Positions 1 through 64,000 of a DNA stretch of 64,000 bases are shown one piece after another. Under the pieces are notes generated by a model. The model was not told the DNA's origin. It made no database searches and saw nothing but the letters and a program-made list of their open reading frames with translations. Both the position numbers and the translations under genes were made by a program. This stretch comes from Octopus bimaculoides. Taxonomy: Eukaryota. Numbering within the stretch: position 1 is the stretch's first letter; each line of letters starts with the position of its first letter. The DNA lies in the NCBI RefSeq assembly GCF_001194135.2, contig NC_068983.1:145532452-145596451 (forward strand), in the 5' to 3' direction.

Positions 1-75
1 CGCAAAAGGCCTGGTTGGAGGTCCATTCTTCCGAGTTCTTTTACAGGGCCTAGAACTTTTCAGCACTCCCGAGTA
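1..75. mobile_element. End of mariner-type MITE (same family as 9504-9719)
   Basis: Reverse complement GGGAGTGCTGAAAAGTTC...CCCTGTAAAAGAACTCGGAAG matches both the terminus and the interior of the 9504-9719 element; followed by TA. Confidence 0.6.
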
Positions 76-1894
76 TGTATGCATGCGTGTATGTATGTAT
101 GCATGCATGCATGCATGTATGTATGTATGCATGCATGTGTATATGGGTGATAGCTGGAGGTGTTGACGAGGGTAGCGAAAATCTCAACCAGTTCTTAAAG
201 CTCACTATTAAAATGGACCTACCGTTAACCGTCTAATTTACGAAATACAAAATTAAAATAAATATTGGATAATAATTCTGTTTACACAGTGCTGTGGTGG
301 GGGTTCGACAGAACCTGTCAAACCACCTCTGGTTACAGGGTTGTGTGTGTTCTGATTTTATTTTAATTAATTTTATACTAACAGAGAATGAGCTGGTTTT
401 CAACTGAGAAACAACTTATTGGAATGTAGACGTCAATTGATAGTCATAGTTATGTATGTATGTATGTATGTATGTATGTATACATGCATGTATGTATACA
501 TGCATGTATGTATGTATTGCATGTCATTACGTTAATGATCTATAACCTTTAATCTTATGTGTATGTATGTGTATATATATATGTGTGTGTGTGTGTATGT
601 ACGTATCTATGTACATATATACACACACGCACATACATACATACATATATATATATATATATCCGTATTCCCGAGCGTCATACTNNNNNNNNNNCATACA
701 TACATACATACATACATACATACATACATACATACATACATACATACATACATACAGGCATATCACGTGATTGCATGATCTACCAGAATAACGCATGTCG
801 TTATACGTCGCTAGTCACAATGCGCTTTGCAGCGTTCTAGCTTTCAAACGCTGCCACTCTACTGGCTAGGCGAGCAGGCTAACATTCTTTCTAATCGGAA
901 GACCAGTCCGTCTCAGAGTTATCCATTTACAGCCGAGTGGACTGGAGCGACATGAAATGAAATGTTTTGCTCAAGAACACAACGCGCCGACACATAATTC
1001 TGATATTCCTATCTCACGACCCGCTTGCCTCACAGCGTTTCTTCAACTCTGACAATGTATTTCTCGCCTCCTCTTAATTTGTGGAGTTCATCCATGTCTG
1101 CGGTTTTCCAGGACGTTTCTTGTGGACATTTTGAACAGTTCTGTCAAGCATCAAACTTATCTCTAATTTGAGTGATAGTAAGCCGCGATGGTGGATCTAT
1201 TCGAAATTCCCCACTAAACTATCTTTGCGCTTCAACTGGATTTTCAAATTTCCAGTAGCACTCAAGGACAAATTTCTTTTGTTCGAAGTTTACTCTTCCT
1301 TCCTTCATTATTTCAAATGGGTTAAATTTAAAAAGAAATGAAAATTGAGTTATCAGTTGTTAAAGTGTGTATACAGGGAACACCTTGTACATACGCACGC
1401 GCGTGTGTGTGTGTGTGTATGTTCTCGTCTTTTTTTAATCCTTTGAAATCTTTCCTAAGGACGGAGCTGGTTTCTATCGAAGATAGAGTTGATAAATACA
1501 TGTCAGGTCAATTATATCCACAATAAGAAAACCTCTAAGTAATCCTGTCATTTGCTAGAAATAACAGCCAGGCTCGTCTCAAATTCCGTCCCTGGAAAGG
1601 GCAAATCACGCCTTAGAAAAGGGCAAAATGGATAATGTAGTTCCGAGTGCACTCTATACATGGGCAAACAAAACTGGATGGTCACATTGAACTGCTGCTT
1701 ATGATCATAGTTCTGTTTAATCAGAACTGGCCTGGGGTAAACAACAACAACGTTAAATCGACGAGGTTTTTCCTTCCTTCGGGTGGTGATAAATGAAGTA
1801 CCGCTAGTAAATTGGTTTTAATTCAACAGGCTCGACTACAGCCATTTACGAAATTTACTCTTACGTCTAATCAACAGAAATCATTGGTCTCAAA

Positions 1895-2092
1895 TTTTGG
1901 CACAAGGCCAGCAATTTTGGCAAGAGGATAAGTCGATTACATCGACCACCAGTGCTCAACTGGAAGTTATTTTATCGACCCCGAAAGGATGAAAGGCAAA
2001 GCCGACCTCGGTGGAATTTAAACTCTGAACGTACAGACGGACGAAATGCTGTTGGGTATTTTTCCCGGTGTGCTAATGATCCTGCCAGCTCA
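1895..2092 (-). mobile_element. SINE family A copy (tRNA-like head GAGCTGGCAGAATCGTTAG, body GAGGTCGACTTTGCCTTTCATCCTTTCGGGGTCGATAAAA)
   Basis: Same ~200-230 bp sequence recurs many times in the window, e.g. 3640-3830, 8460-8668, 9005-9215, 11695-11910, 23830-23990, 27045-27220, 30110-30325, 32380-32570, 55850-55960, 57180-57280. Confidence 0.8.
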
Positions 2093-2409
2093 CGAAATCA
2101 TTATTCTGTTCTACTCTAGGCACAAGGCCTGAAGTTTAGGGGGAGGAGGACAGTCGATTAGTTGTTAGTTAGGATCTTTTTTAAAACGGGGGCCACATTT
2201 TTCATTAACGAAACACTTTGAAACTTGGAACACTGGTAGAATGTGTCATATAAAACATCTTTTTCTCTTAGTCTGCTTAAAAAAAAAAAAAATCCATAAG
2301 TTTTTCCATGTTAAAGTTGTCGTATTTCTGTAATTTCAACCAATCACTGACGTCCATTCAGCCGATATACATTAAGTGCCGACTACATAAACAAACGATT
2401 CTGAAACAA

Positions 2410-2439
2410 TTAACCCTAACCCTAACCCTAACCCTAACC
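2410..2439 (+). repeat. Interstitial (TAACCC)n telomere-type repeat running into an assembly gap
   Basis: TAACCC repeated 4 times plus a partial unit directly before the N run. Confidence 0.85.
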
Positions 2440-2904
2440 NNNNNNNNNNNNNNNNNNNNNNNNNNNNNNNNNNNNNNNNNNNNNNNNNNNNNNNNNNNNN
2501 NNNNNNNNNNNNNNNNNNNNNNNNNNNNNNNNNNNNNNNNNNNNNNNNNNNNNNNNNNNNNNNNNNNNNNNNNNNNNNNNNNNNNNNNNNNNNNNNNNNN
2601 NNNNNNNNNNNNNNNNNNNNNNNNNNNNNNNNNNNNNNNNNNNNNNNNNNNNNNNNNNNNNNNNNNNNNNNNNNNNNNNNNNNNNNNNNNNNNNNNNNNN
2701 NNNNNNNNNNNNNNNNNNNNNNNNNNNNNNNNNNNNNNNNNNNNNNNNNNNNNNNNNNNNNNNNNNNNNNNNNNNNNNNNNNNNNNNNNNNNNNNNNNNN
2801 NNNNNNNTTTTGGTATTATTGGATTTAATCATTTTGCTTTGACAATATAAAGGTCAAAGGTACAAAATCTACTATTTGAGTCCTTAGTGATTGAGTGTGA
2901 ATAC

Positions 2905-3048
2905 GCAGCAGGTAATTGATTTATCGACCCCGAAAGGATGAAAGGTAAAGTCGACCTCGGCGGAATTTGAACTCAGAACGTAAAGACAGACGAAATACCG
3001 CTAGGCATTTCGCCCGGCGCGCTAACGTTTCTGCCAGCTCGCCGCCTT
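2905..3048 (-). mobile_element. SINE family A, 5' portion
   Basis: Reverse complement GGCGGCGAGCTGGCAGAAACGTTAGCGCGCCGGGCGAAATGCCTAGCGGTATTTCG...GAGTTCAAATTCCGCCGAGG, with a B-box-like GTTCAAAT. Confidence 0.85.
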
Positions 3049-3311
3049 CACGAAATCATTATCGCTACACTCAATTCCAATAAGCTGTGTAGTTAAGAAG
3101 TTCGCGTTTGCAATGACATGATTCCTGGTTCGATCCCACTACGAGATAGCTTGAATAAGCGTCGGCTATAATCTCCTCATGTCGACCAATATCTAGTATG
3201 TAGAATGTTGTGGATGGAAATAATTGGCGGAGCTATAGCAGTCCTTATGTGATTTAACTTCACAACCTAATCTTTCGATACCTTTAACAAAGTTCACTCT
3301 GATGCAGCCGT

Positions 3312-3572
3312 TCAAATCAGATTTGTAGTTTCAGGGTAAGTTATGGAGTAAGTTCTCCTCTCTTTTCCATTCCAGTCAAAAAAGTCTTGCTGAAGGTAGT
3401 AGATGCTACCTTGACGTGCAAAAACACAAAAATCATTATTTTGCAATTCCACCATCGCTGCCGGGCGCTTTTCATCAGCTACTGATAAACTTCTGCGCTT
3501 TTTAGCATTATATACGAAAAACTTTCTCAAGGCGAATACTGCAGATTTGTGACTTTCGATAGTATATCCACG
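3312..3572 (-). CDS. Candidate orphan coding segment, unknown product (RGYTIESHKSAVFALRKFFVYNAKKRR...DFFDWNGKERRTYSITYPETTNLI*)
   Basis: 86-codon stop-free frame of non-repetitive, protein-like composition in AT-rich DNA. Splice acceptor is weak and I recognise no homolog. Confidence 0.3.
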   Translation of the reverse strand, partial: RGYTIESHKSAVFALRKFFVYNAKKRRSLSVADEKRPAAMVELQNNDFCVFARQGSIYYLQQDFFDWNGKERRTYSITYPETTNLI

Positions 3573-4237
3573 TTAAAGAAGATATACAGAATGCCGATTA
3601 ATGAGAAAATTAAGGCAACAAGCATGCAAAATCATTAGCACGCCTCACAAAAACGCTTAGTGGCATTTCGTCTCTCTTTATGTTTTGAGTTCAAATTACG
3701 CTGAGGTCGACATTGCTTTTCATCCTTTCGTGGTTGATAAAATACGTTTCAGTTAAACACTGGGGGTTGATATCATCAACTAGCCCCCTCCCACAAAATT
3801 TCAGGATTTGTGCCTATAATAGAAAGAATAGAAAATAACTTTTAATTTTATTCGTTATAGATCACATTTTCTGAATCGTTAGCTACTAATAATCCGATCA
3901 GTGGTACAAAAAACAGCCTAAACTTACCACCTACCTACATTCTTTTGTGAAAAAAAGTTGACACGCCCAATCACTAAGGTCTCAAATAGTGGACTTTGTA
4001 CCTTTGACCTTTATATTGTCAAAGCAAAAGGATTAAATCCAATAATACCAAAAGCAACAAAAATACTGTCACACCTTGTGCCTACCTAACAAAAGAGAAA
4101 CACCTACGGACTTGTTTACAAAGTTCTACATACATTAATAAATTCTAAACAATAACATAACCCCAAATTTAATCAATTAGAAATTTTCCATAACAACCGA
4201 CCATAAAAAACTAATTACCAAACCACCCAAAGGCCTC

Positions 4238-6545
4238 ATGCTCTCAGGAATTACTCATTGCAAACAAGCACAGGTGGAGTCCCTGCTCAACCTCACCAAT
4301 GCCCTATTCATAGAGCAAGTTGTACTCAGACCAGCTAGGGCGAATAAGATTTTGGATCTCTGCTTCACAAACAATATGGACATCGTTCTTGATGTGAAAG
4401 TGACGCCGACATTAGTCTCGGATCACAACTTAATAGAGCTGTCTATGTATGGGCCAAAAGTAGTCAGAGACATACAGTCTAAAGTAAGCACCCAAAATCT
4501 CTCCAATCTGAACTTCCACAAAGCAGACTGGAAATCGATCCAAACAGAGATTCTCAGATAGGACTGGCCGAAATGTCTCTCCACACCAGACTTTGGCGTG
4601 AAACTAGAATCTTTCATGTCTGTTATACAAACTATATGCCAGAAATATGTCCAGAGCACAAGGCCAACACAAAAAGGAACAAGATTCCAAGGGAGAGGAA
4701 GATCCTCATGAGACGACGGATGAAGGCTGCAAATCGCCTTAACGAACATTCCAAAAGTAGCGAAAAGTCCCGTCTAAAAACAACAGTGATGGAGATTGAA
4801 AAAAAGCTTGCAACAATCTTATGTGAGGGCGAGAGCAGACAAAGAAGCCTGAGTTATAAAAAACCCCCAAAGGCCTTCTTTCATTATGCCAAAGAAACAA
4901 CCTCAGTACGCTGCAAGATAGGACCTCTCTTCCAAAAGGATGGCTCCCTCACAGATAGTCCAACCAGGATCCGTGAGGTACTGAATGACCAGTTCAAAAG
5001 TGTCTTTACCACTCCGTTGGAACACAGACAAGTGAACGAACCAGTGGATTTCTTTGCCACCTCACCTATAACCGGCGAGGCAGTTACGATGGAATACATC
5101 GACATTAGCGAAGAAGATTTACTACTAGCCATAGATGAGGTGGACGCAAATTCAACTGCTGGTCCTGATGGTTTGCCAGCAATCCTCCTCAAATCGTGTA
5201 AGCGTGCCCTGGCAAAACCTCTACAGATTCACTTCCAGAGCTTTCTTGCAAATGGCAGACTGCCAAGCAAGCTGAAGGAGGGAATAATATGCCCAATACA
5301 TAAAGGGGAAAGCAGAGCGATGCCAAAAACTATAGGCCTGTCTCTCTGACTTCACACATAAGCAAAGTCATGGAACGGATAGTCAGAGGGAAACTAATTG
5401 CACTATGACTGGGTATTGAGGCAGTTACTCAACAACTCAAATTTGGACATAATATACCTTGATTTTGCAAAAGCTTTTGATAAAGTGGATCATGGTATGA
5501 TATACCACAAACTGCGTGATCTCGGCATAGTTGGGAAAACTTGGAGAGTGGTTACATAACTTTCTGAAAGATACAAATGAGGCAGTAGTGGCCAATGGAG
5601 CCACCTCAAAGAAAACACAAATAGTGAGCGGTGTTCCACAAGGCACTGTCTTGAGACCATTGCTTTTCATAGTGGCCCTCTCAGATATGCCCTCAACTGC
5701 AATATTGCACATCTGCAGCAGGAGTTGGACTCAATTTACAGATGGGCTGAGGACAATAATATGCAGTTTAATGCTGAAAAATTCCAATCCCTGCGATACC
5801 AGCGTCCAAAACTGAATATGAAACTTTCGGGGTATACTGGTCCACAGGGGATCACAATCCGAGAATGATGATACCTCTTTCCAAGTGCACATTACCAGGA
5901 TACCGACAAAGTGCAGATGACTGACTGGATGGATCCTGAGAACGTTTAGAACCAGAGCAAAGGAAATCATGATGGTCCTCTGGAGAACATTCGTCCTCAG
6001 CCGCCTGGATTACTGCTCCCAGCTATGGTCACCCAACAGTGTAAAATTAACAGCAGACCTTGAAGCAATCCAACGAAGCTTCACAAAGAAGATCGTCTCA
6101 TTGCAACAGCTCAGCTTCTTGGAAAGGCTAAAAAAGCTAAGACTCTACTCCCTAGAGCCAAGGTGGGATAAGTATGCAGTAATATACAACTGTAAGATCC
6201 TGGAAGGAACTGTGCCAAATTTTGGCATTGAAAGTTACACTAAACTAATGCCAGAACGGGTCGACACTGCACAGTGCCAAAGATCCCAGCAATTCCACTG
6301 CGCTTCAGGACCAGTTATTGCAACAGCCTGGGTTTCCGGGGCCCACAGATTTTTAATATTCTCCCAAAGAGCCTGAGGGACCCACACAAAGTAGATGTAG
6401 GTGTTTTCAAATCTAAACTGGATCTCTTCCTGTCGAGAGTCCCAGATGAACCTACCTCACGACAAGAGGTGCAAATGGAGGTAACATCAAACCCCATTCT
6501 TCACCAAGTGCCACATATTAGAGGAGGCTCTAATTTTAAAAAAAT
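4238..6545 (+). mobile_element. Degenerate CR1/L2-group LINE (APE C-terminus + RT + 3' region)
   Basis: Motifs LDLCFTN...SDH (endonuclease), GPDGLPAILLK, YLDFAKAFDKVDH, SGVPQGTVL, RLDYCSQLWSP. Multiple frameshifts; the YADD segment is missing after ...LSDMP (about 5690). Confidence 0.9.
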
Positions 6546-6704
6546 ATAAAAACATACAATCAATAAAGAGACAAAAGAAACAGTAAGATGATACATGTTG
6601 ATTTTATTAGGTATTATTGTTTATTATGGTGTTTCTGTTTATTTAGAAACCTACAATGAACAGGTAAGACGCTAAACTATAGATTTCACAGGGTACAACC
6701 TTAA

Positions 6705-7084
6705 AGTTGACACCGCTCCGCTAAACGCAGAAAATTTCTGTCTCGCTATAGGCTAAAAATACCCAGTTTTTTCGATTTCTAAACCTCTGTAACTTCTTTC
6801 TCCAATTTTTTTCTCCACAACTTCATACCTTCAAAGTAATAAGACCGGAAGGCTGCATTAATACAGCCGATTTTCAGATTTTTTGGTCACGTGTGTCCGG
6901 CTGCTATTTCTCTTCATTCTTGGAATCACCAAGCTCGCACGTACTTCTTTGCCCCTCCTGTACGTGCTTCACAGCGTTCAAGACATACACACTTCACGTT
7001 TGGCTGTACAGCCTTTTTGTTTGTTTATTTCACCGTTTCGTTTTCCTGTCTTGTTTTCCGTCCGCCACTACCCTCCCCGAAAAC
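6705..7084. mobile_element. Possible end of a non-autonomous DNA transposon (TTAA|AG terminus, Kolobok-like)
   Basis: TTAA at 6701-6704 followed by AG...; typical MITE-like interior. The other end would lie in the gap, so it is unverified. Confidence 0.3.
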
Positions 7085-9369
7085 NNNNNNNNNNNNNNNN
7101 NNNNNNNNNNNNNNNNNNNNNNNNNNNNNNNNNNNNNNNNNNNNNNNNNNNNNNNNNNNNNNNNNNNNNNNNNNNNNNNNNNNNNNNNNNNNNNNNNNNN
7201 NNNNNNNNNNNNNNNNNNNNNNNNNNNNNNNNNNNNNNNNNNNNNNNNNNNNNNNNNNNNNNNNNNNNNNNNNNNNNNNNNNNNNNNNNNNNNNNNNNNN
7301 NNNNNNNNNNNNNNNNNNNNNNNNNNNNNNNNNNNNNNNNNNNNNNNNNNNNNNNNNNNNNNNNNNNNNNNNNNNNNNNNNNNNNNNNNNNNNNNNNNNN
7401 NNNNNNNNNNNNNNNNNNNNNNNNNNNNNNNNNNNNNNNNNNNNNNNNNNNNNNNNNNNNNNNNNNNNNNNNNNNNNNNNNNNNNNNNNNNNNNNNNNNN
7501 NNNNNNNNNNNNNNNNNNNNNNNNNNNNNNNNNNNNNNNNNNNNNNNNNNNNNNNNNNNNNNNNNNNNNNNNNNNNNNNNNNNNNNNNNNNNNNNNNNNN
7601 NNNNNNNNNNNNNNNNNNNNNNNNNNNNNNNNNNNNNNNNNNNNNNNNNNNNNNNNNNNNNNNNNNGTGTGTGTGTGTGTGTGTGTGATTATTATAATTA
7701 TTTTTCTGAATTTATATTTAGTTTAGTCAGGTGGACGGTGTGTGTAGTGTCTTCAGTCTGCGTAAACCCTTCCAGAATTAAATTTTATACTGGGACCAGA
7801 TTGAGTAATGTTATATCATCTTTCTAAAGTATTGCTCTTCCATGAGGTTTTGGGACTACACTTCTTTATTTAAGACGATAGGGTGTTATTTGAGGGAAAT
7901 TTAGCTGCTATATCTAGAAGTAAGAGAGATCAGGCAGAGGATATCCTGCTATTTCGTCGGCGTATGAGGACAAGCTGATGTATGATGAATGCAGTGATGC
8001 CCATACGCACACGACCACACATGCATCCACACACACACACACACGCACGCGCGCACACTTTCCTAAAACGTAATGGATATCAATTACATTATACATATAC
8101 TCATACACACACACACACACACAAGCAAACACACACAAACACATGCACACAGATACACATACAGCCATACATCTTAACAAATAACCCATTCTTATCTTAC
8201 ATACAAGATAAAATGGTCAGCTGAAGTCCAATCCTTTGTTGACCTCATTCCTACTCTGACGTCATTCTAATTAAACCTGAGCAGATGGCCAACAATAAAG
8301 CGTGGCCTTTCTCTTGACCTTAATTCACCTGAAGAGATCTCAGCTGTAAGATTGAAAGCTTTTCTTGTCATCTTGTCATCGTCACATTCACTCACACACG
8401 CACACATACATACATACACACACATACACACACAGAGTTCAATCACATATATTCTCTTTATTATAGGCACACGATCTAAAGTTTTGTGAAGAGGAGTCTA
8501 GTCGATTAAATCGACTCCAGTGCTCTGGTACTTAATTTTTTCGATCCCAAAAGGATGAACTGCAAAGTAGACCTCGACTGAATTTGAACTCAAAACGTAA
8601 ACGGCCGGAAGAAATGCTGCTAGGTATTTTGTCCGACGCGCTAAAGATTCTGCCTGCTTGCCGCCCTAACCCAACACACACACATATACATAGACAGCGC
8701 TGCCAAAATTTGAGACATTATCATTTTTATTATTAGCATTAGTATAACGGCGGTAAACCGGCAGAATCGTTAGCACACCGGGCAAAATGCTTAGCGATAT
8801 TTCTTACGTTCTGGGTTCAAATTCCGACTTTAATATTTAAATAGCTTAAGACGGCGAGCTGGCAGAATCGTTAGAACGTTGGGCAAAATGCTTAGCAGTA
8901 TTACGTCCGTCTTTACGTTCTGAGTTCAAATTCTGCCGAGGTCCCCTCCCACAAAATTTCAGGCCTTGTTCCTTTAGTAGAGAGAATTATTATATTAGCA
9001 CGAAGGTGGCGAGCTGGCAGAATCGTTAGCACGCCTGGCAAAATGCTAAGTGACATTTCCTCCGACTTTACGTTGTGAGTTCAAGCTCCACCGAGGTCGA
9101 ATTTGTCTTTCATCATTTCGGGATTAATAAAAAATAATTACTAGTCGAACACTGGTTTTGATGTAATCGATTAGCCTCTCCCACAAAATTTCTGGCTTTG
9201 TACCAAAATTTAAAACCATTATTACTAATATATCTGAATAGGTGTGACATAAGTAACAATTTTTGACTGAATGTAATTTACACTTGAAAATTTTTTTGAG
9301 TTTTTCTTTTTTTTAAATCTTACCTTCTTTATTATTTTTTTTATGAATATATAAATAAATCAGTAACCA

Positions 9370-9930
9370 TATGCATGGCTGTGTCGGTAAGAAGTTTGCT
9401 TCTCAGCTACGTGCTTCCGGTTTCAGTCCCACAACGCGAAACCTTGGACAAAATGTCTTCTTCATTGTGAGTGAATTTGGTAGACGGAAACTTTGTGGAA
9501 GCCCGAAGGGGTGCTGAAAAGTTCCTAGCTTGGGTAAAAGAAAATACAGGAGGATCAGTTAATTCTGATTTTATTCAATATATTCCTCTCTCAGATTCAC
9601 ACACTTATTGCAGTGGTTCTTCTGTTATTCTAAGCCCTGTAAAACAACTCAGAAGGTTGGGTCTCTAACCGAGCCTTTCGAAATACCCTTAAAGCCAGTA
9701 ACTTTCCAGCACTACTTCGTATGTGTATGCATGTGTGTGTGTCTTTATGTCTGTGTTTGTTCCTAATGTTGTCACAGTAACTTAGCAGTTCGACAAAAGA
9801 GACTGATAGAATAAACATCAAACTTTTTTTTTTAATGCTTAAGTCCTGGGATCGATCTGTTCGACTAAAACCCTTCCAGGTGGTGCCCCGACATGGCCGT
9901 AGCCCAATGACTGAAACAAGCGATAAAAAA
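9370..9930 (+). mobile_element. SINE family C copy interrupted by a mariner-type MITE at 9504-9719
   Basis: Head GGCTGTGTCGGTAAG...TTCAGTCCC and tail GGTGCCCCGACATGGCC...GACTGAAACAAG. The insert has ~20 bp TIRs CGAAGGGGTGCTGAAAAGTT / AACTTTCCAGCACTACTTCG. Confidence 0.7.
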
Positions 9931-11247
9931 TATAAAGATGTCCTCAGCGACTCAGCTATTTCGTTTCTATGCCTTCAGTATTAGTCAGAAGATATCACCA
10001 TTTCAACTGAGACCATATTGAAAGCTGATACAGAAAAATGAACACCTGTAGTAACTGGGTGATTAGGGAATTGAATGACAAGAAACGGCAAATCATTCAA
10101 TAGAAAGATGAGAGCTACACAGCAACAGTAACATGAACAAGGCTTTGATTGTACCCTAATATTTGTTGTTACCGCTGTAGTTGTTGTTGTTGTTGTTGTT
10201 GCTTTGGTCTACTGGTCTCTTTGTTACTTGAACTACTGACAGATTTACTGTAAATAATGATTGCTACTATTGACTCAAGCTCACACATTTTAGGAGAGGA
10301 GTGGAGCCGATTTAATCCACACCAGTATTACTTTACACATATGTGTGTGTGTATGTATATGTGTGTGTGTGTGTATGCACATATAACTACATATAGGCAT
10401 GTATGCGTGTATGTGCATATATATTTATGTATTGTAGTAGTAGTAGTAGTTGAAAAAGATTTGGCTGCAATTTCTTGCAGATCTAGCAACCAAGTACAAG
10501 TTTCCTTGCTATCTTATTGTGTGTGTGTACATACATATACATGTGTGTGTTGTGTGTGCGTGTGTACATACATATACATGTGTGTGTGCGCGCGCGCATA
10601 TATAAGAGGGGTTGAATAGTTTACTATTTTCATAGTTGAGATCACTTTTTGGGGTTTTTTTTTTTTTTGATAGGGGGTCAGATTCACAACTGATTGCGTG
10701 TATGGAGTAAATATGACAGGCTTCTGCATAGTTTCCGTCTCACAAATTCCACACACAAAGGAATTCGTCAGCATGGAGTTAAGCTACAAGAAACATACCT
10801 AAAGTGCTCTGCAGTGGAATCGAACCAAGAGCGATATATTTGCAAAATGAACTTCTTAACAATGCGGCTATTCTAACAGCCAAAGTATTTTATTTTATCA
10901 GCGCCAAAATAATTCTTTCTAATTTTGATGCAAGTGGAGGCACATGGCCTAGTATTTAGAGCAGTAGACTCACGGTCGAGCGATCGCGGGTTCGAATCTC
11001 TGACCGGCGATGTGNNNNNNNNNNNNNNNNNNNNNNNNNNNNNNNNNNNNNNNNNNNNNNNNNNNNNNNNNNNNNNNNNNNNNNNNNNNNNNNNNNNNNN
11101 NNNNNNNNNNNNNNGGCCACAGTCAAAAGACTGAAACAAGTAAAAGAGTAAAAGAGATATATGTACGCTATATAGTATAGTATGTGAAACCAATGCCGGA
11201 TATCACTTTAATTCCTTTGTATTAATTTGTGGTCTCCAATTTCTTAC

Positions 11248-11419
11248 CACATTCTTTGTCCTCCAGGTGCTTCGAATGTTAATAGCCTGATTCTTACTTT
11301 ACACAAATGAAAGTCGAACATTGTACAACAGATATGAGTTTCCATATAGACATAACCTAAAGCTTGGCGTCCAAACATAGGTCGTAGAAATGTCAGTTCA
11401 CTTGCCTCGCTAATATCCT
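11248..11419 (-). CDS. Candidate internal coding exon, unknown product (EDISEASELTFLRPMFGRQALGYVYMETHICCTMFDFHLCK[VRIRLLTFEAPGGQRM])
   Basis: Acceptor TTTCATATATTTCCAG at 11421-11420; GTAAGA donors after 11298 and after 11248; only one of three frames is open. Confidence 0.4.
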
Positions 11420-12107
11420 CTGGAAATATATGAAACACGTGAAACCCCATTGTTTTTTTTTTTCACCTGATAATTAATTCTTGTTTTGATTTGTTTGGGG
11501 GATTTTTATGCTTTGGCGGTTTGGACAGAGAAAATGATTATGAATAAACAAAAGTCATGAAACCTGTGGTTCAATTAAGCTCCAGAAAATCCATGTCGAT
11601 CTATCCTAGGTTTTACTTACACACTCATAAAGACAAGCTTGTATGTAACTAATAAACCCTAAATAGGATTTCATTCTTGATACATCAAAAAAAGGCAGCG
11701 AGATGCCAGAATCGTTGGCATGTCAGACCAAATGCTCAGCGGCATTTCGTCTAGCTTTACGTTCTGAGTTCAAATGCTGCCGAGGTTGACTTTGCTTTTC
11801 ATCTTTTCGGGGTCGATAAAACAAAGTAGCAGTCAAGTACTGGTGGTGATCATTGTGATCGACTTCCCTCTCCTTCTAAAACTGCAGGCCTTGTGCCAAA
11901 AATAAGAAAGAATCAATATATTAAGAAAGGCGGTGAGCTGAAATAAAGTGGAAATACCAAATTTACTTTCCACTTTATTTCACGTGCTTCCGTCGATTCT
12001 ATTCATTATTATTGTGACTTGATGCCGATATGAGAAATCATTATTAGAAGACATTTGTAAGTATTGTAACAACGACAAGGAAGTTCCAGAAATACCTGGG
12101 ACTACGT

Positions 12108-12476
12108 GTTGGCACTCCGTCGCTTACGAAGTCAAGGATTCCAGTTGATCCGATCAACGGAACAGCCTGCTCGTGAAATTAACGTGCAAGTGGCTGATCA
12201 CTCCACAGACACGTAGTTCTCGGGAATATTCAGCGTGACACAGTGTGACAAGGCTGACCCTTTGAATTACTGGCACAACAGAAACAGGAAGTAAGAGTGA
12301 GAGAAAGTTGTGGTGAAAGAGTACAGCAGGGTTTGCCACCATCCCCTGCCGGAGCCTCGTGGGGCTTTTAGGTGTTTTCACTCAATAAACACGCACAACG
12401 CCCGGTCTGGGAATCGAAACCGCGATCCTATGACCGCGAGTCCGCTGCCCTAACCACTGGGCCATTGCGCCTCCAC
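12108..12476 (-). mobile_element. Full-length tRNA-derived SINE family B
   Basis: A box TGGCCCAGTGG and B box GGTTTCGATTCCC on the minus strand. Flanking TSD ACC(T/C)GGGACTAC(G/A)T. Near-identical to 20525-20907. Confidence 0.9.
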
Positions 12477-13413
12477 ACCCGGGACTACATTATATATCTA
12501 AAACACCAATGTGTGTGTGTGTTTGATTCTCTTTGGACCAGGTCGAACGACTACGTAAGAACTGATGTGATATCGAACGCTTTTGGAATATAACCCCAAA
12601 TTATCAGTAATACAGAATGTATCAATTTGACTACACTACTTCGGAATCTCTTAAGGTTTCGTTAGGGTTAAACCAATGACCATGCAAGCCAGAAGAAAGA
12701 ATTTATCCACCATGTCATTTCTCGCCGTGAGGTAAAGTAATATCTAATGTTTGGACATAGTCGTACTTCGTTTGTTTTCGAATTGCCATGCCTAACATCT
12801 CAAGACTAGGCCTCACAGTTAATCATCTTTACACACGAACTAGTTTACAAATGTTGAAATAATATTTTGCTGTGAATTAAAACATTGTGGACAGACTGTT
12901 TTATACTTACCTTAAGAGACTACGAAATTTAGAATTTAATTGTTTTTATTTGCATGTATATATTTTGAGCATATATACTAGATTGTGATTCTTATGATGT
13001 TCATACACACACACACATACATACACATAAATACATACATATGTAGGATAGATAGATAGATAGATAGATATGGAGTGAGAGAGAAAGAGAGAATATAGAT
13101 TTTCGTGAATATTAATATTCTTCGAGTCAGAGTAAGGCAAATTTTTTGTAGAGAACGGTATGATCGATTGCACCTACCCGAGGGTACAAATGATGCACAT
13201 TTACATCTGATAACTTTCTCGATTCCAGATTAAATGAAAAACCGAAGTAAAACTCAATAGAATTGGTAGTGAGACTGGTCGGTATCGAAGTAGTTGTAGT
13301 AAAACATTCAGTCCGGAGTATTCTGGTATCTCGACCAACTCCACCATAGTTGGATTTCTGGTAATAATGCAATACTTATGCATCAGTGATATAAAACCCA
13401 CACTCAACTCGTA

Positions 13414-14590
13414 TTACTCGACTTCTGGTTTCTGTCTATGATAAGCATCAAGCATTACTTTCTTTGGATGTCTGACAAAAAATAGTTTCTCTTTGGTAGA
13501 TGTCAACATGTTATCATTTGCATTGTCCTTGGGTTCTAGCGATGTACTCTCTAATTTGGGATCGCTGTTTCGCATTTTTCTTTGCGGTTTATCTCCAACA
13601 ATAAGCGAATGGACCAAACAATGACTGCTATTCGTGTTGAATTTCTGCTGCAAGAATCTACACAAAGGAGCTTTATCTGCTGGCCGATATGCATCTCTGC
13701 ACGTACACACCAATTTCGCCGTCTCTCTCAGGAGACCAATATCTTTTTTCAACAGCTCTCGCATCAAGATATTCTTTTTAATTGGTTTAGCTTTTATCAA
13801 GGATCCGTGAACTGGATAGATTGATTTCCAATCGACATTGATAAAGCCCTGGTTCACTTTTGAAGAATAATTTTCTCCTACATCACTAGACACTTCTCGA
13901 ATATTCTCTTTGTTGTTAAATCTTGATCGGGAATTATTAGTAATGTTAAGTATTCCTTTACTATTTCGTTGTAGTTCCTTTTTGTATTTCAAAGATGTTC
14001 CATTTTTCATAATCCTTGTTCTTTTCTTTTGTTTGCTCATTTTTTTACTGTTTTGAATAGGAACTTTACATTTTCTTTCTGAATGACCATACGTTTGCAG
14101 AACACGTCGAGTTGAAGTTTTTCCACTTGAAGATGTCGGTACAGTCGGCTTTTCTGCTGTTTTTCGTTTAGCTAAAAAATTAACAGAATCATTGTTCTCT
14201 TTGGAGTGTAGCTTTTCTTGACGAGATCTTGTATTTAATGTTAAACCCGATTTCTTACCTGATGTTGGATTTGATGAATATATTTGAGGGTTAGGATTTT
14301 TCTCTTTAGGTAAATAATGAGGTGGCTGTTTTTTATGGTTAAAATTCAGCTTTTCCGGGCGAGTACTGGCATTTTTTTTATCAGTAGCTACAATACAGGT
14401 TTTTATTCGGCTTATTGGCACCGTCTGACTAGTTTTGTCGTTTGTTTTGTTTCCACTGACGTTAACATCATTCAGTTGGTTTCTGGTGGGTTTGTTTGAA
14501 CGACCAGAAGTAATTGTTTTCTTCGTGAGATGCAACCAGTTCTTAAAAGGTGTGCCACCTGCTTCTGTTCCATTGTTAACATTGGTAGTC
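13414..14590 (-). CDS. Terminal coding exon (E) of the predicted tandem SKI/DACH-like domain gene; Lys/Ser/Asn-rich linker plus a C-terminal globular segment
   Basis: Stop-free frame from 14610 to TAA 13416-13414; acceptor TTCAATTTCTTGACAG at 14592-14591; AATAAA at 12950-12945 downstream. Linkage to the upstream exons is inferred from phase. Confidence 0.75.
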
Positions 14591-14704
14591 CTGTCAAGAA
14601 ATTGAATATTTTAAATTTTCTATTACGACTCTTTGATAACAAAGCGAAGCGACAAACAATAGGCGGAGGCAGTTGGTCTCCAGCCCTAAACATTCTCTAT
14701 ATCA

Positions 14705-14757
<53 letters not shown>

Positions 14758-15369
14758 TATGTATGTACGTATTCATGCATGTACGTATGTATGTCATTAT
14801 TCAGCTTTATTTCAAGATTTTTTTGCCAGTAGAGAAAGGGCCTGTTTCTAACCTAGATCCAAGGCCCCTTCATTCGAATTTCAGCAATATGAACAGAGTA
14901 TTTTTGTATGTATGCATGCATGTATATGTGCAGATTCGTATGTTTTGTTTTATGTATGTATTCTCTTGCATATAGTTACATATCTATACATTCTCATATA
15001 TACATAAACGATAGAGTTCTGGAAGGTTTTACAAATTTTTACATTTCCAGTGATAGATTGAATCTGTAATCTTTGAATCAGCTATCTCTTTTCTGGTTTT
15101 GAGAAGCCTAATTTCTCAAGATTGGCATTTAGGCAGTGTGTTACACATCCCCTATGTATGTATGTATGTATGTATGTTACTTTTCCCAACAAAGTCACCA
15201 CGAATCACTAATTTTACAACTAGCTATTTTGATTGTTGCAAATCAGTAATCGATGGTCGCTTTATTTACAATATGCTGTTAGCGATAGCCGACTCTGGCT
15301 ATCGCTCTGGCATGCAGGTGCTTGCGACTGAGGATGAGCCGAATAGCTCGAAACGGTTCAATATGATTA

Positions 15370-15416
<47 letters not shown>

Positions 15417-15625
15417 GTTCCATCTCGGCAACCCAATGCTACATGGGTAATCTCAGAATTATGGAAACCCTCATAAACTTATTGAGACTAGCCACTAATA
15501 ACAGGAAGAAACTACACGAAGAACACTGGTTGCTATAGCAACAACAGTCTGCACATGACACCTTCCTCCTTCCTTCCCTACCCTCCGCACACCACCACCA
15601 CATACACATACATCTAAGCAACAAC

Positions 15626-15654
15626 CTTTTCCAACTACCGCTTTTCCGAATGTC
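15626..15654 (-). CDS. Micro-exon D (DIRKSGSWKR) of the same gene; donor position uncertain
   Basis: Strong acceptor TTCTATATTTGTCTTCAG at 15656-15655. A 29-nt exon (AAG|GTTGTT) or a 47-nt exon gives the phase 2 needed by exon E. Confidence 0.45.
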
Positions 15655-16114
15655 CTGAAGACAAATATAGAAATACAAGGTAAAACTGCAACTTTTTGTT
15701 TTCTTTTCCTTTTGCCAACATTGAAACTTTTAAAGTTTTACCATTGATAATCAAAAAATATTGTTGAAACTAGTTTGGTATATACATAAATAAATTTATT
15801 TTAAACAATTACAAGTTTTCCAAATTTAGGTGCATTTTCAACAACAAATTTGCTTATATATATATATAATTCTTTTCTCTTATTTTTCAGTCATTGTAGT
15901 CCAGTCAAGCCGGAGCGTCACCGTGAAGGGTTTAATCGAACAGATCGATCTCAGTACTTATTTTTTAGTGTCTGGTATTTATTCTGTCTGTGTCATGCCG
16001 AATCGTAAAGTTACTGGGACGTAAACAAACCAACACCACACACTGCTAAAGATATTCAAGGTTCAGGTGGTGGTGGTAAACTGGGATATGGATTAAGTCA
16101 CGCAACCATCAAAA

Positions 16115-16760
16115 TAGGATCTTTCCAATTTGGCTGCCAATTTTCGAAAATTCAAAGTTTGTAGAAAATTTTAAAATTTGGTACATTAATGTAGTTTTCC
16201 AAGCTGAATCTCAGGAGATATTTCACTTTTTCCAGAAAATTTTTTAAAAAGTTACTGAGGTTTAAAGTTTGATAATTTTCACTCGGTCAAAAAATTGGAT
16301 TTGGTATTTTGTGCTCGACAGCACGTGTTGTCAACTGTAAACAAATCAAATTTTGCTTTATGCACGCCATATAACCCCCTCATAACTTTTTTTATTTTTT
16401 GGAATTTTCAGAAAAGTTTTGTCAATTTATATTCTATACACGAGAATTCGTGCGATTATCCAAAAATAAAACAAAAAATTTTTGGTGCGTGATTTAAGAC
16501 TTATTTGGCTGTTATTTTTAGTACATCTGACGACCACCTCAATGAGTGGAATATATTATTCGACACGTGCTTTCTTGCAGACAAAAGAATTCTCATGCTT
16601 GACTTGTTACTATGGAAAAAGGCATGGATATGTCTTTGGCTTACGATTGGCTAAAATTACCCAAAATTTGCAAACTTTAAAAGCTAATGACTTTATTTAT
16701 TGCTTTATTGCGAAAATGAATTTCAAAGCAGTGATTAACATACAAAACCATATCATTATG
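16115..16760 (+). mobile_element. ~650 bp non-autonomous repeat, copy 1 of 3
   Basis: Aligns by eye with 16975-17610 and 45160-45790 (GCTGAATCTCAGGA, GTTGTCAACTG, AAAATTACCCAAAATTT). Confidence 0.75.
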
Positions 16761-16974
16761 CAGAATATAAAATCAATTCGAGCAGGAATTGAAGACATTG
16801 AAAATTGGCAGCCAAACAGAACAGATCCCCAAAATCTTCCAGCAATACCCATCCAAATCCATCTCAAATCATGTCCTATGTCTTGTAAAAGGATCCACTG
16901 ATAATGTGGTTTTGAGTACACTCTGTTTAAGAAAATATGATAAAATCATGGCTAGAACGCCTTTAAATATAGGT

Positions 16975-17610
16975 CGGATCTTTTATTCAAAGTTTAGTGA
17001 AAATTTTAAAATTTGGTGTACTGATGTAATTTTCCACGCTGAATCTCAGGAAATAATTCACTTTTTCAAAAAAAAAATGTTTAAAAAAGTTACAGAGGTT
17101 TGATAATTTTCACCCAGTCAGAAAACAGGATTTTGAAGCTCTCATTTTGTGCGTGACAGCACGTGTTGTCAACTGTAATAAAATGAAATATTGGCGGAAT
17201 TCTGCTTTACGCACGCCACATAACCCCTCATAATTTTTTCATTTTTTGGGAATTTTCAAAAATTTTTGCGAATTCTCCACACGGGAATTCTTACGATTAT
17301 TTTTGCAAATTCTACAAACGGGAATTCGTACGATTATGCAAAAACCAAAACAAAAATTTCTTGTGCGTGATTTAAGGTCTATTTAGCTATTATTTTTAGC
17401 ACATTTCACGACCCCTCCCCCATTTAATAAGTTAAAAATGACCACGCGAATAAACAGTTTGTAACAGCTTGGCTTGTTAATATGGAAACAGGCACCTATA
17501 TGTCTATGGCTTTCGATTGGGTAAAATTACCCAAAATTTATTAACTCTTTATTTATTGATTTATGGAGAAAATGAATTTCAGGTCAAAGATTAGCATACA
17601 AAACTACATT
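16975..17610 (+). mobile_element. ~650 bp non-autonomous repeat, copy 2 (direct, near-tandem)
   Basis: Same blocks as 16115-16760, with a small internal duplication of GGGAATTC(T/G)TACGATTAT. Confidence 0.75.
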
Positions 17611-17847
17611 GTCAGACACCAGTAACGTATAATAGTTAGAGGGCATATGACTCTAATTTACAAAGTCAGGTTTATATCCTACATGAGAAATCTATTTTAA
17701 ACTTCATCATCAACCCAAGGACACTATTGTCTTCAAGACCTAGTATTCCAAGGGCTGGTTACCCAGTTTCCATGGCGTATAGATCACCGAGATAACAACA
17801 GTCCCTCTGAACGGACCGCCAGTGCGTCGTAGATATAAGATATTAGA

Positions 17848-18040
17848 AAGGCGGTGAGCTGGCAGAATCGTTAGCACACCGGGGAAAATGCTTAGCAACG
17901 TTTATTCTGTCGTTACGTCCTGAGTTCAAATTCTGCCAGAGTCGACTTTGCCTTTCATCCTTTCGGGGTCGATAAAATAAGTACCAGTTGAACACTGGTG
18001 TCGATGTAATCGACTTACACCCTCCCCCATTGTTGCTGGC
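17848..18040 (+). mobile_element. SINE family A copy
   Basis: GGCGGTGAGCTGGCAGAATCGTTAGCAC...GAGTTCAAATTC...GTCGACTTTGCCTTTCATCC. Confidence 0.85.
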
Positions 18041-18719
18041 ATTCCGACAAAATTGAAACCGATATGAGATAAAAGAACTTACTTCAGAAAAATAAGCGCT
18101 CGTTGTTTGCTCTTTTGATATTCCCATAGCAATAATTGATAATTTAAAACTTTTCCAGAGGAGTTGTTTTCTGTAGTTCGACTTAGTTCCTGTCTTTTCT
18201 GGCTATTATTGTTGTTATTAGCATTATTTTTTGATAAATGAATTTTCAATATTCTGGTCACAGGACTCTATAAAATATGAACGAATATTGACTCACTACA
18301 TTAGTAAAGGTACGCAAATTTGTAATAACAGTAACAACAATAACAACTACTATTACCACAACAACAGCATCAACAGCATCATCATTTACAACAACGACGA
18401 CGACGACAAGAATAACAACAACAACAAGAGTGCAAACCTCCGCCAAGGCAACACCAATGTCCTCTCAACGATTAGCGGAAGATGATTTTTAAAATGAGAA
18501 TGTCTGAAGTAAACTCGACTGCTCTCACAAACGAGAATACTGAAAAAAAGAACACGACCGCTCTCAAAAATTAAGTTTAAAAAAACGGAGAAATAACCCA
18601 GAATCCTTGTCCGGTACCTGATCGATCCCAATGGTAGTCATGGAATGTGAAGGTGGGTGTGCGAGCCGTGTTTGTAATGCTGTGTGTATGTCGTCTGCAG
18701 TGGGAACAGGGACAGTTTT

Positions 18720-18885
18720 CTCTATGAAGGCCTTTTCTAGTCTATCCGCTGATAGTATCTTTACGACCATTAAGGTCTATAGTGAAAATTCTATCCGTGC
18801 GCGAAAGAAAACGAAAAGGACCTGCATACGGTGCTGATAACGGAGGTTCAACAATATCATTGCGTACAAAAACGCGAGTCCAAGA
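18720..18885 (-). pseudogene. Ty3/Gypsy integrase C-terminal (GPY/F-type) fragment
   Basis: Translates to SWTRVFVRNDIVEPPLSAPYAGPFRFLSRTDRIFTIDLNGRKDTIS/(frameshift)DRLEKAFIE, matching the Gypsy VFVR.D...PPL..PY.GPF...TVSIDRLKPA pattern. Confidence 0.8.
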
Positions 18886-19279
18886 AGTAAAGCTTCCTTC
18901 AAGGCAGAGCTAGAAATGCAATTGTCAAGTAAGTGAGAGGTTTTAAACAGGAGCGGTATATTCTAAATTGGTAAAACTAAAAAATTGTCGAGGATAAATT
19001 AAATTTATTATTGTTACTGAATATGTTAGTGTTAATTAATTTCTGAACGGTTTTGCTACCGTTTGTTTATGTAGTTTGATTTTGTTATCCATCAGTTTCT
19101 ACTAAGAAAGAGACGCGAGTAAAATTAATAATAGAGAAACGAAAATAAAACTTTAGCAACAGCAACGCCGCCATAACTTACGTGGAAACCATGAGCGTGC
19201 TTTCAAGGGAGATAATCAGAGAAAGACTTGAAAGTCAATGTAAGATCGTAATACTTTATATAAAGTAAAGTAAATATAA

Positions 19280-19480
19280 CAAATAATCTAGAATCCTTGT
19301 CTCGTACCGGATCGATCCCCAAATCTAATCAGTTCGTGCCAGTCACGAGGCCAAACATCCCAAAAGTTTCATACGAATCTATCCAGTGGTTCTTGAGATA
19401 TCCTTTCCACGGACAAACAAACAAACACGACTGAAAACAATATCTCCGCCTTCCCTAAGGCAGAGGTAATAATGACTGCT
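19280..19480 (-). mobile_element. DINE-1/HINE-like non-autonomous element
   Basis: Reverse complement begins ATTACCTCTGCC...GTGTTTGTTTGTTTGTCC...GATAGATTCGTATGAAACTTT. A partial copy lies at about 18595-18630; similar architecture at 59345-59600. Confidence 0.45.
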
Positions 19481-20128
19481 TTTAGAATATGCCACCCAAA
19501 TCTGGCAATGAAGGACTATATTTACCACGAATACAAAGTGGTAGGAGCCATATACAGCTAGAACATTATTACAAAATATCAATTATAGAACTACAAATAT
19601 ATCTAGTGCAGTATTATGGAAAATTAATACAAATAACTACGAAAATCGAACAAAAATGCTTTCTGCTTCAAGTGAACCAACAAATACAAAACAGAGGTTA
19701 CAATAACAGAGATCTGGGAAGAAAACGGAGAAACAATAACAGAAATCGTAAAATGGTTAATCCACATTACTCCGTGAGGAGATTAGGGCCAGTTTATCGG
19801 TTTTTCCGGTGTATATATTCCTCCCTGGACGGGACGCTGGTCCGTCGCATGATTTCTCATTTTCCCCTGCTGAGTGGACTGGGGCAACGTGAAATGAAGT
19901 GTTTTGCTCAAGAGTGCATCGCCCGGTCCGGGATCGAAATCACAATCTTACGGTCATGTGTCCAACACCCAAACTACTAAACCATACGCCCCCAAGAAAT
20001 CGTGATATGTTATGATAAAATGATGGCAACAAAAACCCTTATGGCGTAATATATAAAGTAATTCTAGATATTGTTTGGCTAAGAAAAAAATTCACCTTTG
20101 ATCATAGATTTGCTCAGACAGAGCTTAC

Positions 20129-20155
20129 TTGGAGTAAATATTTCAATTGTGCACT
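20129..20155 (-). CDS. 27-nt micro-exon C (SAQLKYLLQ) of the same gene
   Basis: Acceptor TTTTTTTTTTACTATACTACTGATACCTTTCAG and donor GTAAGC; phase 0/0 joins exon B to exon D in an open frame. Confidence 0.6.
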
Positions 20156-20524
20156 CTGAAAGGTATCAGTAGTATAGTAAAAAAAAAACTACTGACCCCT
20201 TGGCTAACAATGACGTCCCGGGTTCAATCCAGCAGTCTCGGGATAACAAAAGCCTTGTAAAGGAACTCGGATAGACGGAAACTTTAGCGAAGCCCATCCG
20301 ATGAATTTTACTTGCAATTCAACGGTCTAGCCTTGACAGACACACTATATCATGCTGAGTCTACCTGTGAATTTCATTAAGAGTATACGTTTCTCTATGG
20401 AATACTCAACCACTGAATTCGCTAAATTCAATGGGTTGGTTGAATCGAAATCGACGTGAGAGTCTTATCATATCGCAGGCCCATATTGAACGGACAGTTC
20501 TGGAACTTTGATTCCCACAATCCG

Positions 20525-20907
20525 TTGCTGGCACTCCGTCGCTTACGACGACGAGGGTTCCAGTTGATCCGATCAACGGAACAGCCTGCTCGTGAAATTA
20601 ACGTGCAAGTGGCTGAGCACTCCACAGACACGTGTACCCTTAACGTAGTTCTCGGGGATATTCAGCGTGACACAGTGTGACAAGGCTGACCCTTTGAATT
20701 ACAGGCACAACAGAAACAGGAAGTAAGTGTGAGAGAAAGTTGTGGTGAAAGAGTACAGCAGGGTTCGCCACCATCCCCTGCCGGAGCCTCGTGGAGCTTT
20801 GGGTGTTTTCGCTCAATAAACACTCACAACGCCCGGTCTGGGAATCGATACCACGATCCTATGACCGCGAGTCCGCTGCCCTAACCACTGGGCCATTGCG
20901 CCTCCAC
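20525..20907 (-). mobile_element. Full-length tRNA-derived SINE family B
   Basis: A/B boxes as in the 12108-12476 copy; TSD CCAC(A/C)ATCCGT. Confidence 0.9.
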
Positions 20908-21546
20908 CCACCATCCGTACAGCATGAAGAAACGCCTCATCCTCGACCTATCACATCGAGCGACCTAGACACATACCAACATGAAATAGAATTAGCGATA
21001 CTTTTTAGAGAAACTATTACTCTGCAAGCGTAGCATCGGAGAGAGAGGGTGGACAAGGAAACGGAGAGGGGAGGGAGGTAAGAGAGGCGAGGGAGATGAT
21101 AGAGGAAGGAGGAAGAAGAGAGAGAAGAGATACAAAGGCAGAGAGAGAAAAAGAGAGAAAAGGAGAGAGAAAGAGAGAGAGAAATAGAGGGGGAAGAAAA
21201 CCGAAGAGGGAAAAGATAGAGAGACGGAGAGAAATAGAGAGGAAGGGAGGGGGAAAAGAGTGGAAGAGAAAGAGTATCAACGCTGGGAATATTCATGTGT
21301 CAATACGATATCACCATCACCATCATCATCATCATCATTATCATTTAAGGTCCATGTTCTATGCTGGCATGGTTGGACGGATTGACAGGAGCCGATGAGT
21401 TGAAGGACAACATCGTACTCCAAGGTCTACTTTCACATGGTTTCTACGGCTCGATGCTCTTCCTTATGCGATATAATATTGTTATATTATATCGCGTTAG
21501 GAATATAAAGAGCTGTATGTGCGTGTGTGTATGAAAATTGAATCAC

Positions 21547-21668
21547 CTTGTGAGAATAGAACTTTTCCTCCCATGGAATAGTTGCCGTTGAAGGTGGGGA
21601 CATGTGGTAAAGAGCTCTCATGAAGAATGTCCAGTTCAGTAACATGGTCTGTGACGTTATATAGGAAC
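21547..21668 (-). CDS. Exon B (122 nt; SYITSQTMLLNWTFFMRALYHMSPPSTATIPWEEKFYSHK)
   Basis: Acceptor GCTTTTACTTTTGACAG, donor AAG|GTGATT; phase 1 start matches the phase 1 end of exon A. Confidence 0.7.
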
Positions 21669-21947
21669 CTGTCAAAAGTAAAAGCATATTGTAAGCAACA
21701 CTATTTATGATGCGGTGGCGGCGGCGGTCCTAATGTAATTTCTTACATTGGTATACTATAGGTTTATACTGGATTAAGTCGGACTGAAAAAAAAAGAATG
21801 AAGACGACGCTGGTAGGATTTGATCTCAGAACGTAAAACTGCAAAGCGTTTCTTCTGGTGCTCACTAGATTTTGATAGCAATAAGAATAATATTTCTTTC
21901 CTTCTTGGCAGAAACGTTAGCACGCCGGGCGAACTGCTTCGCGGTAT

Positions 21948-23648
21948 AACGGCTCTGTGAATTATTGTGAATACTGTTGTGTTACTTTGTGAAAACTGTC
22001 TCGGTGAATAATTGTGATTTTTGTAGAAGTATTATGGTTGTATTTCACGTGAGCTGCTGCATTTTTCCCAGCTATGACAAGTGGTAGTGTCTCCAGTATG
22101 GAGAGCTACGCCAAAGCCACTGCGGTGAGGAAGCCAGTGCCGCTAGAAACCAAGTTAATCAAGTTGAATATGGAGGTTACCAGAAGCAGGAATTTGATAG
22201 AAGTTGAGGGAGACTCATACAAATTGTGCCCCCCAAAAGAGACTAAAGAAAATAAAATTCTGAGGACNNNNNNNNNNNNNNNNNNNNNNNNNNNNNNNNN
22301 NNNNNNNNNNNNNNNNNNNNNNNNNNNNNNNNNNNNNNNNNNNNNNNNNNNNNNNNNNNNNNNNNNNNNNNNNNNNNNNNNNNNNNNNNNNNNNNNNNNN
22401 NNNNNNNNNNNNNNNNNNNNNNNNNNNNNNNNNNNNNNNNNNNNNNNNNNNNNNNNNNNNNNNNNNNNNNNNNNNNNNNNNNNNNNNNNNNNNNNNNNNN
22501 NNNNNNNNNNNNNNNNNNNNNNNNNNNNNNNNNNNNNNNNNNNNNNNNNNNNNNNNNNNNNNNNNNNNNNNNNNNNNNNNNNNNNNNNNNNNNNNNNNNN
22601 NNNNNNNNNNNNNNNNNNNNATTAAACCAGAGTGGTTGGTTGCAACAGTGCTGGCTGCAACCAAGGAGGAGCCGGAATTGGGACCAGTGGCGAAAACAAA
22701 AGTGTGCGAATGGTGGGGATTTGGACTCGAAATGTGGCTTTTTGCCACATTCGAGGACATAGAAAGAATTCCCTACCAGATAGAAGTGGAGGACGAGAAA
22801 ACGTTAAATGTTGTAATCGAGGGAAGACAACCAAATTGTTATATATGCGGGGAGAGAGGTCATATGAAGACCAAATGCCCTCTATATGAGTTCACACAGC
22901 CACAGCAAGAGAAAGCACAAACAGAGGAGGAAAGAATTGTAGACCACACTGAGGAAATAAAAGAGACAGAAGTGTGAGACAGAAAACAAAGGAAAAGAAC
23001 GAAAACGGAGCTACTAACCCTAAAAAGCGAAGGAAAAATAAGTCAAAGGAACGGTCAACAGAAAACAAAAAAGAGATAAAAAAGCCAGAAACTAATAATG
23101 TACAAGAAGAGGAGGAGAGAACGGATAAAGATGTGAAATACAAGGGGGTTTTGATAAAGTACGAGAATTTCGAGCAGATGGAGAGAAGGGTCGAGAGGTT
23201 GGGAGAAATAATAAGAGTGAAGATGCTAGAGAAATGTGCTGAAAAATGCATTTTGATACGTGAGGAAAGATGCTGGGAGTGCATAAAAGAACATGGTGAA
23301 AATATAATAACGAAACAGATATGGTTGGTGGAGACACCACCCCCTAGAACTGATTATTTGCAGTTGTTAAGGACGGACGTAACAATGATTAATGGAAGAA
23401 ATATAATGCGTGTGTTTGAATTTTTTGAGTTACAAAACCGTTAAAATGTTTACATGACGTTGAACGTAAAAGTGAAAAACTGGATAAATGTAACCACCCG
23501 ACTTCGGGGATCGAGTGGACATTGCGCCTCATTTTTTTCATACTTGCATATTATCATTTTATTTTAATTACCCCGATTTTATGTTTGCGTTTTGTACTGT
23601 CTTTATGTTTTGTGATGTCTTAAAAATTCTTTGTATAGCCCTTTATGA
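21948..23648 (+). mobile_element. Gag/ORF1-like (CCHC knuckle) element without RT, probably Tx1/L1-derived, inserted into a SINE A copy
   Basis: ORF from ATG 22074 across the gap to VIEGRQPNCYICGERGHMKTKCP, then a frameshifted continuation to 23444. SINE A halves at 21907-21947 and 23653-23815; GTAT duplicated (21944-21947, 23649-23652). Confidence 0.75.
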
Positions 23649-24074
23649 GTATTTCGCCCGACGCTACGTTCTGAGTTGAAATTCCGCCGAGGTCGACTTT
23701 GCCTTTCATCCTTTCGGGGTCAATAAATTAAGTACCAGTTGCGCACTGGGGTCCATTTAATCGACTGGCCCCCTCCCCCAAAATTTCGGGCTTTGTGCCA
23801 AGTGTAGAAAAGAATATTTCTTTCCTTCTAATTTTGCCAGAAAGCCAACAATTTTGAGGAAAGGGAGCAGGTCGGTTATATCGAAGCCAATATTTGATTA
23901 GTACTTTATCTCATCGAATTGGAAAGTATGAAAAGCAAGTTCGACCTTGGCGGAATTTGAACTCAAAACGTAAAGACGGACGAAATACCGTCTATGATCA
24001 TAAGTCTCTTCAAACAAGATTAGCCTAGCACTAAAAAAAAAATTATTTCACCATAGGTCATTTTAGAGGGTAGT

Positions 24075-24290
24075 ATTCTTTTCTACTCTAGGCACAAGGT
24101 TCGAAATTTTGAGGGAGGGGGCCAGTCGATTAGATCGATCTCAGTACGCAACTGGTACTTAATTTATCGGCCCCGAAAGGATGAAAGGCGAAGTTGACCT
24201 CGGCGGAATTTGAACTCAAAACGTAAAGACAAACGAAAAATCGTTATGCATTTTACCCGGCGTGCTAACGTTTCTGCCAGCACGCCACCT
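24075..24290 (-). mobile_element. SINE family A copy
   Basis: Matches the family consensus on the minus strand, including the tail CTCCCTCAAAATTTCGAACCTTGTGCC. Confidence 0.85.
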
Positions 24291-24424
24291 TTATGAAATT
24301 ACATATGACATTATCTCAAAGTTTTAACAAACATATAGATATCTATCTATAAACATCCCAAACTTCTGAATCACAGAGAGGGCAAATCATAGTTATATAT
24401 ATATATATATATATATATACTTAC

Positions 24425-25562
24425 ATAAAAAACCTGTTTGTGTCAAAATATCTGGCATCTGGGCTGTTAACTTCCGCGGACACAAAATAACTGGCTGATC
24501 CCAGTTTGTTTCTTGATTACTCCAGCTGTTTAAGGTAGTTATATGAAATTGCCATCTCAAAATATCTTTTACTGTCAGTGACATAGCAGGAAACACGCTT
24601 AAGAGGGCGTGTATTGGCACATAAGCTTGTCTCTGTCCTCTGTGGTCAGTTCTGATAAATCCTGGCAGGTTATACATTAAACCGTCAGCACCGGAGAACG
24701 GTAAAAGGCGAAGTGAATATAATTCAGAAGTAGAGCCCTGAAAATGGGTGCTGTTGATAGTGTTATTTGTATTGGATATGGAATGGTAAAGTGAAAACAA
24801 AGTGCACGAAGAAGAAGATGGGTCTTTCGTGGCCCAATGTTTTTTAACAACCATTTCAACCAAGCACGACCAATAGAATATAACTTGTTTTAAATTGACA
24901 ATAGTATCCATTTTAGGAAGCATTTGAAATTTGCTGAGAAATCTTGATTGCTGTTTGGAAGAACACGTATAGATATTCTGTGTTATTAAAGGATACTTCA
25001 GCTTTAGACGAAGGCAGTTTAACACAATGGTGCAGTTTTTTCCAGTACAACCAGGAAATAGAACATCTCTAATATCAGACCAACTAGCCATAGGATTTCC
25101 TTGCACAGAAATATGAGGGACTGACCATATGATCTGATCGGGCAATTTTGCTATAGATTCATAAGACGGTAAGAAACTAGAGTTCAATACATTATCTATG
25201 TTTGATACTAACTGAGAAGCTCTGCAATTTAAACTGGATGCATCTTTGCTTATGACATGTTTCCAACGAACCAACTTGTTTAAATTCTGCCGATTCTTCC
25301 AAACATCTTCCAAGTTAACTATAATAATTCCAGTATCAACAATCTGGAAATTTTCCAGGAATTTGGCTCGCTCGCTGCTGGAACATTTGTGAATATTTCT
25401 TCGTTGCAGAGGATATTTCAAAGTGAATTTTAAACTATTTAGAACGATAGTGCAGTTTGATTCAGAACAATCTGGAAACAGGGTGATTTTTACATCTTGC
25501 CAATTAGCCATTTGAATATTACCCACATTTATATGTGGTATGCTTCTTATAAGATCTTCCAT
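24425..25562 (-). CDS. Exon A (379 codons): uncharacterised protein with two 83-aa internal repeats and a third diverged repeat, SKI/SNO/DACH-like winged helix by eye
   Basis: ATG at 25562 preceded by in-frame stops and an acceptor TTATTCCTACCAG (25576-25575); donor GTAAGT at 24424. Repeats aa 5-87 vs 145-227 are 41/83 identical without gaps. Confidence 0.85.
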
Positions 25563-25924
25563 TCAGAAGATTTACTGGTAGGAATAATTAACACAAAAAC
25601 CTATGTTTCTTCTAAAAACTGCAAAATAAAACAGAAAAACACATCATGAAACATGCTTCTTTAGACTACACATATACATTTTCAATTATTTTTTTTTTTT
25701 TTAATAATCTTTTCTGAATATTATTTACTAGAAGTCAAAAAATTTTTTTTTTAACATAATGAACGGAAGCGAGGGAAATCCCATAACACTAACAAAATGC
25801 TCCAAAATTGATGAAATCGATGTTCAGTGATAAGAAGAAAAAATGGAAAGACTTCCTCCCTGTCCCCACCTCCATTTTCTCACAAATTATTGTGTTTTTT
25901 TTTTTTTTTTTTTTTTGCCAAAAT

Positions 25925-26465
25925 CCCACGTTTTCGGATACGGAGTTTCCGGAAAATTGCCAAAAATCGGAATTTTGAAATTTTTTGCCTCTCCCCATGT
26001 CTTCATTTTTCACTTTTTTCCGCAAACCTAATCCTAAAACCCCAACCCTAACCCTAACCTTAAGCCTAAAACCGTAAGCCTAAAACCCTAACAGTAACCT
26101 TAAAACCCTAAAGCCCTAACCCTAAAGCCCTAACCCTAACCCTAAAACCTAACCCTAACTCTAAAACCCTAACCCTAACCCTATTTTTTCAGAATCGTAA
26201 TCTCCGTATTCTTCCGCATATTTTGACAAAAAAAATTGTGAAAAAAAGATTTTACAAAAATGTTTGTAAATTTTATTCAGAATCCATAATCTCCGTATTT
26301 TTCCGCATTTTTTTTTTTTTTTTTTTTTTTTNNNNNNNNNNNNNNTTTTTAATTTTCTGAAGAAAGTTTAAAAAAGAAGAATTTAGTGGTGGGGTAATTT
26401 CAAAATGCCGATTTTTGCCAGTTTTTTTTTGCAGATTCGCATTCTCCGTACCCGAAAACGGGGGA
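25925..26465. mobile_element. Inverted-repeat (foldback/MITE-like) element carrying a degenerate TAACCC array
   Basis: Imperfect ~55-60 bp inverted repeats (GTTTTCGGATACGGAG...AAAAATCGGAATTTTGAAA / TTTCAAAATGCCGATTTTT...CTCCGTACCCGAAAAC) flank CCCTAA variants at 26027-26183. Confidence 0.6.
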
Positions 26466-26933
26466 GGGGGGTAGAAAAAAAATTAAATAAAAAACGGTGT
26501 GTTTGGTGGGGTACAAAAGAAGTCTTGCAAAAAAAGAAAGAACATTAAAGAAAATGATAAATGAAGATGATTCAATTTATGGAGAAATTGCTTCTTTGTG
26601 TGTGTGTGTGTGTGTGTGTGATAATTAGCATATATATATATGTATTATGTACTTTATTGTGTTTTGTTATGCCCAAGATTCCTCCGTTCGATGAAAAATT
26701 GTCTTTCATGAAACGTGTCCGTGGTACGAAAAAGTTGAGGCTCTCATGTTGCGGGGATCACTAACCAAACGCCAGTAAATCAACTACTCGAAAAGTAGCC
26801 TCCCTTATCAATGACTAGTAAACATTTTGGCAGAGTATTTTCCCTTCATGATTAATTGTCGCTAACGTGAACTAATTTCCTAATAAGAACAGACCTTAAT
26901 TCAGTCCCAGCAGAGACTTCACAGCACACTTAC

Positions 26934-26960
26934 GATTGGATCTCTACTCGTGAAGCGCAT
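26934..26960 (-). other. Candidate 27-nt 5'-UTR exon of the minus-strand gene
   Basis: Acceptor GCATGTTTGTGATCTTTCAG, donor GTAAGT. Confidence 0.45.
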
Positions 26961-27442
26961 CTGAAAGATCACAAACATGCACCAAGTAAATCATTTAAGT
27001 AAATCAGTAATGAAGCATTGACTGATTCTACAGAATACATTAGTTTCGAAATTTTGGCACAAAGCCAGCAATTTCGGGAGAGAGGTGGATAAGTCAATTA
27101 TATCGACACCAGTGTATAACTGGTACTTACTTTGTCTTCCTCGGCAGGATTTGAACTCAGACGAAATGCCGCTAAGTGTTCTGCTCTGTGTGCTAGCGAT
27201 TCTGATTGCTCGCTGCCATTACAGTAGAATTACATTAAGTGCTCACAATATTCTACTACACGCATAAATTAAACGCGAGCGCGCGTGGTCTGGGGTGTGC
27301 GTGGGGGGGGATGGGACTTCGTCCCTGCACGAATAAAGCAAGTGATGCATGTCAATGATATAAAGCTAATACAAATAATAAATCGAATTTTCATATAAAT
27401 CTTTCATATTAGAAGAGACAACTAGAAACAGGGTATATATAT

Positions 27443-27533
27443 ATATATTTAATTATATATAAAGGGCATTAACTGTGTATTAATGCCTCACGCTAATACA
27501 CAGTTAATGCCCTTTATATATAATTAAATATAT
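27443..27533. repeat. Perfect 40-bp inverted repeat with an 11-nt loop
   Basis: ATATATTTAATTATATATAAAGGGCATTAACTGTGTATTA / loop ATGCCTCACGC / exact reverse complement. Confidence 0.95.
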
Positions 27534-27645
27534 CTATGAAGAAACGATGAATTTTTTCATTACGAAATTTTTCGTTATTTTTTCATTATGAGGTTTTTTT
27601 CACGCTGACTACTTGATAAATTCTTATAAAGAATTTATCCTATAT

Positions 27646-27678
<33 letters not shown>

Positions 27679-28561
27679 GTNNNNNNNNNNNNNNNNNNNN
27701 NNNNNNNNNNNNNNNNNNNNNNNNNNNNNNNNNNNNNNNNNNNNNNNNNNNNNNNNNNNNNNNNNNNNNNNNNNNNNNNNNNNNNNNNNNNNNNNNNNNN
27801 NNNNNNNNNNNNNNNNNNNNNNNNNNNNNNNNNNNNNNNNNNNNNNNNNNNNNNNNNNNNNNNNNNNNNNNNNNNNNNNNNNNNNNNNNNNNNNNNNNNN
27901 NNNNNNNNNNNNNNNNNNNNNNNNNNNNNNNNNNNNNNNNNNNNNNNNNNNNNNNNNNNNNNNNNNNNNNNNNNNNNNNNNNNNNNNNNNNNNNNNNNNN
28001 NNNNNNNNNNNNNNNNNNNNNNNNNNNNNNNNNNNNNNNNNNNNNNNNNNNNNNNNNNNNNNNNNNNNNNNNNNNNNNNNNNNNNNNNNNNNNNNNNNNN
28101 NNNNNNNNNNNNNNNNNNNNNNNNNNNNNNNNNNNNNNNNNNNNNNNNNNNNNNNNNNNNNNNNNNNNNNNNNNNNNNNNNNNNNNNNNNNNNNNNNNNN
28201 NNNNNNNNNNNNNNNNNNNNNNNNNNNNNNNNNNNNNNNNNNNNNNNNNNNNNNNNNNNNNNNNNNNNNNNNNNNNNNNNNNNNNNNNNNNNNNNNNNNN
28301 NNNNNNNNNNNNNNNNNNNNNNNNNNNNNNNNNNNNNNNNNNNNNNNNNNNNNNNNNNNNNNNNNNNNNNNNNNNNNNNNNNNNNNNNNNNNNNNNNNNN
28401 NNNNNNNNNNNNNNNNNNNNNNNNNNNNNNNNNNNNNNNNNNNNNNNNNNNNNNNNNNNNNNNNNNNNNNNNNNNNNNNNNNNNNNNNNNNNNNNNNNNN
28501 NNNNNNNNNNNNNNNNNNNNNNNNNNNNNNNNNNNNNNNNNNNNNNNNNNNNNNNNNNNNN

Positions 28562-28609
<48 letters not shown>

Positions 28610-29973
28610 CGAGTGTGTGCGTGCGTGCGTGCGTTAGTCTGTGTGCGTGTGTGCGTGAGTGTGTGTGTGTTTGAGTGTCTGCATGTGTGTGTATGTGTAT
28701 GTGTATGCATGTTTGAGCATGTGTGTACGTGCGCGCGTGTGGTGTGTGTGTTTGAGTGTGAGTGTGTATTTGAGTTTGTGTGTGTGCATGTGTGTGCTTC
28801 CGTGTGTGTGTGTATGTGTGTGAGTGTGTGTGAGAGAGAGAGAGTTTGTGTGTGCGAATGTGTGTGAATTGCAGGCGCATTTCCCTTTCAAACGTAAAAT
28901 ATAAAGAAAATTACTTTACCTTGTTTCATTCATTAGACTTATGCATTAGAAAAATGCTGAAAGCATTAGTTTGAATTTTTTAAGTTTTAGATAATACTAT
29001 TCAAAATCATAGCACGCATAGATATCCATTACAATACGTTAAAAACCCTTACTTTTGCTAGAAGTCCTTATAGAGCCACATGTTCATACAAATACACATA
29101 TATAAGCCATATATACATAAAAGAAACGTTTGTCTTGAAACAGACACAAAGGTAATTCCGTCATAGCTGCCTTTGTAGTGTAAGAGTCCTTGCATGTACA
29201 TCGCAAAGTTGACGAAGATAAAAACGAGAAACACAAAACTGGATTGCTTTTATCTTACATAGTACCATTATCAATGAATTATTGCCCCTTTTAAATAGAG
29301 TTGCTTCCCTTCTATTAAGATCTTGCAATTTATGTCATAACTTGTTACAAAGCATGTCCACTGGCATACATACATACATACATACATACATACATACATA
29401 CATACATACATACATACGGACAAACGTAAATATATATGCACAGGTGTAGACATGGCTGTGCGGTTAAGAAGTTCCCTTTGCAACCACGCCAGTAGCACGT
29501 TATCTCGAACACCCTTAGTCGCTTGACTTTCACCATCCATATAATCCACGCCTAAGTCTACCGGCCAGATCAAGATTTTAAATGTTTCACCTTGATGAGG
29601 GAAATTAGAGATTTTGGCAGCGTAAGCTAAGCTACTCTGGTTCCCTGGAGGCTGACAGGACCTTGAGTGACTGAAGTGAAAATGATAAAAACAAAAACGT
29701 ATCAGTACGCATATATGTTGAAAATAAAGTTAGGAACAAGCACTTGACTTTGGGGGCCAAGGTAATTCTGGATCTATGATGATCTTTGATTAGCCATAAT
29801 AGTCACTTGCCTAGTGATCAGGGTGACTCGGAATCTGTGAGATACTTTGGTCGCTCCTGGAGGTACCCCCTACTGGGAAATTTTGTTCTTATAATTTCTT
29901 ATTGTTTTTATTGTTTCACATGTCTATGTCCTACGTATTGTCTTGCTTTTGCGGCCTTTGTAGCCAATAACGC

Positions 29974-30057
<84 letters not shown>

Positions 30058-30095
30058 TGCAGCAGCACCACCACCACCACCACCACCACCACCAC
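29974..30095. repeat. (TAG)n followed by (CAC)n trinucleotide microsatellite
   Basis: Directly visible; it produces the poly-V, poly-T, poly-P and poly-G ORFs in the track. Confidence 0.95.
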
Positions 30096-30519
30096 TATCA
30101 CCAGTAAGGCAGCAAGCTGGTTGAACCGTTAGTGCGTCGAATAAAATGCTTAAATAGTATTTCTTCCAATTTGTTTGCACTCTAAGTTCAAATATCACCG
30201 AATTCAACTTTGCCTTTCGTATTTTCAGAGTCGGTAAAATAAAGTGTCAGTCTTGTACTGAGGTCGATGTAATCGACTCGTCACCCCTCCCCTCAAACTT
30301 ACTGGTTCTGTGCCTAAATTAGAAATAGTTATAAATGCAGCGAGAAGGCAGAATCGTCAGAGCTCGGAAAATGCCTTGCATAAGTAAATTCGGTTCTTTC
30401 ATACCTCGATCTGGTCAACAACTTTCAAGATTCATAAACTACAGAACAGTCAATAAATGCCCTCGCCTAAATATGAGGCCTTGTGCGGGTAAAAATTATT
30501 ATTACTAATATATACAAGA

Positions 30520-30730
30520 CGGCGAGCTGGCAGAACCGTTAGCACGCCGGGGGAAAATGCTTAGAGGCATTTCGTCCGTTTTAACGCTATGAGTTCAAAT
30601 TCTGCCGAGGTCGACTTTGCCTTTCATCCTTTTGGAGTTGATAAGATAAGTACCAGTTGAGCACTTGGATCGATATAATCGATTTATCCCCCTCCCGCGA
30701 AATTGCTGCCTTGAGCCAAAATTTGAAACC
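30520..30730 (+). mobile_element. SINE family A copy
   Basis: GGCGAGCTGGCAGAACCGTTAGCACGCCGGG...GAGTTCAAATTCTGCCGAGGTCGAC. Confidence 0.85.
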
Positions 30731-32589
30731 GAAACCATTATTACTAATATATGTGTGTGTGTGTGTGTGTGTGTGTAACAAGATTGATTGTAGATTCGTC
30801 CTTTGATTTGGTGGTTTCCAAAAAAGATTTCTAATGTTGATTCTTCATATTTCGCAGGTTGTTTACAGGCATAAATTTGCGAAGATGAAAATAATACTTG
30901 TATATGATGTGTGGTGAATTTATGGAAAGAAATCCCATAAAGTTCATCAATTTAGTTAAAAATGGAGAAGACAAGTTGTTAAAATTTATAAGAGAATTTT
31001 AATTCATGCAGACGATCGTTTCGTACAGAGATATAAAAATCATGCAAATTCATGACTGAATTGAATTAGATTAAATTAATTAAATAAAAAAGTCGAAAGA
31101 ATTGACACAGATCTCCGCCTATATTTAGGAATCAGTAATGGGTTATGTCCCTTTATACTTTGAGCTTAAAATCCCGTCGGGGTTGATATGTAAGGAAAAG
31201 GTGATATAATTGACTAAACTATCCTCCAAAATACCAGACTTTATGCCTATGTAGGAATTCAGTATTATCATTGCTTTGTTTTCGTTCTCATTTTCACTGT
31301 TCTATATTTCCACATTCAAATGGCTACTTTTCGTCAAATTTTGTTTGTGTTTCTCGGAGTCATGTCGTTTTTCAAACATCTTACCATAAATTTAATATCT
31401 TATGAACTGTCGTGCATTGTTCATGATCTGTATCTCGATCTTATTAAACATTGCAAAGTCAGTTGGAGGAATATGTATTAGTTGGTCAATTCGGCGTTAC
31501 CTCTCTTAACAGTGTTCGATGCTGATCAGAAGATTACTTCGAAAAGCTTGTATCTATTGATCTGGGTAGAGAGCGCTCCGAACTGACCTGGTGCGGTCAT
31601 ACTTTTTTGTCTACAGTGAGAATATTTCTCGATGGCAAAATGCTGTAAATAGCCTTCTTATGGGTTCGAATGAGTCTCAAACATACTTCAAACTATACAT
31701 ACATACATACATACAGATAGATATATCACACCTCGATTGCCATATCAGTTGGATATACCTTTGCTGATGAGGTTTAATAAGATCTAAACATGATAATTGC
31801 TTTCACCATTTCGCTTTAAAGACAAGACCCCTTTCCTATCTGCATTGTATTGTCTAAAATTTTCGATTAAGTTGATCTGATTTGAGTTACCTTATTCTGC
31901 CAGTTGTTTTAAACACTCAGAGGGAGTTTCGTTTACTAATTGCTGAGATAATCTCCGTTGATGGAAATATTTTTCATATCGCTTTATAACATACATGAAA
32001 ATATGACGTATTTTGTATTTAGTTTACAAAACGCTCCCCTGATGTCGATTCGCACAGCCATGTTATTGAGAATCGTCAGAGCATCAAGCAAAATGCCTTA
32101 ATGTATTTCATTGAGTTCAAATCTTGCCGAATTTAACTTCGTCTTTCGTCGAATGGTAAGACTGATGCTGTTAATGTTTGGTTTAAACTGTTACAGATGA
32201 ACATCTCAAAGGACATGAGCAAGAAGATTCTAGAGGATCAATGTTCTGGCGGGGAAGGGCATTAGGTGGGCAGCGCAGGGTCAAGGGGGTTGGGACGCAA
32301 CAAAGGTGACAAGATGGAATGAGTTCAGTGAGCCAGTGTGCTTGAGTGGAGGAGATATAATATCGGCCAGCTTCAAGGATCAGAAAGTCATTATTAGTTC
32401 TGGGAAGTGGCCAGTTGATTACATAGACCCTAGAGCTCGATTGGTACAATATTTTATCAATCCTGAAAAGTAAAGTTGACCTTGGCAGCATTTGAACTCG
32501 GAACGAAAAGTCACAAGAAATGCCGCTAGGCATTTGCTCAACGTACTAATAACTCTGCCAAGTTGCCGCCTTTATATTGCGTTCAAATT

Positions 32590-32790
32590 TTTGCACAAAG
32601 CCTGCGATTTCGGGGGCCGGGGTAAGTCGATTACATCGACTCCAATGTTCGACTGGTACTTATTTTATCGACCTCGAAAGGATGAAAGGCAAAGTCAACC
32701 TCGGTGGAAGTTGAACGCAGCACGTAAAGACGAACAAAATGCCGCTAAGTATTCTGCTTGGCATGCCTACGATTCTGCCAGCTCGCCACC
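32590..32790 (-). mobile_element. SINE family A copy
   Basis: Family consensus on the minus strand; a second, older copy is adjacent at 32380-32570. Confidence 0.8.
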
Positions 32791-33715
32791 TTTTGATACT
32801 CTTCATATTTGCAGCAGGAAAAAAGGAAAGAAGATACAGCACTTCCTTGGGGCAGACGTTAGAGTGTGTTTGTTGATTTTATGTCAATTAGTCGAATAGC
32901 CCTTCATAGAGTGTAGTCTAGTATATATATGCGAAACAGTACCGTCCCAATTTGAATCCTGCTTACGTTGAATTTGCATTTCCTCCATCCAGGATTCATA
33001 AAAGTAAATACTAATCAAGTACTGGGACCTGGTTATAGACCATATCCATTTAACAAAAATGTATAACTTTGTGCCTTATGTTAGAAACAAGATTCGACGA
33101 GGGGACGGGGTTGGCTTCTCCGTTGCTTTTCAGGTGGATTAACTGAAGACGAAAAACCAAAATGCTCCCCAACTAAACTCCTCCTTTCTCGTCGTTAACC
33201 ACAATAAAGATAATAATACTAGACTTCCATTGATCCGCTCGAACACAACTGACTGGAGTTACTCAACATCTTCACGAATAATCATGATCTTACGATTAGC
33301 AATTAAAAAAAGACATTTTTGTTTAAAATCCCATATAATCGAATACTTAATGTTCAGAAAAGAATCTAAACTAAAAAACAAAATATGAATTATAAATAAT
33401 CAAAATATTATAAATATTGTGATTTTTTTTCCAATGAATATACTTACAGTTCTGAGTTAAAGAATGAGTAATAAAATAACATTTACGACAATAACAACGC
33501 TGTTTGTATAACACACACATACACACACACACAGAGACACACACACGTACATACATAAATGTATGTATATATGAATATATGCTGTATGAACAACATTCGT
33601 GTGTGCGTATAAGGGGTGTGCAGACCGCAGAGGATGTTCGAAAGTATTTTACGTTTAAGGTAGGGAAGACAGTCAAAATACAGAATCCGCCACTGATCTA
33701 CCGTGTGTAATTTAC

Positions 33716-33748
<33 letters not shown>

Positions 33749-34704
33749 TGTGCGCGTGCGTGCGCGTGTGTGTGATTGAGGCAGCTTTATTATGTCAAGA
33801 AAACGTAACTGACGCCCATGCGAGTAAGCACGTCAATTTAAAATATATGTTGATTCTCATCGTCATGGAAACTAAAATTTATTGCTTTCTCATTGGTCAA
33901 CTCATATTCTATTTAACCGCATGGGTTCAAAATCCCATATTTTACTGGCGAATGTTGTTTCTTTTATTCTTTATTCATCGAAGAAAAAAAGGAGGAAATA
34001 AATATAACTTTAAAAATGTTTTATATATCAGTAAAATAATGTTAGTATGTTCTGTGTGGGTAAAACTAAAGCTACAATGTTATGTTCAGCTTATCCATTA
34101 TTTGTGTGACTCAGTCAGCTCGGGTGGTGAATATTAGTGGTATAGATTGATATGTAGATGAAGATGAAAGCATTGCCTCAAAACCTTTAGTGACTGGTTG
34201 GATTACACCACTCATAGATGTATCGAAAGCACGTTCACCTTGTTAACTTCATCCATCCCTCTCTGGGTTATTTACAAAAAAGAAAAGAAAACGAAAATAG
34301 AGTGAAAAGCTTCAAACTGGGAATCGAACTCGTATTGCAGAATCGCTTACGGTGACCTTAACTTTATGGTGCTAGCTCACGAACAATTAGTTGAATCTTA
34401 ATTACAGGAACATTTTTGTTTCAACAGATTCCTGACCCTGGATGTTATCATTTGTAACAGACATAGCAGGTTAGTTGTGATGGAGTTTATCTCGTCTTTC
34501 ACTCACATTAAAGTAGTTTGAAGACAGCTCGCCTTTCAAAGAAAGGAAGGTCAACCTACATGTAATAACGCAGACGCTTGAATTCAGCCAACCTAGCCCG
34601 ACATTGTACTAAATATTCTTTTGGGCATCCTTTTCTTTTTCTTTCTTTCAGTTTTATCTCTTCTGTCTTCTGTCTGTGGTTGCTCGACCTGTTGGCAATG
34701 GTCC

Positions 34705-35030
34705 TAGATCTGTGAAGGCGTATGACCAAGTAAGAATATTCGGCTCACAATCGTAAGGTCATGAGTTCGATTCACAGCGGCGCATTGTGTCTTTGAACAA
34801 GACACTTTATTTCACGTTGCTCCAGTCCACTCAGCTAGCAAAAATGAGTTGTACCTCTATTTCAAAGGGCCAGCCTTGTCATATTCTGTTTAACTCAGAA
34901 TTTCTCAGAGAACTACGTTAAGGGTACACGTGTCTGCGGAGTGTTCAGCCACTTGCACGTTAATTTCACGAACAGGTTGTTCCGTTAATCGGATCATTTG
35001 GAACACTAATCGTCATAACCGATGGAGTGC
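34705..35030 (+). mobile_element. SINE family B-related copy with a variant head
   Basis: B box GAGTTCGATTCAC, then the shared core AAGGGCCAGCCTTGTC...GAGAACTACGTTAAGGGTACACGTGTCTG...CACTTGCACGTTAATTTCACG. Confidence 0.75.
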
Positions 35031-35217
35031 TAGTCTTAGATCACATTGTATCGTCTTTGAAGGGAAGAGTCCTAGATATGCAAAAATACAGGATGATCAG
35101 AGCTGGACTGTATTACGTATCTCACCACGGGTGTAGCGAGACTCGAAACTGAATCGTCGAATTACGAGTTAAAGTCATGATATAACAACGGCTTGTTCAC
35201 ATATGACAGGCCGAGTT

Positions 35218-35330
35218 ATTGGCCAATCAGTAGCCATACTTTACGTGATAGATGAATCTCGATTCTAATGGAGCTATTCCTTACAAGGGTCATATAAAGG
35301 CTAGTTTTAGCACCAATTTTCAGTGTTAAT
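35218..35330 (+). promoter_or_regulatory. Candidate Pol II core promoter (CCAAT + TATA + Inr)
   Basis: ATTGGCCAAT at 35218-35227, TATAAA at 35293, TCAGT initiator with A at 35322 (29 nt after the TATA start). Confidence 0.4.
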
Positions 35331-38300
35331 CCGAAAGCTTGCTATAAACACTCTCTCGCCTTTGTAATAGACGTTTTCATGACTGTCAGTTCGGATTGGA
35401 TATGACGATTTAGCTGGCCGAAATTAATCTACTGTGTATATTTTCTCCTGTCTTGGCAGGGGAAAACTAATTATGAATGCTACAGAATTATTCCTTCGAT
35501 TATGTTAAAATTTTATAATTCATGCGGTTGCTTGATGGCATTGTATCATTGACGCGCAGCTTCGTGTGCATATAACCAACCTGCCATACAGCGTTCGTAA
35601 TTTAAATCTCTATTGAATCAGCATTATCTTTTAACTCCGATCATAGACTAGTTGACAATCCGATATACTATGGCTTTTTACACATGCATAGAGAGATTTT
35701 AACACATTTATAGCTTTCGAGTCGTGACCGCCCGCCATTCTTTTTAAAGAATCAGAATTTTTTTTTTTAATTAGTATCAACCAAAGTGTTTAGTTCATGA
35801 CCATCCTGTCTTTTTTAAAGAATTTTCAATCGTGTTATTATCTCTCCAAAGTATGCCTCTTACAAAATATTCAACAATCATACTACCAGAGAATGTAATT
35901 TTGTCACGGGTTGACATTCATCCTCACTAAAGATGGACAGAGAAGATCAACGGGATTGTAACAATCTTGACGCTAACCGTAAACTCAAACCTAACCCAAA
36001 ACACTAATCCTGATGCCAATACTTACCTTTAACCTTAATCCTAACTGAACCATTAAACATCATAAATTATATTAAATTTTATTGTGCTTCATTGCATGAG
36101 TGTTTTTGAAAAATTTCTGTTTTGGAGCGTGAAGTCTGGAATTGCTAAAGTACTTGTAGCATACTGAACCAGTTCAATTGATCATATCACTACAAAAACC
36201 AGTATTATATCTTGTCAACATGAAATCAATAATATCTTGCTCACACTGTCATAAATTCTACAGCTAAGCAAACTGCACTATTAAAAGTTATTCTATTATA
36301 TTATCATGGCGGCAAATAGGCCAAGTTCTTAAGAGTGTCAGATAAAATGATCTGCAGCATTCGTTCTGGCTCCCTGCACTCTGACTTCAAATACTGCCGA
36401 GTTCAACTTTGCCTTTTATCCTTTCAGAATCAATAAATAAGGGATATTCGTTTGTTTTATGGATAGCAAGTGTTAAAATTTTGCCATCTGATTTCCTGAC
36501 ACATGACGTCATTCTCGGCCGTTTACGGAAATTTTTTTTATTATTCAATTTTCATATATTTGTTTGTTCGGTAATGTCCTTCAAGTGCTGGAGATAGCCG
36601 AATACTCACTCACACATACAATCTTCGTATTTTTTCTTACGATTTATTTCTATTTCAATAAACTGCTAAGAATGACGTAGTATATTGGGAAATCAGTTGG
36701 CACAAACTTTACCTTTGCCATACTTAAAACGAAAGCATGCATAGATAGACACCTATACAAGTGTGTTCCCCATCGCTGACTTTGTTTCCTCATAATTTTC
36801 AGAAAATGGATATTTTTTAACGAAATTTTCTACAAATACGTTTCAGATCGTATAGATTCTGATTATTACAGAATTTGTTGTGAAACATTTTTCATGGGAA
36901 GAGGGGAGAGGAGTTTCAGATAATTCACGTGAGTCGGTTTTGTGTTCTCATAAGTGTCAGGAAAATAAGGTTGTTCTCCCCTCCCCCTCCCCGAAATTCT
37001 CTACACATTCAGATATCTTTCAGATGATGTAGATTACGATTATATCGGAATTTGACATGGAAAAAATGTAGACTCGCATATATGCATACTGACATACATC
37101 ACACGTATCTACAAAATGAAACTGGAAATTTTGAAATTTGTATTTATGTGTTCGTGACCATTAATTTTTTTTTTTCACATGGTGGTGACGACGACTTTAA
37201 TATTGTTGAATTATGCTAAAAATACCGACATAAAAAATAGCATACAGAACATCAATGATTAAGATGCCAATATATTAGTTCAATGTGGCTGCAATTATTT
37301 TATTGTAAAATTGCCCAGTTTAACACCCACCACCATCACACCTATATATTGTGTGCCTTTATAGGCGTAACAAGCCACCCAGTTTCAATTTATTGATATT
37401 TATCCCATGTTAGTAACCTTTAATTCTAGTTCCTGAAACCTAACCACCACAGGCTGAAATAAATTAAATTATAGAATACTTAATATAAGAGATGATTACT
37501 AATTTTTACATTAAAGTAATGAAAGGAAAAGAGGCTGTTTGAAACTGGTGAAATTATTGCACTTGATGTTCTTTTTAAAAGCCAACAGGAAGTACGAGGG
37601 TATGGAGGGAGTTCAGGAGATTACCCAAACTGTTGAAAGCCATGACTGGAAAATGAAACACAGTACAGATATTTGAAGAGAAGTGATACGTTGTAAACAA
37701 GTAGGCCTGGATGGATTAACGTATACAGATAGACAGATCACAGAGAAAATAAAGTGCCTGTCTTTGAGCTTGGGGTTGAAGCCTATCTATTTATTGAATT
37801 GTTACCATTCTGGGCATGGTCTGTAAGTAGCATCATCTGAGAAGTGCTTCAATATTGGATAGGCTGTATTGAAGTGGGGAAGGTTGGAGAAGGGGTTAGC
37901 AAATGGTTAGGGATAAAGTATTGAAGTATTCCAGTGTTCCCTTTATAGAAGACTCATGGTCTTTATAATTGACTTCATTAGCCAAGTACAATGGTTTATT
38001 GCATGATATGGCCATGAGTTTCAGATCAATGTCAATGTTCACTAGATTTAGATTAAAAGTGAATCATTCTCAATGGAAACTCCTTTCTATGAAGATTGCC
38101 AGAGTCATAGGAAAAAACAATTTTAGGATTGAATGTAATGAATGCAGCAAATAGATCCAGTAGTTAGAAAATTGAATAGTAAGACATATTGAAAAGAACA
38201 GCATGTTATTATGACTGTGAAGGTAAAGAGGAAGGCTCTGGGACAGAAAGGACTCCATACCTATTAGATATTTGTCAAGGATGGTAACTACTTTTGTATC

Positions 38301-38353
38301 AACCATCTCCCCTCCCATCCTGTTATTTTACTTCTAGAAAAAGATAAATTTAA

Positions 38354-38563
38354 CCCTCTCATTACCAAGCCAGCTGAAACCGGCTCTGGCTCTGTAGTTC
38401 AAATGTCATGTTTTCATAAGTTTTGAATTAAAATCTTTCACCAAACCTTAGTCACAATTAATGTTCCTAATGATAACTAAGTTATTTTACTAAATTCTTT
38501 GTTATATTCTAAATAATTGAGAGAAAAACAGAGCATCTCAAAATAAATACAATAACGAAAGGG
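38354..38563. mobile_element. piggyBac-type MITE
   Basis: TTAA|CCCTCTCATTAC ... AATAACGAAAGGG|TTAA; TTAA on both sides, CCC/GGG termini. Confidence 0.75.
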
Positions 38564-38889
38564 TTAAGGAACACAAAATCATCATCATCATCATCCCCAC
38601 TTGGTTGAGCTTGTTGAGGGAGGTTTTCAGGGAAGCATCCAATATCTCTGGTGAGTGGATCTAAACACATTGAACTTTAAGTGATGATCATGCTGATAAT
38701 GATATATATTATGGGCTTCTTCTAGTTTCTGTCAACCAAACCCATTCACAAGGCTTTGGTCATAACAGAAGACACTTGTCCAAGGTGCCACACAGTTTAG
38801 AAACCTACTTCCTTCATGGCTATAAAAGAAGCTTCTTAACCTCACAGCCATATTTTAATATCTTCAAACAATATTGAATCTGTCTTCTA

Positions 38890-39480
38890 GCCTGTGTTGT
38901 CTGCACAAGAATTTTTTTTCTTAATTCATATTCTGGCCCAAACATTGTTCAAATTATTACTCAACAAGATTCTTTAACAGTGGTTTCTGCAATGGTATGT
39001 GGTTCCTTGTTTTTGGCTATTATCTGAACAACCAAGTAACTTGCCTCTTCAGCATTATCTGATATTTCCATTTTCTTGGCAAATAATGCATCTTGCTTCT
39101 ATTTTGATTTTAAAAGCTTCTTAAAGTTTTTTTCTTTTTCTTTTTTTACTTTCCCAATGAAAAATTATGCTTGACAGGTGATTCATTATATTCAGACTAC
39201 ATTTTTATTTACAAGGCCATTGCTACAAACCTAACACTTAGGACAAGGATTTCTTTTGTCACCAGAAAATGTAAAACTCAGTTTCTAACGACCTTCTTTG
39301 AATAAGCATGGCTTATAATTTTATGTATGCATTTCTTATCTACCGATGTGGAACCTTCAACACTGGGTTTTGGACTGATTTCATCTTTCGTTACTACAGA
39401 ACATAGATTTTTCACAATTATTTTCAGAAGCTTTTCTTTTCTTCTCTACAAACTTATCCATCTTACCCAGGCGCTATATT
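38890..39480 (-). pseudogene. hAT (Charlie/Buster-type) transposase N-terminal remnant
   Basis: Fragments MDKFVEKKRK, FTFSGDKRNPCPKC*VC (BED finger-like) and ASYLVVQIIAKNKEPHTIAE, with stops and frameshifts. Confidence 0.7.
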
Positions 39481-39759
39481 TCAATGCTCAGACCATAATT
39501 CAAAAGCAAGAAATGAGAGAGGACTTCCTAAAATAAAGCAAATTTATGGTTAGTCAAGAAAATGGTCTCTACATACAACAGAGTTTCACACCCAAAACTA
39601 CTACTACTACTACTGCAACTACTGCTGCTGCTGCTACTACTACCACTGCTGCTGCTACTACTTCTTCAATCTCACTAAAACTGACCCAGTCACTCCTCCA
39701 CAAATTTAATCTAACTTATTTAACTGATACCTACATAACTCAGCTCCCTTCATATAAAG

Positions 39760-40068
39760 CAGTGGTCCTCAACTGGGGTCCGTATAGCCTTTGGGGATCA
39801 ATATAAGATTTCGTTGTTAAAGTTTATGCTCAGTAAATTGGTTACACATCAGCAATTCACAAAATATTTTAGCAATTTTTTTCTATACAACTCTTAATAA
39901 TATTTAGTAATAAAAATCTAATAAGATTTTTTTTTTTTACATGGTGGTGCTCCAGCATGGCCACAGTCAAATGACTGAAACAAGTAAAAGAGTAAATGGG
40001 GGGGGGGGCAAAAGAGTAAAATAGGAATCAAAGGGGTCCATAGGCAAGAAATGGTTGAAAAACCACTG
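39760..40068. mobile_element. hAT MITE with a perfect 8-bp TSD
   Basis: TIRs CAGTGGTCCTCAAC / GTTGAAAAACCACTG; TSD ATATAAAG at 39752-39759 and 40069-40076. Contains a SINE C tail fragment. Confidence 0.9.
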
Positions 40069-40229
40069 ATATAAAGTATCAGGTTGTCTCACATGTATCT
40101 TAAATGGGTCTCTTATGAGTCAACTATAAATGGATTTTTAATGAGTTTCTATGTATATGCTTGTGTTTACTCTTAACTCATTTTCTTTCTAGACAATACT
40201 ATTATTCAAAATTACTACCCACAGCTCTT

Positions 40230-40690
40230 ATGACAATGTTGACAACTGAACAATACCGAGTGGTTTTCTTGTATGAATACAAGTTGGATCACTCTGCCAC
40301 CAAAGCTCTACGAAACATCAAGCGGGCTTTTGGTAATGATTCTGTTGACATTAGAACTGTTCAGAGATGGTTCCAAAGATTTCGTTCAGGAAATTAAAAT
40401 AAAAATGAACCAAGAGGGAGACCAAAATCAGTTATTCGGCATGATGAATTGAATGCTTTGGTTAAGTGAAATCCGAGAACAACAGTTTGAAAAATCGGAT
40501 CAGAGCTCCAGACATCTCCTGCAACTGCTTCTTGACACTTGAAGAAAATTGGAAAAGTCAAAAAGATGGGTAGGTTTGTTCCTTATCAACATAATGAGAT
40601 TCAAAGAAGCAGATGCCTTACAGTGTGTTCCATGTTGATTTCTCGGTTGGAAAGAGAACCATTTTTGTATCAACTCATTGAATCTCATTA
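40230..40690 (+). pseudogene. Mariner transposase 5' remnant
   Basis: RVVFLYEYKLDHSATKALRNIKRAFG...RTVQRWFQRFRSG, EPRGRP, LKKIGKVKKMGRFVP (WVPH-like), with in-frame stops. Confidence 0.85.
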
Positions 40691-40728
40691 TGTTGATAAG
40701 GAACAAACCTACCGTCGTAGAAAGTTAA

Positions 40729-41016
40729 AGAAGTGATTTTAAATTCTCAAACGCAAAATAATGCTAATAATATAGCCTGAACAGGATTAACGATCCCTAT
40801 TTTGCAGAAAAAAGTGTGGGCAGCCAGCCATGAGACACGAACTTACACCTCCGTGATTACATGTCGCGGTGCTCTCAATCATTTGAGTTAAACTGCCCAG
40901 CCACAAGTTTTTCTGCAAGGCTAACCGCCCACACTTTTTTCTGCAAAATAGTAGTTTATCCTGTTCAGGCTACATTATTAGCATTATCCTGCATTTGAGA
41001 ATTTAAAATCACTTCT
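40729..41016. mobile_element. Long-TIR MITE (Kolobok-like TTAA|AG...CT|TTGA)
   Basis: ~90 bp imperfect TIRs (AGAAGTGATTTTAAATTCTCAAA...TATTTTGCAGAAAAAAGTGTGGG and its reverse complement). Confidence 0.7.
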
Positions 41017-41178
41017 TTGATTATTACATATTTAAACACTTCAGCCTTGTTATACACAATAAAACATTCTTAAATAAAGAAGAGGTAATTGAAGCATTTG
41101 AACACTTTATCAGTGTAAAAGATGACAAATCCTTAGAGGAATGTTGGATGCAGGTCATAAATGAACAAGGATCATATA

Positions 41179-41609
41179 CTCTTTTACTCTTTTACTTGTT
41201 TCAGTCTTTTGACTGTGGCCATGCTGGAGCACCGCCTTTTAGTCGAGCAAATCGACCCCAGGACTTATTCTTTAGAAGCCTAGTACTTATTCTATCGATC
41301 TCTTTTGCCGAACCGCTAAGTTACGGGGACATAAACACACCAGCATCGGTTGTCAAGCGATGTTGGGGGAACAAACACACACATACAAACATACACACAC
41401 ATACAAACATACACACACACATATATATATATATATACATATATACGACGGGCTTCTTTTAGTTTCCGTCTACCAAATCCACTCACAAGGCTTTGGTCGG
41501 CCCAAGGCTATAGTAGAAGACACTTGCCCAAGATGCCACGCAGTGGGACTGAACCCGGGACCATGTGGTTGGTAAGCTAGCTACTTACCACACAGCCACT
41601 CCTACGCCT
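41179..41609 (-). mobile_element. Full-length tRNA-derived SINE family C with an internal microsatellite
   Basis: Head GGCTGTGTGGTAAG...GGGTTCAGTCCCACTGCG, internal (TA)/(TG) tract, tail GACTGAAACAAGTAAAAGAGTAAAAGAG. Another copy at 59905-60275. Confidence 0.85.
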
Positions 41610-42199
41610 TGATTAAATAAATAAATATTCTAAAACTTAAAAAACAATTTTAATGTTTCCTTTTTCAAATGCGACATTTCATGTGAGACAACCAAATATC
41701 TGATCATAAATTTGCTGTGTTTTCTGTAACAGACTTTTTAAAGTGGAAACATACAGTCAAGAAAAAAAATATTTAAGTCTATTTGTGAATATTTAACAGT
41801 GTCTAAACGATAATCGGCAAAAACTCGGCGAACACAAACTCACATGACTTCTGACAAGAAGGCAACAATGTATCAATGAAAATACAAACAACTTGTAAAA
41901 TGTTAATTTTATCATAATAATTTTTGTGCAAAGAGTAAGAAAAAATATTGTAGAAAATTCTGATAAGAACATTCTGTGAGTAAACTATACAGAACTGGAG
42001 ATAGGTCTTAGAAATTTGTTACTAAAGCTTACATTTGTCCTCTTTTTTTTGCCACTCTTTTCTTACTTGCAGTTTTAACACCCCCATTTTGTCATCTATT
42101 GATGTCCATCACAAAGGCATTTTTATGACAACAAATTAATAATGAAATTTAATTTATTATATTTTAGAAATCTTTTAACACACCTTAAAATAATGAATA

Positions 42200-42590
42200 A
42201 TAATAATAATAACGATTTACAAAGAGATTAAGTCAACAATATGCTTCCCAATAGTGGGGAGTTCCACCATAAGATGACGAAAGAGACCTCCCGCACTTTG
42301 AACTCCTTAACACCAATGGTTCCTCAGGAAGGCACCCTCTCTTTTCCCTTCCATCCGGCCTACAGGCACACACTTAGAGTAGGCCCATTCACGCGGGAAA
42401 TTCTTGCCACATTCACCCACCTTTCAACGCACTTTCCTTTTCAGGTGAAACTTGAAAATGTCAATAAGGCCTTGACCAAAGGGGAAGGTACCCATCTTCA
42501 ACCCTTTCAATCACTTCCACCACACAACCTCTTTTGCCATAGCCACCAGACAGAAAAATTGCCCTCTGTTCTTGGTTAAAGAAAGGAGGT
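42200..42590 (-). mobile_element. 3' end of a Tx1/L1-group LINE (degenerate)
   Basis: ORF2-terminus-like IDIFKFHLKRKV / RWVNVARISRVNGPTLSVCL* followed by a UTR and a (TTA)n tail. Confidence 0.5.
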
Positions 42591-43273
42591 GGAGCAATCT
42601 TCACAATGGACTCAGATGATAGCCAAATCAATAATAATCCTTTCTACTATAGGCACAAGGCCTGAAATTTGGGAGGAGGGGGCTAGTCGATTAGATCGAC
42701 CCCAGTACACAACTGGTACTTAATTTATCAACTCCAAAAGGATTATAGGCAAACACAGTACCAGGCAATGGCTCTCATGGCTTCTGATCTTAACTAATTG
42801 GAAGTGTACATGTTTTGTTTTGGTGTAAAGATGGGTTACAGCAAATATTCTGCCCAATACCACAGATCTGCTTGTCAGTTGCATGACCTTAACCAGTTGA
42901 GCATGTCCCTTGGTGGCTGTCGATATGTGCTTCTCTGATCATGAGCAGAAGTAGGGGGGAGCATCATAGCTATGTGTTGAGAGGAATCCTTTGGGTTTGA
43001 ATAATTCACCTCTGGAAACATGGGTGTTTTGTTCATCATCCTTAAACAAACCTTTTGAGTAGGATGAGCTACTCAACCTGAAGAAAATTCTAACTGGGCC
43101 CCACCTGCAAGGTCATGCACAGTTTTTCTTGATATAAGATCAACATGTCGTGCACATATGGTTGTAATGCATATGCCTGGTGTACTATTATCAGTCTGGT
43201 AATCTTGATGGGTATGAGAGTCATATATTTGTACCCCAGTGTCACTTTAATGGCATGTGCTACTGTCTCACTC

Positions 43274-43305
<32 letters not shown>

Positions 43306-43640
43306 TAATAATCATCATCATCATTGTTTAACGTCCACCTTCCATGCTAGCATGAGTTGGACAATTTGACTGAGGACTACTATGTCGGGGTTTCCCTTGA
43401 TGGCTACTGTATACATACACTTGTGTCACAAACACATACATATGTATGTATGTATGCATGTATGTGTGGTGCTATTTTGCAAATTATGTATTTAAAATGG
43501 CCGACAATAAAATAAAACTGAAAACGATTTTTCTCCAATAAAATAACTTTAGATGAGTATAAAATAATGATTTATTGAGTTTAGATACTTGGATTTTCGC
43601 CAAAATCCTAATGATCCAAATGATTTATTTATATTTCATT

Positions 43641-43886
43641 TTATTTTTTAGTAAAATCCAGAAATCGAAAGAAAATCATTTTTTTTTTGCCATGATTGAC
43701 AAAACCCATCGCCTGATTACAACACATCGCTGAATCGCAATTTAATCCGATGAATGCAAGTAACTCAATTGTACAATCAATATCATGAGTTATCTGGTGA
43801 ACATCTCGTAGAAAATAATTGGTTTGAGTCAGATCTTCCTTATTAACAATCTCTGCTACGATACTTACACTTCCGAAATTACACAA
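43641..43886 (-). pseudogene. Possible Merlin/IS1595-like transposase N-terminal remnant
   Basis: LRDVHQITHDIDCTIELLAFIGL..SAMCCNQAM resembles the Merlin I.FL...GL....C..C...M zinc-ribbon start. No catalytic domain seen. Confidence 0.4.
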
Positions 43887-45159
43887 TCAGCCATTTCTTC
43901 ATTACGTAAACAATTCAGGAAAAAAAATATTAATAATTAAGTTCTATTTTTATTGACGATGTAAATTTTCTAATATATTTGTTCTTTATTTCTAACCTTT
44001 TAACAAAAGGAAATAAAACGGAATAAAGACGAATTTGGGACAAAGCTTTCTAGTCAACATCACCAGATAGATGGGATCTCTTCAGTTTCAATCACAGATT
44101 TAAAAAAAAATTTTCCCCCTGAATGTACGTCCATTGCCACGTAAAGTAAAAATTTGCGATTTTTTTTCAGATGACAGCTCAATAAATTTATACAATATGG
44201 ATATATCTTGTAGTGTCAGAAATGTCAAGTGGAAAGTAAAATTATGAAATAAAAGTTTGTCAGTCATATATCATAGTATAAAATAAATTTACTTTATTAT
44301 GCAAATAACTTGTAGATGATATGCTTTCATCTTTACATCAAAGCATTGTAGGTAAAGTACTAAATTTCATATTTGTATTTAGATTTTTAACTAGGACTTA
44401 AGGTCAACTCTGCCCAACTCACTCAGGAAATACAACCATGGAAAATCCAAGGAGTTACCTTCTTTACTAACAAAATCCAAGAAGTTACCATCTTTACTAA
44501 CAAAAGTTGATCTCAGTCAAGTTGCTTCATCTATATCCTAGGAACTCTTTCATAATTTAATAATACCTTATAGTTTCTGATAATTTTCATCATGTGTCTT
44601 GTACATCAAGAAAGAACTTAGCTCACTAATGGCTAATAAAGAATCTCCTTTGAAGCAATACATTGCCAAGACTTCACTCATCAGTAATGTCTCAGTGATC
44701 AGATACATGTTTTCATACCTAAGAGATTCTGAGTAATGGCCATGCTAGTCATTAAATGTCCAGGATGTTGGTAGAGTCTTTAAAGCATCAGATTGAATAG
44801 TTTCCAGTATTTGTTTGTGTTGTCTGAGCTCTGAGCTCAAATCCTATCAAGGTCAACCTTGTCTTTCTTCTTTGGCATGTGTCAGAGAGGGTATAAATAA
44901 TGCATCAATCCTGTACTGGAATCCATTTTCTTATGGCTATCTCATTTTTTCTCTTCTTTGGAAGAAACCAATGGTATTCAAACCAGGAGAGAAATGGGCT
45001 CTGCCATTCCTCTGCATCCCTAGAATATTTCAAGTTGTCTTATTACTCCTTGTCATGGATCTATGACACCAAGATAAGAAAGTGAGGCTAGTTGTCTGAT
45101 GCAATCCTACCTTATTATAATCCAAGTGCAAGTTAGAACTTAAATTTCTTGGAACAGAT

Positions 45160-45790
45160 CTTTTCTGTTTGGCTGCAATTGAATAAATTTTAAAGTTTAG
45201 TGAAAATTTTTAAATTTGGTGTATTGATATAATTTTCTACACTGAATCTCAGGAGATAATTCACTTATTTCAGAAAATTTTTTTAAAAGAGTTACAGATG
45301 TTTAAAGTTTGATAATTTTTACCCAGTCAGAAAACAGGATTTGGATGCTGTCATTTTGTATGTGACTGCACATGTTGTCAACTGCAAACAAATGAAATAT
45401 TGGCAAAATTCTGCTTTACACATGCCATATAATCTCTCATAACTTTTTTATTTTTTGGAATTTTCAGAAAAGTTTTGTAAATCTGTATTCTGCACACAGG
45501 AATTCATATGATTATGCAAAAAAACCAAATAAAAAATATTTGGTGCATGATTTAAGGCTTTATTTAGCTATTATTTTTAGCACATTTCTTGACCACTTCA
45601 TAACTCATGTTTTGACCATTTAATAAGTGAAAAATGACCACATGGGTAAGCAGCTTGGTAACAACTTGGCTTGTTATTATGGAAACAGGCACCTATATGT
45701 TTGTGGCTTTTGATTGGCTAAAATTACCCAAAATTTGCAAACTTTAAAAGCTATTAACTCTTTATTTATTGATCTATGGTGTAAATGAAT
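45160..45790 (+). mobile_element. ~650 bp non-autonomous repeat, copy 3 (CpG-decayed)
   Basis: Homologous to 16115-16760 and 16975-17610, with CpG to TpG/CpA changes. Confidence 0.8.
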
Positions 45791-46189
45791 TTCATGTCAA
45801 TAATTACCACATAAAGAGTATCAACAACAGAAGATGTAGCTATATGGGTGATCAGAGAATTGCAACAGCTCCCATCTACATTACACCTTCCATGTTCTCT
45901 CACAAACAAGGAAATAATGGAAGTAGCTGTAAATCATTCCCAAGACATACTGAATTGACATAATGAAAGGTCCAATATCTGTTTGTGGTTCTGAGGGATC
46001 TCTTCTATTTGACTGTCACTTTCAATTTTTGTTCCAATTGATTTCATATTTGGTGTGTTGGTATAGTAAGAGCTTTAGTGTTTAAAAGGTGGTGTCTGCT
46101 CATCTTTGAAGATAAAAGATGAACAAGATTTGCTCTTTAACAGCATTATATCCTTCCACATTATCTCCTTACTAAGACACCAAATAATG

Positions 46190-46400
46190 GTTTCAAATTT
46201 TGGCACAAGGCCAGCAATTCAGGGGGTGGGGCAGGCTGATTATATTATCCCAGTGCTCAACTGGTACTTATTTTATTAACTCCAAAAGGCTGAAAGACAA
46301 AGTCGACCTCAACAGAATTTGAACTTTAAATGTAAAGATGGATGAAATGTCACTAATCATTTTGTCTTGTGTGCTAACGATTCTGCCAGCTCACTGCCAT
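46190..46400 (-). mobile_element. SINE family A copy, CpG-decayed
   Basis: Family A consensus with most CG dinucleotides mutated (e.g. GCACACAAGACAAAATG for GCACGCCGGGCGAAATG). Confidence 0.75.
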
Positions 46401-47589
46401 GTGACACCAAATATCAAGAATGGTGGAATTGCTCTAAATATTGTTCCAGAATTTGCAGAGATGGAATATTTCATTCATGCACTGATCAAAGGTAGACTCA
46501 ATTACAGCTGTGGATGAAAGTTATCAACTGGACAAAAGGAACAACCACTACAACAGGCTGCAGTCTGAGCTGTAGACTAATGAAAATTCATTATAGGTCT
46601 TTAATACCCAACAATATTCTTACTGCTCTCATTGAGAAGGACTCAAAATTCTGAACACGTTAGAAGATTATAGTTTGCTAAGATATGGTGGTTTCACAGA
46701 CATGATCAATATTTTTCATATTGTATTCAGTATACACTCAAAATTTGAGATTGGAGCACATTGTCACCAACACACTAGAGATTTTGCTGTATCTTGCACT
46801 CACAGCATTGATATTCTACAGACACTGTCTCTGGTGCAAAAGATGTAGTCTAAACTGCAAGACGATTTGTTCCAAGATCACTCAACATAATAAAGTTTCT
46901 GTCACACAAAACTTAGAATAAACATCGCAACTCCTTATGATTCTATATCTCTCTACTCCCACTCTAATACAAGTATTCTTGCATTCATTTTTTTTTCTTC
47001 TGAAATTTAAAAAGTAACATGGTCGCACATTTATGCATATATGTGTAGCTATATGAGTGTGTATGCATGCATTATATGTATATCTGCATATATTATATCC
47101 TATTATAAATTTGAGTGATGTTCCTCTGTCCATTACATTTTTATGTTCGTTAACTCCTCCCAGACCGTTGGTGCAAAGATAACAAAATTCAAACCGGCAA
47201 CTCTCCTAATCTCAGGGAATGTCCAAAGGGGGTCTATTTTTTTAAGGACCGCCTAATTGGTGCCCCACTGACCTCCATATTTTTACTGCATTTTTAATTA
47301 AATACATGGCATTGGTGACCAAATCGGAGCAGTGACAATGAATTTCATACCATGAACTCCCAGAGAGTATCATAAGAAGGTTCAATTTTTGAAGGGCTGC
47401 TTAAATGGGCCCCACTGACCCCATTTAGTTTTACTGCATTTATCCCGCTCCTACACTTATTGATTAAACTATGATCAGCATCAGTACTTAGCACATTTGC
47501 AGAAATAGCTTGGGCAATCTAAATACCTTCACGTACATTCAAATCGAGATAAAGAGTTATAACAGGTATGTTTCAAGTGTGATAGTCAT

Positions 47590-48345
47590 CATCATTATCA
47601 TCATCATCATCGCTTAATACCCACTTTCCATGGGTGGGACGGTTTGACTGAGGACTGGCAAGCCAGGAAGCTGCACCAGGCTCCAATCTGATCTGGCAAG
47701 GTTTCTACAGCTGGATGTTCTTCCTAACGCCAACAACTCTGAGAGTGTAGTGGGTGCTTTTTACGTGCCACTGGCACGGGGGGGGGGGGCAGTCAGGCGG
47801 TACTGGCATTGACCATACTTGAATGGTGCTTTTTACGAGCCACTGGCATGGGAGCCAGTCAGGCAGCACTGGCATCAACCACATTCAAATGGTGCTTTTT
47901 ACATGCCACCAGCACAGGAGCCAGTCAGGTGGCACTGGCAATGACCACGCTCAATTGGTGCTTTTTACGTGCGAATGGCACAGGAGCCAGTCTGATGGGA
48001 CTGGCAATGACCACACCTGAATGGTGCTTTTTATGTGCCAGTCAGGCAGTACTGGCATCAGCCATGACAATGATTTCACTTTACTCAACAGGTCTTCTCA
48101 AGCACAGATAATTTCCCAATGATTGAAGGGTACTCTTAAATGGGCTAGTTATGCAACACTGGCATAGGCCACAGCTATGGTCTCAATTGGCTTGCTGGAT
48201 CTTCTCAAGCACAGCATATCTCCAAAGGTCTCAGTTGCTTGCCATTGCCTCTGTGAGGCCCAACATTCAAAGGTTGTGCTTCACCACCTCATCCCAGGTC
48301 TTCCCGAGTCTACCTCTTCTACAGGTTCCCTCCACTGTTAGAGTG
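47590..48345 (-). mobile_element. RTE-tail-type repeat (family D, (GAT)n tail) with an internal ~63-bp tandem array
   Basis: (CAT)n end, GGTTTCTACAGCTGGATG core, about 4.5 units of ACTGGCA..GACCAC...AATGGTGCTTTTTAC at 47750-48065. Related copies at 21315-21460, 43310-43375, 49930-50140, 63743-64000. Confidence 0.7.
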
Positions 48346-48470
48346 TGACACTTTTTCGCACAACTGTCCTCATCCATATGCATAACATGCCCATACCAGC
48401 AAAGTCGACTCTCTTGCACACCACATCTGTGTGGATATTTATATTTTGCAGTTTATGAAACTTATGTCTA

Positions 48471-48515
<45 letters not shown>

Positions 48516-48853
48516 AATGNNNNNNNNNNNNNNNNNNNNNNNNNNNNNNNNNNNNNNNNNNNNNNNNNNNNNNNNNNNNNNNNNNNNNNNNNNNNNNNNN
48601 NNNNNNNNNNNNNNNNNNNNNNNNNNNNNNNNNNNNNNNNNNNNNNNNNNNNNNNNNNNNNNNNNNNNNNNNNNNNNNNNNNNNNNNNNNNNNNNNNNNN
48701 NNNNNNNNNNNNNNNNNNNNNNNNNNNNNNNNNNNNNNNNNNNNNNNNNNNNNNNNNNNNNNNNNNNNNNNNNNNNNNNNNNNNNNNNNNNNNNNNNNNN
48801 NNNNNNNNNNNNNNNNNNNNNNNNNNNNNNNNNNNNNNNNNNNNNNNNNNNNN

Positions 48854-48911
<58 letters not shown>

Positions 48912-50813
48912 TGTATGTGTGTGGGTGGGTGTGTGGATGTATACTTGCATGTATATTGTACATATACAATTATATACATACAGCTACATAAATATGCACA
49001 TACACACACACACACGCACACATTTATGCAACACTTCCAAGGACTATTGTGCAGGCCAAACATACATTATCTTGAAAATAAGTTATTATTAGAATATAGA
49101 TCTAAATGCATACTTAAAGATTGTATAGAACATAGATATATATGTTTAGTTGAAAAGTGTGTGTATCTACACCTATATATTTTACATTGATCATCCTTCT
49201 GCACCACCAAATTAATTCTCCTCCACCACCATACATCCCTCTCTCTCTCTCTCCCTCTCCCCATACACTATGTCTGTCTCTCCCATCCCATTTGCGACTT
49301 ACCCAAGCACATACCATCTCTCATCTTGTCTACTCTATCATTATTACTATTCAGTTATTCTTCACTCGTTTTTGTATTGTAAGTCATTGCCTACTCCCCA
49401 CTATCATCTCTCAGCTCATATGTATCATTGATCATCCCATCCTCACTCCTTGTCCATTAACTACATCCATGTCTCGACCCTACCCAACCATGACAGTCAT
49501 CACAAACTCTTCTCTACCTTCTCTCCAACATGTATTTATCATCCCTCAACATGTGTTCTTCAATCACTATATTCACCTCCTCATTCACCCTCTCTCTCTA
49601 ACTGCTCTTCACTCTCCTCATACACCCTTGCAACCTCTAGCCTCCCCTAGCTGCCCACACCTGGTTTGCTCTCCTTACTCACCTCTACTCGTCTTGTACA
49701 TTGAGGATCCACCTATACACCTGATCATCACTATTTTATTACACTCTTTTGTTCACCGAGTTACTCCCACCCTCTCTTCCCTCATGTGAGTAGCCATGCA
49801 ACTCCTCTACAACAAGAAACATGTGTGTTCTGTTCTGGCCCCTTCTCTCATACTTTAACTTCTTATCTTCTACCATAAAGCCACTATCCTTTCTCTAATG
49901 TTGTCCCTCTCAGTCAAAGAGGATCTTTGTGTTGCAACCTGCTTATGACCTCACTAATGCTAGTGCCATGAACAAGGCACCCAGTACACTCTGTAAAGTG
50001 ATTGGTGTTAAGAAGAGCATGCATCTTTAGAAACCATGTCAAAGCTGACACTGGAGCACAATGCAATCCTCAGACTTATCAGATCTTGTCAATATGTCCA
50101 ACCTGTGGCATCATGGAAGATGGACATTAAAAAATGATGATATGTGTGTATGTATGTTTAGGTGTGTGCAAGCACGTGTGCGTGTGTGTGTATGTACATG
50201 TGTGTTGTTGAGATTGGCATCAACTTGCAGCGGTTTGGATGGAACATTAACAGCACCAAATCTCACTGGATAAGGATGACCTACAAAAGGTTATGTGCAC
50301 TACACATTCTGCCAGGCTAGTATGTAAAAAAGAAAATAGAAAAGAATTCAGTAACTGCACCCAGTAAAATTGTTAGTGAATGTGCTGAGACTTGGTATGG
50401 ACAGAACCCTTTAGATTTGTCAAGAACATGAGAACCATGCTAATGCTGGTCCCACTATGTAATACAATACAGTATATTCTGTAAAGTAGTTGCTGATATG
50501 ATAGAGAGGACATCTGAAGAAGAAACATGAAATGGTCTACTTAGCTAGCAAAAATGATTTGTACCTACTGAATCTCTCTGAGAATTACGTTAAAGGTATA
50601 CATGTTTGTGGAGTGCTCAGCCACTTGCATGTTAATTCCATGAACAGGCTGTTCTGTTAAATGGATCAAATGGAACCTTCATCGTTGTAACCAACAGAGT
50701 GCCAATATGTCTTTCAATCAATCTCTGCAAGCAAGAGCACTGAATAAGAAAATCATTGATTGTGATGACATAACATTACAGCATAGAAAGCAAATGTATA
50801 ATGATAATTTTAT

Positions 50814-50856
<43 letters not shown>

Positions 50857-50999
50857 ATTCTCTTGTGAATGACAAATGAAGGTTCAGTAAAATAAGTTAA
50901 TCATGTTCTATGGACATGAATGTCTCTTGAGGCCTGTTGGTGCCTTTCAAATCTTTTGGCAAATGGAACAAGTTGAAGACTCATTTGCTTGAGTGCTTG

Positions 51000-51330
51000 T
51001 GGATAATTTATTTTGTATTTTCTTGAGTGGATGGCAAGGCCTGCTTTGATTTGTGACACAAAACCTCAATGACAGGTAATGTTTCCATTTAGAGGAGCAA
51101 CATTTTGCCAGCATACCTTCATGCTTGCACAAAGTTGGTTTTGATGTTGGAGTTGACTGCTCAGATCTGAACTGAGGAGAAGCAGGACTGGCATCAGGTC
51201 CTGCATTCTGATGCTTTGCATCATTTCAGGTTGTTATTTAGTTTGTCTTTGAAGTGCAAAAGTGGTCTTCCAACTGACCTTCCTGTTAGGAATTGGCCAA
51301 AGAGAAGTTGCTTCAGAATTCTGATTATTC
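51000..51330 (-). mobile_element. Older RTE LINE 3' fragment
   Basis: KQLLFGQFLTGRSVGRPLLHFKDKLNNNLK motif typical of RTE C-termini. Confidence 0.65.
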
Positions 51331-51359
51331 ATCTGAATCTATATATATATATATATATT

Positions 51360-52964
51360 ATTGGCATCCTTTTTGTCTTGGGAGACAATGGAGTTGTGCA
51401 TAAAACAATCTAGTCCGGCTTTTACATTTCATGCCCAAATACATCTCCTGCTGTGGCTGTGTACTCCTATCCTGGACAAACACTCCCCCTGGCAGGTGCC
51501 GCAAATGTAGTGAAGACTTTGCCTAGCTGGTTGTAATGACATAGTTTCTTGTTGACGTCTTTTCTTGTCTTTCCATTTCTCCTCTCTCCCTCTGTCACTC
51601 CTTTGTGTTCCCTCTTCTATGGTGCGTCGCCAATGTCCACGGTTGCTGGCAACCACTTCCCAGTTGCTAATATTGATGTCACAGGCCTTCATGTCCCTTT
51701 TGCAAACATCCTCGTATCATAAGAATGGCCTTCCCACAGACCTAGTGCCCCTAGCAAGCTCTCTGTAGAGTATGTCCTTGGGGATTCTACCAACATTCCA
51801 TATGGCTAACATGTCCAAGCCATCTCATACGTCTTTGTGTGAGGAGTGCAAACATGCTTGGTATTCCTGCTTGCTTGAGGACATCTTTGTTGGGGACATG
51901 ATTCTGCCATTTGATGCCAAGGATTTTCTGGAGGCAGCACAGGTGAAAGATATTTAGGTGACGCTCTTGGCATGTGTATGGCGTCCAGGTCTCACTGCCA
52001 TACTGTAGAGTGCTAAGTACACATGCCCGGTAAATCTTCATTTTTGTGGTCTTGGTCAGCTTATTGTTGTCCCATGCCCATTTGGAGAGTTGGGCCATCA
52101 CAGCAGCTGCCTTGCCAATGCGTATATTGAGCTTGGCATCATGGGATAGGTTGTAGGTGACGGTAGAGCCAAGATAGGTAAACTTCTCCACCTCCTGTAG
52201 TCTGTGGTTTCCAATAGGTATGTTTGGGATGTCCGATGTAGCCTGATCCGTGATGTTGGTCTTCTTGAGGCTGATAACTAAGCCAAAGTCGCTACATGCT
52301 TGCTCAAAGCAGTTGATGAGCCTTTGCAGGGCGTCTTCTGTGTGATACCAGAGCGGCATCATCAGCAAAGAGAATCTCCTTGATCAGAATACTTCTGATT
52401 TTGGTCTTGGCACGCAGATGTGAGAGATTGAACAGTTTCCCGTCACTTCTACTGTGCAGAAACACTCCATCATCTGATGTCTCAAAGGCATGTGACAGCA
52501 GCAGCAAGAAGAAGATGTAAGAGCAAGGACACAGCCTTGCTTTACCCCGTTTTTTATTTGGAAGGCGGCTGATGTCGAACCTTTGTGCTGTATAGTGCCT
52601 TGCATATCATCATGGAAAGATTTGATGATCCTCAGCAGCTTTGTTGGACATCCGATTTTTTGAAGCAGGATGAAGAGGCCTTTTCTACTTACCGAGTCAA
52701 AGGCCTTTGTCAGATCAATGAAGGCCATATATAATGGCATTTTCTGCTCTCTGGACTTCTCCTGAAGTTGGCGTATGGAGAATATCATGTCAATAGTTGA
52801 TTTGCTTCTTCTAAAGCCACACTGCAAATCTGGATAAATTCGAGAAGCAAGCAGTTGTAGCCTGGACAGGATAACGCAAGCAAAAACAAAGGTGACCATG
52901 GTGATTGTAACAATTACTGTGGAATATCTCTTCTCAGCACTGTTGGAAAGACCTTTGCTCTCTC

Positions 52965-52965
<1 letters not shown>
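51360..52965 (-). mobile_element. 5'-truncated RTE-clade (BovB-like) LINE: RT + C-terminal zinc finger
   Basis: QCGFRRSKSTIDMIFSIRQLQEK, FIDLTKAFDSV, GVKQGCVLA, LFADDAAL, LQYGSETW, RMRWLGHV, ICGTCQGECLSRIGVHSHSRRC; several frameshifts. Confidence 0.95.
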
Positions 52966-53015
<50 letters not shown>

Positions 53016-55139
53016 ATGTTTGTGTGTCTGTGTTTGTACCCCTACCATCATTTGACAACTGATGTTGGTGTGTTTATGTCCCCGTAACTTAGCAGTTTGG
53101 CAAAAGAGACTGATAGAATAAGTACTAGGCTTACAAAGAGTAAGTCCTGGGGTTGATTTCTTCAACTAAATGCGGTGCTCCAGCATAGCCGCAGTCAAAT
53201 GACTGAAAGAAATATAGAAAAAAATAAAAGTCAACAAATGTATTTATTTTTTGGTAATCAGAAAAGTGAGACAGGTTTTGACTCAATTTAGAGTATCATT
53301 AGAGAACATTAACCTCTCAAGTTATAGCTATTTATAATGAATGTCAATCAGGATGAGCATAAACTAGTTAGTCTAATTTGCATAATAGTACATTTATTGG
53401 CAATGTGATTAGCTAATAATGCATATACAGTATTTATTGATTTATTGACATAGAAGAATGATAAAGTTATTAAGCCAAGGTAGAAAATTTATTGGGTATT
53501 TAGTTATATCCATTTAAGACTAGGTTCATAGCTTACAAAAGTCAGCTTTGTCTTTCATTTTTCCAGGGTCGATAAAACACCTGACATTATAAGCATCAAA
53601 ATCAGTCTGAGGCAGAAAAGAGAAACAAGCCCATGAGTTTTGTTTCTTCAATAATCATTCTAAGGACAAAAAGCAGAAGAGATACATAAAAAAGTAGAGT
53701 GCCAAATTAAACAGCTTATTAGTGTTTAGCATTGTTTTTTTTTACATTACAAATTCAAATCATGAGCATTTTATTTTTGCTGTTAATGGAGAGAGCCCGG
53801 GCATGAACACATGCATTCTGAGTCCCAATTCCTCTGATCTCAGCACTGCATTTCTCTTTTCCAGCTTTGGTAAAGATGGTGCAACTAATACTGGGGTGGT
53901 GTATTGATTATTTGCTCCTTTGTTATAAAATGGTTGGCCTAGTACCTGTGTTATTATTCAAGATATATAACTTCCATTCAAAGAACTGAACTTATATCTA
54001 AGTATTAGCTGTCTCTTTACACTCAGAAATCGAATCAAAGAAAACTCAATTTTGCCCTTTCAGCCTTCTGGAGTCGTTATGATAATCAAATCGTATAAAT
54101 TATAAAAACAAAAATAAAATAAGGGGTTTCACTCTCTTTTTATATATTTTTGTTTTTAGACCATTTCTTAAAATAATTACTGTCCAACAATGCTCCAGAT
54201 TATCTTTCGGGTTTTGGTTTTAAACCCATGTTGCTTTCTCTTGAGACAAAGACTTGAATGTCACATAAAGTACCAGTATTTACTGTTTCTCTTCAAGTTA
54301 TTCCATGAACGAAAGTATTACAGCCATGGCCACCCCATATTTTTCCAACTTACAAGGAACCCAGGACCTTATATTACGTAACCCTTTAAGATGGTATGGC
54401 GGGATTTGAAGGAAATTTGATTGCTATTTCTAGCATGTCAAGCAAACATGTAGAGGCTCATTCAAATTGACTATATAATTCCTCTTAAAATTTGTGGCCT
54501 TGAGCCAATGTTAGCAATTCTTTTATCAACTATATCATCAACATACCTCCCATACAAACTGGGCTTGTGCTTAAGTATGCAAGTATTCAGAGCGTCGGAC
54601 ATCATGCTTTACAATTAGGTTTCTTTACGTTCTGAGTTGAAACCCTATCAGAGTCGATAAAATAAGGTACAGTCAGGTACTGATGTCCTAATTTCTCTAC
54701 TCACTTTCCCTTATTCTTTATTACTTTCTTTTTCTCTCTCGATTCCCAGCATTTCATTCGATTCCATCAAAACAATATCTCTCCTCGACGAAGTGTTCTA
54801 CCCGAAACGTTAGATTTCTCCCCCTTTCCTCATGGTAAACCTGATTAATTCATCCTTGAATTGTCGTCCCTAAAATCAACTTCCAACTATTAGAATATTT
54901 CTTTTGTGCCTTTGCATCTATATTACAACTCAATAATACTTCGTTGTTGTGAATTTTGCAATAGTGATGCTTTCGGACTTCCGTACATCGTTTTAATTGA
55001 GAACGTCGTAACAGCTTCTCAAATAACTACGACTACCCTCTGCTCTTACTCTACTGTACTCTATGCTTGGCTTGGCGAACCACTCACTCCACCCTCCACT
55101 ATCAGCATCCTCAGCCTCAACCTCAATCTCAAAAAGCTC

Positions 55140-55210
55140 CAAAGCCATAGTTCACGTCACGTGACACAGTTCCAACATGGCGTATTTCCTCCCCGTATCT
55201 CAGGTTGAGT
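55140..55210 (+). promoter_or_regulatory. Candidate housekeeping-type promoter / first exon
   Basis: Palindromic GTCACGTGAC (55156-55165), YY1-like AACATGGCG (55174-55182), 9 codons MAYFLPVSQ then CAG|GTTGAG. Lies in a CpG-retaining island. Confidence 0.45.
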
Positions 55211-55965
55211 AAATGATAAAGAAAACCTTTTAGCCGTGTGTGAGTGTGTGTGTGTGGGATTTTTTTCTAAAAAACCACTATGCATGTACGCGTGTCGTTA
55301 TTGCATCGTGCGTGAGAGAGTGTAAAGTAAATTAAATAAAACAAAACGAAAAAATACCCTATCACTTTTTTTGTGTTTGTTGAAGGTCTGACGAAGTTAG
55401 GCGTTTCTATTGGATTATTACAGTTATTTCACAAACACCGACATTTAAAATGGGATCTTCGATTGCCAGCATATAATCTCGTGAGTAGCCAACACTTTTC
55501 TTTCTTTCCCATCTCCATTAAGTCCTAAAGTTCTATATATTTTTTTCCAGTTTTAGAGCCGTTTTGTTTGTTGCTCTGATATGTTTTTGTCTAACAAACT
55601 CTGTCTTTCTCCCTTTCTCTTCCTTTCTCTGTCTCACTATTCTCCCCCCCTCTCTAACATACACCACTGCGATTTTCGAATCATTTAGCTTTTGCTTTTC
55701 CTTTTCGTTACATTGCATGGTTGTCCCGCATTGCTCATATCTATGTAGTGTTATTGTTGACTGACTGCATTGCCCTTGTGACAAATATAGACCATCATTA
55801 GCAAATAAAAGATATTGTTATTGTTATTTCAAATCTTTCCAACGTCGATTTTTTTTTCTTTCCTTTCTGGGGTCGACAAAAATACAGTACCAGTCAAGTA
55901 CCGAGGTTGATATAATCGACTGTTCCTCGTTCCAAAATTTATGGCTTTTTACCTGTTTGGAGATT

Positions 55966-56015
<50 letters not shown>

Positions 56016-58022
56016 ATGTACACACACACATACACTAACTAGGACCGCATCAATCATGTTTATTCTTCCTCCTAAAAATTAAACCGAGCATTATTTATTA
56101 TCTCTTCCCCCTCTCCCTCTCTCCATATGTATATATACACATACGCACGCACACATACTCGGTTATGTTTGTAATTGCATATGTGTGTGTGTTGCACATA
56201 TGTTTTGTTTATTTATTAATATTGTGTTGTACTTCATTTGATTATTTATGATGTTTCCCTTCATTGTAGCCCCTGTGGCGAATAAGCGATTATGAGTAGT
56301 GTGTCAGAAATGGGGGTCGAATGACTGAACGTCTTTCGGAGTATCATTATTTAGTTTCGTCTCTGTCTTTAATTGTGTGTGTTCAAACCTCAGGAGGATC
56401 GATTGCTTTTAGCATTCCGGGGGTGATGGTGGTGATCGATAAAATAAATTCAAAATTTGACAATACTTTCCCTATACTACTGTGTAAGAAATTATCATTG
56501 CTAGAGGGTGAAGAGTGGCAGAATCGGTAGAGCGCCAAATTAATACCTTACGGTATTCAGTTATGTCCCTTCTGAGTTCAAATGTCGTTGAGTTCGATTT
56601 TTGTTTCTCATACTTCTTGGGTTGATTTAACCGACTAGCTTCCCTCCTAATTTTGTCTGTCAGAAATCATTATAATCAGCATTATTAATAATCGGCGTCC
56701 ACGTTACTGCTTCCACTACCACCACCACATTGGGCAATTGGCAAAATAGATAAAGCGGCGAACAAATTAGTGTTATATTTAGTTACGTCCCTTTACGTTC
56801 CGTGTTCCAATCCTTCCCGATTTGACTTTGCTTTTCATCTTCTAATGATAAAAATAAAGACTAATCAGGTTCTGGGATTCAATTCGATTGACGGTTCATT
56901 CCTACAACAATATTTTGGTCTTCTATATTTTTATTGTCGTTATTATTAATAACAGAGACGGTAGGTTAGCAAATTAAAAACCATAGCGATTATTTCGCTT
57001 TCCAACGTTCTCGAGTTGAAGTTTCGCTTGGGTCCACTCTAGTTTTTTTAACTCGGGAGTTAGCGGGTAAGTGAAATAGATAATCAATAATACGAAGTGA
57101 ATTTAAAAAATCAACTATACCCTTCCCTCCTTTCTCTTGCGAACATTTTCCTTGTTCTTGTCAAGATTATTATTTTAACTTTCATCCTTTCGGGATCGAT
57201 GAAATAAGTACCAGTTGAATATTAGGGTCAGTGTAATCGACTTAACTCCTCCCTAAAATTACTGGCCTTGTGCTAAAAATTTGAAATCATTATTATTTTC
57301 TTCCGGTTGGTTCCATTTTTTTCATTCTTCCGGCATGATGACCAGTCATATAAGGAGCAATTTAATCAACTAACCCCCACCTCCCCCAAATTTCTGGATT
57401 GATAAAAGAAGTAGCAGTTAAATACTGATTCGATTTATTCAACTAGACCCTTCGTCAGAAATTTGAGGTTTTGTTTTCAAGAAATATCGGTGAAATTTAC
57501 CGAAATATCTTTATATACTCGTGTACTTATTCGCGTAAAAAAAAATATTGTAACCACTTTCGTTAGAAGAATATACCTCATAGAATAATTGCTGTCCAAC
57601 TTTGCTGAGATTTGCTTGTAAGTTTGAACTGTAAAAACCTATTCTGCTTTCTCTGAATCATTGGAGAATACGACTAGGTTAACGTAGATCGAATGCAACG
57701 TTTATTTAGTTTTATATCACTCAATCAAACACTATTATTAATAACTTATGACGCTACATGCTTATTAAATTTAGAAAAATATAATTCATTTCAGTTTCCT
57801 TTTCCTTGATTACACACACAGTAACAGGGAGATGACAACACGTGGCGTTCTATATGCATATACATACATACATATTGCGCCGTTTCGAGTTAAAGGTATA
57901 TCTTCGGATTTCCAGTCGAAATACATTTTCACTTGACTGTCACAGATAACGGCCCTTTCCCTTGACATAAAAAAAAAAGTGCCTCCCCCTCCAATATCGC
58001 ATTCCTTACTTCTTTCTCGCAG

Positions 58023-58138
58023 TCAGTGTGACCGGAGTATTGTTTTGCATGCAGTAGGGAATCTTTAGTGAAAAAGAAATCAAAATGTTATGAAGAGAGT
58101 ATTCAAAACCGGTCCCCCATTTTATAGTCGGCAGGCAG
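58023..58138 (+). other. Candidate exon (5'-UTR plus possible start MKRVFKTGPPFYSRQA)
   Basis: Acceptor TTCCTTACTTCTTTCTCGCAG and donor CAG|GTATGT; all frames are closed at the 5' end; ATG at 58090 is open to the donor. Confidence 0.35.
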
Positions 58139-58201
58139 GTATGTTGAAGGGTTGTTCCTCTCTCTATATATTTGTGTGTGTACTTATATATGTATGTACA
58201 C

Positions 58202-58249
<48 letters not shown>

Positions 58250-59094
58250 GTGTGCGTGAGTGTACTATATATGAATGTGTGTGTGTATATGTAAATATAT
58301 ATACGTGTTTGTATATTAGTATGTATGGTAGACGTGTCGGAGTTGATACAGTGTTTTGACTCCTACATGTTCAATTAGGGTTATTGCAACGCTCAAGATC
58401 CATTTTGATTGCTATACTATTTCAATATTAGATGTAATAATGATGATAATTTCTTAGGGTTATCAGAACACAGAAAAAATACTCTGAAAATAAACCTGTT
58501 CTAAGAAGTTTTAAGAAGATTAAAACCTTGATTGAAGTTTTACGAAACATTTTCAGATATTTTACGAGCAAAGTGAGAAAATAATGACATACGTATTCAA
58601 TAAAGTAAGTAAGGGTAGTACTATTTCGTTTAAAATTGTTATATAAAGCTAGTATTAAATAATAATTTTTTTAATGAGTTGTGTAGTTGAAAATATATGT
58701 TTATTATTATGTTAGATGTTTTAGTTCGAGTATTGTGCCTTAATATTTTGAAGGAAGGGTAATTGTCCTTACATGAATTTCTTGAACTGCGACACGAACA
58801 CGTAAAAAAGATTAGTGACACGGACAAAAAAAAAACCCAACAGTAAGACCAGACCATACATGTTTGTGATTGTGCAGACACGCAAATTATGTAAATTTGT
58901 AATTTAGGCTTAGGCCCTACACTGCTTTCCTGATTATTAAATGGTTATTTTTTTTTTGTAATTAAGTTTCTCTCTAGGGCATATGTGATGTAAATGAAAC
59001 GATAGCTTCAGTGCAAGTGAGGTTTGGTTGAAACTAGGCTAGACTGCAAGGTGGCTTCAGAAGGCTCGTCTCATATAGATCAGTCCAGATATTT

Positions 59095-59161
59095 TATCTA
59101 TCTATATATCTATCTATCTATATATCTATCTATCTACCTACCTACCTACCTACTTACCTAC

Positions 59162-59192
<31 letters not shown>

Positions 59193-59201
59193 CCTATCTA
59201 C

Positions 59202-59236
<35 letters not shown>

Positions 59237-59345
59237 CCTACCTACCTACCTACCTATCTATCTATCCACCCACTCACCTACCTACCTATCTATCTATCCA
59301 CCCACTCACCTACCTACCTACCTACCTACCTACCTAACTAACTAA
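59095..59345. repeat. Compound (TATC)/(TACC) tetranucleotide microsatellite
   Basis: Directly visible. Confidence 0.95.
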
Positions 59346-59629
59346 CTAAAGATGAGAATGTGTATCTGTCTGTGTGAATCCCTAAAACTCAAAAACTACA
59401 CAACCGATTTCATTCAAATTTTACACGCCTTACTTAGGGTCCATGCAGTGTCATGGGCCAAACAAATTTTCGTCTTCTTCCGTAATGTGAGCCTAGAGCA
59501 ACCTCTTTTACACTATTTCAGTATTACGTGTCAAAAGTGAAACAATAATATCTCTCTATAGTAATGTGACATACTTTCAGTTTAATAGTTTTACTATAAA
59601 TACTGAAACTATTATCTCACATATATACA

Positions 59630-59689
<60 letters not shown>

Positions 59690-59770
59690 GTGTGTGTGTA
59701 TATATATATGTATATACATATAGATGTATATGTATAGATGTATGTATATATATTTATATATAGATGTATA

Positions 59771-59804
<34 letters not shown>

Positions 59805-59865
59805 GGTATGTAATATGTACACATGCATACATATATTTATACGTATATATACATATACATACAAT

Positions 59866-59908
<43 letters not shown>

Positions 59909-60060
59909 GGTGTGGCTGTGGTAAGAAAGTTGGTTCCAAAGCACATGGTCCTGGGTTCAGTCCCACTGTGTGGTAACTTTGCATGTGTCTTCTGCTATCG
60001 CCTCAGACCATCCAAATCCTTGTGAGTGGATTTGGTAGACAGAAACTGAAAGAAATCAAT

Positions 60061-60104
<44 letters not shown>

Positions 60105-61399
60105 CGTGTGTATGTATGTGTGTGTGTTTTAGTGTTTGACAACTGGTTTTGGTTTATTTACATCCCCATAACTTCCTGGTTTGACAAGAAAAGACTGATA
60201 GAATAAGTACCAGGCTTATCAAAATATAAAAAACAAAAGCACTGGGGTCGATTCTTTCGACAAAAAATTCTTCAAGGCAAGTGTCTCATATTTTTGTTTG
60301 CCTACTCAATTGTATCTATCAATCTGTCTTTCTGTGTATATAATACACACACGCACACACATGTATGTATGTATATGTGCAGATATATATCTTATATAAA
60401 AGTCAATGTCTTTATGTGTGTTACTTATATACTTGAAAACTACTGCACCGATCCTAATGAAATTTGGAACATAAAATCCAAGGTGAGGGAGAAGGGTAAT
60501 GCTGTATGTTTCATACAATTTCATGGACCAAAATTACTGAATGGATCTTTATGATTCAATGCATAAAGGCAGGTATAATGCAGTATGTTTGGTTTGAATT
60601 TGAGGTGGCTTAAAGGGGCAGAACCCCCCATGAAAATTCATAAATATCCGATGTTGATGAAATTTCAACCACAGGTGATTGACACACATCCAGAAGTATT
60701 CCCAATGTTTCTGCTTCTCATGAGGATTCTAAGACCCTCTAACAGGGGCCTTAACTTTTATGATCCAAAACTAGGTGAAAAGTACTGAATGGATCTTTAT
60801 GAAATTTGGAAATTATATTCTATGCATAAGGACAGATGTAATGCAGTATATGTTTGAAAGTGAGGGGGCATATATGAAGCCATAACCCCCATGAAAATGC
60901 ATATTTTGCTGTTGATGAAATTTTAGTATGAAGTAATATTTCTAAAATTTAGTATGAAGTAATATTTCTAAAATTTTGACTTCTGACCCCTTAATGGGGG
61001 CTGAACCCCCACAATTCACTCATTTCTCCTAAGCCAAGTCAAATACAATTGTAATCTTGGAAGCTGTAGAGTCACCCGTGCATACAAGATGAGCATAATT
61101 TGCAATTCATTTGGTACAACAGGGTAAGAGTTTGCTTTGAGATATACTAGATTGTGATTTCTGCAATGTGGTGCATAAGTTGTCAAGTAAAGGAGAGGCA
61201 TCTTTGCCTCCACTGATTCAGTTGCAAAGTATTATTTTGAGTAAAGTGATTTGGTTGCAGACCTCCTTTCAGTCTTTTTATTATTACTGGGTCAGAGATA
61301 GTCCCCAGATGGTAACATTGACTTCAAGGCCTTTCCAGATAAGTGATTGGTCATCACTTCAGAAAGATTTATAGATAGCAAATTTATTCTGTTCAGTTA

Positions 61400-62330
61400 T
61401 TCTGTCCTCCACATTATGTGATGCTATATCCTCCTCTTTTTCATCAAAAGCTTCAAGTAATATGTCTCTAGATCTCTGTCCATTCAGAGGATCCTTGAGC
61501 TTCCAGACCCTTCTTTTCCACACTGGTCATCTTCTGAGCAGCCATTTAGCCCTGATCCTTAAGTCACTAACAACTAACCTATGTTGTGGGATGCATTCTT
61601 CACCTGGGAAAGTTTTGGCATTTCTCAGTAGCCATCTTTCTCATTTCCTGGCGAGAATGTTGTCAATTGGACTAGTGTACCCACCAGACTTGTAGGGGAA
61701 CAGATGACTGGCAGGTTTCCCAAAGTTAGTATTACAGATCATAAGATCATTTGCATCACAGAACTCCAGTAGCCTGATTCCCTACACATTGTGGGAACCA
61801 AATCTGTTGCCACCATGCACACCATGAATGTTATCCCTGGATGTTATCCAACATGCCCATTGAAGTTTCCAGCCACAAAGAGAAGGTCCCTGTCATTTGT
61901 CGACGAGGTATTCTGCAAGAGGGTGTCATAAAATCAGTCTTTCTGTTCATCATGTTGTCCTGGCTGAGAGGCATAGGCTGAGATAATGGTTGCTATTCCA
62001 TGTTGCAGCACTAGTCTAAGCTTACTTAAGTATTCTATCACAGACTCTGACTACCTCGCTTACCTTATCAACTTATTTCGCAGCAAGGAGTATACCCATG
62101 TTCCCAAGCCCATCACTTTTCCCTACCCAGAAAATCTTATATCTATGTTCATTGCCTGTGAGGAATCTAGCAGAACTTCCTCTCTACCTTACTTCTCGAA
62201 TGCAACACAAATATACACGTTTCTGTTCAAGCATCTCAATAATTTCACCAGACCTCCCTTTCAATATACCAACATTAAGAGTGCCAACTCTGAGGGTGTG
62301 GAAGGTGTGGGCTGGTAAGACCCTGGGATG
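61400..62330 (-). mobile_element. RTE-clade LINE 5' remnant (apurinic endonuclease domain)
   Basis: LRVGTLNVGILKGRSGEIIEMLE, LFVAGDFNGHVG, LLEFCDANDLMICNTNF, IDNILAR, FPGEECIPQHRLVV. Confidence 0.85.
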
Positions 62331-62904
62331 AGGGACAGCAGCATTATGCATCTGAAAAAAAACTCGCTTGTGCGTTTGGCAGACCTCGCAAACATACAAA
62401 GAGGCTTCAGCCTGCATACACTTCACCATCATTATATTCCCTTCATAATCACTATCATAGACACTAGATATGAATGGAGGGGAAGGGATGAGGGAAAGCA
62501 TTCCATATAGGTAACTGTCAGAGGTGTTCAAGAGAAGGACATCCAGTAGAGGTTAGAGGAGAAAGACTTCTGGTATAGGTGGCAGGGGTGGGTTGTGAGG
62601 GCACACCATGAACGGCAAAACATTATGACTGCTCTACCCCCTTGCTAAAGCCGATGTAGCATAGCCACAGACAGAGCAAGTCACTAATTAACAATCAACA
62701 TGGCAAAGCAAGTGGGTAACAAAACCGAGAGAGGTGGGGAGGGAGAGTGGTGAAAAATTTGAGAATTAGGGCTACAGTTGAGGAAACAATGGAACAGTTG
62801 GATAAGATAGCAGGTAATAAAACAAAACAAATGAAGAGATGGAATTTTCGAGATTTAGAACAAGAGTAAACAGAATTGAACAATTGGATTTCTTAACTTT
62901 GCTA

Positions 62905-63736
62905 CAGGGTGCGATGAATAAACTGTCTAAATTATGCAAAAATGAAAATAACACTGACATCTCATTTTAACAGATATATTTACTGAAATTGCATCAAAAT
63001 ATCTTGAAAAAGTTATGAGTAAATTTATTCAATTAAATTGCCATAGGCTTCAACCACGGCTTCCAGACGACTTTAGAATCTCCTTCAACTCTTCTGGGTG
63101 GTCTCCTTGTTTAAGTTGGTGAACACTGCCATAATCCTTGCCTTCAGTTCATCTTTAGTGTTACAAGGAGTTTTGTTGGTCTCTCACTCAACTGCACCCT
63201 GTACATAATAAAGGGAGTTGCAGTCTGGGGAGTTAGGTGTTCAGATGTTAGGGGTGATGTGGTCACAGAAATTGTCTGACAGCCATGACTGGGTTCTCCT
63301 GCTTGTGTGACATGGTGCAGAGTCTTGTCAGACACATGGTCTTCCAGTAGACACCCTCTTGACCCAGGGCAGCACTACCTCCTCCAGGCACCTGATGTAG
63401 GCCTCCATGTTGAGTCGGAGGCCATGTGGGAAGATGGATTGAGGCATAATGTTGCCATCACTAGCAATCACTCCAAACACCATGATGTTGACTGGATGTT
63501 TGATTTTTATCACTGTCGGCACATGTTTATATTTTAGCTTCCAGTGCAAATGCCAAGCAGTACAGCATTTTGTTTCCAAATTTCCTACAGAGTGAATTGT
63601 ATCATGGTGCAGTTTTTCTCAGAAATGGTCCTCAACTGACCCTACTATACTGTGTAGTCAACAAAATCAAAAACAAACAATGCACATGCGTGAAATTAAA
63701 AATATAAAATGGCAACAGTTCACCCATTGCACCCTG
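62905..63736 (-). mobile_element. Tc1/mariner maT (DD37D-type) internal-deletion derivative with both TIRs
   Basis: TA|CAGGGTGCGATGAATAAACTG ... CAGTTCACCCATTGCACCCTG|TA. Transposase remnants HPVNIMVFGVIASDG...LPWV, QDSAPCH, PNSPDCN. Confidence 0.85.
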
Positions 63737-63742
63737 TATATA

Positions 63743-64000
63743 TCATCATCATCGTTTAACGTCCGCTTTCCATGCTAGCATGGGTTGGACGATTTGACTG
63801 AGGACTGGTGAAACCGGATGGCAACACCAGGCTCCAATCTGATTTGGCAGAGTTTCTACAGCTGGATGCCCTTCCTAACGCCAACCACTCAGAGAGTGTA
63901 GTGGGTGCTTTTAAGTCTCACCGGCATGAAGGCCAGTCAGGCGGTACTGGCAACGGCCACGCTCAAAATAGTGCATTCTATGTGCCACCCGCACAAGAGC
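63743..64000 (-). mobile_element. Family D repeat 3' end, continues beyond the window
   Basis: (CAT)n then CGTTTAACGTCCGCTTTCCATGCTAGCATGGGTTGGACG; CpGs intact (young copy). Confidence 0.8.

What the first reader, a model, noticed from the sequence alone, without database searches (positions are those of the whole stretch)
13414..25562. Uncharacterised ~830-aa protein with tandem SKI/DACH-like winged-helix repeats
Seen: five phase-compatible exons (1138+122+27+29+1177 nt = 831 codons). Exon A holds a gapless 83-aa duplication (41/83 identical, 140-aa offset). A third diverged unit (LPGFIRT...YVPIHALLSVFP...CPRKLTAQMPDILTQTGFL|CSYITSQTMLLNW) is completed across the A/B junction. Established: the SKI/SNO/DAC domain has the pattern [26 protein letters not shown]...I.[12 protein letters not shown]...GLIT..D, and the known SKI, SnoN, SKOR, DACH and SKIDA1 proteins carry one copy. 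Inference: the repeats align to that pattern by eye (IPHINVGNIQMANWQDVKITLFPDCS; IHKCSSSERAKFL; IVNLEDV). A possible fourth unit lies near the C-terminus (GFINVDWKSIYPVHGSL...RELLKKDI), after a long basic linker. This would be a multi-winged-helix nuclear protein architecture I do not recognise, possibly cephalopod-specific.
Basis: partly seen in the sequence, partly recalled or inferred. Interest (0 to 1): 0.8.

Follow-up and report, generated by a model that had tools for sequence, protein, structure and literature searches.

The report
Octopus protein with duplicated DACH-like domains
This is a real, expressed, single-copy octopus gene for an 873-residue basic protein; its two tandem N-terminal domains belong to an unnamed mollusc and annelid domain family that probably folds like the SKI/Dachshund winged helix but is not a sequence member of that family.

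Summary
The gene is real, on the minus strand. RNA contigs from three octopus species join four coding exons with GT-AG borders into an 873-codon ORF. Its 27-nt and 29-nt micro-exons are wrong; one 185-nt exon takes their place. The assembly gap lies inside an intron and does not touch the coding sequence.

The gene is single-copy and under strong purifying selection (pN/pS 0.04 in exon A). The 140-residue tandem duplication is confirmed (z = 44).

The repeated domain (D) is not cephalopod-specific. One copy starts long uncharacterised proteins of bivalves, gastropods and an annelid, and a diverged copy ends them. It has no Pfam match and keeps an invariant Cys-Cys-His-Cys set.

A confident AlphaFold model (pLDDT 90.8) has the beta-beta-alpha-alpha-beta-alpha-beta-alpha order of the Dachshund homology domain. 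Its only coherent PDB match is Dachshund 1L8R (TM 0.50, rmsd 3.9 A), but with a non-significant E-value.

The "third unit" lies where the family's second module lies. The "fourth unit" is a different module, shared with gastropods.

Verdict: a new domain family, probably DHD-like, in a new architecture.

The parts
24425..25618 (-). First coding exon ('exon A'). Acceptor AG at 25620-25619, ATG at 25562-25560, donor GT at 24424-24423. It encodes residues 1-379 plus one base.
   Evidence: RNA contig of X4 covers 24423-25618 with 0 mismatches. Splice sites and an upstream in-frame stop are shown.
25158..25562 (-). Domain D, copy 1 (residues 1-135). Family-invariant residues: W21, C32, C37, C60, H102, C113.
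   Evidence: Family alignment A1. AlphaFold model pLDDT 90.8. HMM hit iE 1.3e-46 in the six-frame scan.
24735..25148 (-). Domain D, copy 2 (residues 139-276). The same invariant residues sit at +140: W161, C172, C177, C200, H242, C253.
24426..24677 (-). Third unit, first part (residues 296-379: MYNLPGFIRTD...QAYVPIHALLSVFP...CPRKLTAQMPDILTQTGFL). It lies where the family's second module M2 lies.
   Evidence: M2 HMM score 8.8, against a maximum of 7.2 for 2000 shuffles; not significant. The region is shared with P0003.
21547..21668 (-). Exon B (122 nt, residues 380-420: CSYITSQTMLLNWTFF...). It completes the third unit.
   Evidence: Organism E RNA contig matches exactly 21547-21668, with loose ends that match the end of exon A and the start of the 185-nt exon. 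Organism B shows the A-to-B junction.
22268..22620 (.). Assembly gap. It lies inside the intron between exon A and exon B and has no effect on the coding sequence.
   Evidence: The RNA contig length between exon A and exon E (307 nt) equals 122 + 185 nt of window sequence.
18083..18267 (-). Third coding exon (185 nt, residues 421-482: SPVTRILKIHL...VLNYQLLLWEYQKSKQRALIFLK).
   Evidence: Joint 14589/18082 with GT..AG ends in X4 and X25. GT-AG borders. The peptide is conserved in Argonauta P0002.
13047..14590 (-). Last exon ('exon E'). Coding 14590..13417, stop at 13416-13414, then at least 367 nt of 3'UTR. The contig ends in a TCTA microsatellite.
   Evidence: X4 contig covers 13047-14590 with 0 mismatches. 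Sequence checked.
13891..14589 (-). Basic, Ser/Thr/Asn-rich linker (residues 483-715; pI 10.8; 22% Lys+Arg). It contains the NLS-like cluster KKMSKQKKRTR at 14014-14046.
   Evidence: Composition. pN/pS 0.28, less constrained than the domains.
13606..13866 (-). C-terminal module M4 (residues 724-810: IYPVHGSLIKAKPIKKNIL...CTCRDA...FLQQKF...HCLVHS).
   Evidence: phmmer iE 3e-15 to Haliotis P0016 residues 1910-2000, and 2e-14 to Gigantopelta P0012 residues 2586-2710. Unrelated to D. pN/pS 0.05.

Best explanation
The locus encodes a single-copy, tissue-restricted, strongly constrained 873-residue nuclear-type basic protein. It is the octopod member of a previously unnamed lophotrochozoan protein family.

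The family's usual plan is:
- an N-terminal domain D of about 115 residues;
- a second module M2 about 100-150 residues later;
- a long disordered region, with module M4 in gastropods;
- a diverged copy of D (D') at the C-terminus.

In octopods D has been duplicated in tandem, before the Octopus/Argonauta split. The protein is short, and no D' is encoded in the window.

D most likely folds as a Dachshund-homology-domain-like winged helix: two N-terminal strands, a helix-turn-helix, and a wing with an inserted helix. It is extended by C-terminal helices. The four invariant residues Cys32, Cys37, His102 and Cys113 probably tie those helices to the core through a zinc ion.

Inferred mechanism: the two D modules, perhaps with the degenerate third unit, act as adjacent docking surfaces for DNA/chromatin or for partner proteins, as DHD-like domains do in DACH1, SKI/SnoN, INI1 and DNTTIP1. 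The basic linker and M4 would provide nuclear targeting and further contacts.

Shown: gene structure, expression, constraint, duplication, family membership, predicted fold.
Inferred: zinc binding, nuclear location, DNA or partner binding.
For: GENE MODEL AND EXPRESSION
-. Only one indexed RNA run of the species holds exon A, and three other deep RNA runs show zero depth on it.

SINGLE COPY
- Contig depth in run X5 (kind not recorded) is 13.8 and 12.6 over the exons and 10 in a flank, against 1e4-1e6 in repeats. There is no second copy in the window.

CONSTRAINT
- Against organism B there are 13 synonymous and 2 non-synonymous changes in exon A (pN/pS 0.04). The C-terminal region (residues 700-873, which contains M4) gives 0.05 and the linker 0.28.

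FAMILY
- 27 hits among 1.84 billion representatives. They include an Argonauta orthologue (70% identity, 860 residues, two D copies) and long proteins of Pecten, Mizuhopecten, Argopecten, Mytilus, Dreissena, Saccostrea, Haliotis, Gigantopelta, Lottia and Owenia.
- D against D': hhalign probability 97.2%, E 3.6e-11, with C, C, H, C aligned.
- M2 is found in most long members. M4 is shared with gastropods.

FOLD
- AlphaFold with 26 sequences gives pLDDT 90.8 and pTM 0.81, with the order b-b-a-a-b-a-b-a-a.
- Best coherent PDB match is Dachshund 1L8R, TMt 0.50, rmsd 3.9 A.
- Merged D profile against DHD: score 19.1, against a column-shuffle null of 11.1 +/- 2.3 (1 of 150 shuffles reach it). M2 against DHD: 18.6 against 10.0 +/- 1.8 (0 of 150).
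- DHD-like winged helices with an extra helix in the wing occur in several chromatin proteins that lack sequence similarity to each other (PMC4509781).

BASIC LINKER
- NLS-like cluster and composition.
Against: - No statistically significant structural or profile match to any DHD. Foldseek E 1.6 and probability 0.30; hhalign probability 4% or less; no PF02437 hit.
- SKI 1SBX and SnoN 3EQ5 do not appear among the 50 listed Foldseek matches.
- In the viral structure library the top (also non-significant) matches are KilA-N, Bro-N and antirepressor domains. The fold class could therefore be named differently.
- No experimental or localisation data exist. No paper names any family member.
- The third unit of the octopod protein is not significantly similar to M2.
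Confidence: 0.55

Rival explanations
1. D is a KilA-N / Bro-N / APSES-type DNA-binding domain rather than a DHD. It may have been acquired long ago from a large DNA virus or a mobile element and then domesticated in lophotrochozoans.
For: The top Foldseek matches in the viral structure library are 'Repressor domain protein' (probability 0.84, E 0.027), a KilA-N DNA-binding protein (0.51), and several Bro-N and antirepressor proteins. The INI1 paper notes that DHD-like domains also resemble the Mbp1 (APSES) winged helix, so the two fold classes are close.
Against: - None of these matches is significant. Their TM-scores (0.2-0.45) and rmsd (5-16 A) are worse than for Dachshund 1L8R (0.50, 3.9 A).
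- No Pfam KilA-N or Bro-N hit and no recurrent PHROG hit in 26 members.
- The gene is single-copy, has introns, is under purifying selection, and every named member of the family comes from a mollusc or annelid genome.
Confidence: 0.2
2. D is a new zinc-stabilised protein-protein interaction module with no evolutionary link to winged helices. The DHD resemblance would be convergent topology or a limitation of the prediction.
For: - Invariant C-x4-C...H-x10-C in both D and D'.
- Every sequence and structure comparison with known families is non-significant.
- M4 also has a CxC...HCxxH pattern.
Against: - The predicted secondary-structure order matches a DHD element by element.
- Three separate profile comparisons fall in the same topological register, each with P about 0.01-0.07.
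- The one coherent PDB match is a DHD.
Confidence: 0.2
3. The ORF is a transposon-derived or decaying sequence, or the exons belong to separate genes.
For: The introns contain retroelement fragments: a zinc-knuckle ORF at 22636-22977 and high-copy repeats. The O. vulgaris database model is a different, shorter join.
Against: - One RNA contig spans all exons in the window's species and in a second species.
- Single-copy depth.
- pN/pS 0.04-0.05 in the domains.
- An 860-residue collinear orthologue in Argonauta.
Confidence: 0.02

Closest known systems
SKI/SNO/DAC Dachshund homology domain (Pfam PF02437; structures 1L8R DACH1, 1SBX SKI, 3EQ5 SnoN)
   Same: - Predicted element order beta-beta-alpha-alpha-beta-alpha-beta-alpha, and a core of about 90 residues.
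- 1L8R is the best coherent PDB match (TMt 0.50, rmsd 3.9 A).
- Weak profile similarity in the correct register (P about 0.01).
- Found in a basic, probably nuclear protein.
   Different: - No PF02437 match.
- The CLPQ motif seen in the SKI, SnoN and DACH1 alignment is absent.
- D has an invariant Cys-Cys-His-Cys set and about 40 extra C-terminal helical residues.
- Two to three copies per protein.
- No match to the Ski Smad4-binding (SAND-like) region in the PDB sequence searches, no Pfam domain beyond D, and no DACH-type second conserved domain.
DHD-like winged helices of INI1/SMARCB1, BAF45a/PHF10, DNTTIP1 and BCOR (PMC4509781)
   Same: These are precedents for DHD-like folds, with an extra helix in the wing, in chromatin-associated proteins that share no detectable sequence similarity with SKI/DACH. 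D would fall in that category.
   Different: They were not compared directly here and none appeared in the Foldseek list. They are described as metazoan chromatin proteins (PMC4509781), whereas every named D-family member found here is a mollusc or an annelid.
KilA-N / Bro-N / APSES DNA-binding domains
   Same: They are the top, non-significant, structural neighbours in the viral library. They are also small alpha/beta DNA-binding domains with an N-terminal hairpin.
   Different: Lower TM-scores, higher rmsd, and no sequence-profile signal.
Uncharacterised long lophotrochozoan proteins (e.g. Pecten maximus XP_033727550.1, Mizuhopecten XP_021341513.1, Haliotis XP_071093045.1, Gigantopelta XP_041360668.1, Owenia CAH1775492.1)
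   Same: True homologues. They share domain D (E 1e-9 to 1e-16 with a single query sequence), and the gastropod ones also share M4.
   Different: They are 1200-3150 residues long, have one N-terminal D, a clear M2 and a C-terminal D'. The octopod protein has two N-terminal D copies, a degenerate M2 and no D'.

Membership tests
SKI/SNO/DAC (PF02437) | Match to the Pfam PF02437 profile at or near its gathering score | tested here: not met
   No Pfam family at E <= 10 for exon A. PF02437 is never listed for 26 D, 9 D' or 14 M2 sequences. True DHDs all carry PF02437.
SKI/SNO/DAC (PF02437) | Profile-profile similarity to an alignment of SKI, SnoN and DACH DHDs | tested here: inconclusive
   hhalign P 0.066 (D), 0.068 (D'), 0.011 (merged D + D') and 0.0099 (M2). 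HH probability is 4% or less. Empirical column-shuffle nulls: 1 of 150 and 0 of 150 reach the observed scores. All alignments are in the expected register.
SKI/SNO/DAC (PF02437) | DHD fold: N-terminal hairpin, helix-turn-helix, and a wing with an inserted helix | tested here: inconclusive
   The AlphaFold secondary-structure order fits. 1L8R gives TMt 0.50, rmsd 3.9 A over 85 columns, but Foldseek E 1.6 and probability 0.30. 1SBX and 3EQ5 are not among the 50 listed matches.
SKI/SNO/DAC (PF02437) | Family motifs seen in the SKI, SnoN and DACH1 alignment A4 (CLPQ after strand 2; C-x3-Q at helix 3) | tested here: not met
   A4 has invariant C-L-P-Q. D has W-x-D-V/I-K-E at that position, with only the Cys and the E/Q of 'CS..EQ' comparable.
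KilA-N / Bro-N / APSES | Profile or structural match to KilA-N or Bro-N domains | tested here: inconclusive
   No Pfam or PHROG profile hit. Foldseek BFVD best E 0.027, probability 0.84, TM 0.2-0.45.
Unnamed lophotrochozoan D-M2-M4-D' family | N-terminal domain D with invariant W, C-x4-C, C, H, C | tested here: met
   Present twice. phmmer E 1e-9 to 1e-16 to mollusc and annelid proteins. Invariant columns, and positions in both repeats.
Unnamed lophotrochozoan D-M2-M4-D' family | Module M2 about 100-150 residues after D | tested here: inconclusive
   The octopod third unit is in the right place and ranks above 2000 shuffles (8.8 against 7.2), but the domain E-value is 6.8.
Unnamed lophotrochozoan D-M2-M4-D' family | C-terminal diverged copy D' | tested here: not met
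   The protein ends 63 residues after M4. The D' HMM finds only the two D copies in a six-frame scan of the window.
Transposon or retroelement protein | High genomic copy number and transposase, RT or gag domains | tested here: not met
   Single-copy contig depth, no other copy in the window, and no Pfam domains.

The most novel reading that the evidence does not exclude
Domain D, its C-terminal copy D' and module M2 together define a previously undescribed lophotrochozoan branch of the SKI/Dachshund winged-helix superfamily. Its D and D' domains are stabilised by a CCHC zinc site that the DHD sequences aligned here do not have. The proteins use two to three such modules, separated by long disordered regions, as a multivalent chromatin or DNA scaffold. 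Octopods remodelled it by tandem duplication of D and loss of D'.
Probability: 0.45. Interest if true: 0.6.

Novelty: new variant of a known kind. Interest (0 to 1): 0.5.

Why it matters
DHD-like winged helices sit in important developmental and chromatin regulators: DACH, SKI/SnoN, SMARCB1 and DNTTIP1. Here, a conserved and strongly constrained family was found in every named mollusc class sampled and in an annelid. It has no Pfam entry, no name and no paper.

If the fold assignment holds, it would add a zinc-stapled, multi-copy variant of that fold. It would also give mollusc and cephalopod biologists a candidate lineage-specific nuclear regulator.

The practical gains are smaller but immediate:
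- a corrected gene model of 873 residues;
- evidence that the public O. vulgaris model is probably mis-joined;
- alignments that could seed new domain families.

Tried and rejected
- AlphaFold on the 420-residue N-terminal part without an alignment gave pLDDT 31.6 and was unusable.
- phmmer and profile searches of PDB sequences with the N-terminal part, D and M2 gave nothing significant. The best was E 0.03-0.05, to unrelated proteins.
- Pfam on both large ORFs and on ten long homologues gave nothing.
- The word-indexed search with the D alignment returned only 12 short unlabelled proteins and no new taxa. A look-up of one of them gave an unlabelled ENA contig.
- hhalign of the octopod third unit (A3) and of the C-terminal region (A5) against D and D', and of A5 against A3, gave probabilities below 1%. 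I therefore rejected the idea that these are further copies of the repeat on sequence grounds.
- PHROGs gave no recurrent hit.
- Read laying behaved inconsistently. The zero depth on exon A for X4 is therefore an artefact.
- The 98-nt 5'UTR exon was not found within 25619-28200.
- A literature search for six family accessions found no paper.

Full report
**1. Gene structure and the assembly gap**

The finding lies on the minus strand. Two long ORFs stand out: 25562..24393 and 14535..13414.

A single 3147-nt RNA contig of run X4 (same species as the window, depth 62.7) maps as follows:
- 25618..24423 at contig positions 99-1294, no mismatch;
- 18269..18082 at positions 1413-1600, one mismatch;
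- 14590..13047 at positions 1600-3143, no mismatch.

The 307 nt between exon A and the last exon equal exon B (21668..21547, 122 nt) plus a 185-nt exon (18267..18083). The 2-nt overhangs at both joins fit exon B.

Exon B is seen directly in other species:
- a 3040-nt RNA contig of organism E matches exactly 21547-21668, and its loose ends read into exon A and into the 185-nt exon;
- a 453-nt contig of organism B joins exon A to exon B;
- the join from the 185-nt exon to the last exon is seen in the window's species (X4) and in organism B (X25).

All four coding exons have canonical AG/GT borders. The spliced ORF is open for 873 codons, with an in-frame stop in the 56 nt before the ATG.

Its 27-nt and 29-nt exons are wrong and are replaced by one 185-nt exon. 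The frame is the same because the difference is 129 nt. The Argonauta orthologue contains this exon's peptide.

The gap 22268-22620 lies in the intron between exon A and exon B and has no bearing on the coding sequence. A 98-nt 5'UTR exon beyond 25618 (further 5' in the transcript) was not located.

**2. A real, constrained, single-copy gene**

- Contigs of run X5 (kind not recorded) cover the exons at depth 13.8 and 12.6, with 10 in a flank. Repeats in the introns reach 1e4-1e6.
- tblastn of the protein against the window finds only the exons themselves.
- Against organism B, exon A has 13 synonymous and 2 non-synonymous differences (pN/pS 0.04). The C-terminal 170 residues give 0.05 and the basic linker 0.28.
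- Expression looks restricted. Only one indexed RNA run of the species holds exon A. Three deep 2026 RNA runs show zero depth on it in the 6% of reads sampled.

**3. The duplication**

Residues 2-130 and 142-272 align with a Smith-Waterman score of 263, against 30 +/- 5 for shuffles (z = 44). The offset is exactly 140 residues.

The proposed third and fourth units give z <= 1.5 against either repeat.

**4. Relatives**

The word-indexed search found only a 580-residue O. vulgaris hypothetical protein (97% identity). That model joins residue 189 directly to the last exon, which no RNA evidence here supports.

Exhaustive phmmer against 1.84 billion representatives found 27 proteins:
- an 860-residue Argonauta hians orthologue, 70% identical, collinear, also with two repeats;
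- a 352-residue unlabelled protein with one repeat plus the third unit;
- long (1183-3147 residue) uncharacterised proteins of Pecten, Mizuhopecten, Argopecten, Mytilus, Dreissena, Saccostrea, Haliotis, Gigantopelta, Lottia and the annelid Owenia, each with one copy near the N-terminus.

None of the five long proteins that were scanned has a Pfam domain; the only listing was an Apolipoprotein hit far below its gathering cut-off (16.7 bits against 90). No paper mentions the six family accessions searched.

The domain is therefore not cephalopod-specific. The tandem arrangement is so far seen only in octopods. A neighbour-joining tree pairs each Octopus repeat with its Argonauta counterpart, so the duplication predates their split.

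**5. Family anatomy**

- **Domain D.** An alignment of 26 D domains has invariant W21, C32, C37, C60, V82, L94, H102 and C113.
- **Domain D'.** The long proteins end in a domain homologous to D (hhalign probability 97.2%, E 3.6e-11). The C-x(3-4)-C, His and final Cys are aligned. Four ligand-type residues conserved in both copies across phyla point to a CCHC zinc site.
- **Module M2.** A second module (F/Y-V/I-P..L..FPQ...RCCS.EEGR..T.W...HVTS.DLLV.W) follows D by about 100-150 residues in most long members. The octopod third unit, which spans the exon A/B junction, sits at that place. It scores just above all 2000 shuffles (8.8 against 7.2) but is not significant. M2 against D gives hhalign P 0.005, in register.
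- **Module M4.** It has a CxC...HCxxH pattern and is unrelated to D, D' or M2.
- **No D' in the window.** No D' is encoded anywhere else in the window.

**6. Testing the SKI/DACH idea**

Sequence profiles:
- PF02437 never matches the octopus protein or any of 49 family domains.
- Real DHD sequences were recovered from the PDB and from the protein database (all carry PF02437).
- hhalign against DHD profiles gives P 0.066 (D), 0.068 (D'), 0.011 (merged D + D') and 0.0099 (M2). HH probabilities are 4% or less.
- With column-shuffled DHD alignments as an empirical null, 1 of 150 (D) and 0 of 150 (M2) shuffles reach the observed scores.

Structure:
- With the 26-sequence alignment AlphaFold gives pLDDT 90.8 and pTM 0.81. 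The elements are E10-13, E16-20, H21-28, H39-47, E57-59, H62-70, E80-83, H84-89 and H91-104, plus further helices.
- That is a hairpin, a helix-turn-helix, and a wing with an inserted helix. This is the feature that distinguishes DHD-like winged helices (PMC4509781).
- Foldseek against the PDB finds nothing significant (best E 0.96). The only match with coherent geometry is Dachshund 1L8R: TM 0.50 on the target, rmsd 3.9 A, 85 of 99 residues, probability 0.30. Apart from one S100 chain (TMt 0.49, rmsd 6.2 A), the other listed matches have TM <= 0.24, mostly with rmsd of 7 A or more.
- Against viral models the best, also non-significant, matches are KilA-N, Bro-N and antirepressor domains with lower TM. 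That fold class is known to be close to DHD-like domains.

**7. Conclusion**

D is probably a DHD-like winged helix. It is not a demonstrable member of the SKI/SNO/DAC family, and it differs from that family by a conserved CCHC set, a C-terminal helical extension and its multi-copy architecture.

The protein is best described as the octopod member of a new lophotrochozoan family. It is most likely a nuclear DNA/chromatin or partner-binding scaffold. That function is inferred from the fold class, the pI 10 linker with a KKMSKQKKRTR cluster and the roles of DHD-like domains elsewhere.

It is moderately interesting: an unnamed, conserved domain family with a plausible but unproven link to an important regulator fold.

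Noticed in passing
window 22636-23444 (+), next to the gap 22268-22620: The intron holds an ORF with a CCHC zinc knuckle (Pfam zf-CCHC, E 2.9e-05; CYICGERGHMKTKCP), followed by a Lys/Glu-rich ORF. It looks like a gag-like retroelement fragment. RNA reads map there at low depth with many mismatches, as expected for a multi-copy element.
   Followed up: partly
window 51787-53058 (-) and 4573-5349 (+): Reverse-transcriptase fragments of non-LTR retrotransposons. RVT_1 matches 52384-53058 at E 9e-16, and 51787-52368 only weakly (E 0.0035, 17.5 bits, below Pfam's 29.6-bit cut-off). The ORF at 4573-5349 looks like a piece of a retrotransposon ORF2, but has no Pfam hit.
   Followed up: partly
window 17849-18045, 21884-21941, 23565-23866, 24320-24470, 14697-14893, 12996-13143: Short interspersed or microsatellite repeats with contig depths of 1e3 to over 1e6 in the RNA run X4 and in runs X5 and X14 (kind not recorded). 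One lies 38 nt from the donor of the 185-nt exon. A (TA)n tract starts immediately after the exon A donor.
   Followed up: no
protein P0001 (O. vulgaris, 580 aa) against window 25562-13414: The only public annotated Octopus-genus protein found for this gene joins residue 189 (inside repeat 2) directly to the last exon. It omits half of repeat 2, the third unit and the 185-nt exon. No RNA evidence here supports that join, so it is probably a mis-annotation. No protein of the window's own species appeared in the database search.
   Followed up: partly
proteins P0008, P0013, P0015, P0023-P0025, P0028, P0039-P0044; locus L001 3001-3708: A subgroup of single-domain proteins of about 150-250 residues (NHVPYI..KKMAVWSDIKE...) comes from unlabelled ENA, JGI and Logan assemblies, some on contigs over 1 Mb. 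The host organism is unknown. They lack the Pro before the first Cys or replace 'FPxC' by 'WC'.
   Followed up: partly
window 685-694, 2440-2807, 7085-7666, 11015-11114, 26332-26345, 27681-28561, 48520-48853: There are seven further assembly gaps in the window, mostly flanked by microsatellites. The 881-nt gap at 27681-28561 lies 5' of the gene, at higher window coordinates than 25618, and could hide the missing 98-nt 5'UTR exon.
   Followed up: no
Read laying: The same 3147-nt X4 contig was laid in some calls and silently omitted in others, including a stretch that contained all of exon A. Zero depth from contig runs in this tool is not evidence of absence.
   Followed up: yes
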